Assembly: GCF_037042905.1 (NCBI RefSeq)
Contig: NC_087250.1
Location: 7,504,001 to 7,568,000, forward strand
Source of the DNA: Lytechinus pictus
Lineage: Eukaryota
Direction of reading: 5' to 3'
Length of the DNA: 64,000 bases
Numbering within the stretch: position 1 is the stretch's first letter; every line of letters begins with the position of its first letter. Positions 1 to 64,000 of the stretch are shown here, piece after piece. The notes under the pieces were generated by a model. The model had not been told where the DNA came from. It did no database searches and saw only the letters and a list, made by a program, of their open reading frames with translations. The position numbers and the translations under genes are program-made.

Positions 1-1566
1 GATTAATGGCTAACCTATGTGTTACGGGGAAATGGACGTTAGTATTTGTTCAGAAAACCTATAAAATATTTAATAATAATATCATACATTAATCCTCAAA
101 ATTTTCAACCTGTTGGGTAAATGGTGGGAGGACTATTATTGGTGTGTATACAATATGCAATGGGTGAGTTTCACTGGTTCCCGAACAAAAGTACTAACAT
201 CCAGTGCCGGCCGCACAGAAACGTTGTTAGCCTAACAGAGCGCTAACAGTAAGCCCAGTCACATCTTTCGGATTGTGAAGTCAAAACATTTATATCAAGG
301 CATTATTCTAACATCAGGCATCTCCGCCACCTGGCCACAGGGCCTCTGTTAGTGCATTGTTAGCGCTTACAGGGTCATTCCGTGTCAAATCGCAAAAAAA
401 AATTAAATTAAAATCGTTCCACTTCGAAGTTTGCTCACATTTGGTATATGGGGTAATTGACAGCATAAAAGAAATTCCAAATTTGGGATTTTAATGAAGA
501 TTTTAAATTTAATAAGACAAATAATTGCCAACTCAAAGCATTATTTCGGCCCAGGTCGGTGTTTCCTAAAGCTGTTCAGGGGTTACGAGCGACTTTACAA
601 AAGACTGACGTTCCTTTCCTGGGATCTAAATCATCATCAATGTAAATTTGGTGCGCACATTTTACCTCAAGAAAGGATCACCAGTCATTTGTACCTTTAG
701 TCTTTCGTGAAGATGTTTGTATCTTACCGAAAGCTTCATGAAATACCCATCAGAATATGAAAAACATGTGTAGTGTAAATAACATCTTATAAAGCAAATA
801 GATTTCAATGGCTTCAAGAAATTTGACTTAGGCAGAGATATGTGTAGATATAATCGGTAAAATCTACACTGAACAAATCGATAATTAACTCTATTTCTAT
901 GGGACCACTGCACACCTACAGATGTGTTTCCTTTGCATTTTAGCAGAACCACTTCTTTCCCATCGATGTCCCATTTCATTAAGACATTTTATAACAAATG
1001 CACAATCTTCCTAACAAATTTACAATCAGCCAATCAGATTAAAGCATTACAGTAGCTTTTAACTGTTCTTGCAAATTCATTATCATAACAAGTTTAATGA
1101 AACGGGGCCCATGAATGCACTTTGATGCATCAATGCTGCTTTCATTGAAGACATCCCTTCTACAAATTCACCCCCTTCTCCACTAAAGGCCATCGAACAC
1201 CTTACGATTGGTCTGCGACCCGATTTTGAAAAAAAAAAAACATTGCAAAATTTGATGCGATTTATTGGGACATGGAACATCTAACAGTGTAAAGTTCCAA
1301 ATCATTGTGCGCGAACTTATGTTCATCTTAGCAAAATTCAAGATGTTATTGACAGGAAGTTTACCATATTCTGCTCTGAAACATTCCTTTTCAGTTAGGC
1401 AATTACTTGACTTACAGAAGGTTGACTTCTGCATAGAGTACTGTGTGGTCATAATCCACAGGAAGTCAATTGAAAGAAGGATTATATGGGGGAGGGGGAT
1501 CAATAATCCCACCCCTCGTGGACAATACCAAGGTTCAGGTTCGTTGTAAGGAGCTGTGACTCACAG

Positions 1567-2424
1567 TAGGGGAAGGCGGGGTAAGTTGAGCATAGGGGCA
1601 AGTTGAGCCACCACCCCCAGGCCAATAATTAATGAGTCAGATATTGTGGTGGTGTCATGTATTGATGACCCATTACATAACCTTCAACCCCACCACATTC
1701 ATTTCAACTTTGAAACAAAACATACTTTTTTAGAGGGAAAAATACAAATTTCAGCAAAAAAAGTACAAAGGGGTGTGAAATAGATCAGTGCTTTTTAACC
1801 CACACACGTCTTTAAATATAATAAAGAAATAAGAACAATATTGTTAGTCCAGGTATGGATTCTCATTCTTGTCATAGTCTTTTACATGATGGATGCATAA
1901 GAAATGTGTGGATGTGAAAAATATTGCATTAAGTTCGGACTGGGGTAATTTGAGCCAGCCAACATGGGGCAAGTTCAGCCATGGTAATTCTTGTAATGTA
2001 TAATAATAATAATAAAAAAAGCCATTGATATGCAGGCAGAAAGGAGCAAATTCACATGACAGTTCTTTTTACTTTTAGAGGATGTAAGTATTTATAAAAA
2101 ATTAGCAAGTGAAAAGATTTTTATTTTTTATTGGCATGCTGGTTCTTCCCGCATACATGTTGTACATAGTTTTTGTGGCTCAACTTACCCCAGAAGGTGG
2201 CACAACTTACCCCACAGATGGGGCAAGTTGGGCCATTTGACATCGTTTTTTTTTCAAAGGTCACAATGACTTTCAGTGTGGAGGTAGAAAGTTATATATA
2301 GGTGAAAAATATTTCCCAAGAATCAAATTTAAAGGCAAGGTACTTATTTCTACAATATGATTAGTCATATCGGTTCTAACATGCAAAATGCAAAAAGTGT
2401 CACAACTTACCCCGCCTTCCCCTA
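1567..2424. mobile_element. TA-flanked MITE (Tc1/mariner-pogo-like)
   Basis: TIR TAGGGGAAGGCGGGGTAAGTTG; internal GGGGCAAGTTGAGCCA repeats. Confidence 0.8.
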
Positions 2425-4115
2425 CCTATATAAAGGAGCTTTAATTAGACACTGGAGCGAGGTCAAAGTTACTTCCTCTTTGTTTGTCACTATTATATAA
2501 GGTTATCTAGTCAGATTATCATGTGATTTCTTTTTTGTCATTGGCTTCTGAAATTCCATGAAAACAACTAGTAAATTTGATTTTAGTTTTCACTTTTCTT
2601 GCAAGAATAATTTCTCTTCAACATTTCCCAATGTGTTACAAGCATGTGTACAGAGTTGCAAACTTAAAGATTTTAGTTCCCATCAATTTCTCATTTTCCT
2701 TTTTTTTTTTTTTGATCACTGATATCAGCTCAAGAACTGCAAGTGGTAAACTTCGCTATATTAGGTAGCATGCCCAGTGATCCTCAAATTGGCAAAAATC
2801 CTACCTAAGATCAAAGCAACATAATGAGTGGAGGTATAAACCCATTTGAGTACAAAGCTCTGCCATCGATTGCATATTTGTCTTCCAGTATCAGGGGGGG
2901 GGGGGATTCACAAAAAGTTTAGAGTGACTTAGAATCGCACTTCAATTCCCAGATGCCTGCAGTAAAAAATGCATCACCATGTTGGTCAAATCATGTTTAA
3001 GGTACATGCAATACTGCATATTAATTGATAAGATTTTGTGTTACATATCATGTGCACATAACACGACTTAAAGTGACACTTGACTCTGTGAGTGCAGTTT
3101 CATTCTACACTGCACTGTCATTTAAAGAAACAGGTTCACATCCTGTTTTTCTTGGCTCATAATTTTTTGTAGACATTATGAATTCATATAGCCTTTCACT
3201 GCAATCAAAATTTGAACCTAAGAATGCAAATTACGAGAATGGAAGAAAATTAACTAAGTATTTACTTGATCCTGCAGACATAATGACAGCTGGGTGTAAC
3301 AACCGCCTTGGCCGCAACTCGGACACGACACAATTTCAAAAATATTTATGCAAACTCAGAAAAGCCAACACACTGTGCACCTCCGCTAACAAAACAGAAG
3401 TATACCTATCAAGTAATAGTATTGACCGATAACCTCATAATGACCTTCGACCTGACGTATGACCTGTTTTTGCCACATCCAGGGCAAGAGGGAGAGTTAC
3501 AAATTTGATTATGGCCTATTGTCTCTTGGTTCATGGAACTCAAATCTTGTTCAAATTGTTCCTATTTCATATCTCTGAGTACTTCAATGTTGCAAAGTTA
3601 ATTGCGTAGAAGCTGCAGAGCTGTTCTGCAGGTTCGAATACTCCAAGGTTCCATAATCCATAGGTTCATTTGTCCTAGGGTTCGTTAATTTGAAAACAAT
3701 TGAGGTTTGAAATTCCAAAGGTTGGTTGAATTTGTTATTCAAAGGTATGATGGTCCAAAATGAATAAGTTATTTTCATAGAAACAAACCTCATTTCATTT
3801 TCGGACTATCGACCTTCGGAATACAAACCTTATTTCATTCATGTATTTAATATCAAACTGGTCTTTTACAACAAGAAACCTTATTTTCTTTTCCTTTTTC
3901 CTGGATGGCCAAGCTTTGAAATAATTCCACAAACATTTGGATTCACAAACCCATTTTGAATTCAAGGCTAACAAATATTTTGATGCATGCAATTAGCACA
4001 TTTTAAAATAATGAAACTAAACTTTGGAATTACAAAACCTTTGGACTAACGGGAGTACACCAATCTATAGTTATATTAGTATTGATTTATCTATCTAATG
4101 TTTAGAAGGAAAACA

Positions 4116-4952
4116 TCACACTTTATGCTTCTTTTTCTTCTTCTTCTTTGTGCTAGTACTTGGACCTTCGCCACAGTCCTCTTCATCTTCCTGATAATTT
4201 CTCTTACGTTTCTTCTTACCTGAGCTAGTCTCTGCCCTCTCTTCCTCCAGACCCTCTTCACTACTTTCCCTCTTACGTTTACTAGTCTCGCCACTAGACC
4301 TTTCTTCACTGTTCTCGGCAGTGTCATCATCGTGCGAGCAGTCCGGCGTTTCGGAATGTCTGCTCTTATCCTTCTTAGATTTTTTCGTCTTTTTCTTCTT
4401 CTTCTTGTCGCCGTTCTCATTGTGCTCACTGGCGCTTTCCGACTTGCTTTCATCGACGAGCCGCCGTTTCTTCTTATTCTTCTTTTTCTTCCTTCCAAGA
4501 TCGATGCCCTCGTCTTCCTCGATGCCGCTCTCTCCCCGAACCTCGATCTGCTCCTCGTTCTCCTCGTCGGAGTCCCGAGCAGATGCCCGCGCCTTCTTCT
4601 TCCGCTTCTTCTTCTTCTTCTTGCTGCGATTCCTCTGGCCATCCTGCCCCTCTTCGCTCTCCTCCTGCTCCTCTTCTCCTTCGTTCCCTCCATCCAGTAA
4701 ACCTGATGGTCCGGCGACGTCTACATCCGACCTCTGACCCTGCTCTGTGGCATCCCTGAATCCGAAGCCGCAACGAGGCACTTCTAGCTCGGTATCCGAG
4801 TGCGATTCGCTCTCCTGCCTGCGCTTTGCTTTCTTGAGGGTGCTCATCTTTTGTGCGAAGTATTCCCCGACGCTGCAGGAGCCTTTGATGGTGACGATAC
4901 CATGGGTGATCTCTTTCTTCTCTTTCTCTTCTTCGTTGTCCGAGTTCTCTAC
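4116..4952 (-). CDS. PINX1: PINX1 last exon, long K/E-rich C-terminus (EYFAQKM...KKKKKKHKV*)
   Basis: cacag acceptor in phase 0; EYFAxxM motif; lysine tracts; total CDS 1311 nt. Confidence 0.88.
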   Translation of the reverse strand, partial: VENSDNEEEKEKKEITHGIVTIKGSCSVGEYFAQKMSTLKKAKRRQESESHSDTELEVPRCGFGFRDATEQGQRSDVDVAGPSGLLDGGNEGEEEQEESEEGQDGQRNRSKKKKKKRKKKARASARDSDEENEEQIEVRGESGIEEDEGIDLGRKKKKNKKKRRLVDESKSESASEHNENGDKKKKKKTKKSKKDKSRHSETPDCSHDDDTAENSEERSSGETSKRKRESSEEGLEEERAETSSGKKKRKRNYQEDEEDCGEGPSTSTKKKKKKKHKV

Positions 4953-5010
4953 CTGTGAGGCATGGAGATAAAATATGAATGACACCTTACATGTTTTTAA
5001 TAAAAATTTT

Positions 5011-5435
5011 GGCCTGAATTCACAAAGGTGGTTTTGAAAACCCAAGATTGAGTCCATGGTTTATGCAGATTTCCAGTATAAATTACGCTTAATTTACCGC
5101 GTATATTAAAAAATGTCCAATGATCATGCGCGCTTTTGTCACAGTGCGCCAAATTGACGCCTGTTGCCATGGTTATCTACGTTATTTTATTCATGAGTCC
5201 ACTGTTTTGAATTAATGAGTCCACTCTTAAAACAGTGGACTCATGTATAAAATAGTGTATCTAACAATGGTAACAGGCGTCAATTGGCGCACTATGACAA
5301 AAGCGCGCATTAGCATTGGACATTTTTAATACACGCGCCCGATACACGATAAATTAAACGCAATTTATACAGAAAATCTGCATAAACCAGGGATTCAACT
5401 GTGGGTTTTCAAAACCACCTTTGTGAATTCGGGCC
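5011..5435. mobile_element. Fully palindromic MITE with GGCC ends (PIF/Harbinger-like)
   Basis: ~210-bp inverted arms. Confidence 0.8.
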
Positions 5436-6109
5436 ATTGATTCACAGGGCTCGATATAAGAATTCAAAGGACAAGGCCATTATCTATAAGGGCACTTATA
5501 TGAATGGTAGGCAGTGCTTACTCTAGGGGGGATCTAAGGCCATTTTCAATAGGACACATGCACTGGATTACTTTAGGGCACCGGGTGGGTGTTTCGTAAA
5601 GCTGTTCGTAAGTTAAGAGCGACTGGTGATCCTTTCTTACGCGCAAAACCATCGCTAATGAATATACCATTCGCCATAAGAAAGGATCACCAGTCCTTCT
5701 TAAAGTATTATTATTTTTAGTTTTGCTGGTCCAAATGTATTTATTTTATGCTGTTTATGATCTCAGAAGAGTCCCAAACAAATTTCATTGAAAAAACAAT
5801 GAAAAACATTAGGGTCAGAGGCAGAAGGGGCACTTATATGCTTGTATTTTGGCCTTAAGTTTACAAATATTTGAAAGGGCGTCACTGCCATTCTGAGGGC
5901 ATCTGAGGTCATGATCTTGGATGCCCTAAAATTAATTCGAACCCTGGATTCATGACTGAAATCTGCACACAATGTTCGCAAACATCAAATGCTAGAATCT
6001 TTTAATATAAGTATTGATCAAAATTGCGAGTCCACATACGGTATGCTTCCTTATGACATCACAAGTGTATCCAATATGTACATCAGAATCCTTGGCATGG
6101 CCTTCTAGA

Positions 6110-6529
6110 GGTAAACTGCCAATTCATCTACTGCCAACTCGTCCACCCACCACATGGTCTACTTCCATTTAGTCTAATGCCATTCCATCCATCAACATTT
6201 CATCTAACAACCAATTGGTCCATTAACCATTTGATCCAATCATCACTTCGTCTAATCACCATTTTGTCCATGACCAGTCCGTCTCATAACCAGTTGGTCT
6301 AATATCCGTTTCATTTTCATTCATTTTGCACAATTGACACTTTAGTCCAATTAGACCCAAATGGTATATGGACTAAATGACTATTGGACCAACTGGTTAT
6401 CAGACGGAATGGCATTAGACTAAAAGAAAGTAGACCATGTGGTGAGTGGACGAACCGATGGTAGACCAGATGATAGTAGACGAGTTGGCAATTGGACGAA
6501 TTGGCATTAGACAAACTGGAAATAAGCCC
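6110..6529. repeat. Dispersed repeat with short internal repeats; second copy at ~35570-35850
   Basis: Shared ends GGTAAA(C/T)TGCCAA...AAATAA(G/A)CCC and internal homology. Confidence 0.7.
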
Positions 6530-6688
6530 TTCTAGATGTCATCTCAGGTTTTACACACTAGGGATAAAATGTAGTCTGCAGTCAAAGACCTTTGGTTTTT
6601 GCAATTTGCATAATGCATAATGAAGAGTCTAAAGTAGTGAGACTAGATTCACAATGTACTGCAGTCGGCAGCCTCTACTAAAGATAAA

Positions 6689-7000
6689 GGCCCATATTCT
6701 GAAGTCAGGTTTAACTTAGACCACGGTCTAACTCTGTGCTAAAATTATGGGAAGCCAAAAGTTCAAAAATTCTGTTTATATTGTATATTTCTAATGTTTA
6801 CAATTTGGTTTCCTTTTGCTTTCATAAGGAAGAAATATACTTCAGTTATCATTCCCAGACAATTATGAAAAATTTGGATGTCATATGAGTTAATAAATTG
6901 AATGTGTACTGTTAGGAATTTGTGCGTCAATTGGCTCTCCATAGTTAAACCACAACTTTAAACCAGGGTCTAAGTTAAACCTGACTTCAAAATACGGGCC
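6689..7000. mobile_element. Harbinger-like MITE family A
   Basis: TIR GGCCCRTATTCTGAAGTCAGGTTT; five copies in the window. Confidence 0.8.
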
Positions 7001-7149
7001 AGAGAGTTTTGAGTCTCGTCTTCACTCTTAGACATGGGAATTTGTTAAAGTGTCACATCTGAGTCTGTGCTTGCAGACTAGGAGGTAAAATGATGCCTCC
7101 AGAATACTGCACCCTAAATGTGCGTAGTAGGTAGATTGCATAGAATTAA

Positions 7150-7745
7150 AGGGGAACCCAGCCTCGGTTATAAATGTTGAGTTGGAAAGGAGAAAAAATA
7201 AAGAAAACAGAATGGTGAATATTTGAAAGAAATCGGACAAGCGATAAGAAAGTTACGGCTACTTTAAACTTGCGATCCCTAGGACTATGTAGATTTCAAA
7301 TTGGCAACTGGGTAATAAATTATGACAAGGGGCAAGGACAACATTCTCATAGGCCATGTACTTAATTATCAGGGATTTGTGGTTTTCTCCTAAATACCCA
7401 TTCCCCTGGGGCAATAATTTAAATATAACCCAGGTAGTATATTGTTTTATGTCCTCATGAAAGAAAAATATAATTTGAAGTATGACTTTTTGAAAAAAAT
7501 TACATTTTAGCCATAATATGTATTGGAGTACATGGAAGAGTAGTCCTTGCCTTACATCACTATGACATCCCATATGCGGCCAATTTGAAGTCTCCATGGG
7601 TATAGTGATTACCAATATTTACAACTTTTAAAAAATCATAACTTTCTTATTTATTGTCCGATATTGTTCAAACTTTCACCTATCAACTTGTCTGATTTTT
7701 CTTTTTTCCTCTAAAAACAAGTTTTTATTTGGGTTGGATTCCCCT
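7150..7745. mobile_element. Kolobok-like MITE
   Basis: TTAA|AGGGGAA...TTCCCCT|TTAA. Confidence 0.75.
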
Positions 7746-8121
7746 TTAAAGTATGAATAGGTGACTTACTTGCTTTTGGCTACGTGGCATACTTGAACCC
7801 ATTAATGAAATTAGTACATGAAATCTGGATTTATCATGGTTTACAATTCAAGGTACATATGAATAAGTTGTTTTTTCTGTTTCTGCCATGCAGGAAAAAC
7901 AGAATTTCCTTTGTCATTTCATTTTTGAAAACACAAAAGCACTGCTTAAGCTCTGTGATTTCAGAGAGCTGAAACCATGCTGCATTTTTTGTTTTTGTAT
8001 TTTTAAAAAATGAAATGACAAAGGAAAATTCTGTTTTTCCATTTTCATGACAGAAACAGAAAAATGACCTTGATTTTTGCGACCATGGATTCAAATCCAT
8101 CTTTGTAAGTTTGAACATTCT

Positions 8122-8432
8122 GGCCCGTATTCTGAAGTCAGGTTTAACTTAGACCATGGTCTAACTCTGTGCGAAAATTATGGAAGCCAAACATGTAAAA
8201 ATTGTCCTTACATTGCCTGTTTCTTATGCTTACTGTGCTCTCTCCCAACTCGTGAATGGTGAAGAAAGTTATCTTATTTATCTTTCCGAAACAGTTAAGA
8301 ATGATTTGACCAAAAAATGAGCTGATACATTCATGCTATATTGTTAGAGATTTACGCAACTATTGGCTGTCCATAGTTAAACCACAACTTTAAACCAGAG
8401 TTTAAATCAAACCCAACTGCAGAATACGGGCC
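8122..8432. mobile_element. Harbinger-like MITE family A
   Basis: Same TIR; 3-bp TSD TCT. Confidence 0.8.
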
Positions 8433-8448
8433 TCTGTGTCCAACTTAC

Positions 8449-8563
8449 CGATTGTGTTTGAGGTGTAACCGGAGCAGAACTTGTGAGGCGGCGTCCCAGG
8501 ATGCTGTTCATACCGTCCTCTCCATAGCGACTCATATCCTTGCCTTGTGTGAATTTCTTGTAA
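8449..8563 (-). CDS. PINX1: PINX1 exon 4 (HYKKFTQGKDMSRY...ILGRR)
   Basis: Matches the PinX1 HYxKFTxGKD motif; tttag acceptor, gtaagt donor. Confidence 0.92.
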
Positions 8564-8699
8564 CTAAAATAAATATCATACATTTAGAAATATTTTTAAA
8601 ATGATAGCATATACAGAAACAGAGACACTTCATTAAACTGATTGTATTGATATCTTTCCCCCACATGAATTTCTTGCAAGTAGAAGTGAACATCACAAG

Positions 8700-8935
8700 T
8701 AGTAGTGGTATTATTGTTATTATTATCATTATTATTAGCATTATTATTATTATTATTATTATTAGTAGTAGTAGTAGTAGAAGTAGTAGTAGTAGTAGTA
8801 GTAGTATCATTATTATTATTAGTAGTAGTATTATTATTATTATTAGTAGTAGTAGTAGTAGTAGTATTGTTATTATTATTATTATTATTATCAATATTAC
8901 TATTATTAATATCATTATTATCATTATTATTTCAT
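8700..8935. repeat. (ATT/AGT)n microsatellite
   Basis: Direct inspection. Confidence 0.95.
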
Positions 8936-9643
8936 TTGGTATAATCAGACATAAACAACATATACAAACAATAGGATAAGGAGAGTCACATGGAAGCCGT
9001 GAAAAGAAAAATAACAAAATAACTATAACCTGAAGGTCTTCCTTTTCAATCCATGTAAATTTACAAAGATAACATACATGTATTACAGAATAGTAAAACA
9101 AAGTTATAGTTGTTGAAGATCATAACACAATAGAATCAAACATATATATTATAAATCCTAATCGGATATAGCCAATACTCCAAGATATTGATACATCCAG
9201 GGTGATTTTCCTGGGACACGCACTTCCCATAGCAATAAGTGCAGCAGCTGATCCACGCCACTATTTACAGCTAGATAGCTCAGCTAATTGTGAAAATGTG
9301 AAATTTATTTCTGTAGATCTAAGGAATTTTAAAACTGTCAGTGGCTGACAGTTCGATAACTGATGGGGTTTTGAACAGTAGAGATGTTCCTGAAGCTGCA
9401 AAGTGATGATCAGCTATTCGAACAGAAAAATATCCCTCAGTGTGTCAGGGTACTTGGAAAGAAATAATTTTCATCAATACATGATATCACCGAATATCGG
9501 CTATATATGAGGAGAATTTAATATAGAAATAAATATTTCCACTTGACTGCCAGTTTTATCGTTTCATCATTGAAATGAAAGGGGATTTTCTGGAATCGCC
9601 GCGAGCCTGATGTAATTTTTCTTCTTGGTCAGATGTTACTCAC

Positions 9644-9806
9644 TGGACTCTGCTGCGAGACTTCTTGGAGCGTTCTTCCAAGCTCAAGGCTTCTCTTTCG
9701 TTTGACGTAGAGGGCGCATGTCCCTCGTTGAGGGAGCTGAGAAGGTCGTTGAAATCGTCTTGATGAGCGATCCAATTGTCTTCTTGGCTAGCCTTGCATC
9801 CAATCC
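9644..9806 (-). CDS. PINX1: PINX1 exon 3 (GIGCKASQEDNWIAHQDDFNDLL...SLEERSKKSRSRV)
   Basis: EDNWIAHQDDFN is diagnostic of PinX1; AG/GT boundaries in phase. Confidence 0.95.
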
Positions 9807-9906
9807 CTATCAAATTTGAAATATCATTTGTAACGATGATGAAAGTCAATTCAATCCATATTCACTTCACAATATCTAAGGTTTGCTCAATTAGAAAAAT
9901 ATCTGG

Positions 9907-10346
9907 AGATAATGATTATGATGATGATGAAGATGGTGATGATAATGATGATGATGGTGTTGATAAGAAAGATGGTGATGATGATTATATTGATGACGAC
10001 GATGATGATGATGATGGTAATCATTATCATGATGATGAAGATGATGATGATGATCATGGTGATGATAGTGATGATGATGATGGTGATGACGATGATGATA
10101 ATGCTGAAGATGATGATGGTGGTAATGATGATGATGAAGATGATGATGACGATGATGATGGAAATGATGATGACGATGATGATGGAAATGATGATGACGA
10201 TGGTGTTAATAATAAGGGTGGTGATGATGATGATGACAATGATGATGGCAATGATGATTATGACGATCTTAATGATGATGATGATGATGATAATGATGAT
10301 GCTAGTGATGAACGTTATGATGATAATGAAAATGATGATGATGATA
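9907..10346. repeat. (GAT)n degenerate microsatellite
   Basis: Direct inspection. Confidence 0.95.
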
Positions 10347-10521
10347 TAGTGTTGTACAAATGCACAGGTCCTTAACACGACATATATTTCTAATATGATT
10401 TTTAGATTTATTAACTTCGTTTTCCTGGTCACACATGTGTAAAGCATTATAGCTGAATACCCCCCCCCCCCCTCCCCCCCCCCCACCACCCCCTCTCCTC
10501 TACTGGCCAGTGCAAACTCAC

Positions 10522-10644
10522 CTAAGTTGTTATTCTTGAGAGAAACTTTGACGTGTGAGACGTTTCCATCCTCTTTGATCCCAAGACCTTTGCCCTTTGA
10601 CCAACCCATCTTCTCCATCAACTTCTGACCAAACTTGGAGGAAT
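10522..10644 (-). CDS. PINX1: PINX1 exon 2, G-patch domain (DSSKFGQKLMEKMGWSKGKGLG...KNNNLG)
   Basis: G-patch motif; ttcag acceptor and gtgagt donor; 123 nt. Confidence 0.95.
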
Positions 10645-10659
10645 CTGAATGAACAGAAC

Positions 10660-11130
10660 ATAAAGAGAGATGGAGAGAGAGTAGGGGGTGGGGGGAAAGA
10701 GCGGGGTGGAGAGAAGTGGGAGAGGGGAAGAAAGAGATTGGGAGATGGGGTTAGGGTGGGGTGGGAAGATGTGTGAAGGGAGAAAGAGAAAGAAAGAAAG
10801 ATTGATTGGGAGAAGGGGTTGGGGTAGGGTTGGGGAGAAGTGGGAGAGAGGAGAAAAGAGAGAAAGATAAAGATTGGGAGAGGGGTTGGGTGCAGAGAAA
10901 TGGGAGGGGAAAAGAAAGAAGGATAGATTGGGAGAGGGGTTGGGTGGGGATGTTAAGAAGTGGGAATTAAGGGAGAAAGATAAAGAGGGATAGATATATT
11001 GGGAGAAGGGGTTAGGGTGGGGGTGGGAAGTGGGAGGGGACAAAGATAGATTTGGAGTGGGGGTTGGGGTGGGGTGAGAAGTGGGAGGGGAGAAAGGGAA
11101 AGATATATTGAGGGGAGAGAGAGAGAGATA
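10660..11130. repeat. Purine-rich (G/A) low-complexity repeat upstream of the PINX1 exon 2 acceptor
   Basis: Recurrent GATTGGGAGARGGGTTRGG units. Confidence 0.85.
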
Positions 11131-11671
11131 AACATTTAGAAAAATTATTCAAACCTAAGAAAAGGATTGGAAACCGTCCTTATGTAATTTAAATGGATAC
11201 TTGTGGCTGCTCTTGCATACACGCTTAAACCTCTGTATTCAGATCCAGTTTGCTGATTTTAAGATGTTTGTACATGGAAACAAGATGGCGGCGTAAACAT
11301 TGGGCAATTCTCTTCCGTCTTTTCATATTTTTCTCATTTTTTTTATGAATTCTTGTTTAAAAATAAAATCGATAGCGTAGAAATGTCGGAAATGAAGTTG
11401 TACCCCATGTACATGATAGGGCTAGATCTTTTTTCTAGAAGTAGAAATCTTGGGGGGGGGGGAAGTTTCAGGTGTTGGGGCGGTACGTGCAGATACATGT
11501 ATGAATGGGAAGGAATTCCTGGCTTCGACCTTCGTTGAGAGTAAGCATAGGTTAGTAAATAATTTTTTTTTACTCTCTAGAACTAAACTCTAAAGCCTCC
11601 TCCTGCCTGGCCTGCATGGGCTGGCAATACTATTATTACTAACCCAGGGAGCTCCCGCCTGCTGCGCGGGC

Positions 11672-12144
11672 GGGAGCCCAGGGGCTTACCGTGTATTTGA
11701 CCATAGTCACCGGACTAGGGTGATTTATGGTCTAAATATTTCTCTAAATGAATTGTGAAAACAGAAAGTATACAATTACCACGATTATATGGATGAAGGT
11801 CTAACGAGTGGCAGTTTCCTGACATCTGGGCACAGACTGGAACCTCAAAAAAACGAAAAGTTCTCTCCTTCTACCCAGTCTCGATCGGCCATTTTGTTAC
11901 GATTTTTAACAAAAATGGCCGATCGAGACAGGGAAGAAGGAGAGAACTTTTCGTTTTTTGAGGTTCCAGTCTGTGCCCAGGCAGATGTCAGGAAACTGCC
12001 ACTCGTTAGACCTTCATCAATATAATCGTGGTAGGCCTAATTGTATACTTTCTGTTTTCACAATTCATTTGGAGAAATATTTAGACCATAAATCACCCTA
12101 GTCCGGTGACTATGGTCAAATACACGGTAAGCCCCTGGGCTCCC
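11672..12144. repeat. Near-perfect long palindrome (~230-bp arms, tiny loop), foldback-type MITE
   Basis: Arms are reverse complements around ~11903. Confidence 0.9.
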
Positions 12145-13110
12145 TGGGGCTGGGTTATAATAGTGGCATGGCTACCTTTTTCTTGAAAATCTGTGTTTTT
12201 TATAAGAGTGCACGCGCGGCCCACGTCCAAAACTGAAAAAACACCACTTTTCCACGCGGTTTCTTTTTGTCACGCATGTGTACAGCAATTATATTTGACT
12301 GCCCCCTCCGGGATGTAATGTAGAGCTCTGACTCTGAGCTCAAGCCCAAGCCTTGGCCTCAGCTCCGCCAACGCAGCACCGCGAAGGCAGCGGAGCTTAC
12401 CTGCTGCTTAGCCGAGTTCACATACACGCATTTTATCGTATTTACATGTATAGTCACGTATTGTATTACCGGACGCGCATATTACTGCATTCGAAAACAA
12501 TTTTGTACCGTAAGACTTCCGCAATTCAATTTCACAGAGCAATACATAGAACAGGATTGCAAAAACAAGGCGAAAAAAATCCAACTTTTACCTTATTTAT
12601 CTCTAAAATGACAGAAAATGCTTAAAATATCAAATAACATAGTTTTGCATTAACAATTGATATATTTTCTAACGGAAATATGGGTCTGATCTGCCGAATT
12701 TCAATTAATCTCGTCCGCTCCTTCGATCGAATGATGAGGTGTGGTGTATTGTGGGTGATCGTCGACGGCTAGTTCTCAAGGTACCCGTGCGCGAGGTTTA
12801 CCGTGAGCACCGTGAGTATAGAGCCGTCGACGATCGGCAGCGCATCGATAGAACTTGATGAGCGTCACGATACGAACGAGCATAATATTGGAAAGTTCCA
12901 TGAAACATGCAGCTAACAAGAAAAAATAAAATAAGTTATCAAACACGAATTTATTACCAACATCTGCTCAGAATCGATATAAAAACAGCAAACAAAAACT
13001 TAGAATTTACTCATGATATTATATAAGAAGAAAAAATCACACAAATTTGTTCTTACATCATTATAATCAAGAATATCTTTACCCGTCCGGCGCGCGTCCG
13101 GAATCATGAT

Positions 13111-13557
13111 CAGTAGAGGCGCACGGCCAATATTGGAGACTGTCTCCAATGTGGGAGATTATCTCCAATATCAGAGACTTTTGTAAAGAATTTGGGTATC
13201 CAATTTCAGAGACAGTCTCCAGTTTTGGAGTCCAATTTCCTTTGTTTACATTTGCTGCAAAAGGATTACCTTGGCGGCAAATAAAAATGTGATAAGCAGA
13301 TTCCTCATGAAAAATTACCCCTTTTCACCGTCTACTTTAAAAATTCACCGTCTACTTTTATTTTGATAAGGGATTTTGTTGTCAATCACACACAAAACAA
13401 ATGGGCTTCTGACCTCAGTGAGACAAAATTTTGGGTGGAAAAAATCATACTTTTGTTGGTGTTGTTTCTTTTGTCCTTTTGCAAAGCAAGTCTCCAATGT
13501 GGGAGATTGTCTCCCCTATTGGAGAGAGTCTCCCATATTGGCCGTGCGCCTCTACTG
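13111..13557. mobile_element. hAT-like MITE (CAGTAGAGGCGCACGGCCAATA TIR) with subterminal TCTCCAAT repeats
   Basis: 22-bp TIR; TSD not clearly conserved. Confidence 0.75.
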
Positions 13558-14865
13558 TCTGATGATGTAATTTGTCACGCACGAAAATAACTGTTTTTCG
13601 TGGAGGGGTATGCGGCAAGTGCGATGCAAAGAAAATGGTTGGTAAATATAAAATAATTTTACCATATTCATAATTTTCATAATATTTGGAATAGCAAGTG
13701 CGATTTTTTCTTGATTGTATTTCCTCTAGTGGTCATTTTTAAAGCACTGAAATAAAGGTGTCCGGCAATAGGATACATAGACCAAAAGCTTCGGTCTCTA
13801 TTATGTTGGTTGTTCAGCTGAACTCCGTTGGCTTCACTCACCAAATACAGAGACCGAAGTTCTAGCGCGATCTGTACAGGGGACTCAATGGCCATATGTT
13901 TATGTACTTAAGATCGGATAAAACGGGGAAGTGAATTTGCGCGACAGCCGAGGTAAGTCACTGTTTTTGTTCCTTTTAACTTGATTTTTCTCCGTTTTTT
14001 GGCAATTAATGCCAAGAGGGAATATTAATTTGCATTTTGGTCGCGTTAATTTTCAAAATTTTTTTTCATTAAAGACAAAAATTGAAGAGCCCCGACGGGG
14101 GATTTTGCATTGCAAGTCCCCTAATGGTGGCTGCACGCTAGCGAGCACGTCCCGTTAAAGACAGCACGTTAGCCATTCTCTGATTGGTCAATTAAGGAAG
14201 TCCGATAGTGTGTGTGTTACGTGCAGGCTATGTGGGCTACGTGGCCGTACGCTCGGTATCGTTCGTTTACGACTAATGAGTAATATAGATTCGTGCGAAT
14301 TTATTATTACAGATGATTTATGGGTTAAAATCATAGAGATGTATACTAATCTCTATGGTTAAAACACATGTAGATCTATTTAATGTTGACGATATCGTGA
14401 ACAACGGAGGATCTATGAACCCGCGCGTACGAAGTTAGATGCGAGACCAGTCGTTTTTCGAAAATGGAACAGTGCAATTACCACCATTAGAGTACCAAAT
14501 TCAATTCAAGGGACGCGAGCGCGAGTTCTGCAGCATACCATACGTGGAGTTGAAATTTGAAAACATATCAACAACATCAATTACAATTATTTTTTTACTT
14601 GGTGGAAGATTCAATGCACTAAGAGTTAGAAAAACGAAACATTTTAATTTTAGGGTAGGGTAGATAGGATTATTTAATTTTGTAAAAATATTTTCATCAT
14701 GATAATTTTTAATATACAAGGCAAAAAGTGTTATAGTAGGCCCTAAATATTGTAATAGAATTTCAAATACATTTAATAATTTCATAAAGCCATTGCAAAA
14801 CAAGATTTTATTTTAAGCACATTTAGACATCTACAAAAGTTTGCATAACCTGTTAATAATTTATG

Positions 14866-15510
14866 AATATGTCATGAAAATGGCAACACGGCTGTCTCTA
14901 AATGCTTTATACACTATATGTCAAGAAAATGGCAACACGGCTGTCTCTAATTGTCATATAAACTATATGTCAAGAAAATGGCAACACGGCTGTCTCTAAT
15001 TGTCATATAAACTATATGTCAAGAAAATGGCAACACGGCTGTCTCTAATTGTCATATAAACTATATGTCATGAAAATGGCAACACGGCTGTCTCTAATTG
15101 TCATATAAACTATATGTCATGAAAATGGCAACACGACTGTCTCTAATTGTCATATAAACTATATGTCATGAAAATGGCAACACGGCTGTCTCTAATTGTC
15201 ATATAAACTATATGTCATGAAAATGGCAACACGGCTGTCTCTAAATGCTTTATACACTATATGTCAAGAAAATGGCAACACGGCTGTCTCTAATTGTCAT
15301 ATAAACTATATGTCATGAAAATGGCAACACGGCTGTCTCTAATTGTCATATAAACTATATGTCATGAAAATGGCAACACGGCTGTCTCTAATTGTCATAT
15401 AAACTATAATTATGTCATGAAAATGGCAACACGGCTGTCTCTAATTGTCATATAAACTATATGTCATGAAAATGGCAACGCAGATGTCTCTAATTGCTTT
15501 ATACACTATT
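14866..15510 (+). repeat. 49-bp minisatellite, 13 copies (ACTATATGTCATGAAAATGGCAACACGGCTGTCTCTAATTGTCATATAA)
   Basis: TGGCAAC recurs every 49 bp from 14881 to 15473; inverted partial copies at 16162-16271. Confidence 0.95.
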
Positions 15511-18335
15511 TTTTTAAGTGGACTTGTCCTTTAAGTAGTCAATTGATGGCTTTCAACCAGGATTATCTATTGTTAATTCCTACCCCAAAGCAGGATATAA
15601 AGCTGAATGTACTATAGTCCTTGAAGTGCTAATTGGTTTTCTGCTAAAAGTAATCCCTCTTTTGTTACTAGAAATACTTATTGTAATGACTTTGGGTTTG
15701 CAAAGTATAGAATTACCGTGAAGAGACTGCCTATATAATAATTACAGTTGAAGATACTAATATCTCAAATTCATTATTATAACCGCGTTTCAATTTGCAT
15801 GGCAGTTATAGTCAATATAACATGAAAGGATGCTCCCGGCTGAAGATATATCTAAATAAGTAGAGTAAAATTCACAGCCTAGAGCAAAATGCTGTTTCAT
15901 CAGAATCGGATAACAAATAATGAAGTTATTGAATTTTAAAATTTAGCAATATAGTGATATGCACTTCGTCATAAACATGATAAATAGTCCTATTTATTAT
16001 GTGGGCTGCGGATATGATGTCACATCCCAACTTTTCGTTTTCTTATTACTTGAAATCATAATTGCTTCTATAATTTTTCATCCATGTGTAAATGATGCGT
16101 CTCCATTTGATGAAAATAAGTTCCAGCAATTGATAAATTAATGCACTTAATCAGTTGTCAGCAGTGTTGCCATTTTCATGACATAATTTTAATTCATATA
16201 GTAGAGAGAGCCGTGTTGCCATTTTCATGACATATAGTCTATATGACAATTAGAGACAGCCGTGTTGCCATAACCATACATAGATATAACCATATATTTT
16301 GACATTCTAAAAATGTTTTCATATCATTTACCTATAATATATAATATATTAATGTTATAATATTTTTATAATATTTTTGTGCTAGCTGGGTTTATCTTCT
16401 CCGTGCATTTCGATCTCTCTTTGATATGCGGTACTTTTTATATATAGGTGTGTTATTTATTAGATTCTCATATTTTATCAATTTATCGCGAATTACCATC
16501 AAGGTTTTAGAAGATAGTGTATCTAATATAGATTTTTTCAAAAACTTACCGTCATTGTCATATGAAAGCAAAACAAATTGTGAAGGGAAAGTTTATGAAG
16601 AAGAATGTTTTACAGTCCTTAAAGGAATGAAACAAAATAAATCATCATGGAATGACGGACTGACCGAAGGGTTTTTTACTACATTCTGGACAGAAATAAA
16701 AGATATTTTACTAGGGGCATTTAACAAGGCATTTGAAACAGGAGAACTAACTGCATCACAAAAACAAGCTGTGGTCATTCTGATTGCCAAAGATGGGAAG
16801 GACCCTCATTTACTTAAGAATTACAGGCCAATATCATTATTAAATATTGATTATAAAATTCTATCTAAAGTCTTGGCAACAAGATTAAAAGATGTTTTAG
16901 AAGACATTAGTTCAGTAGATCAAATAGGTTTCATGAACGGGAGAACTATTGGAGAAGCAATCAGAATAATATACGACGTAATATTCCATGCGACAAAAAA
17001 TGACTTACCATAGGGTATATGATAGCAATTGACTTTCAAAAGGCTTTTGATTCGGTGTCCCATGATTTTCTTAATAAAATATTACATTTTTATAACTTCG
17101 GTCCACAGTTTTGCAGATGGGTGGAAATTTTGTACAAAAACTTATTAAGTTGTATTTTTAATGGAGGAATGTCAACGGGATATTTTGATGTACGTAGAGG
17201 CGTAAGGCAGGGGATCCCCTATCCCCATGCCTGTTTATTTTATGTTTAGAAATACTGACACATAATGTAAGATACAATAGGGAGGTTAAAGGTATTTTGT
17301 TTGGAAAGGAGGAAATAAAAAAATCATGTATGCAGATGATATGACCCTTTTTGTTCAAGATGAAGATTCAATTAGAAAAGTCAAAGGTTTATTAGAGAAT
17401 TTGGAAATATTTCAGGATTTGGTGTTAATAAGGATGAAACAAAAGTTCTCTTGATTGGGGCTTTACAAGGAAAATCTTATGAAATACCTTTCGGCCAGAG
17501 AGTGGATTTTGTTAAGATATTAGGGGTGTTTTTTTCTTCGAACAATGAAGTAAAAGAAAATTTGAATTACAAAGAAATATTAAGTAAAACAAAAAAACTT
17601 TTAGGTTGGTGGAAACAGAGGGATTTGACGTTGATGGGTAAAATACAGTTACTAAAGATATTTATATATTCAAAATTCACATACACAGCGGCCCTCATGC
17701 CAGTTCCAAAATGGGTTTATGAGGAGTTAGAAAAGATAACCTTTGAGTTCCTGTGGGGTGGAAGAAATAAAATTAATAGAAATACGATGTATCTGGATTA
17801 CCATTTGGGAGGTCTGAAAATGATGAATTTTGAACTGTTAATAAAAGCACAGAGAGTTATGTGGGTCAAAAAACTTATGGAAAATAACGAAATGAAATGG
17901 AAGTTATATTTTAATCGCGCTACACAACATGTAGGCGGAAGTTTCATTTTTTTCTTGTGACTATTTACTTGACCTTTTGAATTTAACATTGCCAAAGTTC
18001 TATACAGATCTTCTGGAAGTGTGGATAGAAACGAGGAATTTCTAGCAGAAATATGAACCTTACAAAGGAAATGAAATAATGTTTAATAATAAATTCATAC
18101 GAGTTAACGGAAAGTGTATATTTGACAGAAAGCTTTTTGACAAAAAATATATAGATTGAAAAAAAATATATATAGATTGAACCACATAATGGATAGTGAC
18201 GGAAATTTAAGATCTCATGGATACTTAAAACGACGAGGATTAGAATCCAATGACATTGAATTGATTGGCAATAAGATCTATGGTACACTTCCGGTCAGCT
18301 GGAAGAGGAATATGAGAACAGATAGAGACACAATT

Positions 18336-19072
18336 CTCGCTACCCCAAATAGGAACAAAAATCTCATAATGCGCGAGACGAGATAATTTTCACCCCGTCG
18401 GGTCGTCATCACCACTTCCGGTTTAGAGTCATGCCCGCGCGAGGTTCGCGATACTGAGTTTTCCACCACGCTGAAATCGATGCCAATCAGCGTAATATGT
18501 ACAGAGTATAATACTTTTTATTACATTTGGTCAGTTTTGATTCCATTTGAATTATAAATAAAAATAAAAAATATATTTCACGTAAGAATAATTTTTATTC
18601 ATGCTTTTATTTGGTTATAAAAAAATCTAACAAATAATGAATATCTTAAAATTTTGCATTTAGCGACCGGCCTGACATCACGATCGTATTCAACTAGACA
18701 CTAAATATATTCAGCATTCATTTCGTTCAATTTTTCGTCGACCACAAAATGGATAAAAATCAGTTTCGGAACTTAAAAAAAATCTTAACTGACAGATGAA
18801 TACCATGCAATGGAAAGCGTCAGGCAGAATTAGTGACTTTAGCAGAAAAGGCTGTAAAACTGTTAGTGAAAGAGAGGGTTGTGATCACGAACTTTCCGAG
18901 CGAAAGCTACGTTGTGTTGTTGTGCATGACGGCACTGTTGATCTAAATGGCAAATGCAGTGCGTTGGACTTCCGAACAGGAAGTTGTAATACCGAAAAAG
19001 CTATCCCATAATGCAATGCACGTTACAGGGATTTTCCCGGATCTCGGCGAAATCGCTATTTGGGGTAGCGAG
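18336..19072. mobile_element. 737-bp MITE with 17-bp TIR and AATT TSD (possibly Sola1-type)
   Basis: TIR CTCGCTACCCCAAATAG; AATT at 18332-18335 and 19073-19076; interrupts LINE ORF2. Confidence 0.85.
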
Positions 19073-21287
19073 AATTCCTGATGATCCTGACATAGTTTTT
19101 TTATTAGGTAAAAATGTTGTAGCAATAAATGATATTGCATCAAAAAAACTTTATACAACATTTCTTTACCAGAAAGCAATAACACCTGGAGTATTCACAA
19201 GACTAAAGTGTAACTACCGTCTTTCAGATAAAGACACTAGAAAATATTTTTAAAAGACCAAGGCAATGTACATTAAACAGCCGACTTAGAGAGTTCCAAT
19301 TTAAATTCATACACGGAATCATTTATACAAATCAGCATATGCATTTGGGAAAGTTTATTCTAATCTGTGTAGCTACTGTAAAAAAGAAGAAGAGACTTAT
19401 CGTCATTTATTTTTTCAAGTGCGAAAAAGCAAAATTAATATGGAGAGACTGCGAGAATATTTTTGACTTTGTTTCTTTCACCAATCTTACTTGGGAAGAC
19501 ATATTTTGGGGATAAAATTAGCAGATCAAGGAAAAGAAAAATTGGTTATAATCACTTTATAATCCTTGTGAAGTATTTGGTTTTCAGTGGTAGAGAAAAC
19601 AATTCAGAAATAGTTTTGAATAAGATTAAAAATAAATTAAAAGAAAATGAATTTGAAAAAATAAAATTGGCATTAAATAGAAATAAATACCCCCTTCACT
19701 TAAAGTATACATCCAAAGAAAATTCACGAAAGTGATGATTATAGACAAATTATATATGAATGGAAAGGTCTTGTCTTTTTATACACAAATATGTCACTAA
19801 AAAGTCTTATTGATGTCGTGGAAATGCAAGAAATGAAATTATTAGAGACCATTCTAAGCCCCCCAGCCGCCCCCAGACCGACAGTTCACGCAGTGAAAAC
19901 AGTCGAGAATAATGACGTCACACAATCATCGAGCTCATCATCCCTCTGTGCATAATACACTGAATCACCTTACTGACCTCTTCAATATCTTCCGAATTTA
20001 CCGTTTTCTTCATGTAATGTGACATCCGAATTCTGTTTTCGACAACTTCAGACTATAAGGGAACCAGAACTGTGTTATTTTGCCCGTTTTTTATTGAATT
20101 GTGAACTGGAAAGATCGATTTTGTCCACTCGACAGTCTTCGTTGTGTTGCTCTACTAACTATTGAAAAACTCCAAGCTGCACGGTCCCATTCACTTGCTC
20201 CCGATGCATGTTGCAGGCTACGCTGTTTGATCCAGTCAAAAGTCAAGGTAAGCATGTTTGGAAACTGTACTTGTTCTGACGATGCATTCAGGTCAGATGA
20301 CAGATACAGATCTGATATAAGTTTAGAATCATGCATTTTGGCATAACTACTATTAAAATTAAAAAGTTTTTATTTTAGAAATAATGTTTTTGCACAATTC
20401 CACCCAAGGGCACTCTAGGCGACACCCCAATACTTACCCGTGCTAATAAACTGGGACTCCACTCACGCGCATTTGGGCCGCCCTAGCTTAGAACTAAGCA
20501 ATATTATCTAGAAATTGTTACATTGTAGTCATTAAATATGTTCTATTAAATAAATTGATAATGTTTAATCGGTACTCACCGGTTCTTTTGTTGCATTTTC
20601 AGACCATTTCTCACAATTCTTCGTAAATATTTGCGGCAAATTTTGTCGCCATAGACAGCTTAGCATCCATCTTTATTGATAAATGGAGCGCCCTTTACGA
20701 TAGTTGTTAATGCCGCGGAGAAATCGTTAGGCATTTTGGCCTGTGTTCAAGGCGTTCTTTCTGTTTTATTTTTTATATTGAAGATTGTGCATTTGTTGAA
20801 TAGCGCCGTCTACGTCAGGTATGAGATCGAGTGTATAAATACACTCTTCCAAAATAATTATGATTCCGACCTGGCGCTGTTTAACTTCAATCTCTTTCAC
20901 CTAAATTAGCGATGAATGCTAGCATTATAAAATATATATTATTAACGTCTGACGAAAAGAATAACCAACCGATCAGCTGACGAGAACGCGAATCACGTGA
21001 TCTTCATATCAGCTTCGATCGAGAGTCAGAAGAGAAGAGCAGCTGCCCAGAAAATCAGGAAAAAGCCCTGAAAATGTAAGTTCCCCTTCATTTCTTTAAT
21101 TTTTTGTTGTTGCTAACGATGCATTTACACTATAAAATTATAATTTAAATAAGAGAAAGGAATATAGCTTGTACTTGTGATATAATATATAAATATCCTG
21201 TTCTCAGAGATTTCTAACCAAAAATACTACTGATGTCGCCTATGAGGTCCATACATGTAATGTTGGACCTCATTGGTACTAGGAGTG

Positions 21288-21893
21288 CCCAAGGGTTCAT
21301 TACATGCCGCCACGCACAGAAAAATCAAGCCATAGAAGTCGTGTGTTGTGGACCCAAGAAGTGAGATCCCAGACGCCTCCAGGCTAAGCACGCGCGACCC
21401 ACTAGTTAGAAATCCACTGACAAACGCGGTTCGTGGTGCGAGGTTAGTATACTTAATACGTGTGAGTGGCACAATTCCAGCAGATTTTTTCTTCAGATTT
21501 CTAAAACTGGTCAGGACTCAGGCAGGCGATTAAATTATTTAGGAGCACTGAGTGGTATGGACCATGGCTGAAAATCTGCTGTTTCAGAGGAATGTTTAAG
21601 TTTTTATTATACACAGAATTATATCACCATGATGCCGATGTCATGAAGCCAGACAAATTTTCAGCAGTGATTACCCTGATTCCTGGCCAAAATCACTCAC
21701 ACGTATTGCGAGGTTAGTATTAGTATACTACTAGTACGTATTGCGAGGTTAGTATTAGTATACTAACCACGAACCGCGTTTGGCAGTGGATTTCTAACTA
21801 GTGGGTCGCGCGTGCTGGGATCTCACTTCTTGGGTCCACGACTTCTATGGCTTGAATTTTCTGTGCGCGGCGGCATGTTAATGAACCCTTGGG
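21288..21893. repeat. Long inverted repeat element (~180-200-bp arms)
   Basis: CCCAAGGGTTCATTA... pairs with ...TAATGAACCCTTGGG; indels between the arms. Confidence 0.85.
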
Positions 21894-22023
21894 TGGGCCA
21901 AAATTAGAGTCTGGTGTTTCTTTCTGATTAGAGTGTTGCTGCATATATGTATGCGTAATGCCTTCAACAATGAAGATAAATGCAATCTTTGTAATGACAC
22001 AGATAGAGACTCAGAGAGCACCG

Positions 22024-22180
22024 TACCTCAAGTGATGTTCGTGTAGTCTCCACTTCACTACTGGAGTACTGCTACAGCCTACACTACGCTACACACCTAC
22101 CCGGGTAGGTGTGGCGTACATGTACGGTAGTGTAGCGGTAGTGAAGTGGAGTGGGGCCTACACAAACATCACTTGAGGTA
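22024..22180. mobile_element. 157-bp palindromic mini-MITE with 8-bp TSD GAGCACCG
   Basis: TIR TACCTCAAGTGATGTT; central perfect palindrome CACACCTACCCGGGTAGGTGTG. Confidence 0.85.
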
Positions 22181-22769
22181 GAGCACCGGTGTTCTGAGTG
22201 GAACTTTTCAGGTGTCTAAACCTACTATCATTTGTTGTTGACCGGGAATTACATGCCACCGCACGTCATCAATCATCACGATAATTAAATTCATACTTTA
22301 ATTTGATTATTTAAACTATTTCTTTTTTTCTCTCTTCTACACACAGATCTGCACACTTGCTGACTCTGGTGACTTATGGTCTCTGCTTGCTACCTCAATC
22401 TGGGAGATTCCATCATGTCCTTTTACTATGATTTGGGTATAGCCATTTTTTTCTTCACTCTTTCCAGGACCTACGGTTTGCAAGTTGTGGACTGATAATG
22501 ATACAAAAGAAATTTTTTCTTTATCAATCTTGGAAACAACTTTGAGCACAGTTTTGGAGAGAACTAAGAAATTTGACTTGGACAAGAATACAGCTTGTCA
22601 AAAATAATAACACACAATTTAAACGAAAGAACAATTTTAATGTTACTAGGGCATTTTGCGAGAAATGTTATACTCAATCACACGTCCCAAATCAAGGGTA
22701 AGTCCTTTGATTAAACATGTAGTTGAAGTGCGATTGCAACTCGACCTTATTACGCTTGCGGTATTTTAT

Positions 22770-25700
22770 AGATGGCAAATATAGCGATCTTCAACGCTTA
22801 TATATAAGCGTCGAAATTTGTAGCCATCTCCTTGTATTAGTCTATAATATACGACGTGTCAAATTGTAGCGAACTAGTTCGCTATTTCCAGATCTCCTCT
22901 ATATATATATACGAGGGGGAATTGTAGCGAACTAGTTCGCTATTTTCTAGATCTCCTCTATATACAAACGACGAGAAATTGTAGCGAACTAGTTCGCTAT
23001 TTTTCGGAACTCCTCGATATATACACGAGGGGGGATTGTAGCGAACTAGTTCGCTATTTTCCAGATCTCCTCTAGATACATACTACGGGATTTGTAGCGA
23101 ACTAGTTCGCTATTTTTCGGATTTCCTCTATATATATATATACGACGGGAAATTGTAGCGAACTAGTTCGCTATTTTCCAGATCTCCTCTATATATATAT
23201 ACGACGGGAAATTGTAGCGAACTAGTTCGCTATTTTTCGGATCTCTTCTTTTGTAGCGAACTAGTTCGCTATTTTTCGGATCTCCTCTATATACGACGGA
23301 AAATTGTAGCGAACTAGTTCGCTATTTTTCGGATCTCCTCGATATATACACGAGGGGGAATTGTAGCGAACTAGTTCGCTATTTTCCAGATCTCCTCTAG
23401 ATACATACTACGGGATTTGTTCGCTATTTTTCAAATTTCCTCTATATATATACGACGGGAAATTGTAGCGAACTAGTTCGCTATTTCCAGATATCCTCTA
23501 TATATATATACGAGGGGGAATTGTAGCGAACTAGTTCGCTATTTTCTAGATCTCCTCTATATACGACGGAAAATTGTAGCGAACTAGTTCGCTATTTTTC
23601 GGATCTCCTCGATATATACACGAGGGGGAATTGTAGCGAACTAGTTCGCTATTTTCCAGATCTCCTCTAGATACATACTACGGGATTTGTTCGCTATTTT
23701 TCAAATTTCCTCTATATATATACGACGGGAAATTGTAGCGAACTAGTTCGCTATTTCCAGATATCCTCTATATATATATACGAGGGGGAATTGTAGCGAA
23801 CTAGTTCGCTATTTTCTAGATCTCCTCTATATACAAACGACGGGAAATTGTAGCGAACTAGTTCGCTATTTTTCGGATCTCCTCGATATATACACGAGGG
23901 GGAATTGTAGCGAACTAGTTCGCTATTTTCCAGATCTCCTCTAGATACATACTACGGGATTTGTAGCGAACTAGTTCGCTATTTTTCGGATTTCCTCTAT
24001 ATATATATATACGACGGGAAATTGTAGCGAACTAGTTCGCTATTTTCCAGATCTCCTCTATATATATATACGACGGGAAATTGTAGCGAACTAGTTCGCT
24101 ATTTTTCGGATCTCTTCTTTTGTAGCGAACTAGTTCGCTATTTTTCGGATCTCCTCTATATACGACGGAAAATTGTAGCGAACTAGTTCGCTATTTTTCG
24201 GATCTCCTCGATATATACACGAGGGGGAATTGTAGCGAACTAGTTCGCTATTTTCCAGATCTCCTCTAGATACATACTACGGGATTTGTTCGCTATTTTT
24301 CAAATTTCCTCTATATATATACGACGGGAAATTGTAGCGAACTAGTTCGCTATTTCCAGATATCCTCTATATATATATACGAGGGGGAATTGTAGCGAAC
24401 TAGTTCGCTATTTTCTAGATCTCCTCTATATACGACGGAAAATTGTAGCGAACTAGTTCGCTATTTTTCGGATCTCCTCGATATATACACGAGGGGGAAT
24501 TGTAGCGAACTAGTTCGCTATTTTCCAGATCTCCTCTAGATACATACTACGGGATTTGTTCGCTATTTTTCAAATTTCCTCTATATATATACGACGGGAA
24601 ATTGTAGCGAACTAGTTCGCTATTTCCAGATATCCTCTATATATATATACGAGGGGGAATTGTAGCGAACTAGTTCGCTATTTTCTAGATCTCCTCTATA
24701 TACAAACGACGGGAAATTGTAGCGAACTAGTTCGCTATTTTTCGGATCTCCTCGATATATACACGAGGGGGAATTGTAGCGAACTAGTTCGCTATTTTCT
24801 AGATCTCCTCTATATACAAACGACGGGAAATTGTAGCGAACTAGTTCGCTATTTTTCGGATCTCCTCGATATATACACGAGGGGGAATTGTAGCGAACTA
24901 GTTCGCTATTTTCCAGATCTCCTTTAGATACATATACTACGGGATTTGTAGCGAACTAGTTCGCTATTTTTCGGATTTCCTCTATATATATATATACGAC
25001 GGGAAATTGTAGCGAACTAGTTCGCTATTTTCCAGATCTCCTCTATATACGACGGGAAATTGTAGCGAACTAGTTCGCTATTTTTCGGATCTCTTCTTTT
25101 GTAGCGAACTAGTTCGCTATTTTTCGGATCTCCTCTTTATATATACGACGGAAAATTGTAGCGAACTAGTTCGCTATTTTTCGGATCTTCTTTATAAAAT
25201 TTTATACACGAGGAGGAATTGTAGTGAACTAGTTCGCTATTTTTCTAATCTTTATATATACAAGAGACGGAATTGTAGCGAACTAGTTCGCTACAATTCC
25301 CCCTCGTGTATATAATTTTATAGAGGAGATCCGAAAAGTAGCGAACTAGTTCGCTATTTTTCTGATCTTTATATATACAAGAGACGGAATTGTAGCGAAC
25401 GAGTTCGCTACAATTCCCCCTCGTGTATATAATTTTATAGAGGAGATCCGAAAAGTAGCGAACTAGTTCGCTACAAAGCCCGTCGTATGGATATAGAGGA
25501 GATCTGGAAAATAGCGAACTAGTCTGCTACAATTTGACAATATGGCATCAATATATACAGCCAAAACCTGCAGATTTTCACTTTGAAGCCTTCACAATAA
25601 TGTAAGCTTTGGAAAAAATGACAACTAGTTCGCTACAATTTCCCCCTCGTGTATATGAAGAGATCAGAAAAATTGCCATCTAGTTCGCTACAGTTTGCCA

Positions 25701-26352
25701 TGTTTATATTTTAGAGAGGAGATGAGAAATGGCGAACAAGTTTGCAACAATTTCCTGTCGTATACATGTAGAGGAGATCCGAAAAATAGCGAACTACATG
25801 TAGTTTGCTACAATTCCCCCCTGGTGTATATATAGAGGAGATCCAAAAAAATAGCGAACTAGTTCGCTACAATGCCCCCTCATATATAGTTCGCTACAAA
25901 TCCCGTCGTATGTATATAGAGGAGATCTGGAAAAATAAAAAAATAGCGAACTAGTTCGCTACAATTCCCCCTCGTGTACATATCGAGGAGATCCGAAAAA
26001 TAGCGAACTAGTTCGCTACAAATCCCGTAGTATGTATATAGAGGAGATCTGGAAAATAGCGAACTAGTTCGCTACAATTCCCCTCGTGTATATATCGAGG
26101 AGATCCGAAAAATAGCGAACTAGTTCGCTACAATTTCCCGTCGTTTGTATATAGAGGAGATCTGGAAAATAGCGAACTAGTTCGCTACAATTCCCCCTCG
26201 TATATATATATATATATATATAGAGGAGATCTGGAAATAGCGAACTAGTTCGCTACAATTTGACACGTCGTATATTATAGACTAATACAAGGAGATGGCT
26301 ACAAATTTCGACGCTTATATATAAGCGTTGAAGATCGCTATATTTGCCATCT
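22770..26352. mobile_element. Foldback element whose inverted arms consist of ~55-60-bp tandem repeats with the palindromic core TAGCGAACTAGTTCGCTA
   Basis: About 130 bp of identical terminal inverted sequence; forward array ~22861-25270, reverse array ~25400-26260; possible 3-bp TSD TAT. Confidence 0.9.
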
Positions 26353-29300
26353 TATTATTTCCCTTACGCTTGAATTTGAATTTAAGACTTACGCTTGATT
26401 TGCAATTGAACATAAGTTTCTTGCAGTGCCCCATAATTATGTTTTGTTATCAGATATTTAACGTGCTGATTTTTCTCGAAAGGTATAATATATTTGTCCT
26501 TTTAAACGGTATTTGAATATGGGTACGCCTTTTATTTGTTTTCCACAATATTTATTGCATGTATGAACAGAAGTGAAATATTTATTGTGAAGCACTGTGA
26601 ATGTTGTGTGATGGTTCATCATTTTTGTTATAAGACTGAAAGCCTGGTGGATGTGAGGAAGTGGCCTGGATGAAAGAAAAGTGAACATGTGTCCAATTAC
26701 TGATTTGCATATTCTAAGACAATTTTGTTTCTGGATAAATTTTGCTATGCATTCCCTACATTAAGAGTAAAGGAGAAGTCCACGCAATCAAAAATTCATT
26801 TGAATTTAAAGAAAAATAACAAGATATTGCAGGAAATTTCATAAAAACTTTGATTCAAATTTATATAATTACTATTTTAACAGTTCCGTAAATATAACCT
26901 ATTGTGATCAGATGAAGAGTTTCTATCGTCAAATCTGCAAAGAATAAAAAACAAAATGCCACAAAAATAGAAACGAATGTGATGTGAGTGACAACTCTAA
27001 TTTGCATATCATTGTTTTGTGTATATGACTGTTTTGAGTAAAAACAACAAGGGAAATTACTCTATTCAAATAATTTTTAGTTGATGTGGACTTGACTTTT
27101 AACTCTACCCCTCCCATCCCAAATAAGAGTAGAAATAATCTAATCAAGAACTTGAAAATCAAAAGCAGCAATTAAGAAGCAAGATATGATAAATACAGGT
27201 CTGAATAGAATTTCACAAGAAAATAAAAAGAGAAAAAAAAAATGGGTAGGGACAGGGAAGGAATAAAAAAAAAATACCCAGAAAAAAAAAACGAGTTTCG
27301 AACCAGGGTCCTCGCACATGACAAAACAATGGCCAACGCATTTGGCCACAGACCATCTCCCTAACAGGAAGGCATTTTTAAGATATATAAAAGAAAGTCC
27401 GCTCGCCGCTGTTTCCTAATAATGCTTCGGCAATTCAACTGCAATTTCAGTCATTTCGCGATGGATATTGCCGTGTTTTTTTTTGTGGTTCCTGACTTTG
27501 CTACTTAATGAAATTTCATAATTTTTGTTCAGTCATAAAGAAGAATGTCTATGCTTTATATTGACTATAACATTAATGTGACGCAAGTGTGATTTCTACG
27601 TGAAAATATGCTTTGTTTATTCACATATATTTCTTGAAAAAAAAAAAAATTCTAAGCTAAATATCGGTTACCAAAATACGTTAAATGTGCACTTTTTTTC
27701 ACTGTTCAGTAAATTCAAACTTTTATCTATATAACAAGACCAATCTTAAGAGGAATAAACAATTCTAAGAGCAAAAAACGCTGATTGGAAAGATCGTCTC
27801 CAATGGGCTGCTGTCAGCTCAGCTGCACACTGCTCATTGTGTGACGTCACTCAGCTGGAGCTCGCAAGAGGACCGGTGGAAGGCAGAAATATGGCATGAA
27901 AATAAATCATTTTTGAGAGCTGATTTCTGCAATCTCTGATCACTATTTTGAAAAGTGAAGTTATATATCTGATTAGTAATACTTCCCCTTTACAATGATG
28001 ACCACATAAAGTCATTATAAAATACTTTTGATTCTTTGGATGTATACTTTAAGAAAATGGGAATGTTGGGAGGAGTTTAGGGAGAGCTAAATGTGCCAAA
28101 AACAAAAACAAAATGAAAATAAATGAATAAAATAAATTAATTAATTAAAAGTATAAAATGAATAAATGATAAATAAGTTAAAAATAAAATAAGAATAAAT
28201 AACGTGTGTATAAATTATATAATAACGATAATGAATAAAGTATTTTTTCAATGAATGCTTAGGCATGAGAGTATTTTTCATTAATATATATATGTACATA
28301 TATATTTTTTTTTTCATTCTTACCATTCAGAGAAGGAAAACGTTTTTTCCGCCCCCACACGAGTAGAACGGGAAGGTTGTGACGACGAAGGGCATGGGAG
28401 GGGGGTTATGGGGAGGGGTAGAGGGTAGGGCCTGAGGCTGATGTTGTTATAGGATATGAAATATATGAGGAATGAGGCCAAGGTGTGGGGAGGGGGGTTA
28501 TGGAAAATCCTTGTTAATGGCTTTAATTCGACTAGGTTGTATTAATGATTGGTTTTGTGTATTTGGAAAATCTGTTACGTTGTGAATATTTTGACACAAG
28601 AAAAAAAATCGAGTACGTTGAGTTTTATTAGGTTTTATTGTAACACTAAAGGAAAAAAGAGAAAATTTAAAGTGTATATGAGTTTACAATGTATTCATAT
28701 ATTAATTTGTAAAGATATATTGTATTTGATGTATGTATTTTATTTTGTATATGACATGTATGAATTGAAGTTGTTGACAAATAAAAACTTCTTAATACAA
28801 AAAAAAAACCACCACTCGAATAAGAAGACTGTCGTTATATTGTAAATATCATCCGCTAACGTAGAACTAGAAAACAAAATCGGTTAGCTCTAGTGCAACG
28901 AGCCACGAGTCTGATAGTGATACACAAAAAATTGTATCTTCGGCGACGTGCATGAAATATGTTTTTATTACGACTGGTACCGAAGTCTATAGTCTGACCA
29001 TTGATTGATTGGTTGAGCGTGAGCGCGCGCGTCACAGTATGGGTCAAAAAGTTGTTTTTCTTCGCTAGATAATCGTCCATTCGTCCTGTTGTCCAATTCA
29101 GAATTCCTTGGAGAATCTTTCATTTGCAGTTGTGTGATATTAAAATTAGGAAACTGAATATGGTGATAGCGAACCTGTGAAGATCGTTTCAATTACCATC
29201 TTGCGAATAACGTCCTTTAGTGTGTATAGTCCGTACGTACATGCACAGGATATACGTCCTTAACCGACCAATCAGAGAATGGCTAACGTGCTGTCTTTAA

Positions 29301-29636
29301 CGGGACGTTAGCGAGCCGTCTGTGTACGAGGAGAAATAAAAAAAATAAAAAAAGTTAAAAAACTCCTCGAAACAGACGGCTGCCAGCTGTCTATAGGATA
29401 CACTGCCATACTGACACTACTGATTACTGTGTCTGTACATGTCCATCTACGATACACACAGAGACACTGCACTCACGCACTGCCACTGGCATCCAATCCT
29501 ACTCCACAACCACACACTACGACTACGTCAGACTCTGACCGCGCTGACATTTACTACTCTTCTTGGGGGCAACAGAACAAGGAGAACATCAGAATACCTG
29601 ATACTCATATTATTCAATGTCATACATGTTTCATAC

Positions 29637-29709
29637 CTTCACTCCAAGCTTTATTTCTCGGGTCAAAAGACAATTTCTGTCGCCGTCGCGGCTCCGCAAG
29701 CATCGCCAT
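29637..29709 (-). CDS. PINX1: PINX1 exon 1 (MAMLAEPRRRQKLSFDPRNKAWSE)
   Basis: Manual translation matches the conserved PinX1 N-terminus (MxMLAExRRxQK..DPxNxAWS). GT donor (gtatga). Phase 1 fits exon 2. Confidence 0.93.
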
Positions 29710-30188
29710 CTTGTCGGTGCACGTGGATCAACTAAAAATATGTAAATAAATCTAGCTTCTTTATCAGACTGTCTGAATAATAGAAAAATAATTATTATTT
29801 GTTTTTTTAATTGTTTTTTATTATAAATGGTATCAAATAAGAACAGATATATTTATCAATCGTAATTATGAAATTCCTTTATACTTTACAAAGAAATATA
29901 CATAAATAAATATTTAGAAAATGACCCTAAATGCCTTGTACCATATTTAAATTTATGAACAACTCGGTTTAAATGTCCGTACCTTCGTCCAATCAGAGCA
30001 GAGTATTTGCGAAAGCGGAGATCTTCATCGGCCAATGAACGACCACTATTCATTGAATACCGGCCCGCTGTTTTTAAATGCACAAAAGATCGTCAGAAAC
30101 AGGCGATCGCAGCTGACTTGATCGACGCATTGAAATTGTCTGCAGTTTTTTGGACAAATTTTGAAATATTTTGGCTTAAAATATTAAG
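29710..30188. promoter_or_regulatory. Bidirectional promoter and 5' UTRs shared by PINX1 and PLK1
   Basis: 479 bp between divergent ATGs. CCAAT boxes at 29989 and 30032, CHR-like TTTAAA at 30073 and TTTGAA at 30160, E-box CACGTG at ~29720, AAGATGGCG (YY1-type) overlapping both start codons. Confidence 0.75.
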
Positions 30189-30293
30189 ATGGCGTCAAGA
30201 CATAAGGAAGATCTCAGAGTAAAGGAAGTTCCTGATGTTGTTACAGATCCATCAACTGGAAAAACATACACAAAAGGAAGATTTTTGGGCAAG
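30189..30293 (+). CDS. PLK1: Polo-like kinase 1 exon 1 (MASRHKED...KGRFLGK)
   Basis: Leads into the GRFLGKGGFAKCYE Gly-rich loop; gtaact donor. Confidence 0.93.
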
Positions 30294-32497
30294 GTAACTC
30301 GTGAGCTTTTTTTTTTTCATTTTCAGTTAGTGTTGAGTCGTGTTGCCTGTTGAGCTGTGTGTGTGTGAATAGTAAAGTGACCTGCAGCTGCACTGCACTG
30401 TGCACAGCCACAGTGCCAGTGGAGTGTGAGGTTTTGCGTCATTTGAATGGAGTCAGGAAATTGTGTTGAAATTTAATGGATTATCAAAATAGTGGAGGTA
30501 TCAGTTAAAAGAGAAGAAAGAGAGGGGGCACATATCTGCGTACCGCAAGGTTAAACGAAATAAAAAGTTAGTTAACCCGAGTGAAATGAGGCAAAAATTA
30601 ACATTTATTTTAGAAAACTCCACAAAAATTTTGGTTGATATACTTTTTTAAACCAGGCCAAGACAAGTTTATAATTAAACTTGTTACTGTTAGGGGGATT
30701 GGAATTTGGAACAACTCAACCTCGCCTCCGCCTCCAAAACGGGGCTGAGCTGGATCTCATTCTCAGTTTCTCACCTGTTTCGTGAAGACGTGATTTTTTT
30801 CTTCATAATTTTGTGTTCATTTATCTTCATTACGATATTTCTTGAAAGTTGAAACAATTGTTCAAGCAAGGAATCAGCCGGATCATCCGCCCGGATGGTA
30901 CTGTAATTCTTTCTATCTTGACTAACTTTGTTAGAATGTTCAGTATTAGAAGGTCTGTTTTCATTGAAATAACAAAACAAGATCTAGAAATAGAATCATA
31001 CTGTTTTTTTGCAAAAAAATATTAGAATTGGAACAAATTATGATTTTCTTGCAAAAAAATGTGGAAAGTCATTTTCAGATTAAACTAAAAAAAAAAGTGA
31101 TCAATGCCCAAATATGAGACCATGATCATGACTTATACATCACACTACATAATTAGCATGTTAGATTTCGATCAATTAAGATTTTATTCACTCTATCGAC
31201 CCCCTCTCGGGTACTATGAGGTATGACTATGAGAGTACAGCATATGGATATTATGGGTCAATTCATATCAAATCAACAAATTTTCAGACAATTTGTCACC
31301 CGACCCCCTCCGATCTTCAAACTTGTGCCAGGAGTAGCTGCTCCTCTGTGACTTATTCCATCACAAAATTGAAACTTTAAATAAAAAATTGTAAAGAATG
31401 CTTTGGTTGATTTTCATGAAAGCCTCACCAATATTTCTTTTTTTCAAATGATTGTCAGGGTGAACTTCCCTTTTTAAAAGTGATCTACATCACATGTATC
31501 TAACAAGACAAACAACCCACCTGGCCACTTCCATTAACTAGTGGATTTTATAGGCAAAAAACTTCTCTTTTGTAACTCATGTCATCAGTCGTTCAGCTGA
31601 TATTTTCAAAATAAATCCCCTGTCCATAGCCCAAGTACAACACATTAAACAACACATACCTAAATGTTCTTTTATAGTTATACATTTTGGCTTACAATAG
31701 TTACATGTAATTTGCCGAAATTCCCCCCACCGCATGCGGAGTAGGCCTTGGAATTATAGGTCTTTAGAACCACAGGTCCATGGTGGAACATAAGGGGGGG
31801 GGGATATTTTACAACTGTTGAGTTCCTAGATTTATATTTCTCCCTCATTGTCAATGTGGGCCACAGTGTAAAGATGTTAACTTGCCCAATGCCCCAATCC
31901 ATACCCTACTAAAAATACCCCAAAAAAAATAATAGATGTGTTCTGAGGAAAATCCATCAAAGATTAAGAAAGTCATTATATTTTTTTTTTATTTGTGACA
32001 TATGATCTCAGCTGCCCCAATACAAAATACATAAATTTCAATTTTTTTAACGGTTCATGATGACTTCAACTTCTTTTTTTTTTTTTTCTTTCAGAAGCAG
32101 GTGTTAAATGATTTGTATGTTGATATACTAAAGGACTCTAATCAGGGGTGTGAGAGTTCAGATTTTTATCTGATTTTAGATTTTTTTTTTTTTTTTTGAT
32201 TTTCAGCTTAATTTCAGCTTATTTTTTGCCTTCCTCTGTACAAAAAGTATGGGAGCTCTTTCTATTTCAGACTTTTTCAATACTCTTCAGCTTTTTTCAG
32301 ATCTTTTTATTTGTGACCACTCACACCCCTGTCTAATTTAAACCATTTTCAATTCTTTTAAGAAAATGACATTTCATTGATTTTTTTTACTACAAGATGT
32401 ACATGTACAGTGTAGGCTAAGATAGCTGTTACCCCTTTCAAATGCACCTGTGGCTGTACTGAGCCATTACATTATTTTTTTCTTTGTGTCTATACAG

Positions 32498-32605
32498 GGT
32501 GGTTTCGCTAAGTGTTATGAGCTGACTGATGATGCCTCCAAACAGATCTACGCTGGCAAGGTCGTCTCGAAAGCCCTTCTTGTCAAACCTCACCAAAAAG
32601 ACAAG
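32498..32605 (+). CDS. PLK1: PLK1 exon 2 (GGFAKCYEL...YAGKVV...PHQKDK)
   Basis: Kinase subdomains I-II; AG/GT sites. Confidence 0.96.
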
Positions 32606-33066
32606 GTACTATATATCATGTTACACTTTTTTTTTACACAGGGATTACCGGTAAATGCTGATTCTTGCTGAAGTAGCTTTTTTTTTTTTTTTTTGGATTT
32701 TGTGTTTATTGAATCGACAATATTTTTGAAATGTACATAAAATTGAATACAATTCGACACAAACAACCATGGAAAAAATAGGGGAAAAAAAGGAAAAAGA
32801 AAAAATGCTATATGGTTAGCAGGTTATTCCCTTCAAATTTGGTAGCAAGTCATTCCCTGGTTTGTATAAACTTCATGTTATTTGTCAGATTCAGATATAA
32901 CTTAGCATTTATACCTAATATACTGTCTTTATTTCTCTTTCAAAAAAAAGAGAGAAATAATAGACAGCATTTAGGAATTTGGGGGTAAAATTGGAGTTGC
33001 ATGTACCTGTACTGTATTTAACACTGACTATGGTATGTGTGCATTCCTGCACCCTGTATACAGCAG

Positions 33067-33343
33067 GGCCCCGTCTTACAAAGAGTTACGATTGATCTAA
33101 TCAATCGTAACTCTATGGAAATCCATCAGTGTCATAATTTTTTCTACAGGAAAGGTGCACAATGTCCTTTGTAAACAAAGAGAAGCATAATGAATTTTCA
33201 AGACAACGATGAATCAGAATGCATGAATATACATCATAGTAAGAAAATATTCTGAACAAACATGCATTATAGACGTTGACATTGCTGGCAGTCCATAATT
33301 GTGATCGATCGGATCAATCGCAATTTGTATTAAAGACGGAGCC
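33067..33343. mobile_element. MITE family B (GGCCCCGTCTTACAAAGAG TIR); other copies at ~36983-37254, ~52181-52454, ~53498-53960
   Basis: Shared TIR and internal sequence among four copies. Confidence 0.75.
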
Positions 33344-33484
33344 CAGCCCAGGAATGCTACACTCCTTTCCAGAAAATGATTATAGAATAGCATTTAAAAC
33401 AAATGGTAGGGTGACAGTACAATTGGATACAGTAATCAATTCTTCAAATCTTCTCCATTATGACCAAATTGTTTACTATTGCAG

Positions 33485-33601
33485 ATGACGATGGAGATCC
33501 ACATTCACAAGAGCCTCCACCACCGTCACATCGTAGGCTTTCATAGCTTCTTTGAAGACAAGGACAACGTTTATGTGTTACTGGAGTTGTGCAGGAGGAG
33601 G
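33485..33601 (+). CDS. PLK1: PLK1 exon 3 ([11 protein letters not shown]...[11 protein letters not shown])
   Basis: Polo hinge LELCRRR; AG/GT sites. Confidence 0.96.
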
Positions 33602-33646
33602 GTAAGTGAATGTGTCTTGTAAATATATATACAATGACTTAATTAA

Positions 33647-34230
33647 AGGAGAATGAAACCCTTGAAACCAGCTGAATCCATATCAAAGAGAAAAATCAAA
33701 GAAACATATTGTTGAAAGTTTGAGGAAGATTGAATGAATAATAAGAAAGTTATGAGCATTTGAATATTGAGATCACTAATGCCATGTAGTTCCTCCCATT
33801 GGCAATGCGACCAAGATCTGTGATGTCACACACGTACAACTCCCTCATTACTTTAGTACTTATTTCACTTATATTCTCACTTTTATAGAGTCTATCACAA
33901 GGTGATGTGTTCTCTTTATGAGAGGACAAGTACAGAGGTTTCACAACATTATATCATTGATGAATCGTTTGTCATATGATTAGAATGAGCAAAAAGAGAT
34001 GTTTTGGGGTATATTTTCAGTGTCCAAAAGGGGAGAGTTGTTCATCTGTGACATCATAGATCTTGGTCGCATTGCCAATGGGAGGATCTCCATAGCATTA
34101 GTGATCTCGGCATTCAAATGCTCATAACTCTTCTATTGCTAGTTCTATTTTACTCAAACTTTTATTGATCTTATTCTTTGATTTTTCTGCTTTCACAAAA
34201 GTTAACTTGCTCCAAGAGTTTCATTCTCCT
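33647..34230. mobile_element. Kolobok-like MITE with long inverted arms
   Basis: TTAA|AGGAGAATGAAAC...TTTCATTCTCCT|TTAA. Confidence 0.8.
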
Positions 34231-34342
34231 TTAAGTTATGATATCATTCACACTTTTTCTGCAATGTGTCCCTGTACAACATGACAGACTTCAAACCATG
34301 ATACATATAAAGCCATGACACAGCTTACATGTATGTTGTTAA

Positions 34343-34973
34343 AGGACAAGTCCACCCATCCAAAAGTTGATTTGAATAAAAAGAGAATCCAACAAGCATA
34401 TCACTAAAAAAATCATCAAAATCAGACGTAAAATAAGAAAGTTATGACATTTTACTTAAATCTTTGTGAAACACCCCCCTGGTTTATTAAGTCTCTTAGT
34501 TTGCTTATTTTCACAAAACAATTATATGCACATCCTGGTCGGTATGCAAATTGGCAGACTGATGATGTCACCCACTCACTATTTCTTTTGTATTTTATTA
34601 TAAGAAATATGAAATATTCTAATTTTCTTCTTGTCAAGTGAAACAAAGTTTTATTTCTCCCTGAACACATGAAATTACCATTATTTTAACAGTTTATGGT
34701 TAAGTTGTTCCTTATTGTCAAATCTGTAAAAAATTGAAATATTGTATTCAAACAATAAAAGAAATAAATAAATAGTGAGTGATGGACATCATCGACTCTC
34801 TCATTTGCATATCGCTTAGTTGTGCATTTAACTGTTTTGTGAAAAAATAAGCGAAACTTAAAAATGTCAGCTTTCTTATTTTACATCCGATTTCGATGAA
34901 ATTTGCTGTGTTATGTTAGTTAGATTTTTCTCTATTTATTCAAATCAACATCTTTCTGGGGTGGACTTGACCT
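34343..34973. mobile_element. Kolobok-like MITE (AGGACAAGTCCACCC family)
   Basis: TTAA TSD and TIR; relatives at 26771-27098 and 58052-58390. Confidence 0.8.
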
Positions 34974-35051
34974 TTAAAGAGAGCTCAAAACAACTAATGT
35001 CCGTCGCTGTCGTTATTGGCTGATTCTCTTCATTTACTTTCTCTCCAACAG

Positions 35052-35269
35052 TCGCTAATGGAGCTTCACAAAAGACGGAAGGCGATCACTGAGCCAGAGA
35101 CTCGTTACTTCATGCGGCAGTGCATCCTGGCCTGTCAGTATCTGTCCAAGACGAAGGTGATCCACCGTGACCTCAAGCTTGGTAACCTCTTCCTCGATGA
35201 CAACATGGAGATCAAGGTCGGCGACTTTGGCCTTGCTACCAAGGTCGACTTCAGCGGAGAGCGCAAGAA
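35052..35269 (+). CDS. PLK1: PLK1 exon 4 ([10 protein letters not shown]...HRDLKLGN...DFGLATK)
   Basis: Catalytic HRDLK and DFG motifs. Confidence 0.97.
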
Positions 35270-35419
35270 GTAAGTCCTGCGGAGGAGACGTGTGATTTTA
35301 CAATGATAGGTCATTTATTTGTCTATTGTATTTGTGATTTAGGTATGATAAGGCATCAATAATTCTTGGTTTTCATTTTTTTTTTCTGGGACACTCTGTA
35401 TAATGATTGTAACTTTTGA

Positions 35420-35542
<123 letters not shown>

Positions 35543-36124
35543 TAAGTCTTTTTAAAATATTCCTTCTCAGGGTAAATTGCCAACTTGTCCACTCACCAGA
35601 TGGCCTACCTTCGTTTAATCTAAAGCCATTACGTCCAACAGCCATTTGGTCCAATTATCACTTTGTCTAATTAGACCAAGTGGTATATGGACTAAATGGC
35701 TATTTGACCAACTGGTTATCAGACGAAACAGTGAGTGGATGAAATGGCAATTAGACCATGTGGTCAGTGGACGAAGTGATGGTAGACCAAATGATAGTAG
35801 ACGAGTTGGCAATTGGACGAATTGGCATTAGACCAAATGAAAATAAACCCTTCTGAGATGGTCATTGGTTTGTGCAGGTCCTATATATTTACAGATGAAA
35901 ACAGGTGTAAAGCCATTTCGTTAATTGGTCAGACTTGGAATTATAGGCAAAATGGAAACTTCTTGTGTACAATTGCTCATTCAACTTGTAGAAATATTTT
36001 TAGACATTGATAATTTTATTTTCAACTTAGATAAGGTTTTTGCATGTACATGTAACCACAAAACAAAAGTTATCTAGCCAATCAGTCTGTTTCAGTATAA
36101 AAGACCAATTATTTTGGTCTTTTG

Positions 36125-36428
36125 TGGCCCAAGCGTTGTGGCCCAGTGGATTAGTCTTTTGACTTTGAAACAGAGGATCGTGGGTTCGAATCCCAGCCAT
36201 GGCATAATTTCCTTCAGCAAGAAATTAATCCACATTGTGCTGCACTCGACCCAGGTGAGGTGAATGGGTACCCGACTACCCGGCAGGATTAATTCCTTGA
36301 ATGCACTGAGTGCTGAAAGGCAGCTCGAGCTAAAGCCGGGGTAATAATGATAATAACAATGCGCCTTGGAATATATTTTTTCTAATCTAGATAGATGGCG
36401 CTGTATAAATGCCTGTTATTATTATTAT
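36125..36428 (+). mobile_element. tRNA-derived SINE; partial copy at ~39630-39770
   Basis: A box (TGGCCCAGTGG), B box (GGTTCGAATCC), core body, (ATT)n tail. Confidence 0.8.
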
Positions 36429-36773
36429 ATTGATAATTTTTTTCAGTTTTCTGATTGTTGCTTCTAAGGCAAGTAAGATTTTTTTTTTTCTTTCTTTCTT
36501 TCTTTTTTTAACCATAATTCTTTTCCTTTGCCTATTACATATACTTGCTCTGTCTTTATTCAATAGGGACAGTCCCTATTTTCGGGAAAGAAGTCAATCA
36601 ATTTTCATCCATAATACCCCTATTTTTGTGAAAGTTAATTTCCATAGGGTTTTTTAGAAAATTTAACCAATGTCTCTATGTATTAGTCTAGTTTTTTTTT
36701 TTTTTTTTTTTTTTTTTGGCTGTAATCCTTTGTCCTTCTTTATGGACTTGCACTGTTTTGATCTGTCCTCCAG

Positions 36774-36912
36774 GTACACATTATTGGTTGGGAAACCCCC
36801 TTTTGAGACCCAGAGCTTGAAAGACACTTATCAACGAATCAAGAGGAATGAATACAGAATACCATCCAGTGTCGGTACACCGGCTCGCAATCTCATTGTA
36901 AAATTACTCAAG
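36774..36912 (+). CDS. PLK1: PLK1 exon 6 ([12 protein letters not shown]...)
   Basis: Polo-conserved sequence; AG/GT in phase. Confidence 0.96.
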
Positions 36913-37535
36913 GTAAGTAAAGACTTTCGTAACGATGGTAATAATAGTTTTTGTGCAGTACTTGTCACATGATATAACAACTGGGTCCCGTCTTACAAAG
37001 AGTCACAATTGATCCAATCAATCGTAACTCTATGGAAATCCATCAGTGTCCTAATTTTTTCTATAGGAGATTGGCACAATGTCCGTTGTAAACAAAGAGA
37101 AGCACAGTGAATTTTCAAGAAAACAATGAATGCAGGAATTTACACTATAGTTGGAAAATATTTTGAACAACCATGAATAATACATGTTGATGTTGCCGGC
37201 CGTCCATAGTTGCAATTGATTGGATCAATCGCAACTCTTTGTAAGACAGGGCTCTGTAGTATATAATGTGATATGTATCTATATCTGAATGATTGTTTTC
37301 CTATTCTCATTGCATGTCCATGTAAACACTATGACATCAAACTTTTGAAAAGAAGCTTTGGACAGATTTCTTGCATTCTCTCTCATCCCCTTGTCATTAA
37401 ATCAATCTAGAGTTTTCAGATCAACCCTCTTCCGAGATGTACCCTACCGCCTCGGCTCCCCGTCGCCTATTTTACTATGGCTAGGAATGTATTCTTACAA
37501 AGCCTGTTCTTATGTAAATCAATCTTTCCCTTTAG

Positions 37536-37920
37536 AGCGATGCCCAACAGAGACCACCCATTGATTCCCTACAGGATGTATTCTTTACCTCAGGGTACCT
37601 ACTGCCTCAGCTCCCAACCATCTCACTATGGCTAAAATCTCTTTTTCCTTCTTCCCCTGCAGAACGATCCTCAACAGAGGCCGCACATTGGCGTCCCCCT
37701 CCAGGACGAGTTCTTTACCTCAGGGTACCTACTGCCTCAGCACCCAATCATCTCACTATGGCTAAAACCTTTTCCCTTCTTCCCCTTCAGAACGATCCTC
37801 AACAGAGGCTGCACATTGACGTCCCGCTCCATGACGAGTTCTTTACCTCAGGGTACCTACTGCCTCAGCTCCCACCCATCTCGCTATGGCTAAACCCTCT
37901 TTTTCCTTCTTCCCCTTCAG
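37536..37920 (+). repeat. Three ~128-bp tandem duplicates of the PLK1 exon 7 acceptor and 5' exon sequence
   Basis: Units start at 37536, 37663 and 37791; the true exon starts at 37921. Confidence 0.9.
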
Positions 37921-38086
37921 AACGATCCTCAACAGAGGCCGCACATTGACGTCCTCCTCCAGGACGAGTTCTTCACCTCAGGGTACCTACCACCTCAGCT
38001 TCCAACCACTTGTCTTACCATGGCTCCAAGGTTCCAAGTGCCAGTATCCTCATCCAGAAGACCTTTATTAGAAGTCCAAGCACAGG
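37921..38086 (+). CDS. PLK1: PLK1 exon 7 (NDPQQRP...[18 protein letters not shown]...RRPLLEV)
   Basis: End of the kinase domain plus an RxxL D-box-like motif; the only nearby acceptor that keeps the frame open. Confidence 0.92.
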
Positions 38087-38631
38087 GTAGGTCTATTCAA
38101 CCATTGTTCACACCTAGAGCCACATACTTATCTTGCCTCTGTCGCTGAGTGCAACTTCTAGATACATGTAGATGTCCCCAGTGGCGGATCCAAGGGGGGG
38201 TCACATAATTTATTGGGGGTCTTATAGGCCCCCACCCCTTGTCAGTCAGCCCTGGGGCCCATAGCAGGAAGAGTTATGTTTGAAGGCAACTCAAAAACTC
38301 AAGCAGAAGTCCTTATTGTACATGCGCATTTCATTGGTTGAAAGTCATGTTAAGATTTCTAATTTCAAGATAGCTTTGAAGTATAAATCCCGAGACTATT
38401 GCACTTCCTCTATGAAATTTCTTATAAATATAATGTCTCTTCGATGCGTACATACTTCCTGCATTGGATGTGTGTCGCACATTTTTTTTTTAAGGTTCAT
38501 GGTGACAATATTTTTTCCCCTGCTTTATTGTGATTCCTTTTGGGGGGGGGGGTCCACAAGATCAATATTGCCCAGTCCTAAGACAGTTCATACTTTGATG
38601 ACAATGTTGGCTGCCTGCGTTCTTCTTGTAG

Positions 38632-38808
38632 ATGAGAACGTCCCTCCCAGTCGTGAGCAGAGCGGGAAACCCCGGAAGCACAGCGAGCGCAAAGAGAACG
38701 GCAAACCAAAGGTTTTCCAACCCAAGGAAGATTACCTGGCCAGTCTGAGGACTCATCTGCTCAGTGTGGTATCCTCCAAGCCTCATTCCAAGGCTGACGT
38801 CAGATTAG
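38632..38808 (+). CDS. PLK1: PLK1 exon 8 (linker)
   Basis: AG/GT, phase 1-1, open frame joining exons 7 and 9. Confidence 0.88.
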
Positions 38809-40084
38809 GTGAGTAGTCACATACCGATGGATCAACCTCGAGTCAATTCTCCAAGGCCGGTCCACAGGGCGTCTTCCCAGTCAAATAGTCCCAGGAGATT
38901 TGTCTTGGACAGAGTCACATGTATAGCACGTATCATGCAATCATCTCTATGCACTTCCAAAGAACTTTGGAGATTTGTGGATCATGTGTTATCACCCTTG
39001 CTTTTGGCCAGCAAGGTTTTTTTTTAAGCGCACAATCATTTCCGATTCTGCTCTAGTCAATTCTACAAGGCCAGTCAACAGGGCATCTTTTAAGTCCAGA
39101 AGATTGTTTTAGTCTCAAAAGATTCATCTAATAGGCAGAGTCACATAGCGTATATCACACTGTCATCTAGCATCTGTATGCGCTTTCAAAGGAACTTTGT
39201 GTTATCACCCTGGCTTTAGCCCAGCAAGGTTTTTTTTAAAGCGCACAAGCATTATTTTCTGAATCTGCCTCAGTCAATTCTCCAAGACCAGTAAATGGGG
39301 CCATCCTCTATCAAAAACAAATAGATTTCTTTAGTCCAAAGAGACTTAACTTTTGTAGGCAGAATCACACTCTTAGTGCATATCACGCTGTCATGAGTAT
39401 GTGCTTCTGAAGAACTTTGGAGATACATGTATCACATTGGCTTTGGTCCGGCAAGGGTTTTTCTTTTCTTTGCAAAGTATTTCTTTTCAAGGAAATAAGA
39501 ATTCTAGCCAGGTCCCCATGTACACCCACCTAGATCAAATGCAGCACAATTTGGATCAGTTACTTCAATGCTGGAGGGAATCAAAGTCATGGCTGGATTC
39601 AAACTCATAACTCTTCCAAAGTGGTCATAGGCTCAATTTCCAGCCATGGTGTGTGTTCCTGCAGCAAGAAATTTACCCACATTGTGCTGCACTCGACCCA
39701 GGTGAGGTGAATGGGTACCTGACAGGATTAATTCCTGGAATGCACTGAGCACTGTTGATAGCTCGAGCGGAGGCCGAGACGAAAATAGTTGCTCTGTGTA
39801 TCTGGCAAAGAATGCTACAGGTGCCCGTTGCATAAAACTTTTGCCATAAAAAAACTCTGGCAAATTAACTAAAACTGTGGCAAACAAAATTATGCCATTG
39901 AAAATTACACATTAAAAAACTCTAGCAAAAATAATTTGATAAGAGTTTTTTATGGCAAAGTTTTATTCAACGGGTCCCCTGTTAACAGGTGTATATTATT
40001 CAGCCATTATCGTTATTTTCATAACTAGACTTCCACTATTAAATATCGGAAAACAACTACTAACACTATTTATTTCTGTTTTAG

Positions 40085-40238
40085 ATGAAGCTGAGGACCC
40101 CGCAGCAGTGCCAGTCCTTTGGGTCAGCAAATGGGTCGATTACTCTGACAAATATGGTCTAGGTTACCAGCTATGCGACGGCAGCGTTGGCGTTCTCTTC
40201 AACGACTCGACAAGACTTCTACTCCATGCCAATGCAGA
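40085..40238 (+). CDS. PLK1: PLK1 exon 9, polo box 1 ([18 protein letters not shown])
   Basis: Polo-box signature. Confidence 0.97.
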
Positions 40239-40879
40239 GTGAGTGTTATACAGATATCATATTGCCTTCCTAAAGGTTGAATATAATGTTGAATTTATGA
40301 AATTAATGGTCCATTGATAACTGCAAATCTTTTCATCTGATTGGACAGTTTCAATAAATCATTGTGTCACATTGGATAAGTTTTTTAAAATTCTTTTTTT
40401 AATTGGAGAATCTTTTTAGAATTCTTGTATTTGTTTGCATGAGAATAAAATTTGTCTTTGATTTTATTTTCACTGATTTCCCCAAATGCTTTGTAAAATA
40501 AAGTCCTCGGATCTGATTGGAGGAATTAAAATGTCCTTATCTTTGATTTGATAAATTTTTTTAAATCCTTGTGTGTGATTGGATGAGAATAAAATTTTCA
40601 TTTGATTTTCTGTTCACTGATCCGCCCCAAATACTTTGTGAATTAAATCCTTGAATCTGATTGGTTGAATTTATAACATCCTTGGATTTGATTGGATAAA
40701 AGCAATATTTGCCTTTGATTATATTTTCTCTGATAGATTTGTTAAACTGATAACTCCCAAAAAAAAAATTTAAGTCCATGAATATGATTGGATGAATTTT
40801 AAAAAATCTTTGTATCTTGAATGAGAAAGAGTAAAATTGTTTTACTGACAATTTTATTATTGACTTGCTTATCCTACAG

Positions 40880-41009
40880 CACATTGGAATACATAGATAG
40901 AGAAGGAAATGAGAAGTACTGTCGTCTTGGAGCTTACGACACCACGCTACACAAGAAAGTTACCCTACTGAAATACTTTAGGAACTACATGAGTGAGCAT
41001 CTACTCAAG
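40880..41009 (+). CDS. PLK1: PLK1 exon 10 ([19 protein letters not shown])
   Basis: Conserved PLK1 motif. Confidence 0.96.
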
Positions 41010-41227
41010 GTGAGATATTTAATTCAATCATTCATTCATCCATTTACATTTTGATGAAATAGAATAATGATACAATCATATAATATGTCCAGTTAAATTT
41101 TTTAACAATAGACATATGTCTGAACATGCTGTTTTGCCGACTTTAAAAAAATGGGGAGCAAATAATGATGCGATACAGGTAAATTATTCTGTTGTTGATT
41201 AATCAAATCTTTCTTTGTTTGTCGTAG

Positions 41228-41344
41228 GCTGGTGCCGCCATGACACCCCGTGAATCAGATAGCATGGCTAGACTACCATTCCTACAGAGCTGGTTTAGGA
41301 CAAAGAGCGCTATTGTTCTTCATCTTAGCAATGGAACTCTACAG
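41228..41344 (+). CDS. PLK1: PLK1 exon 11, polo box 2 ([25 protein letters not shown])
   Basis: Polo box 2 motif; AG/GT. Confidence 0.96.
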
Positions 41345-41930
41345 GTATGATACTTTCTTTCCTATTAAAAGCATTGGTTTAAGGTGTACTGTGTGCTGAA
41401 AATAATTACATCTAAATAAAAGAGTAAAATTCACAGAGCGAAATGCTGAAAATTTCATCAAAATCTAATTTGAAAATAGCGAAGTTATTGAATTTTAAAG
41501 TTAAGAAATTTTTGTGAAAACATTTACATGTACATGCACACTGTCATGAATATTCATTAGGTCATGTCCTCGCTTTCCCTTTTCTTGTGTTATTACATGA
41601 AATCATGTTAACTTCTATTTGATATTTTCATATATGTGTGTATGAAATGTTTTCCTTGTAACAAAATAAGTCGCAGCAACGAATATCTTATCCATTAACT
41701 CAGTTGTTAATCCACATATTTTTCATTCTTGGTGGACAAAATTTGAATAAGTGTAATATAATTATAATGAAATACCCCAAAAATAAGTGGGGATATGACA
41801 TCATCAGCTTGCTCATTGCATATTGATATAGTGACATCAGAATAAAGGCGCAACTTGTGTGCATGTATCATGAAATTCACAAATTGACTAGTTATTTTTG
41901 TTAATACACTGTATTGTTTTTAAATTTCAG

Positions 41931-42143
41931 ATCAACTTCTTTGACGATCATACCAAGCTGATAGTATGTCCATTGATGGGAGCTGCCACCTACATTGACA
42001 CCAAGAGAAACTTCCGCACTTTCCACCTAAATCTGATCGAGAAACACGGCTGCACGTACGACCTCTATGAAAGGCTCAAATACGCTGACAGTATGGTCAA
42101 GAGCATGATCGACAAGAAAACATCTGCCGTCAAGGCCAACTAG
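41931..42143 (+). CDS. PLK1: PLK1 exon 12 (INFFDDHTKLIVCP...AVKAN*)
   Basis: HTK phospho-pincer motif; TAG stop; total CDS 1740 nt. Confidence 0.96.
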   Translation: MNFFDDHTKLIVCPLMGAATYIDTKRNFRTFHLNLIEKHGCTYDLYERLKYADSMVKSMIDKKTSAVKAN

Positions 42144-44250
42144 TAAATATGACAGGCTAAAATCTGTTAAGAACATGATCGAAAAGAAATGGTCTGCCGC
42201 AAAAAGAAGCTATCAAACTATGACAGGCTCAAATACGTCAAGAACATGATTTTAAAGAAATCATCTGGTGTTGTGGCATATTACATACCGATGGGGGCGT
42301 TAGTTTTTGCTATTGCCCTGCTCGAAAAGTAATTGGTTTATAAAACAAATATTGACTGGTCACTTGGAAATATTGGGCCTATAGTCTCATCTTCTCAAGA
42401 TCACCATTTAAGAGCGATAATTTGTACTATTGTTCTCATGAGCAGTCAATATTTGTATACTAGTAAACCTGTTAGAACAGAGTGGTTCCCATCTCTGCCC
42501 ACTTTGACTAAAAGAAGTAAGAAGACCACTTTAGGGCAATAATTTTTACTATTGCCCTCATGAGCAGTCAGTATTTGTATACCAGTGAACCTGTTAGAGC
42601 AGAGTGGTATCCACTGCTGCCCACTTTGACTGAAGGAAGCAGAGAAGTGTAATTTTTCCTGCATTACTATTTCAACAGATTGTATTTTGATATGCAGGAT
42701 AATTCACTTCCATGACATCCTTTATAATATCTTGACGAGCCAAAGATATCGCTGTCCACTGCTGGTGATGAAACGCTCATTGAATTTTGATTCTTTCATG
42801 TATCTATTGTAAATAAAACAAATAATGTACAGTATGTATATATATATCTTATGTTATTCAATGTTCCCCTGTGGTTCAGTATCGTACGTTTTTAACACAG
42901 AATCAATCTTATATCAAAATCTATATGACGACTAACTCTCTAAAAAGCTTGAAGCTCATACGGTAAGCAGTTCTAGTTTTGCATCATTTTATTATTTGAA
43001 ATGGTCTGCAAAGTGAACAAATGTAGTATATTTTAGTTCTGTGAGGATACAATGTGAGGGAGCCTTTTCTATTTTATCTTCCACATGCATGGTTATGCAT
43101 TTGAATGGAATCCGAAGTAGAGTTTGCGCACAAGTCCTCTACATGTATGTTCTGGAATTTGTGTCCAAACTTTGGGAGAGGGTATCTTTTTAGTCGATTG
43201 GGCTTGTGACGAAGTGCCCCTTGTATTCTATCTCAACTTCTTTTTTGTGTAAAGTTGCTTCATGTTCTTTCATTGTTTAGTTATAGAATCATGTTCTTTT
43301 GTTGATTTTTTTTTCTTTCAGAATTAATTATATTTGTTTGGTCTTCTATTTTAAAAAGCAACTTTCTCTTAACTGTGCCCTGGCCCGAGTTGAAGCAAAA
43401 ATAAAACTTTTTTTTTTTTAATGTTAGATTAATGAAATAGAGTAGCTAAATACACATACCTGCCACTCTGCCAGTGGCAAAATTGCTATGACATCACTAC
43501 CATTCGGAAACCAATTTGCTTTTATTCCAACAAGGAGGCTTGCGATTTCCTGGAATTTCTAATTTTTTTAATTTTGTACTATTCAGAACTTTGAGAACTG
43601 AGAGGTTGGAATATTCTTATCAAAATGCCATTTCAAATTCTTTTCCGAAAGTCGGATCGTATAGTGTGAGCGGGGCTTTACAACATCTTGAGAGTTTTTC
43701 AGAAAGAATATGGACAGTGGTTTTACCTACAAATTTGCTCTTAGCCAATCAGATGCAAGGATTTCAGTAGCTTATAACAAATAGTCACTGAAAATCATTG
43801 ACTATTTCTTTCGTGAAATGCCCTCCCCTTGACCCTTCTGATTGGTCAGGTTATAGGGTCTGCAAGAAATCAACTCATAACCTTGTCCTCTGCACTTTTG
43901 CCATGATTCGGTCAGTCCAGAGGCCTGTATCATAAAGAATTCATGGCAACGTGGCTCAATCGGTAGCCGATCACAAACAAGTTTACCGTGGTAGTTGGCA
44001 ATCTTACCATAGTTGTATAACTCTTAATGAAATGGGCCACTGATTTAGAGCATTGATTCGATGCAATGCATAAGGAGAAGCCTTGTTCTCCGTAGCTTTC
44101 TGTAATTATACCCTTTATACTCCTTGCCATGTAAAATAACTTGTACTAGGTCAAAGTTTATTGTACTTTGTAACATCTAAGGTTTACCAAGCGTGTATTC
44201 ATGGTCATCGGGGATATTCCTAAGATTAACATTTGCTACGCTAGTATCAG

Positions 44251-44409
44251 GTGGGTGTTTCATAAAGCTGTTCGTAAGTTAAGAACGACTGGTGATCCTT
44301 TCTTGTGGTAAATGGTATGTTCATTGGCGATGGTTAAGCGCCTAAGAAAGGTTCACCAGTCGTTCTTAACGTCGCTCTTAACTTACGAACAGCTTTATGA
44401 AACACCCAC
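44251..44409. mobile_element. MITE family C (GTGGGTGTTTCATAAAGCTGTTCGTAAG TIR); others at ~552-745, ~5583-5704, ~56749-56917
   Basis: Palindromic element with a CAG direct repeat at both flanks. Confidence 0.75.
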
Positions 44410-44638
44410 CAGGACTTTACAATAGAGGTGGATGGGGGGCATTTTCCCCTTTTGAAAAGTGAATTCCACCAACAAAGTCCCATGTAATTTGCAATCGGTC
44501 GACATTTTTTTATGGCTTGGAATTTTTTGGATAATCTTAGGACTTTGTATCATAGCAGAACGGTACTTTGTATATAAAATACAGTGTTCATGAAGACGTA
44601 GTATTGACTTTATTCTGATTTAAGGTTTATAATAATGA

Positions 44639-44740
44639 AATAAAATCTTCTTGTATTTAAAATTTTGTTTCCTGGGTTTTTTGTCTGTTTTTGTTTTTAT
44701 TTTATTTTGTTTGGTTTTTTTTTTGTTTTTTTTTTGCTGT
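44639..44740 (+). terminator. Candidate PLK1 poly(A) signal and downstream GU/U-rich element
   Basis: AATAAA at 44639 followed by a long T/GT-rich tract; an earlier AATAAA lies at ~42812. Confidence 0.45.
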
Positions 44741-45585
44741 TTTTAACAAGAATAACATGCTTCATCTCCTTTGCTTTTGTCTCATCTTATCTTACATGGT
44801 CTAATTGCCACTAAGCCAATTTAACTTATTTCCAATAAGGATATCTACATGTATTTTGTCTCAATGTATTTAAGATGGTCTTATTCCACTTAACCACTTT
44901 AGGAAACCGGTTCAAAAGATTGCTTTGCTAACATCTACATCACCATCTTTACTGGTTTTCAGAGTAGCGCACCAAACATGTGGGGGGATTGCTTTCCGAA
45001 GAACGGTTGTGTCCTCACCTTCGTTTAAAAACTACTTTAACTATGCAAAGCGGTCTTGGCAACCACACCGCGGGTGGTTTTCTAAACTGGTCTGAAGATC
45101 GCTTCCAAGACCGCTTTGAGCATTCTCATTACATGTTTCCACTAAACTAGTTTAAAGATCGTTACAAGAACGGGGTCTTATATACCCTCTTCTTGCCAAA
45201 GCATCTTTTACAATATACAGGCAACTTTGCCTACGGGGAATCTACTGGGACCAAATGAATATGTAGATTTAAAAGATAATCAAATTAGCTAATATGAATA
45301 TCCTCTACATCTACAGATTTATTTGGTCCCAGTAGATTCCACTTAGGCAAAGTTACCTGTATATTGTCAAAGATGCATCGGCATTTGAAAGCAACAATTC
45401 TACATAATTTTGTGGATCCTTGGAACGACAGCGGTGCACAAAATTTACTGGACCCCACCAGAAATGAACATAATTAAAATGTTCAAGTTCTACCATGTTA
45501 TAGATATATAATTGTGAAGTCAGGTAATAATATATTACATTCAATAAAGTTTGTTTCTCTGGGCTCGCTAAACATTGTAGAGTTG

Positions 45586-45887
45586 GGCCCGTATTCTAAA
45601 GTCGGGTTTGACTTAAACTCGGGTTTAAAGTTGTGGTATGGATAGCCACTTGCATAATTCACTAACAGTAGAGATATCATATTTCATCTCATTTGGCTCT
45701 CAAATCATTCATAATTGTCTAGGAAGTATAAATAGATGATTGTCTTCACCATCGTCGAATCAGAAAAGAGCACAGTTAACATAAGAAACATACAACTTAA
45801 GAAAAATTTTGACACCTTTGGCTTCCCATAATTTTAGCACAGAGTTAGACCATGGTCTAAGTTAAACCTGACTTCGGAATACGGGCC
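45586..45887. mobile_element. Harbinger-like MITE family A
   Basis: Same TIR; 3-bp TSD TTG. Confidence 0.8.
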
Positions 45888-48800
45888 TTGTTGTCGACAT
45901 GAAGGAGTGCATTTTATGGTAGGGTTCACTAACTTTTGAGCACAGCTGTACATGCAGCAAAGCAAGAATGCACAAAAATTTGAAAAGGAAAGAAATACAA
46001 AAACACAGCTTTCACGATTTTACCAAACATGGAAGTCATTAGATTTTAATGTCTCTGTACAAATAAAGTAAAAGAACCGAAAAGCGGCTCGTAGAAAAAC
46101 AAAACGAGAGTGTAATATTCACAACCTGTTATCTATGTACAGAGAAGAGTAGAAAAGGGGTAAAAGGATTATATACAAATATATGCATTATATACAAGTG
46201 AGCTCTGTTCACATTCAGAGCAGGAAACGCACAAAAGATACAGTGTGTGAGTATGCTTAGCTAGTAATATCTGTGTTTGTCTGAACACACAGAAGCGTTC
46301 ACACACACACACAAATCTTAGATTAATCTGAAAGCTTTTCAGATTCACCTGATCGGGGTAACATATGAAATGAAAAAAAAGATAAAACTTGAATGGCATT
46401 TTAAAAAACAATTAAAGTCGTTCAACCCAGGTTTCAAGTCTTGTCTGTGGACAGGCCCAAATAATCACAACCACCGCAAATAGTGGGGATTATTGTAGTA
46501 GTCACAATCCCTCTCACTGGAATAACCAAGTGACCCCCACATGGCATAATAGAATAACCTTGACTAAGAGGAACATTTACCACACGTGCCAACTTTTCAA
46601 AATGAAAAATCTTACTGAAACAACCAAAAAATCTTAATTTGAGGCAATTACAAAATAAAAGTATACTGCATATACTTTTTAAAATCTGAATTTCGCTTTC
46701 ATTTTCCTCTAGTGAAAGAAAAAAAAATCTTACTAAATCTGATAAAATGTTAATGGTTGGCAGGTTTGCTTTACTAATACAGACAACTTTCACAAACTTT
46801 TTGACACATGAATGGCACAGTTACAATCAATGTCAATCAAAATTCCTTTCACAGATCTGAGCCATTCTTCACAACGATTTGTGAATCCCAATCCCAAATC
46901 AACTTCCTTTCTCTGATTTCGGCGTAAATTAAACAAATCCTGTGAAATCTTTGGGAGGGAGGAGGGGGGGGGCTGCCATTACAAAGTAAACAAAATGCTC
47001 TTACAGAGACTTTCAAAGTGGGCCCTAAAAAAGTACGGTAAAAATAATCCTCAGAACTCAGATCATCTGACAGTTTATTGTCACTTTGCTTCCCCCTTCC
47101 TACATGTAAATAATGCTTCAAATATTTGATTTTCATAATAGTGTGTAATTCATTCCCTTTACTAATACCAGGCTTTTGAAAAGTACACAATTTTCCCCCG
47201 ATTTCTTCACTTTTCATTTAGGTACATTTGTGTACAGTACGAGCCGTGTCCACCTTGTAAATGGCAGTGCCCCCCCCCCCCCCCCCCCCGGATCCCAAGT
47301 GATATTTCTGACAAGTCACAGTCAGACTGCAGGTCCGAAGAAAGTGGCTTCTTTCATCCAAGTGATATTCATGACTTGAGATGTTTTGCATATTTAATGA
47401 GCTTGATGCGGACCAAAACACCTCTTTTCATTCGGTCATTGCTGCTCTAATTGCACATCGAATTTCATGAATTTGGTACCATTGTAAAGAGGAAGAATCA
47501 TTCTTTCAGGTCATGTGTTTGGATTTATTCAAAGATTTTGTAATGTAGGTTAAAATTTTGATCTAAAATATGCTACAAAATAAATATTTTCACCTGACAA
47601 AAGCTGCTATTTTCACACTTTATTTTTGTTTGAGCCCAAATGATTTTTATATCATTATAAAGCTGAATATGTATGCTTTGAAATGATATAGGTTTCAAAA
47701 TAAGAATTGGTTTAATCGGGTCAAGATCACACTTTTCATTTGCCAAGTACATAAAGCAGTTTGAAAACAAGAATACTGCACTCTGATTGGTCAAAGAGAC
47801 CACACAATGGCAAATTCCAACGGTCCCAGTGCCTGGGTTCGTGGGAAGGTCGCACTTCCCATGTGGTAATCTCCTCAAATACCCCGCGCCTGTAGTTCTG
47901 TGAACCTTATCCAGCCAATCAGAACTCTGGATTTCATGCAAGTACAAAATTTCAGAAATCTCGTCTTGTACCTTGGTGGGAAAAGTGTGATCTTGACCCG
48001 ATTAAAAGGTGCCGCATATCAAGAGTGGCATTGTGAGAAAGTACAGAAATTCAGCTTTATGGTGATAGAGATATTATTGAGGCTCAAAATAAAAAGTTTT
48101 GCACAATTTGCAAAAGAAAACAGGGGAAGAAAATTCAGTTTTGAGGCACATTTTCGGGCCAGAAATTTACTTATTTAACAAAATATTGTATACAAAATAA
48201 ATGACCAATATGAAAGAGTAACTTTTACTCTATCTGATAGTGCAATAATATTTCATTTAACTTGAGGTTAAAACAGGTAAATTATTAGAGAAAGAAAATC
48301 TCACGAATCACGAGATTTTGCAAGGAGGAGGATTCAGCCACGAGATGATTTGGATGAATCTGGCCTTTTTGCTCATTAGCATAGGGACCTGCGGTCTGAC
48401 TGGTCATGGTCAATTGACACAGCGTTGCAGATTGTCATTAGAACCAGAAGTCAGAGACAGAAAATTTCATGAAGGTCCCACATACATGGGATTGAACGTA
48501 CATATTTCATGGAATTGCCCAATAGTACAAAAAAATTTCATGCCCTATCTCTCCATCCAAAAATGAAAATACGAACATCTCCATATGAATGGACAGTACG
48601 ACAATACGCCAGACGGTGGCCTGTACTTATAGAGAAGAAGAAAAAGAAGAAGAACAAGTTTAATAGTACTATAAAACAGCTCAACAACACATTGCTTATG
48701 TTACTATTTATGCCCGAATCGCCAAAAACATGTAGCGACTTCTGTTATTCAGCACATAATTTCCTAACGGTAAACTCTGCATTAATTGAATCTCTTAGAA

Positions 48801-49522
48801 ACCTAAATAAAACTTGTCAATACTTATGGTGCTTGTAGATACTATCACCATTTGCAATAGAATGCGATTTCAGTCACCAGACGTGATCATTAATGTGTCA
48901 TTCAAACTGAGTCACCATTGGCAATGTATTGCAACAGGCAACCACTAACATGTCATTCAGACGTTACCTACTGAAGCTTTAAAGACAAATGCCATCGACT
49001 TGACGAAATGGTAAGATATTTTAGCTTGCCATGTTGATATACTAGCGTTATGTCGTCATGGCGAGATACGCTACACGGCAAAGTCGACTATTAAAAAGTA
49101 GTATAAACATGGCGGGACATGTGGTGGACGTATCTTGCCATGTCAACATATAAAATGTCAACTTGGCAAGATGACATATCTCGCCATGTCGACATGCTAT
49201 TATGTTGACGTGGCAAGCTAAAATATCTTATCATTTTGTCAAATCGATGGCCCTTGAAACCATCCATAGCAATCACCCCTTACGATACATGTAGGTATTA
49301 GGTTTGATGCTCATCATCTGCATTGTGACATATCTTGATGAATGAATGCATCACAATTTTTTTTTTACATTTTTCGGAGCTACTACTACCTTACTACTGC
49401 CTAAATCTGCTATATTGAATAAGCTTTACCATGGCAGTGAATGAAGAATTTCCAAGGCTCTATTTTTTTTTTTTTGCAGGGCTCTTTTAAGCATTTCAGA
49501 AGCGAAATCACCCAGAGTCCCT

Positions 49523-49842
49523 GGCCGTACTCTGAACTCGGGTTTAAATCAAACCTTCATTTAAAGTTGCGGTTTAACTACAAAGAGCCAATTGGGGCAC
49601 AAATCCCTAACAGTACACATCCAATTTATAACTCATATGAAACCCAAATTATTAATAATTGTCTGGGAATGATAACTGAATTATTTTGAAGTATTTTTCC
49701 TCACTATGAAAGCAAAAGGAAACAAAACAGTAAACATAAGAAATATACAATATAAAAAGAAATTCTGAACTTTTGGCTCCCCATAATTTTAACAAAGAGT
49801 TAGACCGTAGTCTAAGTTAAACCTGTCTTCAGAATGCGGGCC
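49523..49842. mobile_element. Harbinger-like MITE family A
   Basis: Homologous to the 6689 copy, inverted. Confidence 0.75.
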
Positions 49843-49910
49843 CAGGTGTCATTTGGTTCACTGGATTGGACGTACATACCCTATAGAATAGCCAAGTGGA
49901 GAATCACCAT

Positions 49911-50066
49911 GGGCCTGTTTGCATAAAACTTTTTACCTGAGAAAACTCTGGTAAAAACTGAAAACTAAGGTTAGTCTGATTTCTGCTATTGACTTTAACA
50001 CAGGGCAAAAACTCTGGTAAAAACAACCTGAGTTTTCTCAGGTAAAAAGTATTATGCAACGGGCCC
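49911..50066. mobile_element. Short palindromic MITE, TSD CAT; relative at ~39820-39980
   Basis: GGGCC ends and inverted arms. Confidence 0.7.
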
Positions 50067-51432
50067 CATATATATCTTAAATATAAGAGTATGATAGAGT
50101 AGATTTTTATAATTGAAATAAATAAACTTATTTGCTACATAAGTGGATATTATGGCAAGGCAGTTTTGTTTTTTGTTTTAAACATACACTACACACCAGT
50201 GTGTACAAAAGACTTTGCATAACAGTGACATACATGTACATGTACTATGGAAAAAAAATTACATCCTGTACAAATGGCCCTGAGATACACAATACTACTT
50301 TAAAAAATAATAAATAATAAGGATTGGATTCAACTATCTATGCTCTTTCTTTATTTTGACTGATAATTTATCTAGAAAGATGGTGCCATAGAAAAGGCTA
50401 TTATCATTATTGTGCATTTTAACTCTTTGCCTGCTTTGTTCGACTAGAGTCACATACAGGGGGCTGCCAACTTCGACTCAAGTCATTCACAATACACACA
50501 GAGTGTATTAAGTCCATACACACATACACAATAGTAATGGTGTATGGCATTGTACTGTGTACACACAAAGCTTTTCTTTACAATAAACCAATCAAAAGCT
50601 ACTGTGAGCTGTATTAGCATAGTGTAATGTGGCACAGGAATGATTCTGTCCATGGTGGGCAACGAGTTAATGAAAATTATAAGAAACATCACTGTTGCCA
50701 ATTTGAAGAGAATCAAGTGATTTCCTCTCCGTAACAAAATGGGGTTTCTTATTTTGGAATGTAAATAAAATCACAACACAATGCTTCAGACACTGCATCC
50801 ATTGCAAATCACTGCAAAAAAACTTCAATTTCAGTGAAAAACAAGTAAAATGCCATCTGCTCATATTCCCCTTCTTTCTAGAGGAAAGGACATAACCTAC
50901 AGCCCCCCCCCCAAAAAAAAAAAAAAAAAAAAAAAAATCATTCCTGTGAAAAACAAAAATAAAATGTCATCTGATCATATTCCACTTCTTTGAAAATAAA
51001 ACACTTTCTACCGCAACCCCCCCCCCACCATTCCCCTAAAATAAATAAAGGTTTTTAAAAATCATTAATAAGGACAGGGATTGATTACATAATCATTTTC
51101 ATAGCATATACCCCAATGGTACTTGATAAAACCTGAAACAACAAAAAAATAAATGAATAACACAATTCCTCCAAAAGAACTGAAGAATATATAAGAATGC
51201 AGAAATCAATAAACAACCAATAATATAAATGTATGTGGAGTTATCTGGCAGTTCTTGTTCCTCTAGCTAATTCAAAATCTGAAATGAAAGCTGCCTCCCT
51301 CCCTCTCTCTTCTCTTTTTCGTAGAAAATGTCACTTTTCACACTGCTTTCTTTTGATACTGTAAAGCAAAAATAGTTGACGCTTTATTCTGCTCTTTCAA
51401 AAGAAACAACACTTTTATGACTTGCAATCTTT

Positions 51433-51742
51433 CAGGGTTCCCACAGAAATTTGAAAACAGAATTCCATGACTTTTCCATGACTAAATTGCTGCTTTCCAT
51501 GACGTCCCAGTGGGTATGTAGAATTTGGGATGTCACAAACTGGGAAAAATGGAAATCATGAACACCAATTATAATAGCAGAGTATGATCACAGAGTATGA
51601 GAGTTGCGCGACACGACAAACTGGAAAGCTGCCATAGCCAAGAGGTGAATGAAATTCCATGACTTTTCACAAATTTACCAAATTCCCCGACTTTCCATGA
51701 CCAAAAAATTTTCCAGGATTTTCCGTGACTGTGGGAACCCTG
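51433..51742. mobile_element. hAT-like MITE in the USP 3' UTR region
   Basis: TIR CAGGGTTCCCACAG; subterminal TTCCATGAC repeats. Confidence 0.7.
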
Positions 51743-51907
51743 TTTTTCTTTGGACAAATCCACTCTGCTCTTACAAAAGAAATGCAACTCTTTTTTTACT
51801 TGCTTGTTATGCAAAAAAGTTGACAAATAACTTCTGCTCTTTCAAAAGAATTACATTTGTTACTTGCGTGCGACCTTTTGCTATCATTCATCAGAACAGT
51901 TATTCCC

Positions 51908-52119
51908 TTAGAGGGTGATTCTCCTCCGCTTCACTTTGCCAGCATCGCTCTCATCCATCGACGTCTGCTCCTGCTCCGCTTCCTCTTCTTCCTTGCCTGG
52001 CGTGGTTGCCGTGGCGACATTCGTCCTCTTGGTGTAGAAGAGAATGTAGGCCTGGCACGCCGTCACGTCCTCGACCGAACATAGCTCCAGTCTCGCGTCG
52101 TTACAGTGAACCCAGAAAC
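51908..52119 (-). CDS. USP44: USP44/49-like last exon (GFWVHCNDA...QAYILFY...*)
   Basis: WxxxND and AYILFY motifs; TAA stop. Confidence 0.9.
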
Positions 52120-52678
52120 CTACAGAGGAAGCCAATTCAAGTTTCATTAAATTTATCCGAGTAGCATATACATGTACACCAGGGCCCCTGTCTTACAAAG
52201 AGTTGCGATTGATCCAATCAACCACAACTATGGACGGCCAGCAACGTCAACATCTATTATGCACATTTATTCAAAATAATTTCTAACTATGAGGTATATT
52301 CATACGTTCATTGTTTTCTTTAAAATTCAGTGTCGACCTCTTTGCTTTCAAAGGACAAAGAGCAAATTTCCTTAAGATAAAGTATGACATTGATGGATTT
52401 CCATATACTTGTGATTGATCGGATCAATCATAACTCTTTGTAAGACCAGGGCCCAGGTAGTCTGGGTACAAACCCTATAAGAAATCATTAATTCAGTCGT
52501 CATGGGTTAAAAATCTGTGTCGCTTTGCCCTAAAATAGCTATTTTATGAGGTAATGCCTTTGAACATAATATAATAAATCGGATGAATTGTATATCTGTA
52601 CCATGTACCATGTTTGTATTATAAAAGTTTAATTGTTCTATTAATGAGATTTTATTTCTGTTTCTTCTTTATATTTAC

Positions 52679-52725
52679 CTCCTTCTTGGTTCCATGAATA
52701 CGCCGTGTAGTGACCAGATCCAAAA
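52679..52725 (-). CDS. USP44: USP44/49-like exon (FGSGHYTAYSWNQEG)
   Basis: Catalytic His in GHY; 47-nt exon in phase. Confidence 0.9.
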
Positions 52726-52759
52726 CTACGTATCAAGGAATAAAAGATAGAAAATAGGA

Positions 52760-53255
52760 TTATCATCACCATCGTCAACATCCCTAACATCAATATCACC
52801 ATCATCATCCCTGACATCATCATCTTAATCATATCATCATCCTCACCATCATCATCTTCATTATCATCACCATCATCTCATCACCATCATCATCATCATA
52901 TCATATTCATAATCATCATCATCATAATCACAATCATCATTATCATCATCATCAACATCATCATCTAATCAACATCATCATCTCATCACCATCATCATCC
53001 CCTTCAACATCACCATCATCATATTCATAATCATCATCATAATCACAATCATCATCATCTTGAACATCACCATCATCATCATCATAATCATCATCATCAC
53101 CATCATCATAAACATCATCTTCACTATCACCATCATCATCATCACCATCATCATCAAAATCACCACTTCCACCACCATCATCGTAATCATCACCACCACC
53201 ACCATCATCATCATCACCATCACCACCACCACCATCACCCTCATCATCATCATAA
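52760..53255. repeat. (CAT)n degenerate microsatellite filling a USP intron
   Basis: Direct inspection. Confidence 0.95.
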
Positions 53256-53266
53256 TCTCTACCTAC

Positions 53267-53431
53267 CCTCTACCGTGATGTATAATTAGTGATGTCAGAT
53301 CATACATATAATCCTCTGTCGTCACGATCTTCTTTGGGTTGGGATCTACCAGACAGAACTGTCTCATGTTCAGCTCTTGATCAAACTTCACCGGAACGTG
53401 GATCTTCTCTCTGTGATTTCTCCCCGACCAC
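53267..53431 (-). CDS. USP44: USP44/49-like exon (RWSGRNHREKI...YDLTSLIIHHGRG)
   Basis: RWSGRNHREKI is characteristic of USP44/49; start of the His box. Confidence 0.9.
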
Positions 53432-54169
53432 CTAAACAAAATGAGATTCAGGTTTAAATTGTGATGCATTGTGGCTGGTTTCATGCAGACCGTCTACAGG
53501 ACCCCGTCTTACAAAGAGTTACGATTGATCCGATCAATCTCAATCTCTTATATGGAAATCCATCCATGTCATAATTATTTCTTCAAGAAATTTGCTCAAT
53601 GTCCTTTCAAAACAAAGAGAAGCATACTGAATCGTCAAGGAAACAGGGAATGTATGAATACACATCATATCTAAAAAATATTTCGAACAAACATGTATTT
53701 AAATGTTGACGTCGCTGGCCGTCCATAGTTGTGGTTGATTGGATCAATCGTAACTCTATGGAAATCCATCAGTGTCTTTGCACAATGTCCTTTGTAAACA
53801 AAGAGATGCACAGTGAAGTCTTAACAAAACAATGTATGCATGAATATACATCATAGTTAGAAAATATTTTGATCAAACATGCATAATAGATGTTGTCGTT
53901 GCTGGCCGTCCATAGTTGTGATTGATTGGATCAATCGCAACTCTTTGTAAGACGGGGCCCAGGAGTGAAGACAGACAGTCAACCTGCCCAGAAACGTCAA
54001 GTCTTCTTTCTTGCTCCAAATCTACAACTGGACTCGCCGACTCAAAATTATTTAATGAAAAATGATGAAAATCCATAATTTATTGCTCGAAATAGACATG
54101 AAATGAAATACTCCGAAAATTTGCGTTGCCCAATTGATCGTGGGCCTGGAAGCCGCCGTGCAGCGCCAG

Positions 54170-54325
54170 ATCGACGAGGCTATATCCCTTTAATCGTTGA
54201 ACGCCAAACAGGGTAGCAGCAACTCCCATCTTTTGACGTCTTTTGGTCTGACGCGGCCGGGGTTTGAACCCCCGACCTCCCGGTTGTGAGACGGACGCTC
54301 TACCAACTGAGCCAACACACCAGCC
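54170..54325 (-). mobile_element. tRNA-derived SINE (second family)
   Basis: TGGCTCAGTTGG and GGTTCAAACCC boxes followed by a non-tRNA body. Confidence 0.7.
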
Positions 54326-55135
54326 TCATCTCCTCCCTCCAATTTGGTGGATTCACAATATGGTGCGCCATCTATCCGTTGCAGCGGACAGGCAGAAATT
54401 TGCAATGCATCATGGGAAATAGTCGATATCTGTTGCTCTTGCTCGTACTAAACTGAATGCATGCATGCGATTATTCAGCGCTGGCCAACGTGGCACGACT
54501 GGATATGCTGCTTACTAGGGGGCAGGAGGTAGGAGAGAAATTTGCCCGCATATTTCTTTGCAAAATTCAGACAGTTTTTGGTGAATTCTTGCCATATGTT
54601 TTTCATATTTGAAGCACTAGCACTGTGCGCTGCCTGCGCCTGTGCGCGATGTCAACCCCAAAGTTAGAAATTTTGCCTATTCGCGGCAATGGTTAGATGG
54701 CGCACCATATTGTAAATCCACTGAATTCAAGCCAGCTTACTCTCAACTACTCCAGCCTCTCATCTCTTAAACTACTCCAGCCTCTCATCTCTTTCTTGTT
54801 TACAGTCCTTTTTAGGACTACACTCCACTCTGAAAAGAACACCCTATTTCTAACCTCCACTTTCTCACCCATGCATTTCACCTTTACCTCTATCCACTTT
54901 TCTTAGTCTTTTCCAAGACTTTCCACATGGTGTAGCATTAAACAACTTCTGCCGTAAGCCAGTTTATTGACAAGTAATCTCTTGGTAGCTTCCGTCTGTA
55001 ACTCACCTAAGATGGAGTCTTAGTACATGAGGTAGTTTTATAACAAGAAGTCTCTTACTAGCTTCAGTCTTAGTACAAAATATAATTTAGTCACAAGGTA
55101 GTTCATTGTCTTCGTAGCTTCCGTCTGTAACTCAC

Positions 55136-55369
55136 CTAAATCTCTTAAGATGGAGTCTTAGTACATGAGGTAGTTTGGTGACTAGTAATCTCTTCGTGGC
55201 TTCCGTCTGTATGACTGGCTTTCCGGACGCCTCTCTTCTCTTGCTATTACACTCCTCGCACTGGTAGACTGGTCCATCCAGGTGTTCTATCTCGGTGAAC
55301 TTGGATAGCATCTCGGTCAGGTGGCACGTGTCCTCGGATATGTTGCTCCGGTTGGAGCTGAACTGATAC
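55136..55369 (-). CDS. USP44: USP44/49-like exon (CHLTEMLSKFT...YQCEECN...LPHVLRLHLKRF)
   Basis: USP motif LPxVLRLHLKRF; AG/GT in phase. Confidence 0.9.
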
Positions 55370-55825
55370 CTGGAGTAACATCAAACCAAACTTGACTTTA
55401 AACTTGAGGACTGACTGAACACTGACCTCTACGACCTTTGACCTTGTGACCCCAGATCAGATCTGTCAATTCCGTACCCATATATGCGCTAAATTTGAAG
55501 TTAATCACTCAGAGGTTTAATCGAGTTATCACAAAAAATAGATGTTTTCATGTATTTATGACCTTCACCGTCGTGACGCCAACTTTAAATGTATCATTGT
55601 CATTCCTAAAAACTTTCATGACGCAACTTAGAGTTGATCTGTGGAAATAGTTCCTTACTTTTCTCAATAAAAAAACAGGTCAGACGGACAGACAAATGAT
55701 TAAAAAACAAACACTTATGGTGGCCGAAGGCATGAAAGTAAAAGAACAGAAAAAGAAATAGGATGAGAAAAGAGGGGGAAAACGAGAAAAAGGGATGGAA
55801 GAAAATTCACAATTATGGGATTTAC

Positions 55826-56035
55826 CTTTCAGGAAACTCTAGTGACAGGTCCCAGAACGGTTCGTAGGTGTTGGATTTCGACCGACATTTCAGACACATC
55901 ACCTGAGAAACTAACCACCCTTCAAAGATCTTTGGGACAATCTCCTCTGACGTCATGGAGACACCGTTGCCTAGCGACAGCGAGAGGGGCGTGGCTAGGT
56001 TCTGGAGCTCGGAGTGAATCTTGTCCATGAACTCA
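55826..56035 (-). CDS. USP44: USP44/49-like exon (CEFMDKIHSEL...IFEGWLVSQVMCLKC...EPFWDLSLEFPER)
   Basis: USP fingers CxxC; EPFWDLSLEFPER motif. Confidence 0.9.
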
Positions 56036-56996
56036 CTGCGATAGTAAAAGTCAAATTAAGATATCAGGGTTGTATTTTTTAAAAAAATTTTTTTTTACTT
56101 CTATAACACTTTTTTTGGGGTTAACCCTAATACTCCTGGGGTATTTCAAAGCTTGTTATTACTGAGAAGGGGTCGTTATGCCCCCCCCCCTCAAGATCTC
56201 GGCCATGGGTCGCCTGATTGCCTCAAAATTTTGCACGAGGGTCAAAAATTATGTAGTCCACAAAGTTGTATAGCTAAATTTACGAAAGTCCTTTTATTTT
56301 TTATATTAATCAATTTAGGCTTATTTATACAAGAAATCATAGATTTTGGTATTTTTCACTAAATAAAGCCTCAGAAATAGCAATCTTTGGTCCAAATGTG
56401 TTTCATACCTCCCTCATCAATACCTGAAAAAAATGATAGGTTGTGGTAATTATTTCTTATGTATTGCCCCCCCCCCCCCTAGGTATTAGGGTTAATGTAT
56501 TTTCTTACTATTTTCAAAACATCTAGAATCAACTTAAATGAAACAAAACATTTTTTGCCCCCAGAATGCTCAAAGGAGCCCTGGAATTTTTTTTTTTTTT
56601 AATCCCATTCATGTCAATGTTAACGCTTATCCAATATTGCAGATTTAGGCAATTGGTTGTGAAAAATGCGGTTCCGTGACACATGCTCCGGCGACAATTG
56701 CTCTACTGTTAATTCCACACACCAATAGAACAACTCTCTTCAACCCAGGTGGGTGTTTCATAAAGCTGTTCGTAAGATACGAATGACTTTACGCACAACT
56801 GGTAACCCTTTCTCATGCCAAGTGATATATCCTTATGTAATTGAGTTCGGACCCAAGATGTTCCAGTAGTTTGTAAACTTGTGCGTAGCTTTACGAACAG
56901 CTTTATGAAACACCCACCTGGATCTACATCTATAAACACTATACCCTACCCTTAACCAAACATAAAACCCTATTGCAACCCTAATCCTACACCTTA

Positions 56997-57408
56997 AGGC
57001 CACCGCACACCTTACGACCCGACTGGTCAACGACTGGCTTGCGACTGAGTGAGGGAGATGAATCGCAAGGTAGTCATAGGCCTCGACACCGCACACTTTG
57101 CAATCCGATCTGCGACTCACGCATGCGCTTTTTTGCCATATCATCTGAGAAAGTGCACTTACTACTGCGTATGCGCGTTGTTTATCATATACGCGTCGTG
57201 CAACTCTACTGTCTGATTGGCTGGAAGTTGGATTGAGCTTGCGATCCAGTCATAAGGATTCGACATGTCAAATCCTTCCGATTTTCCTTGCGACTTGTCT
57301 CTGACCGGTCTGCTACGCTCAAGCTGACAAGAGCTGTGACGTCACATCTCCCTCACTCAGTCGCAAGCCAGTCGCCGACCAGTCGGGTCGTAAGGTGTGC
57401 GGTGGCCT
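56997..57408. mobile_element. Harbinger-like MITE nested in an older repeat (~56670-57460)
   Basis: TIR AGGCCACCGCACACCTTACGACCCGACTGGTC; flanks TTA/CTA. Confidence 0.8.
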
Positions 57409-57533
57409 CTAGACAAAATAAAGACTGGAGCAATAGTCATAGAAGCAAGTGTCATGTCACCTTGAAAAATAGCCCCCAAAAGTAAAATTTAAGATTTTGC
57501 CTGACGCAGAGTACTTGAAATCGCCGTACTTAC

Positions 57534-57683
57534 CAGAGAAATTCCTGAGCGTCTTGTTGTGCGTAACCGCGGAACGAGGGTATAAGCCTCCAGACTGAAC
57601 TGAGGAAACCATGAGGGGATACGATAGCCCACTTGCCGGACCACATGACCCTCAGGAGCATGTGAAGCTCATGACATAGTGGA
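57534..57683 (-). CDS. USP44: USP44/USP49-like deubiquitinase internal exon (LCHELH...WSGKW...[13 protein letters not shown]); upstream exons lie outside the window
   Basis: QQDAQEF box; the WSGKWAxVSP segment is characteristic of USP44/49. The two paralogs cannot be told apart here. Confidence 0.88.
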
Positions 57684-57728
57684 CTGAGGGGAAAAAGAAT
57701 GTTACACAAATAAATTAATAAACACAAG

Positions 57729-58040
57729 GGCCTGTATTCTGAAGTCAGGTTTAACTTAGACCATGGTCTAAGTCTGTGCTAAAATTGTGGGGAGCCAACA
57801 ATTAAAAGATTCTGTTTATATCGTATCTTTGTTATGTTTACTATTTTGATTCCTTTTGCTTTCATGATAAAGAAAAATACTTCAGTTGTCATTCCCAGAT
57901 AACTATGAATGATTTGAGTGTCAAATGAGTTAATTAATTGGATGTGTACTGTTAAGGATTTGAGCTCCAATTTGCTCTCCATAGTTAAACCACAACTTTA
58001 AACCAGGGTTTAATTGAAACCAGTGTTCAGAATATGGGCC
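57729..58040. mobile_element. Harbinger-like MITE family A
   Basis: Homologous to the 6689 copy. Confidence 0.75.
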
Positions 58041-58051
58041 ATAGTCTTTAA

Positions 58052-58390
58052 AAGACAAGTCCACCCCAACAAAAAATTGATTTGATTAAAAAGAGAAAAA
58101 TCAAACAAGCATAACACTGAAAATTTCATCAAAATCGGATGTAAAATATGAAAGTTATGACATTTTAAAGTTTCGCTTAATTTCACAAAACAATTATATG
58201 CACATCTTGGTTGGTAAGCAAGTGAGGAGACTGATGATGTCATCCACTCACTATTTCTTTTGTATTTTATTATATGAAATATGAAATAATCTAATTTTCT
58301 CCTCATTGTCAAGTGAGTCAGTGATCAATTCCTCCCTGAACATGTGATGTTAGCATTGCTATTATATGATTCAGTCAAGTCGGTCCCTAT
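58052..58390. mobile_element. Left half of a Kolobok-like MITE, cut by the LTR insertion
   Basis: Colinear with the 34343 copy up to CCTAT, where the LTR begins. Confidence 0.75.
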
Positions 58391-59260
58391 TGTCACGAAA
58401 CCAAGCTGAAGTATATTCTCGCCTTGACGCAAAGAAATACCCGTGACTAAAAGCTTGCGAGAAGAAGTTGATTTTATTACAGGTTCAAGACTTCAAGATG
58501 AATCTTCAACACACATGTATATATATTTCAACACAAGCGCAATAAAATACCAGCTCTGAGACATACGTCTCCCTCTCTTTCGTAGCTATACTATCTTCTG
58601 ACTAAAAGTCACTTTCCTTCCACTACTTATAACGTACCGTTACATAAATGTAACCCACTGTTACATAAAAATATATAAAGGAATATATAGAGAATTCTCT
58701 ACCCTATGTTTCTCCTTGTCTGAAATTACATAAACTACTCTAGCCAATCAAGGCTCAGGACTGACTTATATAAGTTATAATATTCCTTAGCTTCGGGTGG
58801 AGATAAAGGGATACATAGAGAAACTACTTGGAACCAATCATCTCACACTACCACCTTACATAAGCATTTGGAGGTGCCTTTAAAGAAATACATAACGAAA
58901 CTTCTTTGGACCAATCACATCATAGGAGTCCCTTACATAAGTTAAGTTGTTCCTTGTCTGGAGATGGATACAAAGAGTTACAAAGAATAACCACTTTTGG
59001 CCAATGATACTATAGGGCTATCTTGCATAAGTGTCTGGAAATGAACTAAAGTTTTGTAAAGAGAAACTCTTTCTGACCAATGGCAGTTTAGTACTTTCTT
59101 ACATAAACTGTGTTTTTCCAGACAGGGGTAATGAATGTTTATCCCTCCCTTGACGTATCAAGGACAAGAACGTAAATTCTGGCATGTGAAATGGGTTACT
59201 GTATATACTATTAGGACTTTCACATGCATACTTTAATCTTGTGAGGACTACTTCGTCACA
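58391..59260 (-). repeat. 3' LTR (870 bp), TGTGACGAA...TTCGTGACA
   Basis: TG...CA ends with an 8/9 terminal inverted repeat, directly after the PPT; AATAAA at 58473-58478 (minus). Confidence 0.85.
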
Positions 59261-59890
59261 GACATCCCCCTCCTTCAGATAATGAAAACGGGATGGGATG
59301 AACATGAACTATTTTCTTTTCATTTGTCCTGTTTTCATTTTCTTTAACTTAACTCCTACCAAATAACCAGTGCAATAATTATTCAAATCTAATGTCATAA
59401 AATCAGTATCCACTGACTATTTTGTTAAACATATATACCATTTCAACTGTACAAACATCACAAATTATGAATATCCTCCATATCTAATTTCCAAATTAAC
59501 TGTCAAAGTCAAACAACATATTGAACAATGGTAAATGTCAATAATTGAATACTGGTGGAAATATATTTACAGTTCTTGAGTTCCAGTTTATATTTTGATA
59601 TTTTAAGAGTTCATCCGGTCTCCGGGTTCTAGGATATGTCATGTCCTCCAAAGCTGAATCATGCGTTCCAATTAATAATTATAACAGTTCAAATAGGGTA
59701 CTTTAAAGTGAGCTCTTGGATTTAGGCAAGGCAGGTTTTATTATTTGTCAATCGTACTACGACTTAATCTGAAACCATCATGGTGATTTTACGGAAAATC
59801 TTACAATAGGTTAGAACACACTATCATACAATACAAAAATACAAATTTACAAATATTTACACTAAACTTAATGGCCTGCTGTCCATGATT

Positions 59891-62800
59891 TTACATGCGA
59901 GATAGGCCATCAGCATTACCATTCTTTGCTCCACTCCTGTGCTCAATTTTCATTGGATAGGCTTGGAGTGCTAGACTCCATCTCATTAGCCTAGCATTAT
60001 CATTTTTCATTTGCTGTAGCCATCTAAGTGGATTGTGATCAGTTTGAACCACAAACTGTCTACCAAAAAGGTATGGTTGGAATTTGCGTACACTCCACAC
60101 TATCGCCATGCACTCTTTTTCCACAATGGCATATTTAACTTCTCTTGGTAGAAGTTTTCTACTGATGTATGCAATGGGATGATCTTCGCCTTCATCATTT
60201 TTCTGACTCAAGACTGCCCCAATGCCACGGTCAGATGCATCTACTTGGACAATGAATTCCTTATCAAAATCTGGGTTCCTGAGCACAGGAGCTTGTGTCA
60301 ATGCTAGCTTTAGTGTCTGAAATGCCTGTGTGCATTTATCATTCCATTTTACTAGTCTTGGTTCAGATTTCTTTGTAAGATCTGTGAGAGGGGTTGCCAC
60401 CTTACTATAATTAGGAATGAATTTCCTATAATATCCAGTAAGCCCTAGAAATGCCCTAACATCTGTCTTTGTGACTGGCTGTGCAGAATTCACCACAGCT
60501 TCTATCTTAGCTGGTTCTGGTCTTACACTGCCCCCTCCCAAAACAAATCCCAAGTACAACACTTCTTGTCGTGCAAATTTGCATTTGCTGGGCTTTACTG
60601 TCAGACCAGCATCTCTCAACCTATCTAGTACTTCTCGTAGATGTGTCAGATGCTCCTCCCATGTTTTACTAAATACAATGATATCATCAATGTACGCAGT
60701 AGCATAATCACTGGCGCCGCGCAATACCCTATCAATCAATCGCTGGAAAGTGGCGGGCGCGCCTTGCATTCCAAATGGCATCACATGAAATTGGTAAAGA
60801 CCAAACGGTGTGATGAATGCAGACTTTTTGCTAGCTTCAGCAGTTAGAGGGACCTGCCAATACCCCTTTGTCAAGTCCATGGTGGTTATGTACTTAGCCT
60901 GTCCTAATTGATCAATAATCTCTTCTATATTAGGCATTGGATATGCATCGAATTCGGTTACTTCATTAAGCTTACGATAATCAACGCATAATCTCAGTGC
61001 TCCATCCTTCTTTTTCACAATCACTAGTGGACTCGCATAAGGTGAATCTGACTCTGTGATAATTCCTGCCTCCAACATTTCCTTAAGTTCATCCTTAACT
61101 TTATTCTTGATTGTGTGGGGGATGCGATACGCCTTTTGTCTAATTGGTCTGTCAGTACTAGTCTTCAGATCATGCTCTGTAACGTCAGTCCTCCCTGGTC
61201 TTTCACTCAGTATGTCTGAATACTCATCTAGTATGACCGACAATTGTTCGGACTGTTCAGCAGCCAGGTGGTCAGGTATTTCTACCTCGCTTGGATTGGG
61301 GTCATAAGTCAGTGGTTCGACAAAGGTTTCCAAATCTTCATCTTCTTCACTATCAACTATGTCTGCGAACAAGACTAAGTCCTGTCTGTCCCTCCATGGT
61401 CTCAGCATGTTTACATGGAAGACCCTGTGTTTCTTTCTTTTGTCCCCCATTTCTACTGCATAGTTTACATCACTTATTTTCTGTATCACCCGATAGGGGC
61501 CCTGCCATTTTGCTATCAACTTATTGTTAGAAGTTGGAAGCAACACTAGTACTTGTTGATCTACCTCTATCTCTTGTACTCGCGCTTTCCTGTCATACCA
61601 TACTTTCTGTCTGGTTTGAGCTTCAGATAGATTTATTTGAGCTGCTTTTGTCATTTCCCCTAGCCTTTCTCTCATATCTAACACATATGAAACAATACCT
61701 TCATTTCCAGGTATCTCTCCCGTCCATGTTTCTCGTACTACATCAAGGGGACCCCTAACTCTGTGCCCATATAGTAACTCAAAGGGGGAGAATCCTGTTG
61801 ATTCTTGTGGGACTTCCCGGTATGCAAAAAGCATGAAGGGGATGAGGTCATCCCATGTTGCATCCCTCTCTAGACAGTATGGTTTTAACATATTCTTGAG
61901 GGAGGCATTGAATCTTTCAACTAGTCCATTTGCCTGGGGATGGTAAGGGCTTGTCCTCATTTGCTTAATTCCGAGACTAGCACACAGTTGTTTCATCAAG
62001 TGGGACATGAAATTAGCTCCCTGATCAGAGAGAATCTCCTCTGGAATCCCAACCCTACTGAATATCTTTACCAACTCATCTGCTACTTTTTCAGCCTCGA
62101 TTGAAGAGAGAGGGACAGCTTCGGGGTATCTCGTTGAATAATCGCACACCACTAAGATGAATCTATTTCCCTTTTTGGTTCGAGGAAGGGGGCCAACTAT
62201 ATCCATAGCTACCTTGCGGAATGGGGGCCCAATTACTGGTACAGATACAAGTTTAGCTTTCCCTCGTTTTGATTGCCCTACACATTTCTGACATGGCCCA
62301 CATGTTTTGCAATATTCCGCTACATCTTGGAATAATCCTGGCCAGTAGAAATTTTGCAACAGCCTCTGTTGTGTTTTCTTTACCCCTAAGTGTCCACCCG
62401 TTAAGTTGTCATGGGCTATTTCCAGAAGTTTCATCCTAAACTTTCTTGGGACAACTACTTGCCTATGGACTTCCTCCTCGTTTGTATTTCTACTTGCCCA
62501 CTTTCGCATTAGGACCCCATCACTAATATAGAAACAATTTCTACTCTGCTCTGTTTCTTCCTCATCTACTGTTTTCTCCCATGTAGATTTTAGGGATTCA
62601 TCCTCCTGTTGAGCTTCAATGAGTTTACTCCTTTCTACGTCTAGACAGTTAATCTGTGAACTTGGAAAAGGGAGATCTTTGTCTACTATGTTTTCTTCCC
62701 TTTCACTACCCTCACCAGAATCTATCTCTCCACCCTTTTCATCCCTTTTGTTACCTTGCCCCTTCTCATTGTTAGCCTCCTCTTTCTCAAACAAATTGGT

Positions 62801-64000
62801 AGTCTTTGTTCCTAACTTGTTAATTTCTTCCTCCTGTTTAGCTGCCTTTGCGCTTTCTTCTCTAGTCTTACTACGAGTTACGACTAAACTCGCAGCCTGA
62901 TTAGTTGCCTGAGGGATGACCAATTCTACATCATCAACCAGCTCATTACCCAGTATTAGGTCAACTGGTAGGACATCTAGTAATCCTACTTTAACCCATC
63001 CAGCTATACCATAGGGCTTGCTAATGAGATATACTCTGGCAACGGAAACCACTGTTCCAGCCAGAAGTCCCTTTATCTCAAGTGTTTCCCCAGGTATGAC
63101 CAGATTGGGATCCACCAAATCCGTCCGAGCTAATGAGTGTGTGCAGCCGCAATCTCTCAGCAACTCTATTTCCCTGCCTCCTAACATAGCCTTACTCATG
63201 TAATTTGTTAACCCACTATGGGTTTCCCGTTCTACTGTCCGAGTCCTACACAGATATGTTCTCTGATTTTTCTCATTTCTTTCTCGCGAATCACTGGGCT
63301 TGTTAGGACAATTTACAGCAATGTGACCTAATTTGTCACATTTGTAACATCTTTGGGGCCTATTATTACCTTGGGTATATCTCTTGTTTTGATTGGCCCT
63401 ATCTCCTCTCCCATTACTAGAATATTGGGACCGATCCTCCCTTCCACCAATTTGCTGGGAAACTCCCACATTTCTCATTGGGCTATAACCCCCTGGTTTT
63501 CCCCCTCCTGACTTAGTCTTTCGACTAGTCATATATTGATCAGCGAGCCTGGCCATCTCTTCTAGAGTATCTGGTTCGTGGTCCAATAACCATACCTTTA
63601 GATCATAGGGGACCTTTGTGAGCATCTGCTCTTTAAGGATCTCTTGTTTTAGCCTATTTAGATCCCAGGCGGCATTTGCACCCTCTAGCCACCTACTAAA
63701 CAAGTCGGTCAACTGTACTGAGTATTCTAAGTACGTCTCGTCCCTCTTAACGTAGTGATCCCTAAATTTTGCCCTGTATGCCTCGGCAGTGAGGTCATAC
63801 CTTCTCAAAATTGCCTCCTTCACTATATTATAATTACCTACGTAATCAGGGGATACCCTGGTGTATGCCTCTCTTGCCTTACCTGAGAGTAGTGGGACCA
63901 ATTGACATGCCCAAATTTCCTCTGGCCACTGATATAATTTAGCCAAATTTTCAAATGTACGAAGAAAAACATCAATATCTTCCCCTTCGACAAATTTGGG
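59891..64000 (-). CDS. Gag-pol polyprotein of a Gmr1-like Gypsy LTR retrotransposon (5' end outside window)
   Basis: Single open frame >1351 aa: SCAN-like capsid, CCHC knuckle (CYKCDKLGHIAVNC), protease (LLRDCGC), integrase (HHCC and DDE), RT (YIDD), RNase H (DAS), in that order. Confidence 0.95.
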   Translation of the reverse strand, partial: PKFVEGEDIDVFLRTFENLAKLYQWPEEIWACQLVPLLSGKAREAYTRVSPDYVGNYNIVKEAILRRYDLTAEAYRAKFRDHYVKRDETYLEYSVQLTDLFSRWLEGANAAWDLNRLKQEILKEQMLTKVPYDLKVWLLDHEPDTLEEMARLADQYMTSRKTKSGGGKPGGYSPMRNVGVSQQIGGREDRSQYSSNGRGDRANQNKRYTQGNNRPQRCYKCDKLGHIAVNCPNKPSDSRERNEKNQRTYLCRTRTVERETHSGLTNYMSKAMLGGREIELLRDCGCTHSLARTDLVDPNLVIPGETLEIKGLLAGTVVSVARVYLISKPYGIAGWVKVGLLDVLPVDLILGNELVDDVELVIPQATNQAASLVVTRSKTREESAKAAKQEEEINKLGTKTTNLFEKEEANNEKGQGNKRDEKGGEIDSGEGSEREENIVDKDLPFPSSQINCLDVERSKLIEAQQEDESLKSTWEKTVDEEETEQSRNCFYISDGVLMRKWASRNTNEEEVHRQVVVPRKFRMKLLEIAHDNLTGGHLGVKKTQQRLLQNFYWPGLFQDVAEYCKTCGPCQKCVGQSKRGKAKLVSVPVIGPPFRKVAMDIVGPLPRTKKGNRFILVVCDYSTRYPEAVPLSSIEAEKVADELVKIFSRVGIPEEILSDQGANFMSHLMKQLCASLGIKQMRTSPYHPQANGLVERFNASLKNMLKPYCLERDATWDDLIPFMLFAYREVPQESTGFSPFELLYGHRVRGPLDVVRETWTGEIPGNEGIVSYVLDMRERLGEMTKAAQINLSEAQTRQKVWYDRKARVQEIEVDQQVLVLLPTSNNKLIAKWQGPYRVIQKISDVNYAVEMGDKRKKHRVFHVNMLRPWRDRQDLVLFADIVDSEEDEDLETFVEPLTYDPNPSEVEIPDHLAAEQSEQLSVILDEYSDILSERPGRTDVTEHDLKTSTDRPIRQKAYRIPHTIKNKVKDELKEMLEAGIITESDSPYASPLVIVKKKDGALRLCVDYRKLNEVTEFDAYPMPNIEEIIDQLGQAKYITTMDLTKGYWQVPLTAEASKKSAFITPFGLYQFHVMPFGMQGAPATFQRLIDRVLRGASDYATAYIDDIIVFSKTWEEHLTHLREVLDRLRDAGLTVKPSKCKFARQEVLYLGFVLGGGSVRPEPAKIEAVVNSAQPVTKTDVRAFLGLTGYYRKFIPNYSKVATPLTDLTKKSEPRLVKWNDKCTQAFQTLKLALTQAPVLRNPDFDKEFIVQVDASDRGIGAVLSQKNDEGEDHPIAYISRKLLPREVKYAIVEKECMAIVWSVRKFQPYLFGRQFVVQTDHNPLRWLQQMKNDNARLMRWSLALQAYPMKIEHRSGAKNGNADGLSRM

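Follow-up and report, generated by a model that had tools for sequence, protein, structure and literature searches.

A 15.2-kb foldback-like DNA transposon in a PINX1-like gene of Lytechinus pictus: a shared LINE fragment, private nested inserts and frequent insertion of the family at a fixed distance from an ATGGC motif

The window is a stretch of 64,000 nucleotides from Lytechinus pictus (assembly GCF_037042905.1, contig NC_087250.1, positions 7,504,001 to 7,568,000, forward strand). It includes two exons of a gene which we take to be PINX1-like, from its resemblance to PINX1 and from the G-patch in the second of them. These exons flank a 15-kb element, which therefore lies within intron 1, about 320 bp downstream of exon 1, the distance given in a preliminary description of the region; it would be a case of promoter-proximal landing. 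Abundant repeats are found throughout the neighbourhood. The features of the locus are as follows:

10520-10639: G-patch of the next exon (Pfam PF01585, E 7.9e-14)
13775..14146 (left part) and 29309-29393 (right part): abundant repeat Y, the insertion target
14127..14138, plus strand: near-motif GTGGC and a 7-nt spacer, directly before the target-site duplication (TSD)
14139..14146: left TSD copy, TAGCGAGC, 8 bp
14147-29308: element body, 15162 bp, its ends read directly in the sequence
14147..14189, plus strand: left terminal inverted repeat (TIR), 43 bp, perfect; starts with ACGT and contains GCCAT and a CCAAT box
14147..14866, plus strand: A-arm terminal domain with several subterminal ACGT-containing repeats
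14867..15496, plus strand: direct tandem array, 12.8 copies of a 49-bp unit, each with GAAAATGGCAAC
16159..16271, minus strand: inverted array, 2.3 copies of the 49-bp unit, in a foldback-like layout
16504..28808, plus strand: 5′-truncated LINE with a poly(A) tail, broken up by nested elements; the LINE sequence amounts to about 3.1 kb
18336..19072: nested MITE, 737 bp, with 17-bp TIR CTCGCTACCCCAAATAG and TSD AATT at 18332-18335 and 19073-19076
19704..28048: nested Kolobok-type element, 8345 bp, with TSD TTAA, tips AG..CT and 17-bp TIR
20393..21293: insert inside the Kolobok-type element, 901 bp, no clear TSD
22759..26363: long-TIR (foldback/MULE-like) insert in the Kolobok-type element, 3605 bp, with 142-nt perfect inverted arms
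22750-22758 and 26364-26372: 9-bp TSD of the 3605-bp insert, TTACGCTTG
28809..29308, plus strand: 500-bp B arm, with the right TIR at its end
29266-29308: right TIR, the end of the B arm
29309..29316: right TSD copy, TAGCGAGC, 8 bp
29637..29709 (approximately), minus strand: PINX1-like coding exon 1, MAMLAEPRRRQKLSFDPRNKAWSE

The 15-kb block is confirmed as a real TIR/TSD cut-and-paste transposon. The structure proposed for its ends in the preliminary description is borne out: the TIRs are inverted copies that match at 43 of 43 bp without a mismatch, they extend imperfectly to about 55 bp, each contains a CCAAT box (GATTGG/CCAAT), and TAGCGAGC flanks both ends as a perfect 8-bp TSD. Since TAGCGAGC stands at 14139-14146 and 29309-29316, the interval 14139..29316 given earlier spans both TSD copies. 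Read on the opposite strand, the GCCAT of the left TIR is a YY1-type core. The window has two occurrences of a 28-mer of the TIR, whereas 100 shuffles give an expectation of 0. The predicted empty site was also seen, in paralogues of the flanking repeat and not in an allele. Repeat Y has at least 2084 candidates in the genome; all three intact copies examined read ...GCACGC TAGCGAGC CGTCTG..., with TAGCGAGC single, and the alignments of the left and right flanks on intact copies share exactly 8 bp. At the site in another repeat, X, that is occupied in family copies L025 and C2 (see below), four of five copies show an 8-bp overlap and the fifth has a 4-bp deletion there.

A search with the 43-mer TIR (up to three mismatches) gave 23 occurrences in the 811.7-Mb genome, compared with 0 for the reversed control; the matches pair up at other loci, each pair with a different TSD. 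The family consists of ten full copies, 1.6-15.2 kb in size, nine of which come from the 43-mer pairs, the C19 copy having been added separately. Fourteen of the 20 ends are identical to the 43-bp TIR of the window copy, five have mismatches (two ends in L026 and one each in C2, C8 and C19) and the second C19 end has a 1-bp insertion. The TSD is a perfect 8 bp in five copies, 8 bp with a 7-bp filler in one, 9 bp in three and imperfect (6/8 matching) in one. Substitution divergence among the copies is only 2-3%. The preliminary description had taken the perfect ends as an indication of recent movement; they are weak evidence of it, because this divergence gives about 1.3 expected changes in the 102 bp of TIRs and TSD, and zero changes have a chance of about 0.27.

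The build of the family combines AC..GT tips and a terminal domain with 49-bp units in a subterminal array and a short inverted array. The copy number of the 49-bp unit differs among the copies, with 13-40 tandem subterminal units. The nearest relative of the A arm is a partial copy, C16:1024555, with 95% identity over 720 bp. A sister family, Z, has 75-bp TIRs, the same AC..GT tips and 48-bp arrays whose orientation is direct at the left end and inverted at the right end. No transposase was found by Pfam in ORFs of at least 75-80 aa of the window copy, C2, C8, C19 and L024, or in the five of 14 L027 ORFs of at least 60 aa that were scanned. The matches in the scanned family ORFs are RVT_1, zf-RVT and Exo_endo_phos, apart from weak ones: a few sub-threshold matches in low-complexity tandem-array ORFs and one weak TRASH match. 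For L025, L028 and L029, covered by ORF lists, the longest ORF is 194 aa; two copies of family Z have no ORF longer than 135 aa. No other inverted pairs with the terminal 14- or 24-mer, as might mark an autonomous partner, were found in the assembly. The family is small, non-autonomous in the copies scanned and foldback-like in build.

The LINE is the cargo that the family has in common. In eight of the ten full copies this decayed LINE has the same 5′ truncation point and the same junction between poly(A) and host element, with different TSDs; in the window copy the poly(A) tail occupies 28799-28808, and RVT_1 matches lie in the ORFs 16372-17010 and 17004-17246. Free copies of this LINE reach further 5′, end at the identical poly(A) site and encode an APE endonuclease, RVT_1 and zf-RVT (in copy L040, Exo_endo_phos, RVT_1 and zf-RVT). 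Taken together, the free copies and the captured fragment show the hallmarks of a LINE, namely an ORF for APE endonuclease and reverse transcriptase, a poly(A) 3′ end and 5′ truncation. As it was 5′-truncated at capture, the captured LINE was already non-functional. The ancestor of the family would have received one 5′-truncated LINE, and the composite would then have transposed at least eight times with it. The common LINE means that a DNA transposon is able to carry a retrotransposon fragment to new loci. The other copies are not all short and free of cargo; only one of the nine is short (1627 bp). The earlier idea of a cargo-laden unit therefore stands for the LINE, with identical junctions in eight of ten copies, but not for the Kolobok-type element, which the nine other full copies lack.

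The other 9.1 kb is private to the window copy and consists of the 737-bp MITE and the Kolobok-type element, which holds the two further inserts. All four inserts are absent, with clean junctions, from nine of nine other full copies. Each is a separate nested insertion, and three of them have their own TSD (AATT, TTAA and TTACGCTTG). The MITE family has at least 457 candidates, and the 39 other matches listed are 97-99% identical. A TTAA TSD and 5′-RR..YY-3′ tips are the Kolobok signature (PMC9587614); TTAA flanks four of four copies of the Kolobok-type element, whose tips are AG..CT. At least 333 candidates belong to its family, with 98-100% identity across the first 500 bp; in the three other copies looked at, the element is 3772-3847 bp long. 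No coding capacity for a Kolobok DDD/E transposase was detected in the window copy, which is at best a non-autonomous member. The 3605-bp insert contains palindromic tandem arrays of about 57 bp. At 97-100% identity to their relatives, the nested elements are not clearly younger than the 2-3% spread of the host family.

The window copy would have landed in a copy of repeat Y in intron 1 of the PINX1-like gene. The MITE and the Kolobok-type element probably arrived after this landing, judging by their non-sharing among the full copies; the two further inserts may have entered the Kolobok-type element before or after its arrival at the locus. In total, the history would comprise three nesting levels and at least five insertion events. 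Alternatively, the composite was built elsewhere to its full 15.2 kb, with MITE, Kolobok-type element and inner inserts already in place, and moved here recently as a unit. The family demonstrably transposes in units of 6.7-8.2 kb with the LINE as foreign cargo, the TIRs and TSD are perfect, and cut-and-paste transposition need leave no donor, so that a missing second copy is compatible with such a move. However, none of the nine other full copies has any of the four post-LINE inserts, and the other large copies (C19, C8, C2 and L029) each hold different private inserts, at different places. Perfect ends are expected in about one case in four at the divergence of the family, and both nested families are large, with at least 333 and 457 candidates, in a neighbourhood where abundant repeats occur throughout. 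A recent move of the whole composite is improbable, and filling in place is the simpler, though not proven, reading for the private 9.1 kb.

Insertion of the family is non-random. In seven of the ten full copies one flank reads ATGGC-N7-TSD; of the remaining three, the window copy has GTGGC-N7 and two have ATGG shifted by 1 and 4 nt. The near cut lies 7 nt after ATGGC and the far cut 8 or 9 nt beyond the near one. The element is found in both orientations relative to the motif, which the B end faces in five copies and the A end in two. Against a background of 0.0022 per site, P is 3e-17 for 7/10 and 9e-15 for 6/9 in this sample of ten copies from one genome; with a factor of 31744 to allow for every 5-mer and offset, P becomes 3e-10. 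The extended motif, AAGATGGCnnC, matches the YY1 consensus CAAGATGGC; the consensus is also reported as GCCATCTTG (PMC7481187). The element itself is rich in such sites: ARRATGGC occurs 19 times in its 15.2 kb versus 11 times in the other 48.8 kb of the window, with 13 occurrences in the direct array, two in the inverted array, one in each TIR and two others, at 26346 (the right TIR of the MULE-like insert) and at 22442 (elsewhere in the Kolobok-type element). Each TIR and each of the 49-bp units has the YY1-type motif.

The spacing might instead arise indirectly, without the motif being read by the transposition machinery, if the family generally favoured promoter-like or repeat DNA and such DNA happened to be rich in YY1-type sites, or if the copies were not independent. 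Three of the seven exact cases lie in repeat X or X-like sequence, and that of L028 lies in a satellite context common to the partial copy L036, the satellite unit having the motif twice; a regional bias is also described in the candidate superfamily, as the preference of Mutator for 5′ ends (bioRxiv 10.64898/2026.05.18.725947). A regional preference, however, yields no single-base spacing, and exact N7 occurs in seven of ten copies and, when unrelated sequence contexts are counted, in five of eight (P 2.8e-12). The copies have different flanks and TSDs. L025 and C2 lie in separate copies of repeat X (about 1.2 kb) at an identical nucleotide position, with TSDs of 8 and 9 bp; the repeat-X copy of L025 is nearer to an empty copy (99.5%) than to that of C2 (95.7%). 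An indirect origin of this kind is quite unlikely. That the inverted ends arose by chance in a rearrangement, or are an error of assembly, is scarcely credible, as nine further elements, found at unrelated loci, have the same ends and an 8-9-bp duplication of their own, and intact copies of the flanking repeat have a single TSD.

The ATGGC spacing may reflect an activity that reads AAnATGGC in the TIRs and 49-bp units and would also hold the target. Candidates for it are a site-specific domain of the transposase or a YY1-like protein of the host that links the element to its target; the enzyme itself would have to be supplied from elsewhere, and no source was found in the assembly. That integration is steered at single-base resolution by the YY1-type site CAAGATGGC, element and target being joined by one DNA-binding activity, is a tentative proposal with a little under an even chance of being right. 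Since none of the seven examined ends of family Z, whose arrays have ATGGA instead of ATGGC, has ATGGC or ATGGA at N7, a general rule of insertion at an element's own motif is left without support. The overall reading, a non-autonomous foldback-like family with an ancestral LINE, later nested filling at this locus and target choice linked to ATGGC, is likely.

A Mutator/foldback-like superfamily is, provisionally, the best fit. Of the assignments considered in the preliminary description (hAT, P, Merlin and some MULEs), the last would come under this fit; the 9-bp TSDs do not suit hAT, and the terminal GG of Merlin is missing. Elements of the hAT superfamily have an invariant 8-bp TSD, with the consensus nTnnnnAn, and YARNG tips; here three of ten copies have 9-bp TSDs, the tips are ACGTC and in none of the six 8-bp TSDs, judged by eye, is a T at position 2 combined with an A at position 7. 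P elements have a 7-8-bp TSD and a THAP-containing transposase; on TSD lengths alone, the 8-bp TSDs fit P and the three 9-bp TSDs do not. The sea urchin TU elements of Liebermann et al. 1983 (cited in PMC4079207) are reportedly foldback-type transposons; they are compared here by description. The Merlin TSD is given as 8 or 9 bp (PMC8101967), a length shared by the family; the terminal 5′-GG is absent (tips AC..GT, also in family Z), and no DDE_Tnp_IS1595 was found in the scanned ORFs. A TSD of 4-10 bp is reported for MuDR (PMC10045372), and foldback elements are described as mostly assigned to Mutator (PMC4079207). The 8-9-bp TSDs and the modular ends with direct and inverted arrays agree with Mutator/foldback elements (TSD about 8-10 bp). 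Mutator is described as carrying foreign DNA and as favouring the 5′ regions of genes (bioRxiv 10.64898/2026.05.18.725947). The family resembles MULEs in its variable TSD length, including 8-9 bp, and in the foreign DNA carried, but has no linked MULE transposase and has AC..GT tips; the preference of Mu is regional, whereas that of the family is a fixed spacing from a motif. The foldback elements Tetris/FB of Drosophila are described as having a terminal domain, tandem arrays and a TSD of 8-10 bp (PMC4079207). With these and with TU the family shares the modular terminal domain and arrays, a TSD in that range, the lack of an ORF and the lack of any autonomous copy found. The arrays are likewise direct at one end and inverted at the other in family Z, and here a direct array is combined with a short inverted one. 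By contrast, the TIRs are short (43 bp, and 75 bp in Z), the family body has a LINE as a fixed part and insertion is tied to a motif.

Insertion at a fixed distance from a protein-bound site is known for Tn7, with TnsD at attTn7, and for fission-yeast Tf1 near Sap1. As in these systems, a one-sided recognition sequence fixes the position of integration at a set base distance; Tn7, however, inserts in one orientation and the present family in both (five B ends and two A ends), and Tf1 is a retrotransposon. Dada elements, with a TSD of 6-7 bp, target multicopy small RNA genes, while the target here is a short protein-binding-type motif in many unrelated sequences. Dada is described as a group of sequence-specific DNA transposons, such targeting being otherwise known only in non-LTR retrotransposons (PMC3706591). 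In ProtoRAG of the lancelet, YY1 is reported to bind both the TIR and the transposase and to modulate the reaction (PMC7481187). Both are cut-and-paste elements with a YY1-type site (GCCAT core) inside the TIRs; in ProtoRAG YY1 binding is reported, whereas the sites of the present element are predicted from sequence. ProtoRAG is also of Transib/RAG type, and in the abstract and section 7 of PMC7481187 its YY1 sites are not tied to target choice.

The block itself is ordinary, a nested transposon stack in an intron, in which the LINE alone bears out the cargo idea. What stands out is the target rule. Few eukaryotic DNA transposons integrate in a sequence-directed way; Dada was introduced as the earliest example of a sequence-specific DNA transposon (PMC3706591). 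If true, a fixed spacing from a transcription-factor-type motif would be a natural form of tethered, or guided, cut-and-paste integration, with a testable mechanism. YY1-type sites sit near transcription starts, and landing near the 5′ ends of genes could therefore follow from the target rule.

The element occupies 14147-29308 of the window (G000:C6:7504001-7568000 of the 811.7-Mb assembly) and has a body of 15,162 bp. Its first 43 bases, ACGTCCCGTTAAAGACAGCACGTTAGCCATTCTCTGATTGGTC, reappear, reverse-complemented and without a mismatch, at the far end; the terminal inverted repeats (TIRs) continue with two mismatches up to about 55 bp, and direct reading places a CCAAT box in each. The target site duplication (TSD) TAGCGAGC is present at both ends, at 14139-14146 and 29309-29316. 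These structural claims of the preliminary description are borne out. A 28-mer of the TIR occurs twice in the window, as against zero in 100 shuffles, and the 43-mer with at most three mismatches is found 23 times in the assembly, as against zero for the reversed control.

The element splits a copy of repeat Y into 13775-14146 and 29309-29393. Repeat Y is a very abundant, young repeat of about 455 bp with an A-rich stretch between inverted arms; it has at least 2084 candidates, and the near-full-length matches among those listed are mostly 98-99% identical. The flank alignments on intact repeat Y copies overlap by exactly 8 bases. The empty site predicted earlier, ...GCACGC TAGCGAGC CGTCTG... 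with one TAGCGAGC, is found in all three intact copies, which are paralogues and not an allele. The whole is a genuine transposon insertion; as a nest of repeats it is ordinary.

Exons bracketing the element
~29637-29709, minus strand: first coding exon, reads MAMLAEPRRRQKLSFDPRNKAWSE (direct reading)
10520-10639: next exon, with a G-patch (PF01585, E 7.9e-14)

Since these exons lie on either side of it, intron 1 contains the element, which lies about 320 bp below exon 1, the distance given in the preliminary description. The gene is presumably PINX1-like, a name taken from resemblance and the G-patch.

Ten full copies of the family were recovered from paired hits (1627, 5077, 6667, 7510, 8146, 8159, 10614, 11698, 14986 and 15162 bp), besides several one-ended or partial ones. 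The mean substitution distance between copies is 2.3-2.9%. Much stronger conservation of the TIRs than of the interior was considered and rejected, with about 6 changes in 860 bp where about 11 are expected. The closest relative of the left (A) arm is a partial copy at C16:1024555 (95%). Immediately inward of the TIR the two ends are distinct, which allows each copy to be given an A-to-B orientation. The TSD is a perfect 8 bp in five copies, 9 bp in three (the C2, C8 and C19 copies), decayed (6/8) in one and 8 bp with a 7-bp filler in one. The last is a 1.6-kb deletion copy, L026 (G000:C3:80059873-80061499), with seven extra bases, ATGACGT, between the B-end tip and the TSD ATCGAACG; the filler partly repeats the element tip.

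Common body of the family, from A to B
A arm: ~720 bp
49-bp unit array: 12.8 copies in the window, up to ~40 in other copies
Inverted 49-bp units: short stretch
LINE fragment: ~3.1 kb
B arm: ~500 bp

The cargo LINE begins at a single truncation point, window position 16504, and its poly(A) tail closes it at position 28808. Free copies of this LINE (L040-L042), which share the poly(A) site at the 3′ end, extend 5′ by at least another 1.4 kb; their coding sequence comprises endonuclease, reverse transcriptase and zf-RVT. Both junction sequences are shared by eight of the ten full copies, from which a single LINE entry, followed by travel to at least eight loci, can be concluded; they are lacking in the 1.6-kb deletion derivative and in a copy whose inner DNA is unrelated. 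A TSD of the LINE within the host element was sought, without a clear candidate. The 250-bp piece 16985-17234 belongs to the ancestral LINE; some copies retain it, others have lost it by deletion. The copy with unrelated inner DNA, L027 (G000:C9:4615866-4620942, 5077 bp), has the same TIRs around an interior that includes a 157-bp tandem array; no Pfam hit was obtained from its five scanned ORFs. This interior makes a second type of cargo, independent of the LINE, between the same TIRs.

Two further stretches of the window copy are missing, at clean junctions, from all nine other full copies.

Inserts private to the window copy
18336-19072: MITE, 737 bp, 17-bp TIRs, TSD AATT
19704-28048: Kolobok-type element, 8345 bp, 17-bp TIRs, tips AG..CT, TSD TTAA
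20393-21293: inner insert of the Kolobok-type element, 901 bp, no clear TSD
22759-26363: inner insert of the Kolobok-type element, 3605 bp, 9-bp TSD TTACGCTTG, 142-nt perfect inverted arms

The MITE family has at least 457 candidates with 97-99% identity and the Kolobok-type family at least 333, with 98-100% over the first 500 bp. The earlier Kolobok label is supported on structure, because the TTAA TSD and the AG..CT tips match the signature stated in PMC9587614 (TTAA with RR..YY tips); no transposase is present in 19704-28048. Three other Kolobok-type copies are only 3772-3847 bp long. The insert at 22759-26363 contains the large palindromic tandem arrays of the window. Altogether, the private share amounts to 9.1 of 15.2 kb and to at least four further insertion events at three nesting levels.

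The preliminary description had suggested that the element moved as a cargo-laden unit. This stands for the LINE, with its shared junctions, and is unlikely for the MITE and the Kolobok-type cargo, which no other full copy carries. Other copies have private inserts of their own: 5.4 and 0.9 kb in C19, a young LINE and about 1 kb in C8, 3.4 kb and others in C2, and 1.6 kb in L029. Among the ten full copies, the founding LINE is the only insert common to any two. That private inserts differ copy by copy is the pattern predicted by filling in place, and the window's non-LINE inserts probably arose in this way. Arrival of the whole load as one unit is compatible with the absent donor, because cut-and-paste can leave none; for everything except the LINE it is nevertheless unlikely, given that each large copy has a different set. 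Ages do not decide between the two readings: the nested elements match their relatives at 97-100%, the divergence among host copies is 2-3%, and at that divergence TIRs and TSD (102 bp) would be free of changes in roughly a quarter of cases.

No transposase was found by Pfam in the ORFs of the window copy, C2, C8, C19 and the full copy L024, or in the five ORFs of L027. The domains in these scanned ORFs are RVT_1, zf-RVT and Exo_endo_phos only; further hits were few, weak and sub-threshold and fell in low-complexity tandem-array ORFs. The ORF lists of the full copies L025, L028 and L029 contain no ORF longer than 194 aa. A 973-aa ORF (L033:603-3521) was rejected as a transposase; it is the open ORF of a separate young LINE (Exo_endo_phos and RVT_1), nested in the old LINE fragment of C8 and possibly belonging to an active family.

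hAT and P elements usually show a fixed 8-bp TSD; the 8-bp TSDs of the family fit, but the three 9-bp TSDs conflict, and the tips are not the YARNG of hAT. For Merlin, a TSD of 8-9 bp fits, but the conserved terminal GG (PMC8101967) is absent. Foldback elements, mostly assigned to Mutator and known from sea urchin (PMC4079207), share with the present family the lack of an ORF, modular ends with tandem arrays and a TSD of 8-10 bp (PMC4079207); the mismatch is that the present family has no linked MULE transposase. Foldback/Mutator-like is the best fit, which makes the family a candidate member of that group.

An autonomous partner, which the preliminary description had proposed to seek, was not found with a TIR 24-mer, a 14-mer or BLAST of the arms. 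The 24-mer with at most three mismatches gave 24 genome hits, only one of them new (C12:12072217); the 14-mer with at most one mismatch gave 60 hits, versus 238 for the control, and no new inverted pairs. BLAST of the A and B arms returned family members, one old diverged end and a sister family, family Z, reached via weak hits to the inner TIR (L075-L079). The TIR of family Z is at least 75 bp long, starts with ACTGCTGGCTAGCG and aligns with that of the present family across the CCAAT region. Family Z comprises 61 ends, which form about 22 pairs of 0.57-7.5 kb, with an 8-bp TSD in two of two copies. Its 48-bp units, direct on the left and inverted on the right, are homologous to the 49-bp unit; unit and TIR have ATGGA where the present family has ATGGC. 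Copies of 5.4 and 4.3 kb contain no ORF longer than 135 aa, and three ORFs from one of them gave no Pfam hit.

The flanks of seven of the ten full copies contain ATGGC, seven bases and then the TSD.

Target sites, with the motif read on the left (motif and spacer, then TSD)
L025: caagATGGCaacttac GATGACCA
C2: same site as L025, TSD GATGACCAA
C19: caagATGGCaacttgc AAGAAAAAC
L026: taagATGGCagcctcc ATCGAACG
L028: caaaATGGCcgccatg ATATATTG
L029: agaaATGGCgactgca CGGGAAAA
C8: ggtgATGGCggtggca GAGCCTGAC

The window copy has GTGGC at this offset, and ATGG in L024 and L027 is displaced, by 1 and 4 bases respectively. The motif stands on one flank only, faced by the B end in five copies and by the A end in two. 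With a background of 0.0022 for ATGGC at the offset on either side, P = 3e-17 for 7/10 and 9e-15 for 6/9; it is 3e-10 after multiplication by 31744 (all 5-mers, 31 offsets) and 2.8e-12 with each unrelated sequence context counted once (5/8). In the 9-bp TSDs the extra base lies away from the motif; the cut nearest the motif is the fixed one.

L025 and C2 are inserted at the same nucleotide in two copies of repeat X, a very abundant, young repeat of about 1.2 kb (at least 666 candidates) that holds TGACGTCA plus CAAGATGGC and, in intact copies, a single GATGACCA. These are two separate hits on one site, because the TSDs differ in length (8 versus 9 bp) and the repeat X copy of L025 is 99.5% identical to an empty copy and 95.7% to that of C2. 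An otherwise empty repeat X copy (L062, G000:C2:60000662-60001101 onward), with 99.5% identity to the one that hosts L025, lacks the four bases ACGA directly beside GATGACCA, a loss that could be an excision footprint or chance. In a satellite whose unit contains AAAATGGCCGCCAT twice, L028 and the one-ended copy L036 (C2:40752351) are inserted at the same position of the unit; either they are two hits or one was duplicated. An old diverged end of the family (L074, G000:C15:19884065-19884133; 87% over 70 bases) has AAGATGG in its flank, away from the offset.

Reverse-complemented, the extended target motif (C)AAGATGGC gives the YY1 consensus GCCATCTTG (PMC7481187), and AAgATGGCggcg is described as YY1-binding (PMC4669652). 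The word ARRATGGC was counted 19 times within the 15.2 kb of the element, as against 11 times in the remaining 48.8 kb of the window.

ARRATGGC within the element
Direct 49-bp array: 13 (unit core GAAAATGGCAAC)
Inverted units: 2
TIRs: 1 each (GAGAATGGCTAAC, 25 bases from the tip, outward-pointing)
26346: right TIR of the MULE-like insert
22442: Kolobok-type element

In the innermost, long-TIR insert with the 9-bp TSD (22759-26363), TAAGATGGCAAAT stands about 12 bases inward of the right tip and ATAGATGGCAAAT at the left tip; YY1-type words may be common in transposon ends in this genome. The start codon of the PINX1-like gene lies within CAAGATGGC, a full motif match (29705-29712, minus strand) about 390 bp from the insertion site.

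At the seven family Z ends examined, neither ATGGC nor ATGGA stands at the offset. Small as it is, the sample speaks against an own-motif rule of general validity and is consistent with one bound to the GCCAT core. A precedent for the TIR site is ProtoRAG, in which a YY1 site lies inside the TIR and YY1 binds both TIR and transposase (PMC7481187). A limited literature search on YY1 and DNA-transposon target preference found no report of YY1-site-directed integration. Judging from the sequences, one putative DNA-binding activity would read the element's own sites and the target alike; the reader might be a domain of the mobilising transposase or a host YY1-like protein bridging the two DNAs. 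The notable result is that this family is associated, with single-base precision, with a YY1-type motif also present in its own ends and arrays.

What the first reader, a model, noticed from the sequence alone, without database searches (positions are those of the whole stretch)
22770..26352. Foldback element built from an array of 18-bp perfect palindromes (CRISPR look-alike)
Seen: roughly 55-60 copies of TAGCGAACTAGTTCGCTA separated by related but variable 20-45-bp linkers. The array runs forward for ~2.5 kb and in reverse for ~0.9 kb. The outer ~130 bp of the two ends are exact reverse complements and carry their own palindrome (ACGCTTATATATAAGCGT). There is no ORF and no unique loop, and TAT flanks both ends. 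Known: foldback elements with tandem-repeat arms exist (Drosophila FB, sea urchin TU). Inference: this is a young non-autonomous element whose palindromes are multimerised binding sites for a dimeric transposase or host factor. Because it lies in the PINX1 intron, it could fold into many small hairpins plus a kb-scale duplex. I do not recognise this repeat unit.
Basis: partly seen in the sequence, partly recalled or inferred. Interest (0 to 1): 0.8.

Follow-up and report, generated by a model that had tools for sequence, protein, structure and literature searches.

The report
Foldback transposon in sea-urchin PINX1 intron
This is a 3.6-kb non-coding "foldback" jumping element, whose inverted arms are arrays of a repeat carrying a perfect 18-base palindrome, sitting in the first intron of a sea urchin's PINX1-like gene; it is a well-built new example of a known kind of selfish DNA.

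Summary
The array is real: 49 exact copies of TAGCGAACTAGTTCGCTA (52 with up to 2 mismatches; 0 expected), all inside one element with perfect 142-nt inverted ends. Public contigs carry the same site without the element (joint 22749->26364). This puts the element at 22759-26363 (3605 bp), with 11 non-inverted bases outside each inverted repeat and a 9-bp target-site duplication, TTACGCTTG. Two other contigs join the same ends to different flanks, so it is a dispersed, mobile family.

The window comes from a Lytechinus-like sea urchin, and the element lies in intron 1 of a PINX1-like gene. It has no ORF and no transposase.

A 9-bp duplication, long repeat-built inverted repeats and short asymmetric outer ends match Foldback elements of the Mutator (MULE/Phantom) superfamily, such as nematode Tm1. 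That assignment is inferred (about 0.6), because no autonomous copy could be searched for.

The left arm grew by a perfect 869-bp higher-order duplication. The idea that the palindromes are reiterated transposase-binding sites is plausible but untested.

Verdict: new member of a known kind, of moderate interest.

The parts
22750..22758 (.). Left copy of the 9-bp target-site duplication TTACGCTTG
   Evidence: the joint 22749->26364 skips 3614 bases, and 9 letters fit both sides. One search shows that both 9-mers are identical.
22759..22769 (+). Left outer end CGGTATTTTAT. It is not inverted with respect to the right end (5 of 11 positions match), so the inverted repeat is sub-terminal.
   Evidence: X6 contig record 18 starts matching exactly at 22759, and its 79 letters before that are a different flank.
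22770..22911 (+). Left perfect terminal inverted repeat of 142 nt. It comprises the 97-nt terminal domain (22770-22866) plus the first repeat unit. It contains the palindrome ACGCTTATATATAAGCGT (22795-22812), the half-site-like TAGCGATCT (22782-22790), and an internal hairpin (22770-22829).
   Evidence: (inverted pair I3, 100% complementary), and (hairpin of the terminal 60 nt, -11.3 kcal/mol).
22867..25293 (+). Forward array of about 45 units of roughly 57 bp. Each unit is the 18-bp palindrome, a T-run, GATCTCCTC, (TA)n, then ACGAsGGGAATTG.
23039..24776 (+). Two tandem copies of an 869-bp higher-order repeat of 15 repeat units (14 linker types, one spanning a truncated unit). The copies are 869/869 identical. 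Each holds a nested 270-bp duplication (261/270), and a third partial copy follows at 24777-25160 (96.7%).
   Evidence: (linker-type string).
25276..25473 (.). Orientation-switch region. There are three switches, each centred in a palindrome. The switch unit is a 28-bp perfect palindrome, AATTGTAGCGAACTAGTTCGCTACAATT. The region lies within a 117-bp duplication.
   Evidence: One search gives -14.6 kcal/mol for the switch hairpin.
25512..25860 (-). Degenerate, older-looking stretch of the right arm with decayed palindromes. About 70 nt are unique (25540-25609). The stretch 25512-25539 resembles the junction between the first repeat and the terminal domain.
   Evidence: 72-80% identity to other units, and query positions 29-98 have no match.
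25852..26255 (-). Reverse-orientation array of 7 units. It is colinear with the first 5 units of the left arm, with near-identity (6 substitutions and 2 indels over about 200 nt) beyond the perfect 142 nt.
26211..26352 (-). Right perfect terminal inverted repeat of 142 nt.
26353..26363 (+). Right outer end TATTATTTCCC, not inverted with respect to the left end.
   Evidence: X1 contig record 2 carries the reverse complement GGGAAATAATA next to the TIR, followed by a different flank. The empty-site joint also supports this boundary.
26364..26372 (.). Right copy of the 9-bp target-site duplication TTACGCTTG
10646..29637 (-). Intron 1 of the PINX1-like gene, which hosts the element. Exon 1 is at 29709-29638 and exon 2 (G-patch) at 10645-10520.
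   Evidence: tblastn of P0001 gives 100% identity for both exons. Pfam G-patch; protein names.

Best explanation
The feature is one copy (22759-26363, 3605 bp) of a non-autonomous Foldback-type cut-and-paste DNA transposon. It is inserted in intron 1 of a PINX1-like gene of a Lytechinus-like sea urchin.

Shown:
- It is an insertion bounded by a 9-bp target-site duplication.
- An empty version of the same site exists.
- The same two ends occur on other flanks in other samples.
- It encodes nothing.
- Its arms are inverted arrays of a roughly 57-bp unit.
- The left arm was lengthened by tandem higher-order duplication, the kind of change unequal exchange or replication slippage produces.

Inferred:
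- It is mobilised in trans by a Mutator-like (MULE, Phantom-type) DDE transposase encoded elsewhere in the genome (about 0.6). The basis is the 9-bp duplication, long TIRs built of tandem repeats, and short non-inverted outer ends outside the TIR.
- The invariant 18-bp palindrome in every unit is a reiterated binding site for a dimeric DNA-binding domain of that transposase or of a host factor. It would have been multiplied from a half-site-like motif in the terminal domain, raising the local concentration of the protein at the ends (about 0.35).
- The perfect symmetry of the palindromes and TIRs may also be maintained by intrastrand hairpin or gene-conversion repair.
For: **The repeat is not chance.** There are 52 matches against 0 expected, and the TIR is perfect over 142 nt.

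**It is an insertion.**
- Contigs of X1 (depth 168), X6 (depth 29) and X12 (2 contigs), plus 6 RNA reads of X23, join 22749 to 26364. Nine letters fit both sides.
- The X1 and X6 contigs run on upstream into sequence that matches the window at 29 of the 30 shown letters. This is therefore the same locus without the element.
- Both 9-mers are TTACGCTTG.

**Other copies exist.**
- X6 record 18 begins at exactly 22759 behind an unrelated flank.
- X1 record 2 has the TIR plus GGGAAATAATA and then an unrelated flank.
- X12 record 10 holds an approximately 92%-identical terminus.

**It is non-coding.**
- The longest frame is 111 aa, with no relatives.
- No Pfam transposase was found in 140 ORFs of at least 70 aa. 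These are 140 of 168 such ORFs; ORFs that were low-complexity, lay within the element, or started at or beyond 59000 were left out.

**Structure.**

**Literature.**
- Tm1 elements have FB-like composite TIRs of tandem repeats and 9-bp TSDs. They have asymmetric 7-bp outer motifs outside the inverted repeat (CGGTTAA and CCTACCC) and a Phantom/MULE transposase (PMC3169594, passages read). The element here ends CGGTATT... and ...TTTCCC.
- MULE TSDs are 8-11 bp, and the paper discusses MULEs from echinoderm hosts (PMC6446971, passages).
[quoted passage not shown] Tetris was assigned there from its 8-10-bp TSDs. Tandem repeats in Galileo TIRs hold extra transposase-binding sites (PMC4079207, passages).

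**Palindrome constraint.** The core shows 0 variant cells of 378, against 145 of 1071 in the linkers, across 21 distinct units.
Against: - No autonomous copy and no transposase were seen, so the superfamily rests on TSD length and end architecture only. Merlin (8-9 bp, recalled) and other superfamilies with 8-bp TSDs are near misses.
- Only one TSD could be measured. The other copies are single junctions.
- Copy number is unknown. In X6 the internal-unit contigs have depths of 10-19 and the terminus 3.4, against about 29 for the flank. This argues for a low-copy family there.
- The host site itself contains a third TTACGCTTG 25 bp downstream. A deletion between direct repeats could formally mimic an empty site.
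- The invariance of the palindrome is partly circular, because units were delimited by a near-exact core pattern. Decayed cores do exist at 25512-25900.
- No contig spans the array. The perfect 869-bp duplication and the switch region could owe something to assembly.
- The similarity of the outer ends to the Tm1 motifs is only 4 and 3 letters.
Confidence: 0.72

Rival explanations
1. It is a foldback-shaped non-autonomous transposon of a superfamily other than Mutator. Candidates are Merlin, or a hAT- or P-like (Galileo-type) lineage in which long repeat-built TIRs evolved independently.
For: The foldback architecture arose independently in different superfamilies. [quoted passage not shown] Only one TSD was measured here. 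No transposase was found.
Against: A 9-bp TSD lies inside the MULE range of 8-11 bp (PMC6446971). It is longer than the 7-8 bp recalled for Galileo, P and hAT. Non-inverted outer ends outside the TIR are reported for Mutator-like elements (PMC3169594).
Confidence: 0.2
2. It is not mobile. It is a locally grown inverted satellite or palindromic amplification, and the 'empty' form is a deletion between the 9-bp direct repeats.
For: The host site has an extra TTACGCTTG nearby. The arms demonstrably grow in place by tandem duplication. The exact 18-mer is absent from the rest of the 64-kb window.
Against: The same two ends, including the 11 outer bases, abut unrelated flanks in contigs of two differently labelled organisms (X1 record 2, X6 record 18). 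The boundaries defined by these contigs and by the empty site coincide to the base.
Confidence: 0.04
3. The insertion and its ends are real, but the internal picture is partly an assembly product of a hard-to-assemble palindromic repeat. This covers the 2.4 kb versus 1 kb asymmetry, the perfect 869-bp duplication and the triple switch.
For: No public contig spans the array. Most internal bins have zero depth in all four runs. The best run holds only 0.44 of the sampled words. The two 869-bp copies are identical at 869 of 869 positions.
Against: - Short contigs match internal stretches with 0-5 differences.
- X1 record 4 reaches only 5 bases past the first switch palindrome, at 25298.
- X1 records 5 and 6 cover the degenerate zone.
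- X12 shows 'opposite strands' joints between units, as expected of inverted arrays.
Confidence: 0.15
4. The element has been taken over by the host. It could be a hairpin-RNA or small-RNA source transcribed within the PINX1 pre-mRNA, or an array of binding sites acting on PINX1 or the neighbouring PLK-like gene.
For: It lies in a transcribed intron and has very strong fold-back potential.
Against: The site is empty in other samples, so it is not fixed. Nothing at this locus suggests conservation.
Confidence: 0.04

Closest known systems
Tm1, a Mutator/Foldback family of root-knot nematodes (Gross and Williamson 2011, PMC3169594; passages read)
   Same: Both have composite TIRs made mostly of short tandem repeats, with unequal repeat numbers in the two arms. 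Both have a 9-bp TSD. Both have short non-inverted motifs outside the inverted repeat (Tm1: CGGTTAA and CCTACCC; here CGGTATTTTAT and TATTATTTCCC). Most copies are non-coding.
   Different: There is no sequence relationship beyond 3-4 end letters. The Tm1 unit is about 14 bp and not palindromic, whereas here the unit is about 57 bp with a perfect 18-bp palindrome. Tm1 has a known Phantom-type transposase copy; none was seen here. The host phylum differs.
Drosophila FB elements and Tetris of D. virilis (PMC4079207, passages; FB details recalled)
   Same: [quoted passage not shown] The repeat seems derived from part of the terminal domain. Arrays expand in place.
   Different: Unit size and sequence differ (Tetris about 220 bp). 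Neither is reported to carry a perfect palindrome in every unit. No satellite-scale amplification was seen here.
[quoted passage not shown] 1983; recalled only, not held in the library)
   Same: Same host class. Both are foldback-type transposons with long terminal inverted repeats whose outer domains are short tandem repeats.
   Different: As recalled, TU outer-domain units are about 15 bp. No TU sequence was available, so homology could be neither shown nor excluded. The TU TSD length could not be verified.
Galileo (P superfamily) of Drosophila
   Same: It is foldback-like, with internally repetitive long TIRs. The tandem repeats carry secondary transposase (THAP) binding sites (cited in PMC4079207). 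This is the mechanistic model for the palindromes here.
   Different: The TSD is shorter (7 bp, recalled). Galileo has its own P-like transposase. It is not related in sequence.
Tandem-repeat-containing MITEs of bivalves (DTC84 of Donax trunculus, PMC3879986; search listing and abstract only)
   Same: Both are non-autonomous elements that carry satellite-like tandem repeats between inverted ends in a marine invertebrate.
   Different: In DTC84 the repeats form a central region (abstract); short TIRs and direct orientation are recalled, not read. Here the repeats make up the inverted arms themselves.

Membership tests
Foldback (FB-type) transposable elements (structural class) | Long terminal inverted repeats built largely of tandem sub-repeats, with unequal arm lengths allowed | tested here: met
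   The TIR is perfect over 142 nt and colinear over about 390 nt. The arms hold about 45 and about 10 units.
Foldback (FB-type) transposable elements (structural class) | Insertion flanked by a target-site duplication, with an empty site demonstrable | tested here: met
   The TSD is 9 bp, TTACGCTTG. Empty-site contigs occur in X1, X6 and X12, and in reads of X23.
Foldback (FB-type) transposable elements (structural class) | Dispersed family: the same termini at other loci | tested here: met
   Two single-end junctions on other flanks (X1 record 2, X6 record 18) and a diverged terminus in X12. Copy number is unknown, and there is no second full copy.
Mutator / MULE superfamily (Phantom-like FB elements) | TSD of 8-11 bp, most often 9 | tested here: met
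   One TSD was measured, of 9 bp. The range comes from PMC6446971.
Mutator / MULE superfamily (Phantom-like FB elements) | An autonomous member with the same termini that encodes a MULE DDE transposase (with or without a FLYWCH or other zinc finger) | not testable with these tools
   No whole genome is held. There was no transposase in 140 window ORFs. No eukaryotic genome collection is searchable.
Mutator / MULE superfamily (Phantom-like FB elements) | Sub-terminal inverted repeats, that is, short non-inverted end motifs (seen in some MULEs and in Tm1) | tested here: met
   There are 11 outer bases on each side, of which 5 of 11 are complementary. This feature is supportive but not diagnostic.
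TU elements of sea urchins | Sequence similarity of the termini or outer-domain repeats to TU1, TU2 or TU4 | not testable with these tools
   No TU sequence or paper is held. Repbase and Dfam are not available.
Galileo / P superfamily foldback-like elements | 7-8-bp TSD and a P-type (THAP) transposase | tested here: not met
   The TSD here is 9 bp. The 7-8 bp figure is recalled. The transposase could not be tested.
CRISPR array | A prokaryotic locus with identical repeats, unrelated unique spacers of constant length, a leader, and usually cas genes | tested here: not met
   The host is an animal intron. The 'spacers' are variants of one sequence. The array is inverted on itself, and there are no cas-like ORFs. 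Scans of prokaryote, metagenome and viral collections gave only 1, 2 and 0 isolated chance hits.

The most novel reading that the evidence does not exclude
The element may belong to a currently active foldback/MULE system in a laboratory sea urchin. In that reading, a still-functional transposase with a dimeric DNA-binding domain recognises the 18-bp palindrome. Arrays of about 50 perfect sites then act as a 'landing pad' that gives these non-autonomous copies a transposition advantage. The perfection of the palindromes would be kept up by hairpin-templated self-correction, as suggested by the symmetric 6-bp insertion that preserved dyad symmetry at 25787-25810. If so, it would offer a native transposon tool for echinoderm transgenesis. 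It would also offer a clean system for studying how reiterated binding sites and cruciform-prone DNA behave inside a transcribed intron.
Probability: 0.15. Interest if true: 0.6.

Novelty: new member of a known kind. Interest (0 to 1): 0.35.

Why it matters
Foldback elements are among the least understood DNA transposons. Most families lack a known transposase, and they promote inversions, deletions and new satellites.

This copy is unusually clean. It has a perfect TIR, a base-precise empty site and a measurable 9-bp duplication. Its repeat unit has a perfect 18-bp dyad, which is an obvious, testable candidate protein-binding site.

It appears polymorphic in a sea-urchin lineage used as a genetic model. 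It could therefore lead to an active transposase, and it gives a marker in PINX1 intron 1.

On present evidence it is still selfish DNA of a known type, not a new kind of system.

Tried and rejected
- **Whole-genome search for copies.** No genome is held.
- **Earlier findings of this scan.** Look-ups by place, by sequence and by relatives found nothing. One word search found nothing. The other returned only bacterial foldback notes, which were not used.
- **Exact 18-mer scans.** The metagenome, prokaryote-genome and viral collections gave 2, 1 and 0 isolated single hits. None was an array, and none had unit context, so they are chance hits.
- **Protein search with the 111-aa repeat-encoded frame**, to find mis-annotated copies in other genomes. 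None of 2993 candidates scored.
- **Protein atlas on the Gypsy polyprotein**, to get a taxon. It was uninformative.
- **Rfam over the whole window.** Only a tRNA at 54249-54321 was found, and nothing in the element.
- **Expression.** No RNA holder is listed for the stretch. In about 6% of one RNA run, depth inside the element was 0-0.7 against 0-19 in the flanks. Repeats were partly skipped by the tool, so no conclusion on expression is drawn.
- **Literature.** The 18-mer is in none of the searched papers. TU-element papers could not be found or read. A Lytechinus repeat search gave nothing specific.
- **CRISPR reading.** Rejected; see the membership test.
- **TAT as a 3-bp TSD (PIF/Harbinger-like).** Rejected by the empty site.
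Full report

Yes, in the main.
- TAGCGAACTAGTTCGCTA occurs 52 times with up to 2 mismatches, against none in 100 dinucleotide-preserving shuffles. Of these, 49 are exact.
- All 49 exact copies lie between 22867 and 26255, and none elsewhere in the 64-kb window.
- Tandem Repeats Finder gives a basic period of about 57 bp, with higher periods of 113, 160 and 270 bp.
- The outer inverted repeat is perfect over 142 nt, 22770-22911 against 26211-26352. Its 42-nt end occurs only at these two places in the window.

The flanking letters of each palindrome show its orientation: TTG...TTTT for forward, AAAA...CAA for reverse.
- Forward orientation holds from 22867 to 25293.
- Three switches follow, each centred in a palindrome (25276-93, 25339-56, 25393-410), within a 117-bp duplication.
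- Reverse orientation then holds to 26255.

The right arm contains a degenerate stretch at 25512-25860 that is only 72-80% like the other units. About 70 nt of it (25540-25609) match nothing else.

The longest stop-to-stop frame is 111 aa of repeat-encoded peptide.

**2. Where does the element really end?**

Four public runs, with coded names, were laid on 22300-26800. Contigs of X1 (depth 168), X6 (depth 29) and X12 (two contigs), and six RNA reads of X23, join 22749 directly to 26364. They skip 3614 bases, and nine letters fit either side.
- Those nine letters are TTACGCTTG, present at 22750-22758 and at 26364-26372.
- The X1 and X6 contigs continue upstream of 22301. Their first 30 shown letters match the window's own 22271-22300 at 29 of 30.
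- Over 387-449 aligned bases of left flank they differ at 7 positions and 1 gap.
- They are therefore the same locus without the element, not a distant paralogue.

The inserted segment is 22759-26363, 3605 bp.

Two further contigs confirm both boundaries to the base.
- X6 record 18 starts matching at exactly 22759, after 79 unrelated letters.
- X1 record 2 carries the 142-nt TIR followed by GGGAAATAATA, the reverse complement of 26353-26363, and then unrelated sequence.

The outer 11 bases, CGGTATTTTAT and TATTATTTCCC, are complementary at only 5 of 11 positions. The inverted repeat is therefore sub-terminal.

A caveat: the host site has a third TTACGCTTG 25 bp downstream, and only this one duplication could be measured.

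**3. Anatomy**

From each end inward, the element has these parts.
- The 11 outer bases.
- A 97-nt terminal domain that can fold on itself (AGATGGC...GCCATCT, -11.3 kcal/mol as DNA). It holds the palindrome ACGCTTATATATAAGCGT. It also holds TAGCGATCT (22782-22790), which matches the half-site TAGCGAACT at 8 of 9 positions.
- The array.

The inner part of the terminal domain (CCATCTCC...TATACGACGTGTCAAATTG) reads like a diverged linker. The repeat unit therefore looks derived from the terminal domain, as was proposed for Tetris (PMC4079207).

The two arms are colinear for about five units (about 390 nt). Beyond the perfect 142 nt they differ only by a few substitutions and the length of a (TA)n run.

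Each unit consists of the 18-bp palindrome, a T-run, GATCTCCTC, (TA)n, and ACGAsGGGAATTG. In some variants a second, weaker dyad (CCTCG...CGAGG) is present.

Among 21 distinct unit variants the core is invariant (0 of 378 cells), while the linkers vary at 145 of 1071 cells. Two cautions apply. Units were delimited by a near-exact core pattern, so this contrast is inflated. Decayed cores do exist in the degenerate zone.

Writing each linker variant as a letter gives the string ABC[DEFGHIJKLIJKMI][DEFGHIJKLIJKMI]MINEOGPQ....
- The bracketed 869-bp block is duplicated with 869 of 869 identical bases.
- Each block contains a nested 270-bp duplication (261 of 270).
- A third partial block follows at 96.7% identity.

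The left arm is thus long because it grew in place by tandem higher-order duplication. That explains the asymmetry of 2.4 kb against 1 kb.

As single-stranded DNA the whole element folds to -1259 kcal/mol. Of its 1463 pairs, 814 are more than 500 nt apart, and 283 of the 375 pairs made by the left 400 nt go to the right end. An isolated 18-mer makes only a 7-bp stem with a 4-nt loop (-5.7 kcal/mol).

**4. Context**

- The K/E-rich frame at 4119-5060 (minus strand) finds 'PIN2/TERF1-interacting telomerase inhibitor 1-like' proteins. Identities are 87-88% to two Lytechinus pictus proteins, 85% to one of L. variegatus and 77% to one of Strongylocentrotus purpuratus.
- tblastn of the L. pictus protein places residues 1-24 at 29709-29638 and residues 25-66 (the G-patch) at 10645-10520, both at 100% identity.
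- The window is therefore from a Lytechinus-like sea urchin.
- Of 168 ORFs of at least 70 aa, 140 were scanned against Pfam. The ones left out were low-complexity, lay within the element, or started at or beyond 59000.
- None of the 140 is a transposase.
- The neighbours are a polo-like kinase gene on the plus strand and a ubiquitin-hydrolase gene on the minus strand.

**5. What it is and how it most likely works**

The following are shown by the calls above:
- an insertion with a 9-bp duplication;
- an empty allele or orthologous site;
- the same ends on other flanks in differently labelled organisms;
- no coding capacity;
- arms made of inverted tandem arrays.

That is the definition of a non-autonomous Foldback-type DNA transposon.

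The superfamily is inferred. Three lines of evidence point to Mutator.
- MULE duplications are 8-11 bp (PMC6446971).
- Tm1 of root-knot nematodes combines the same three features seen here with a Phantom-type MULE transposase (PMC3169594). Those features are tandem-repeat TIRs, 9-bp TSDs, and short asymmetric motifs outside the inverted repeat. The Tm1 motifs are CGGTTAA and CCTACCC, against CGGTATT... and ...TTTCCC here.

I put the Mutator assignment at about 0.6.

The idea that the palindromes are reiterated binding sites for a dimeric DNA-binding domain rests on three points:
- their invariance;
- the half-site-like motif in the terminal domain;
- the Galileo precedent, where secondary THAP sites lie in TIR repeats (cited in PMC4079207).

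I put that idea at about 0.35. Hairpin-templated or gene-conversion repair of palindromes is an alternative or additional reason for their perfection. One decayed unit at 25787-25810 gained a 6-bp insert and kept its dyad symmetry.

**6. What remains open**

- No contig spans the array, and most internal bins have zero depth in all four runs. The internal order, the perfect 869-bp duplication and the switch region therefore rest on the source assembly alone.
- Copy number is unknown. In X6 the internal-unit contigs (depths 10-19) and the terminus (3.4) lie below the flank depth of about 29. This suggests few copies in that sample. In X12 the termini are far deeper than the interior, but the flanks there are a high-copy repeat, so depths cannot be converted into copy numbers.
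The TU papers are not in the library, so what I say of TU is recalled.
- The 18-mer occurs in none of the searched papers.

**7. Verdict**

This is a real, cleanly delimited and apparently recent foldback transposon of a sea urchin. It is probably Mutator-like, and its repeat unit is distinctive for its perfect 18-bp palindrome. It is a new member of a known kind, of moderate interest.

Noticed in passing
window 22688-22704 and 26386-26402 (flanks of the insertion): The insertion site lies inside a small repeat bounded by a 17-bp inverted repeat (16 of 17 complementary). This repeat would be about 100 bp long without the insertion. Its sequence has very high depth in run X12 (1e4-3e4), and X1 contigs show alternative joints (22715->26385, 22717->26400). 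This suggests a high-copy MITE-like host repeat, and therefore a nested insertion.
   Followed up: partly
window 25787-25810: One decayed unit reads TAGCGAACTACATGTAGTTTGCTA. This is the 18-bp palindrome with a central 6-bp insertion that keeps the dyad symmetry, with one mismatch. It hints at a palindrome-preserving mutational process.
   Followed up: no
window 59891-64000 (minus strand): An open 1369-aa gag-pol frame of a Ty3/Gypsy-type retrotransposon runs off the window end. The integrase comes before the reverse transcriptase, an order I recall for Gmr1-like elements. Atlas neighbours carry RVT_1, rve and RT_RNaseH.
   Followed up: partly
window 14867-15496: A 49-bp tandem repeat, 12.8 copies, 94% matches. 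It lies in PINX1 intron 1, just upstream of degraded LINE reverse-transcriptase fragments at 16372-17957.
   Followed up: no
window 37523-38008 and 40398-40700: Two further minisatellites within the polo-like kinase gene region: 130 bp x 3.8 copies and 144 bp x 2.1 copies.
   Followed up: no
window 8709-8931, 9908-10345, 52762-53257: Long trinucleotide microsatellites: (TAT)74, (GAT)146 and (ATC)167. The (GAT) run lies directly beside PINX1 exon 2.
   Followed up: no
window 54249-54321 (minus strand): A tRNA-like sequence (Rfam RF00005, 36.7 bits) lies among the exons of a ubiquitin-hydrolase (UCH) gene. It could be a tRNA gene or a tRNA-derived SINE head.
   Followed up: no
window 34998-42140 (plus strand): A polo-like kinase gene, with a Pkinase exon at 34998-35270 and POLO boxes at 39943-40239 and 41892-42140. 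It lies divergent to PINX1, whose exon 1 is at 29709-29638, so the two genes may share a promoter region of a few kilobases.
   Followed up: no
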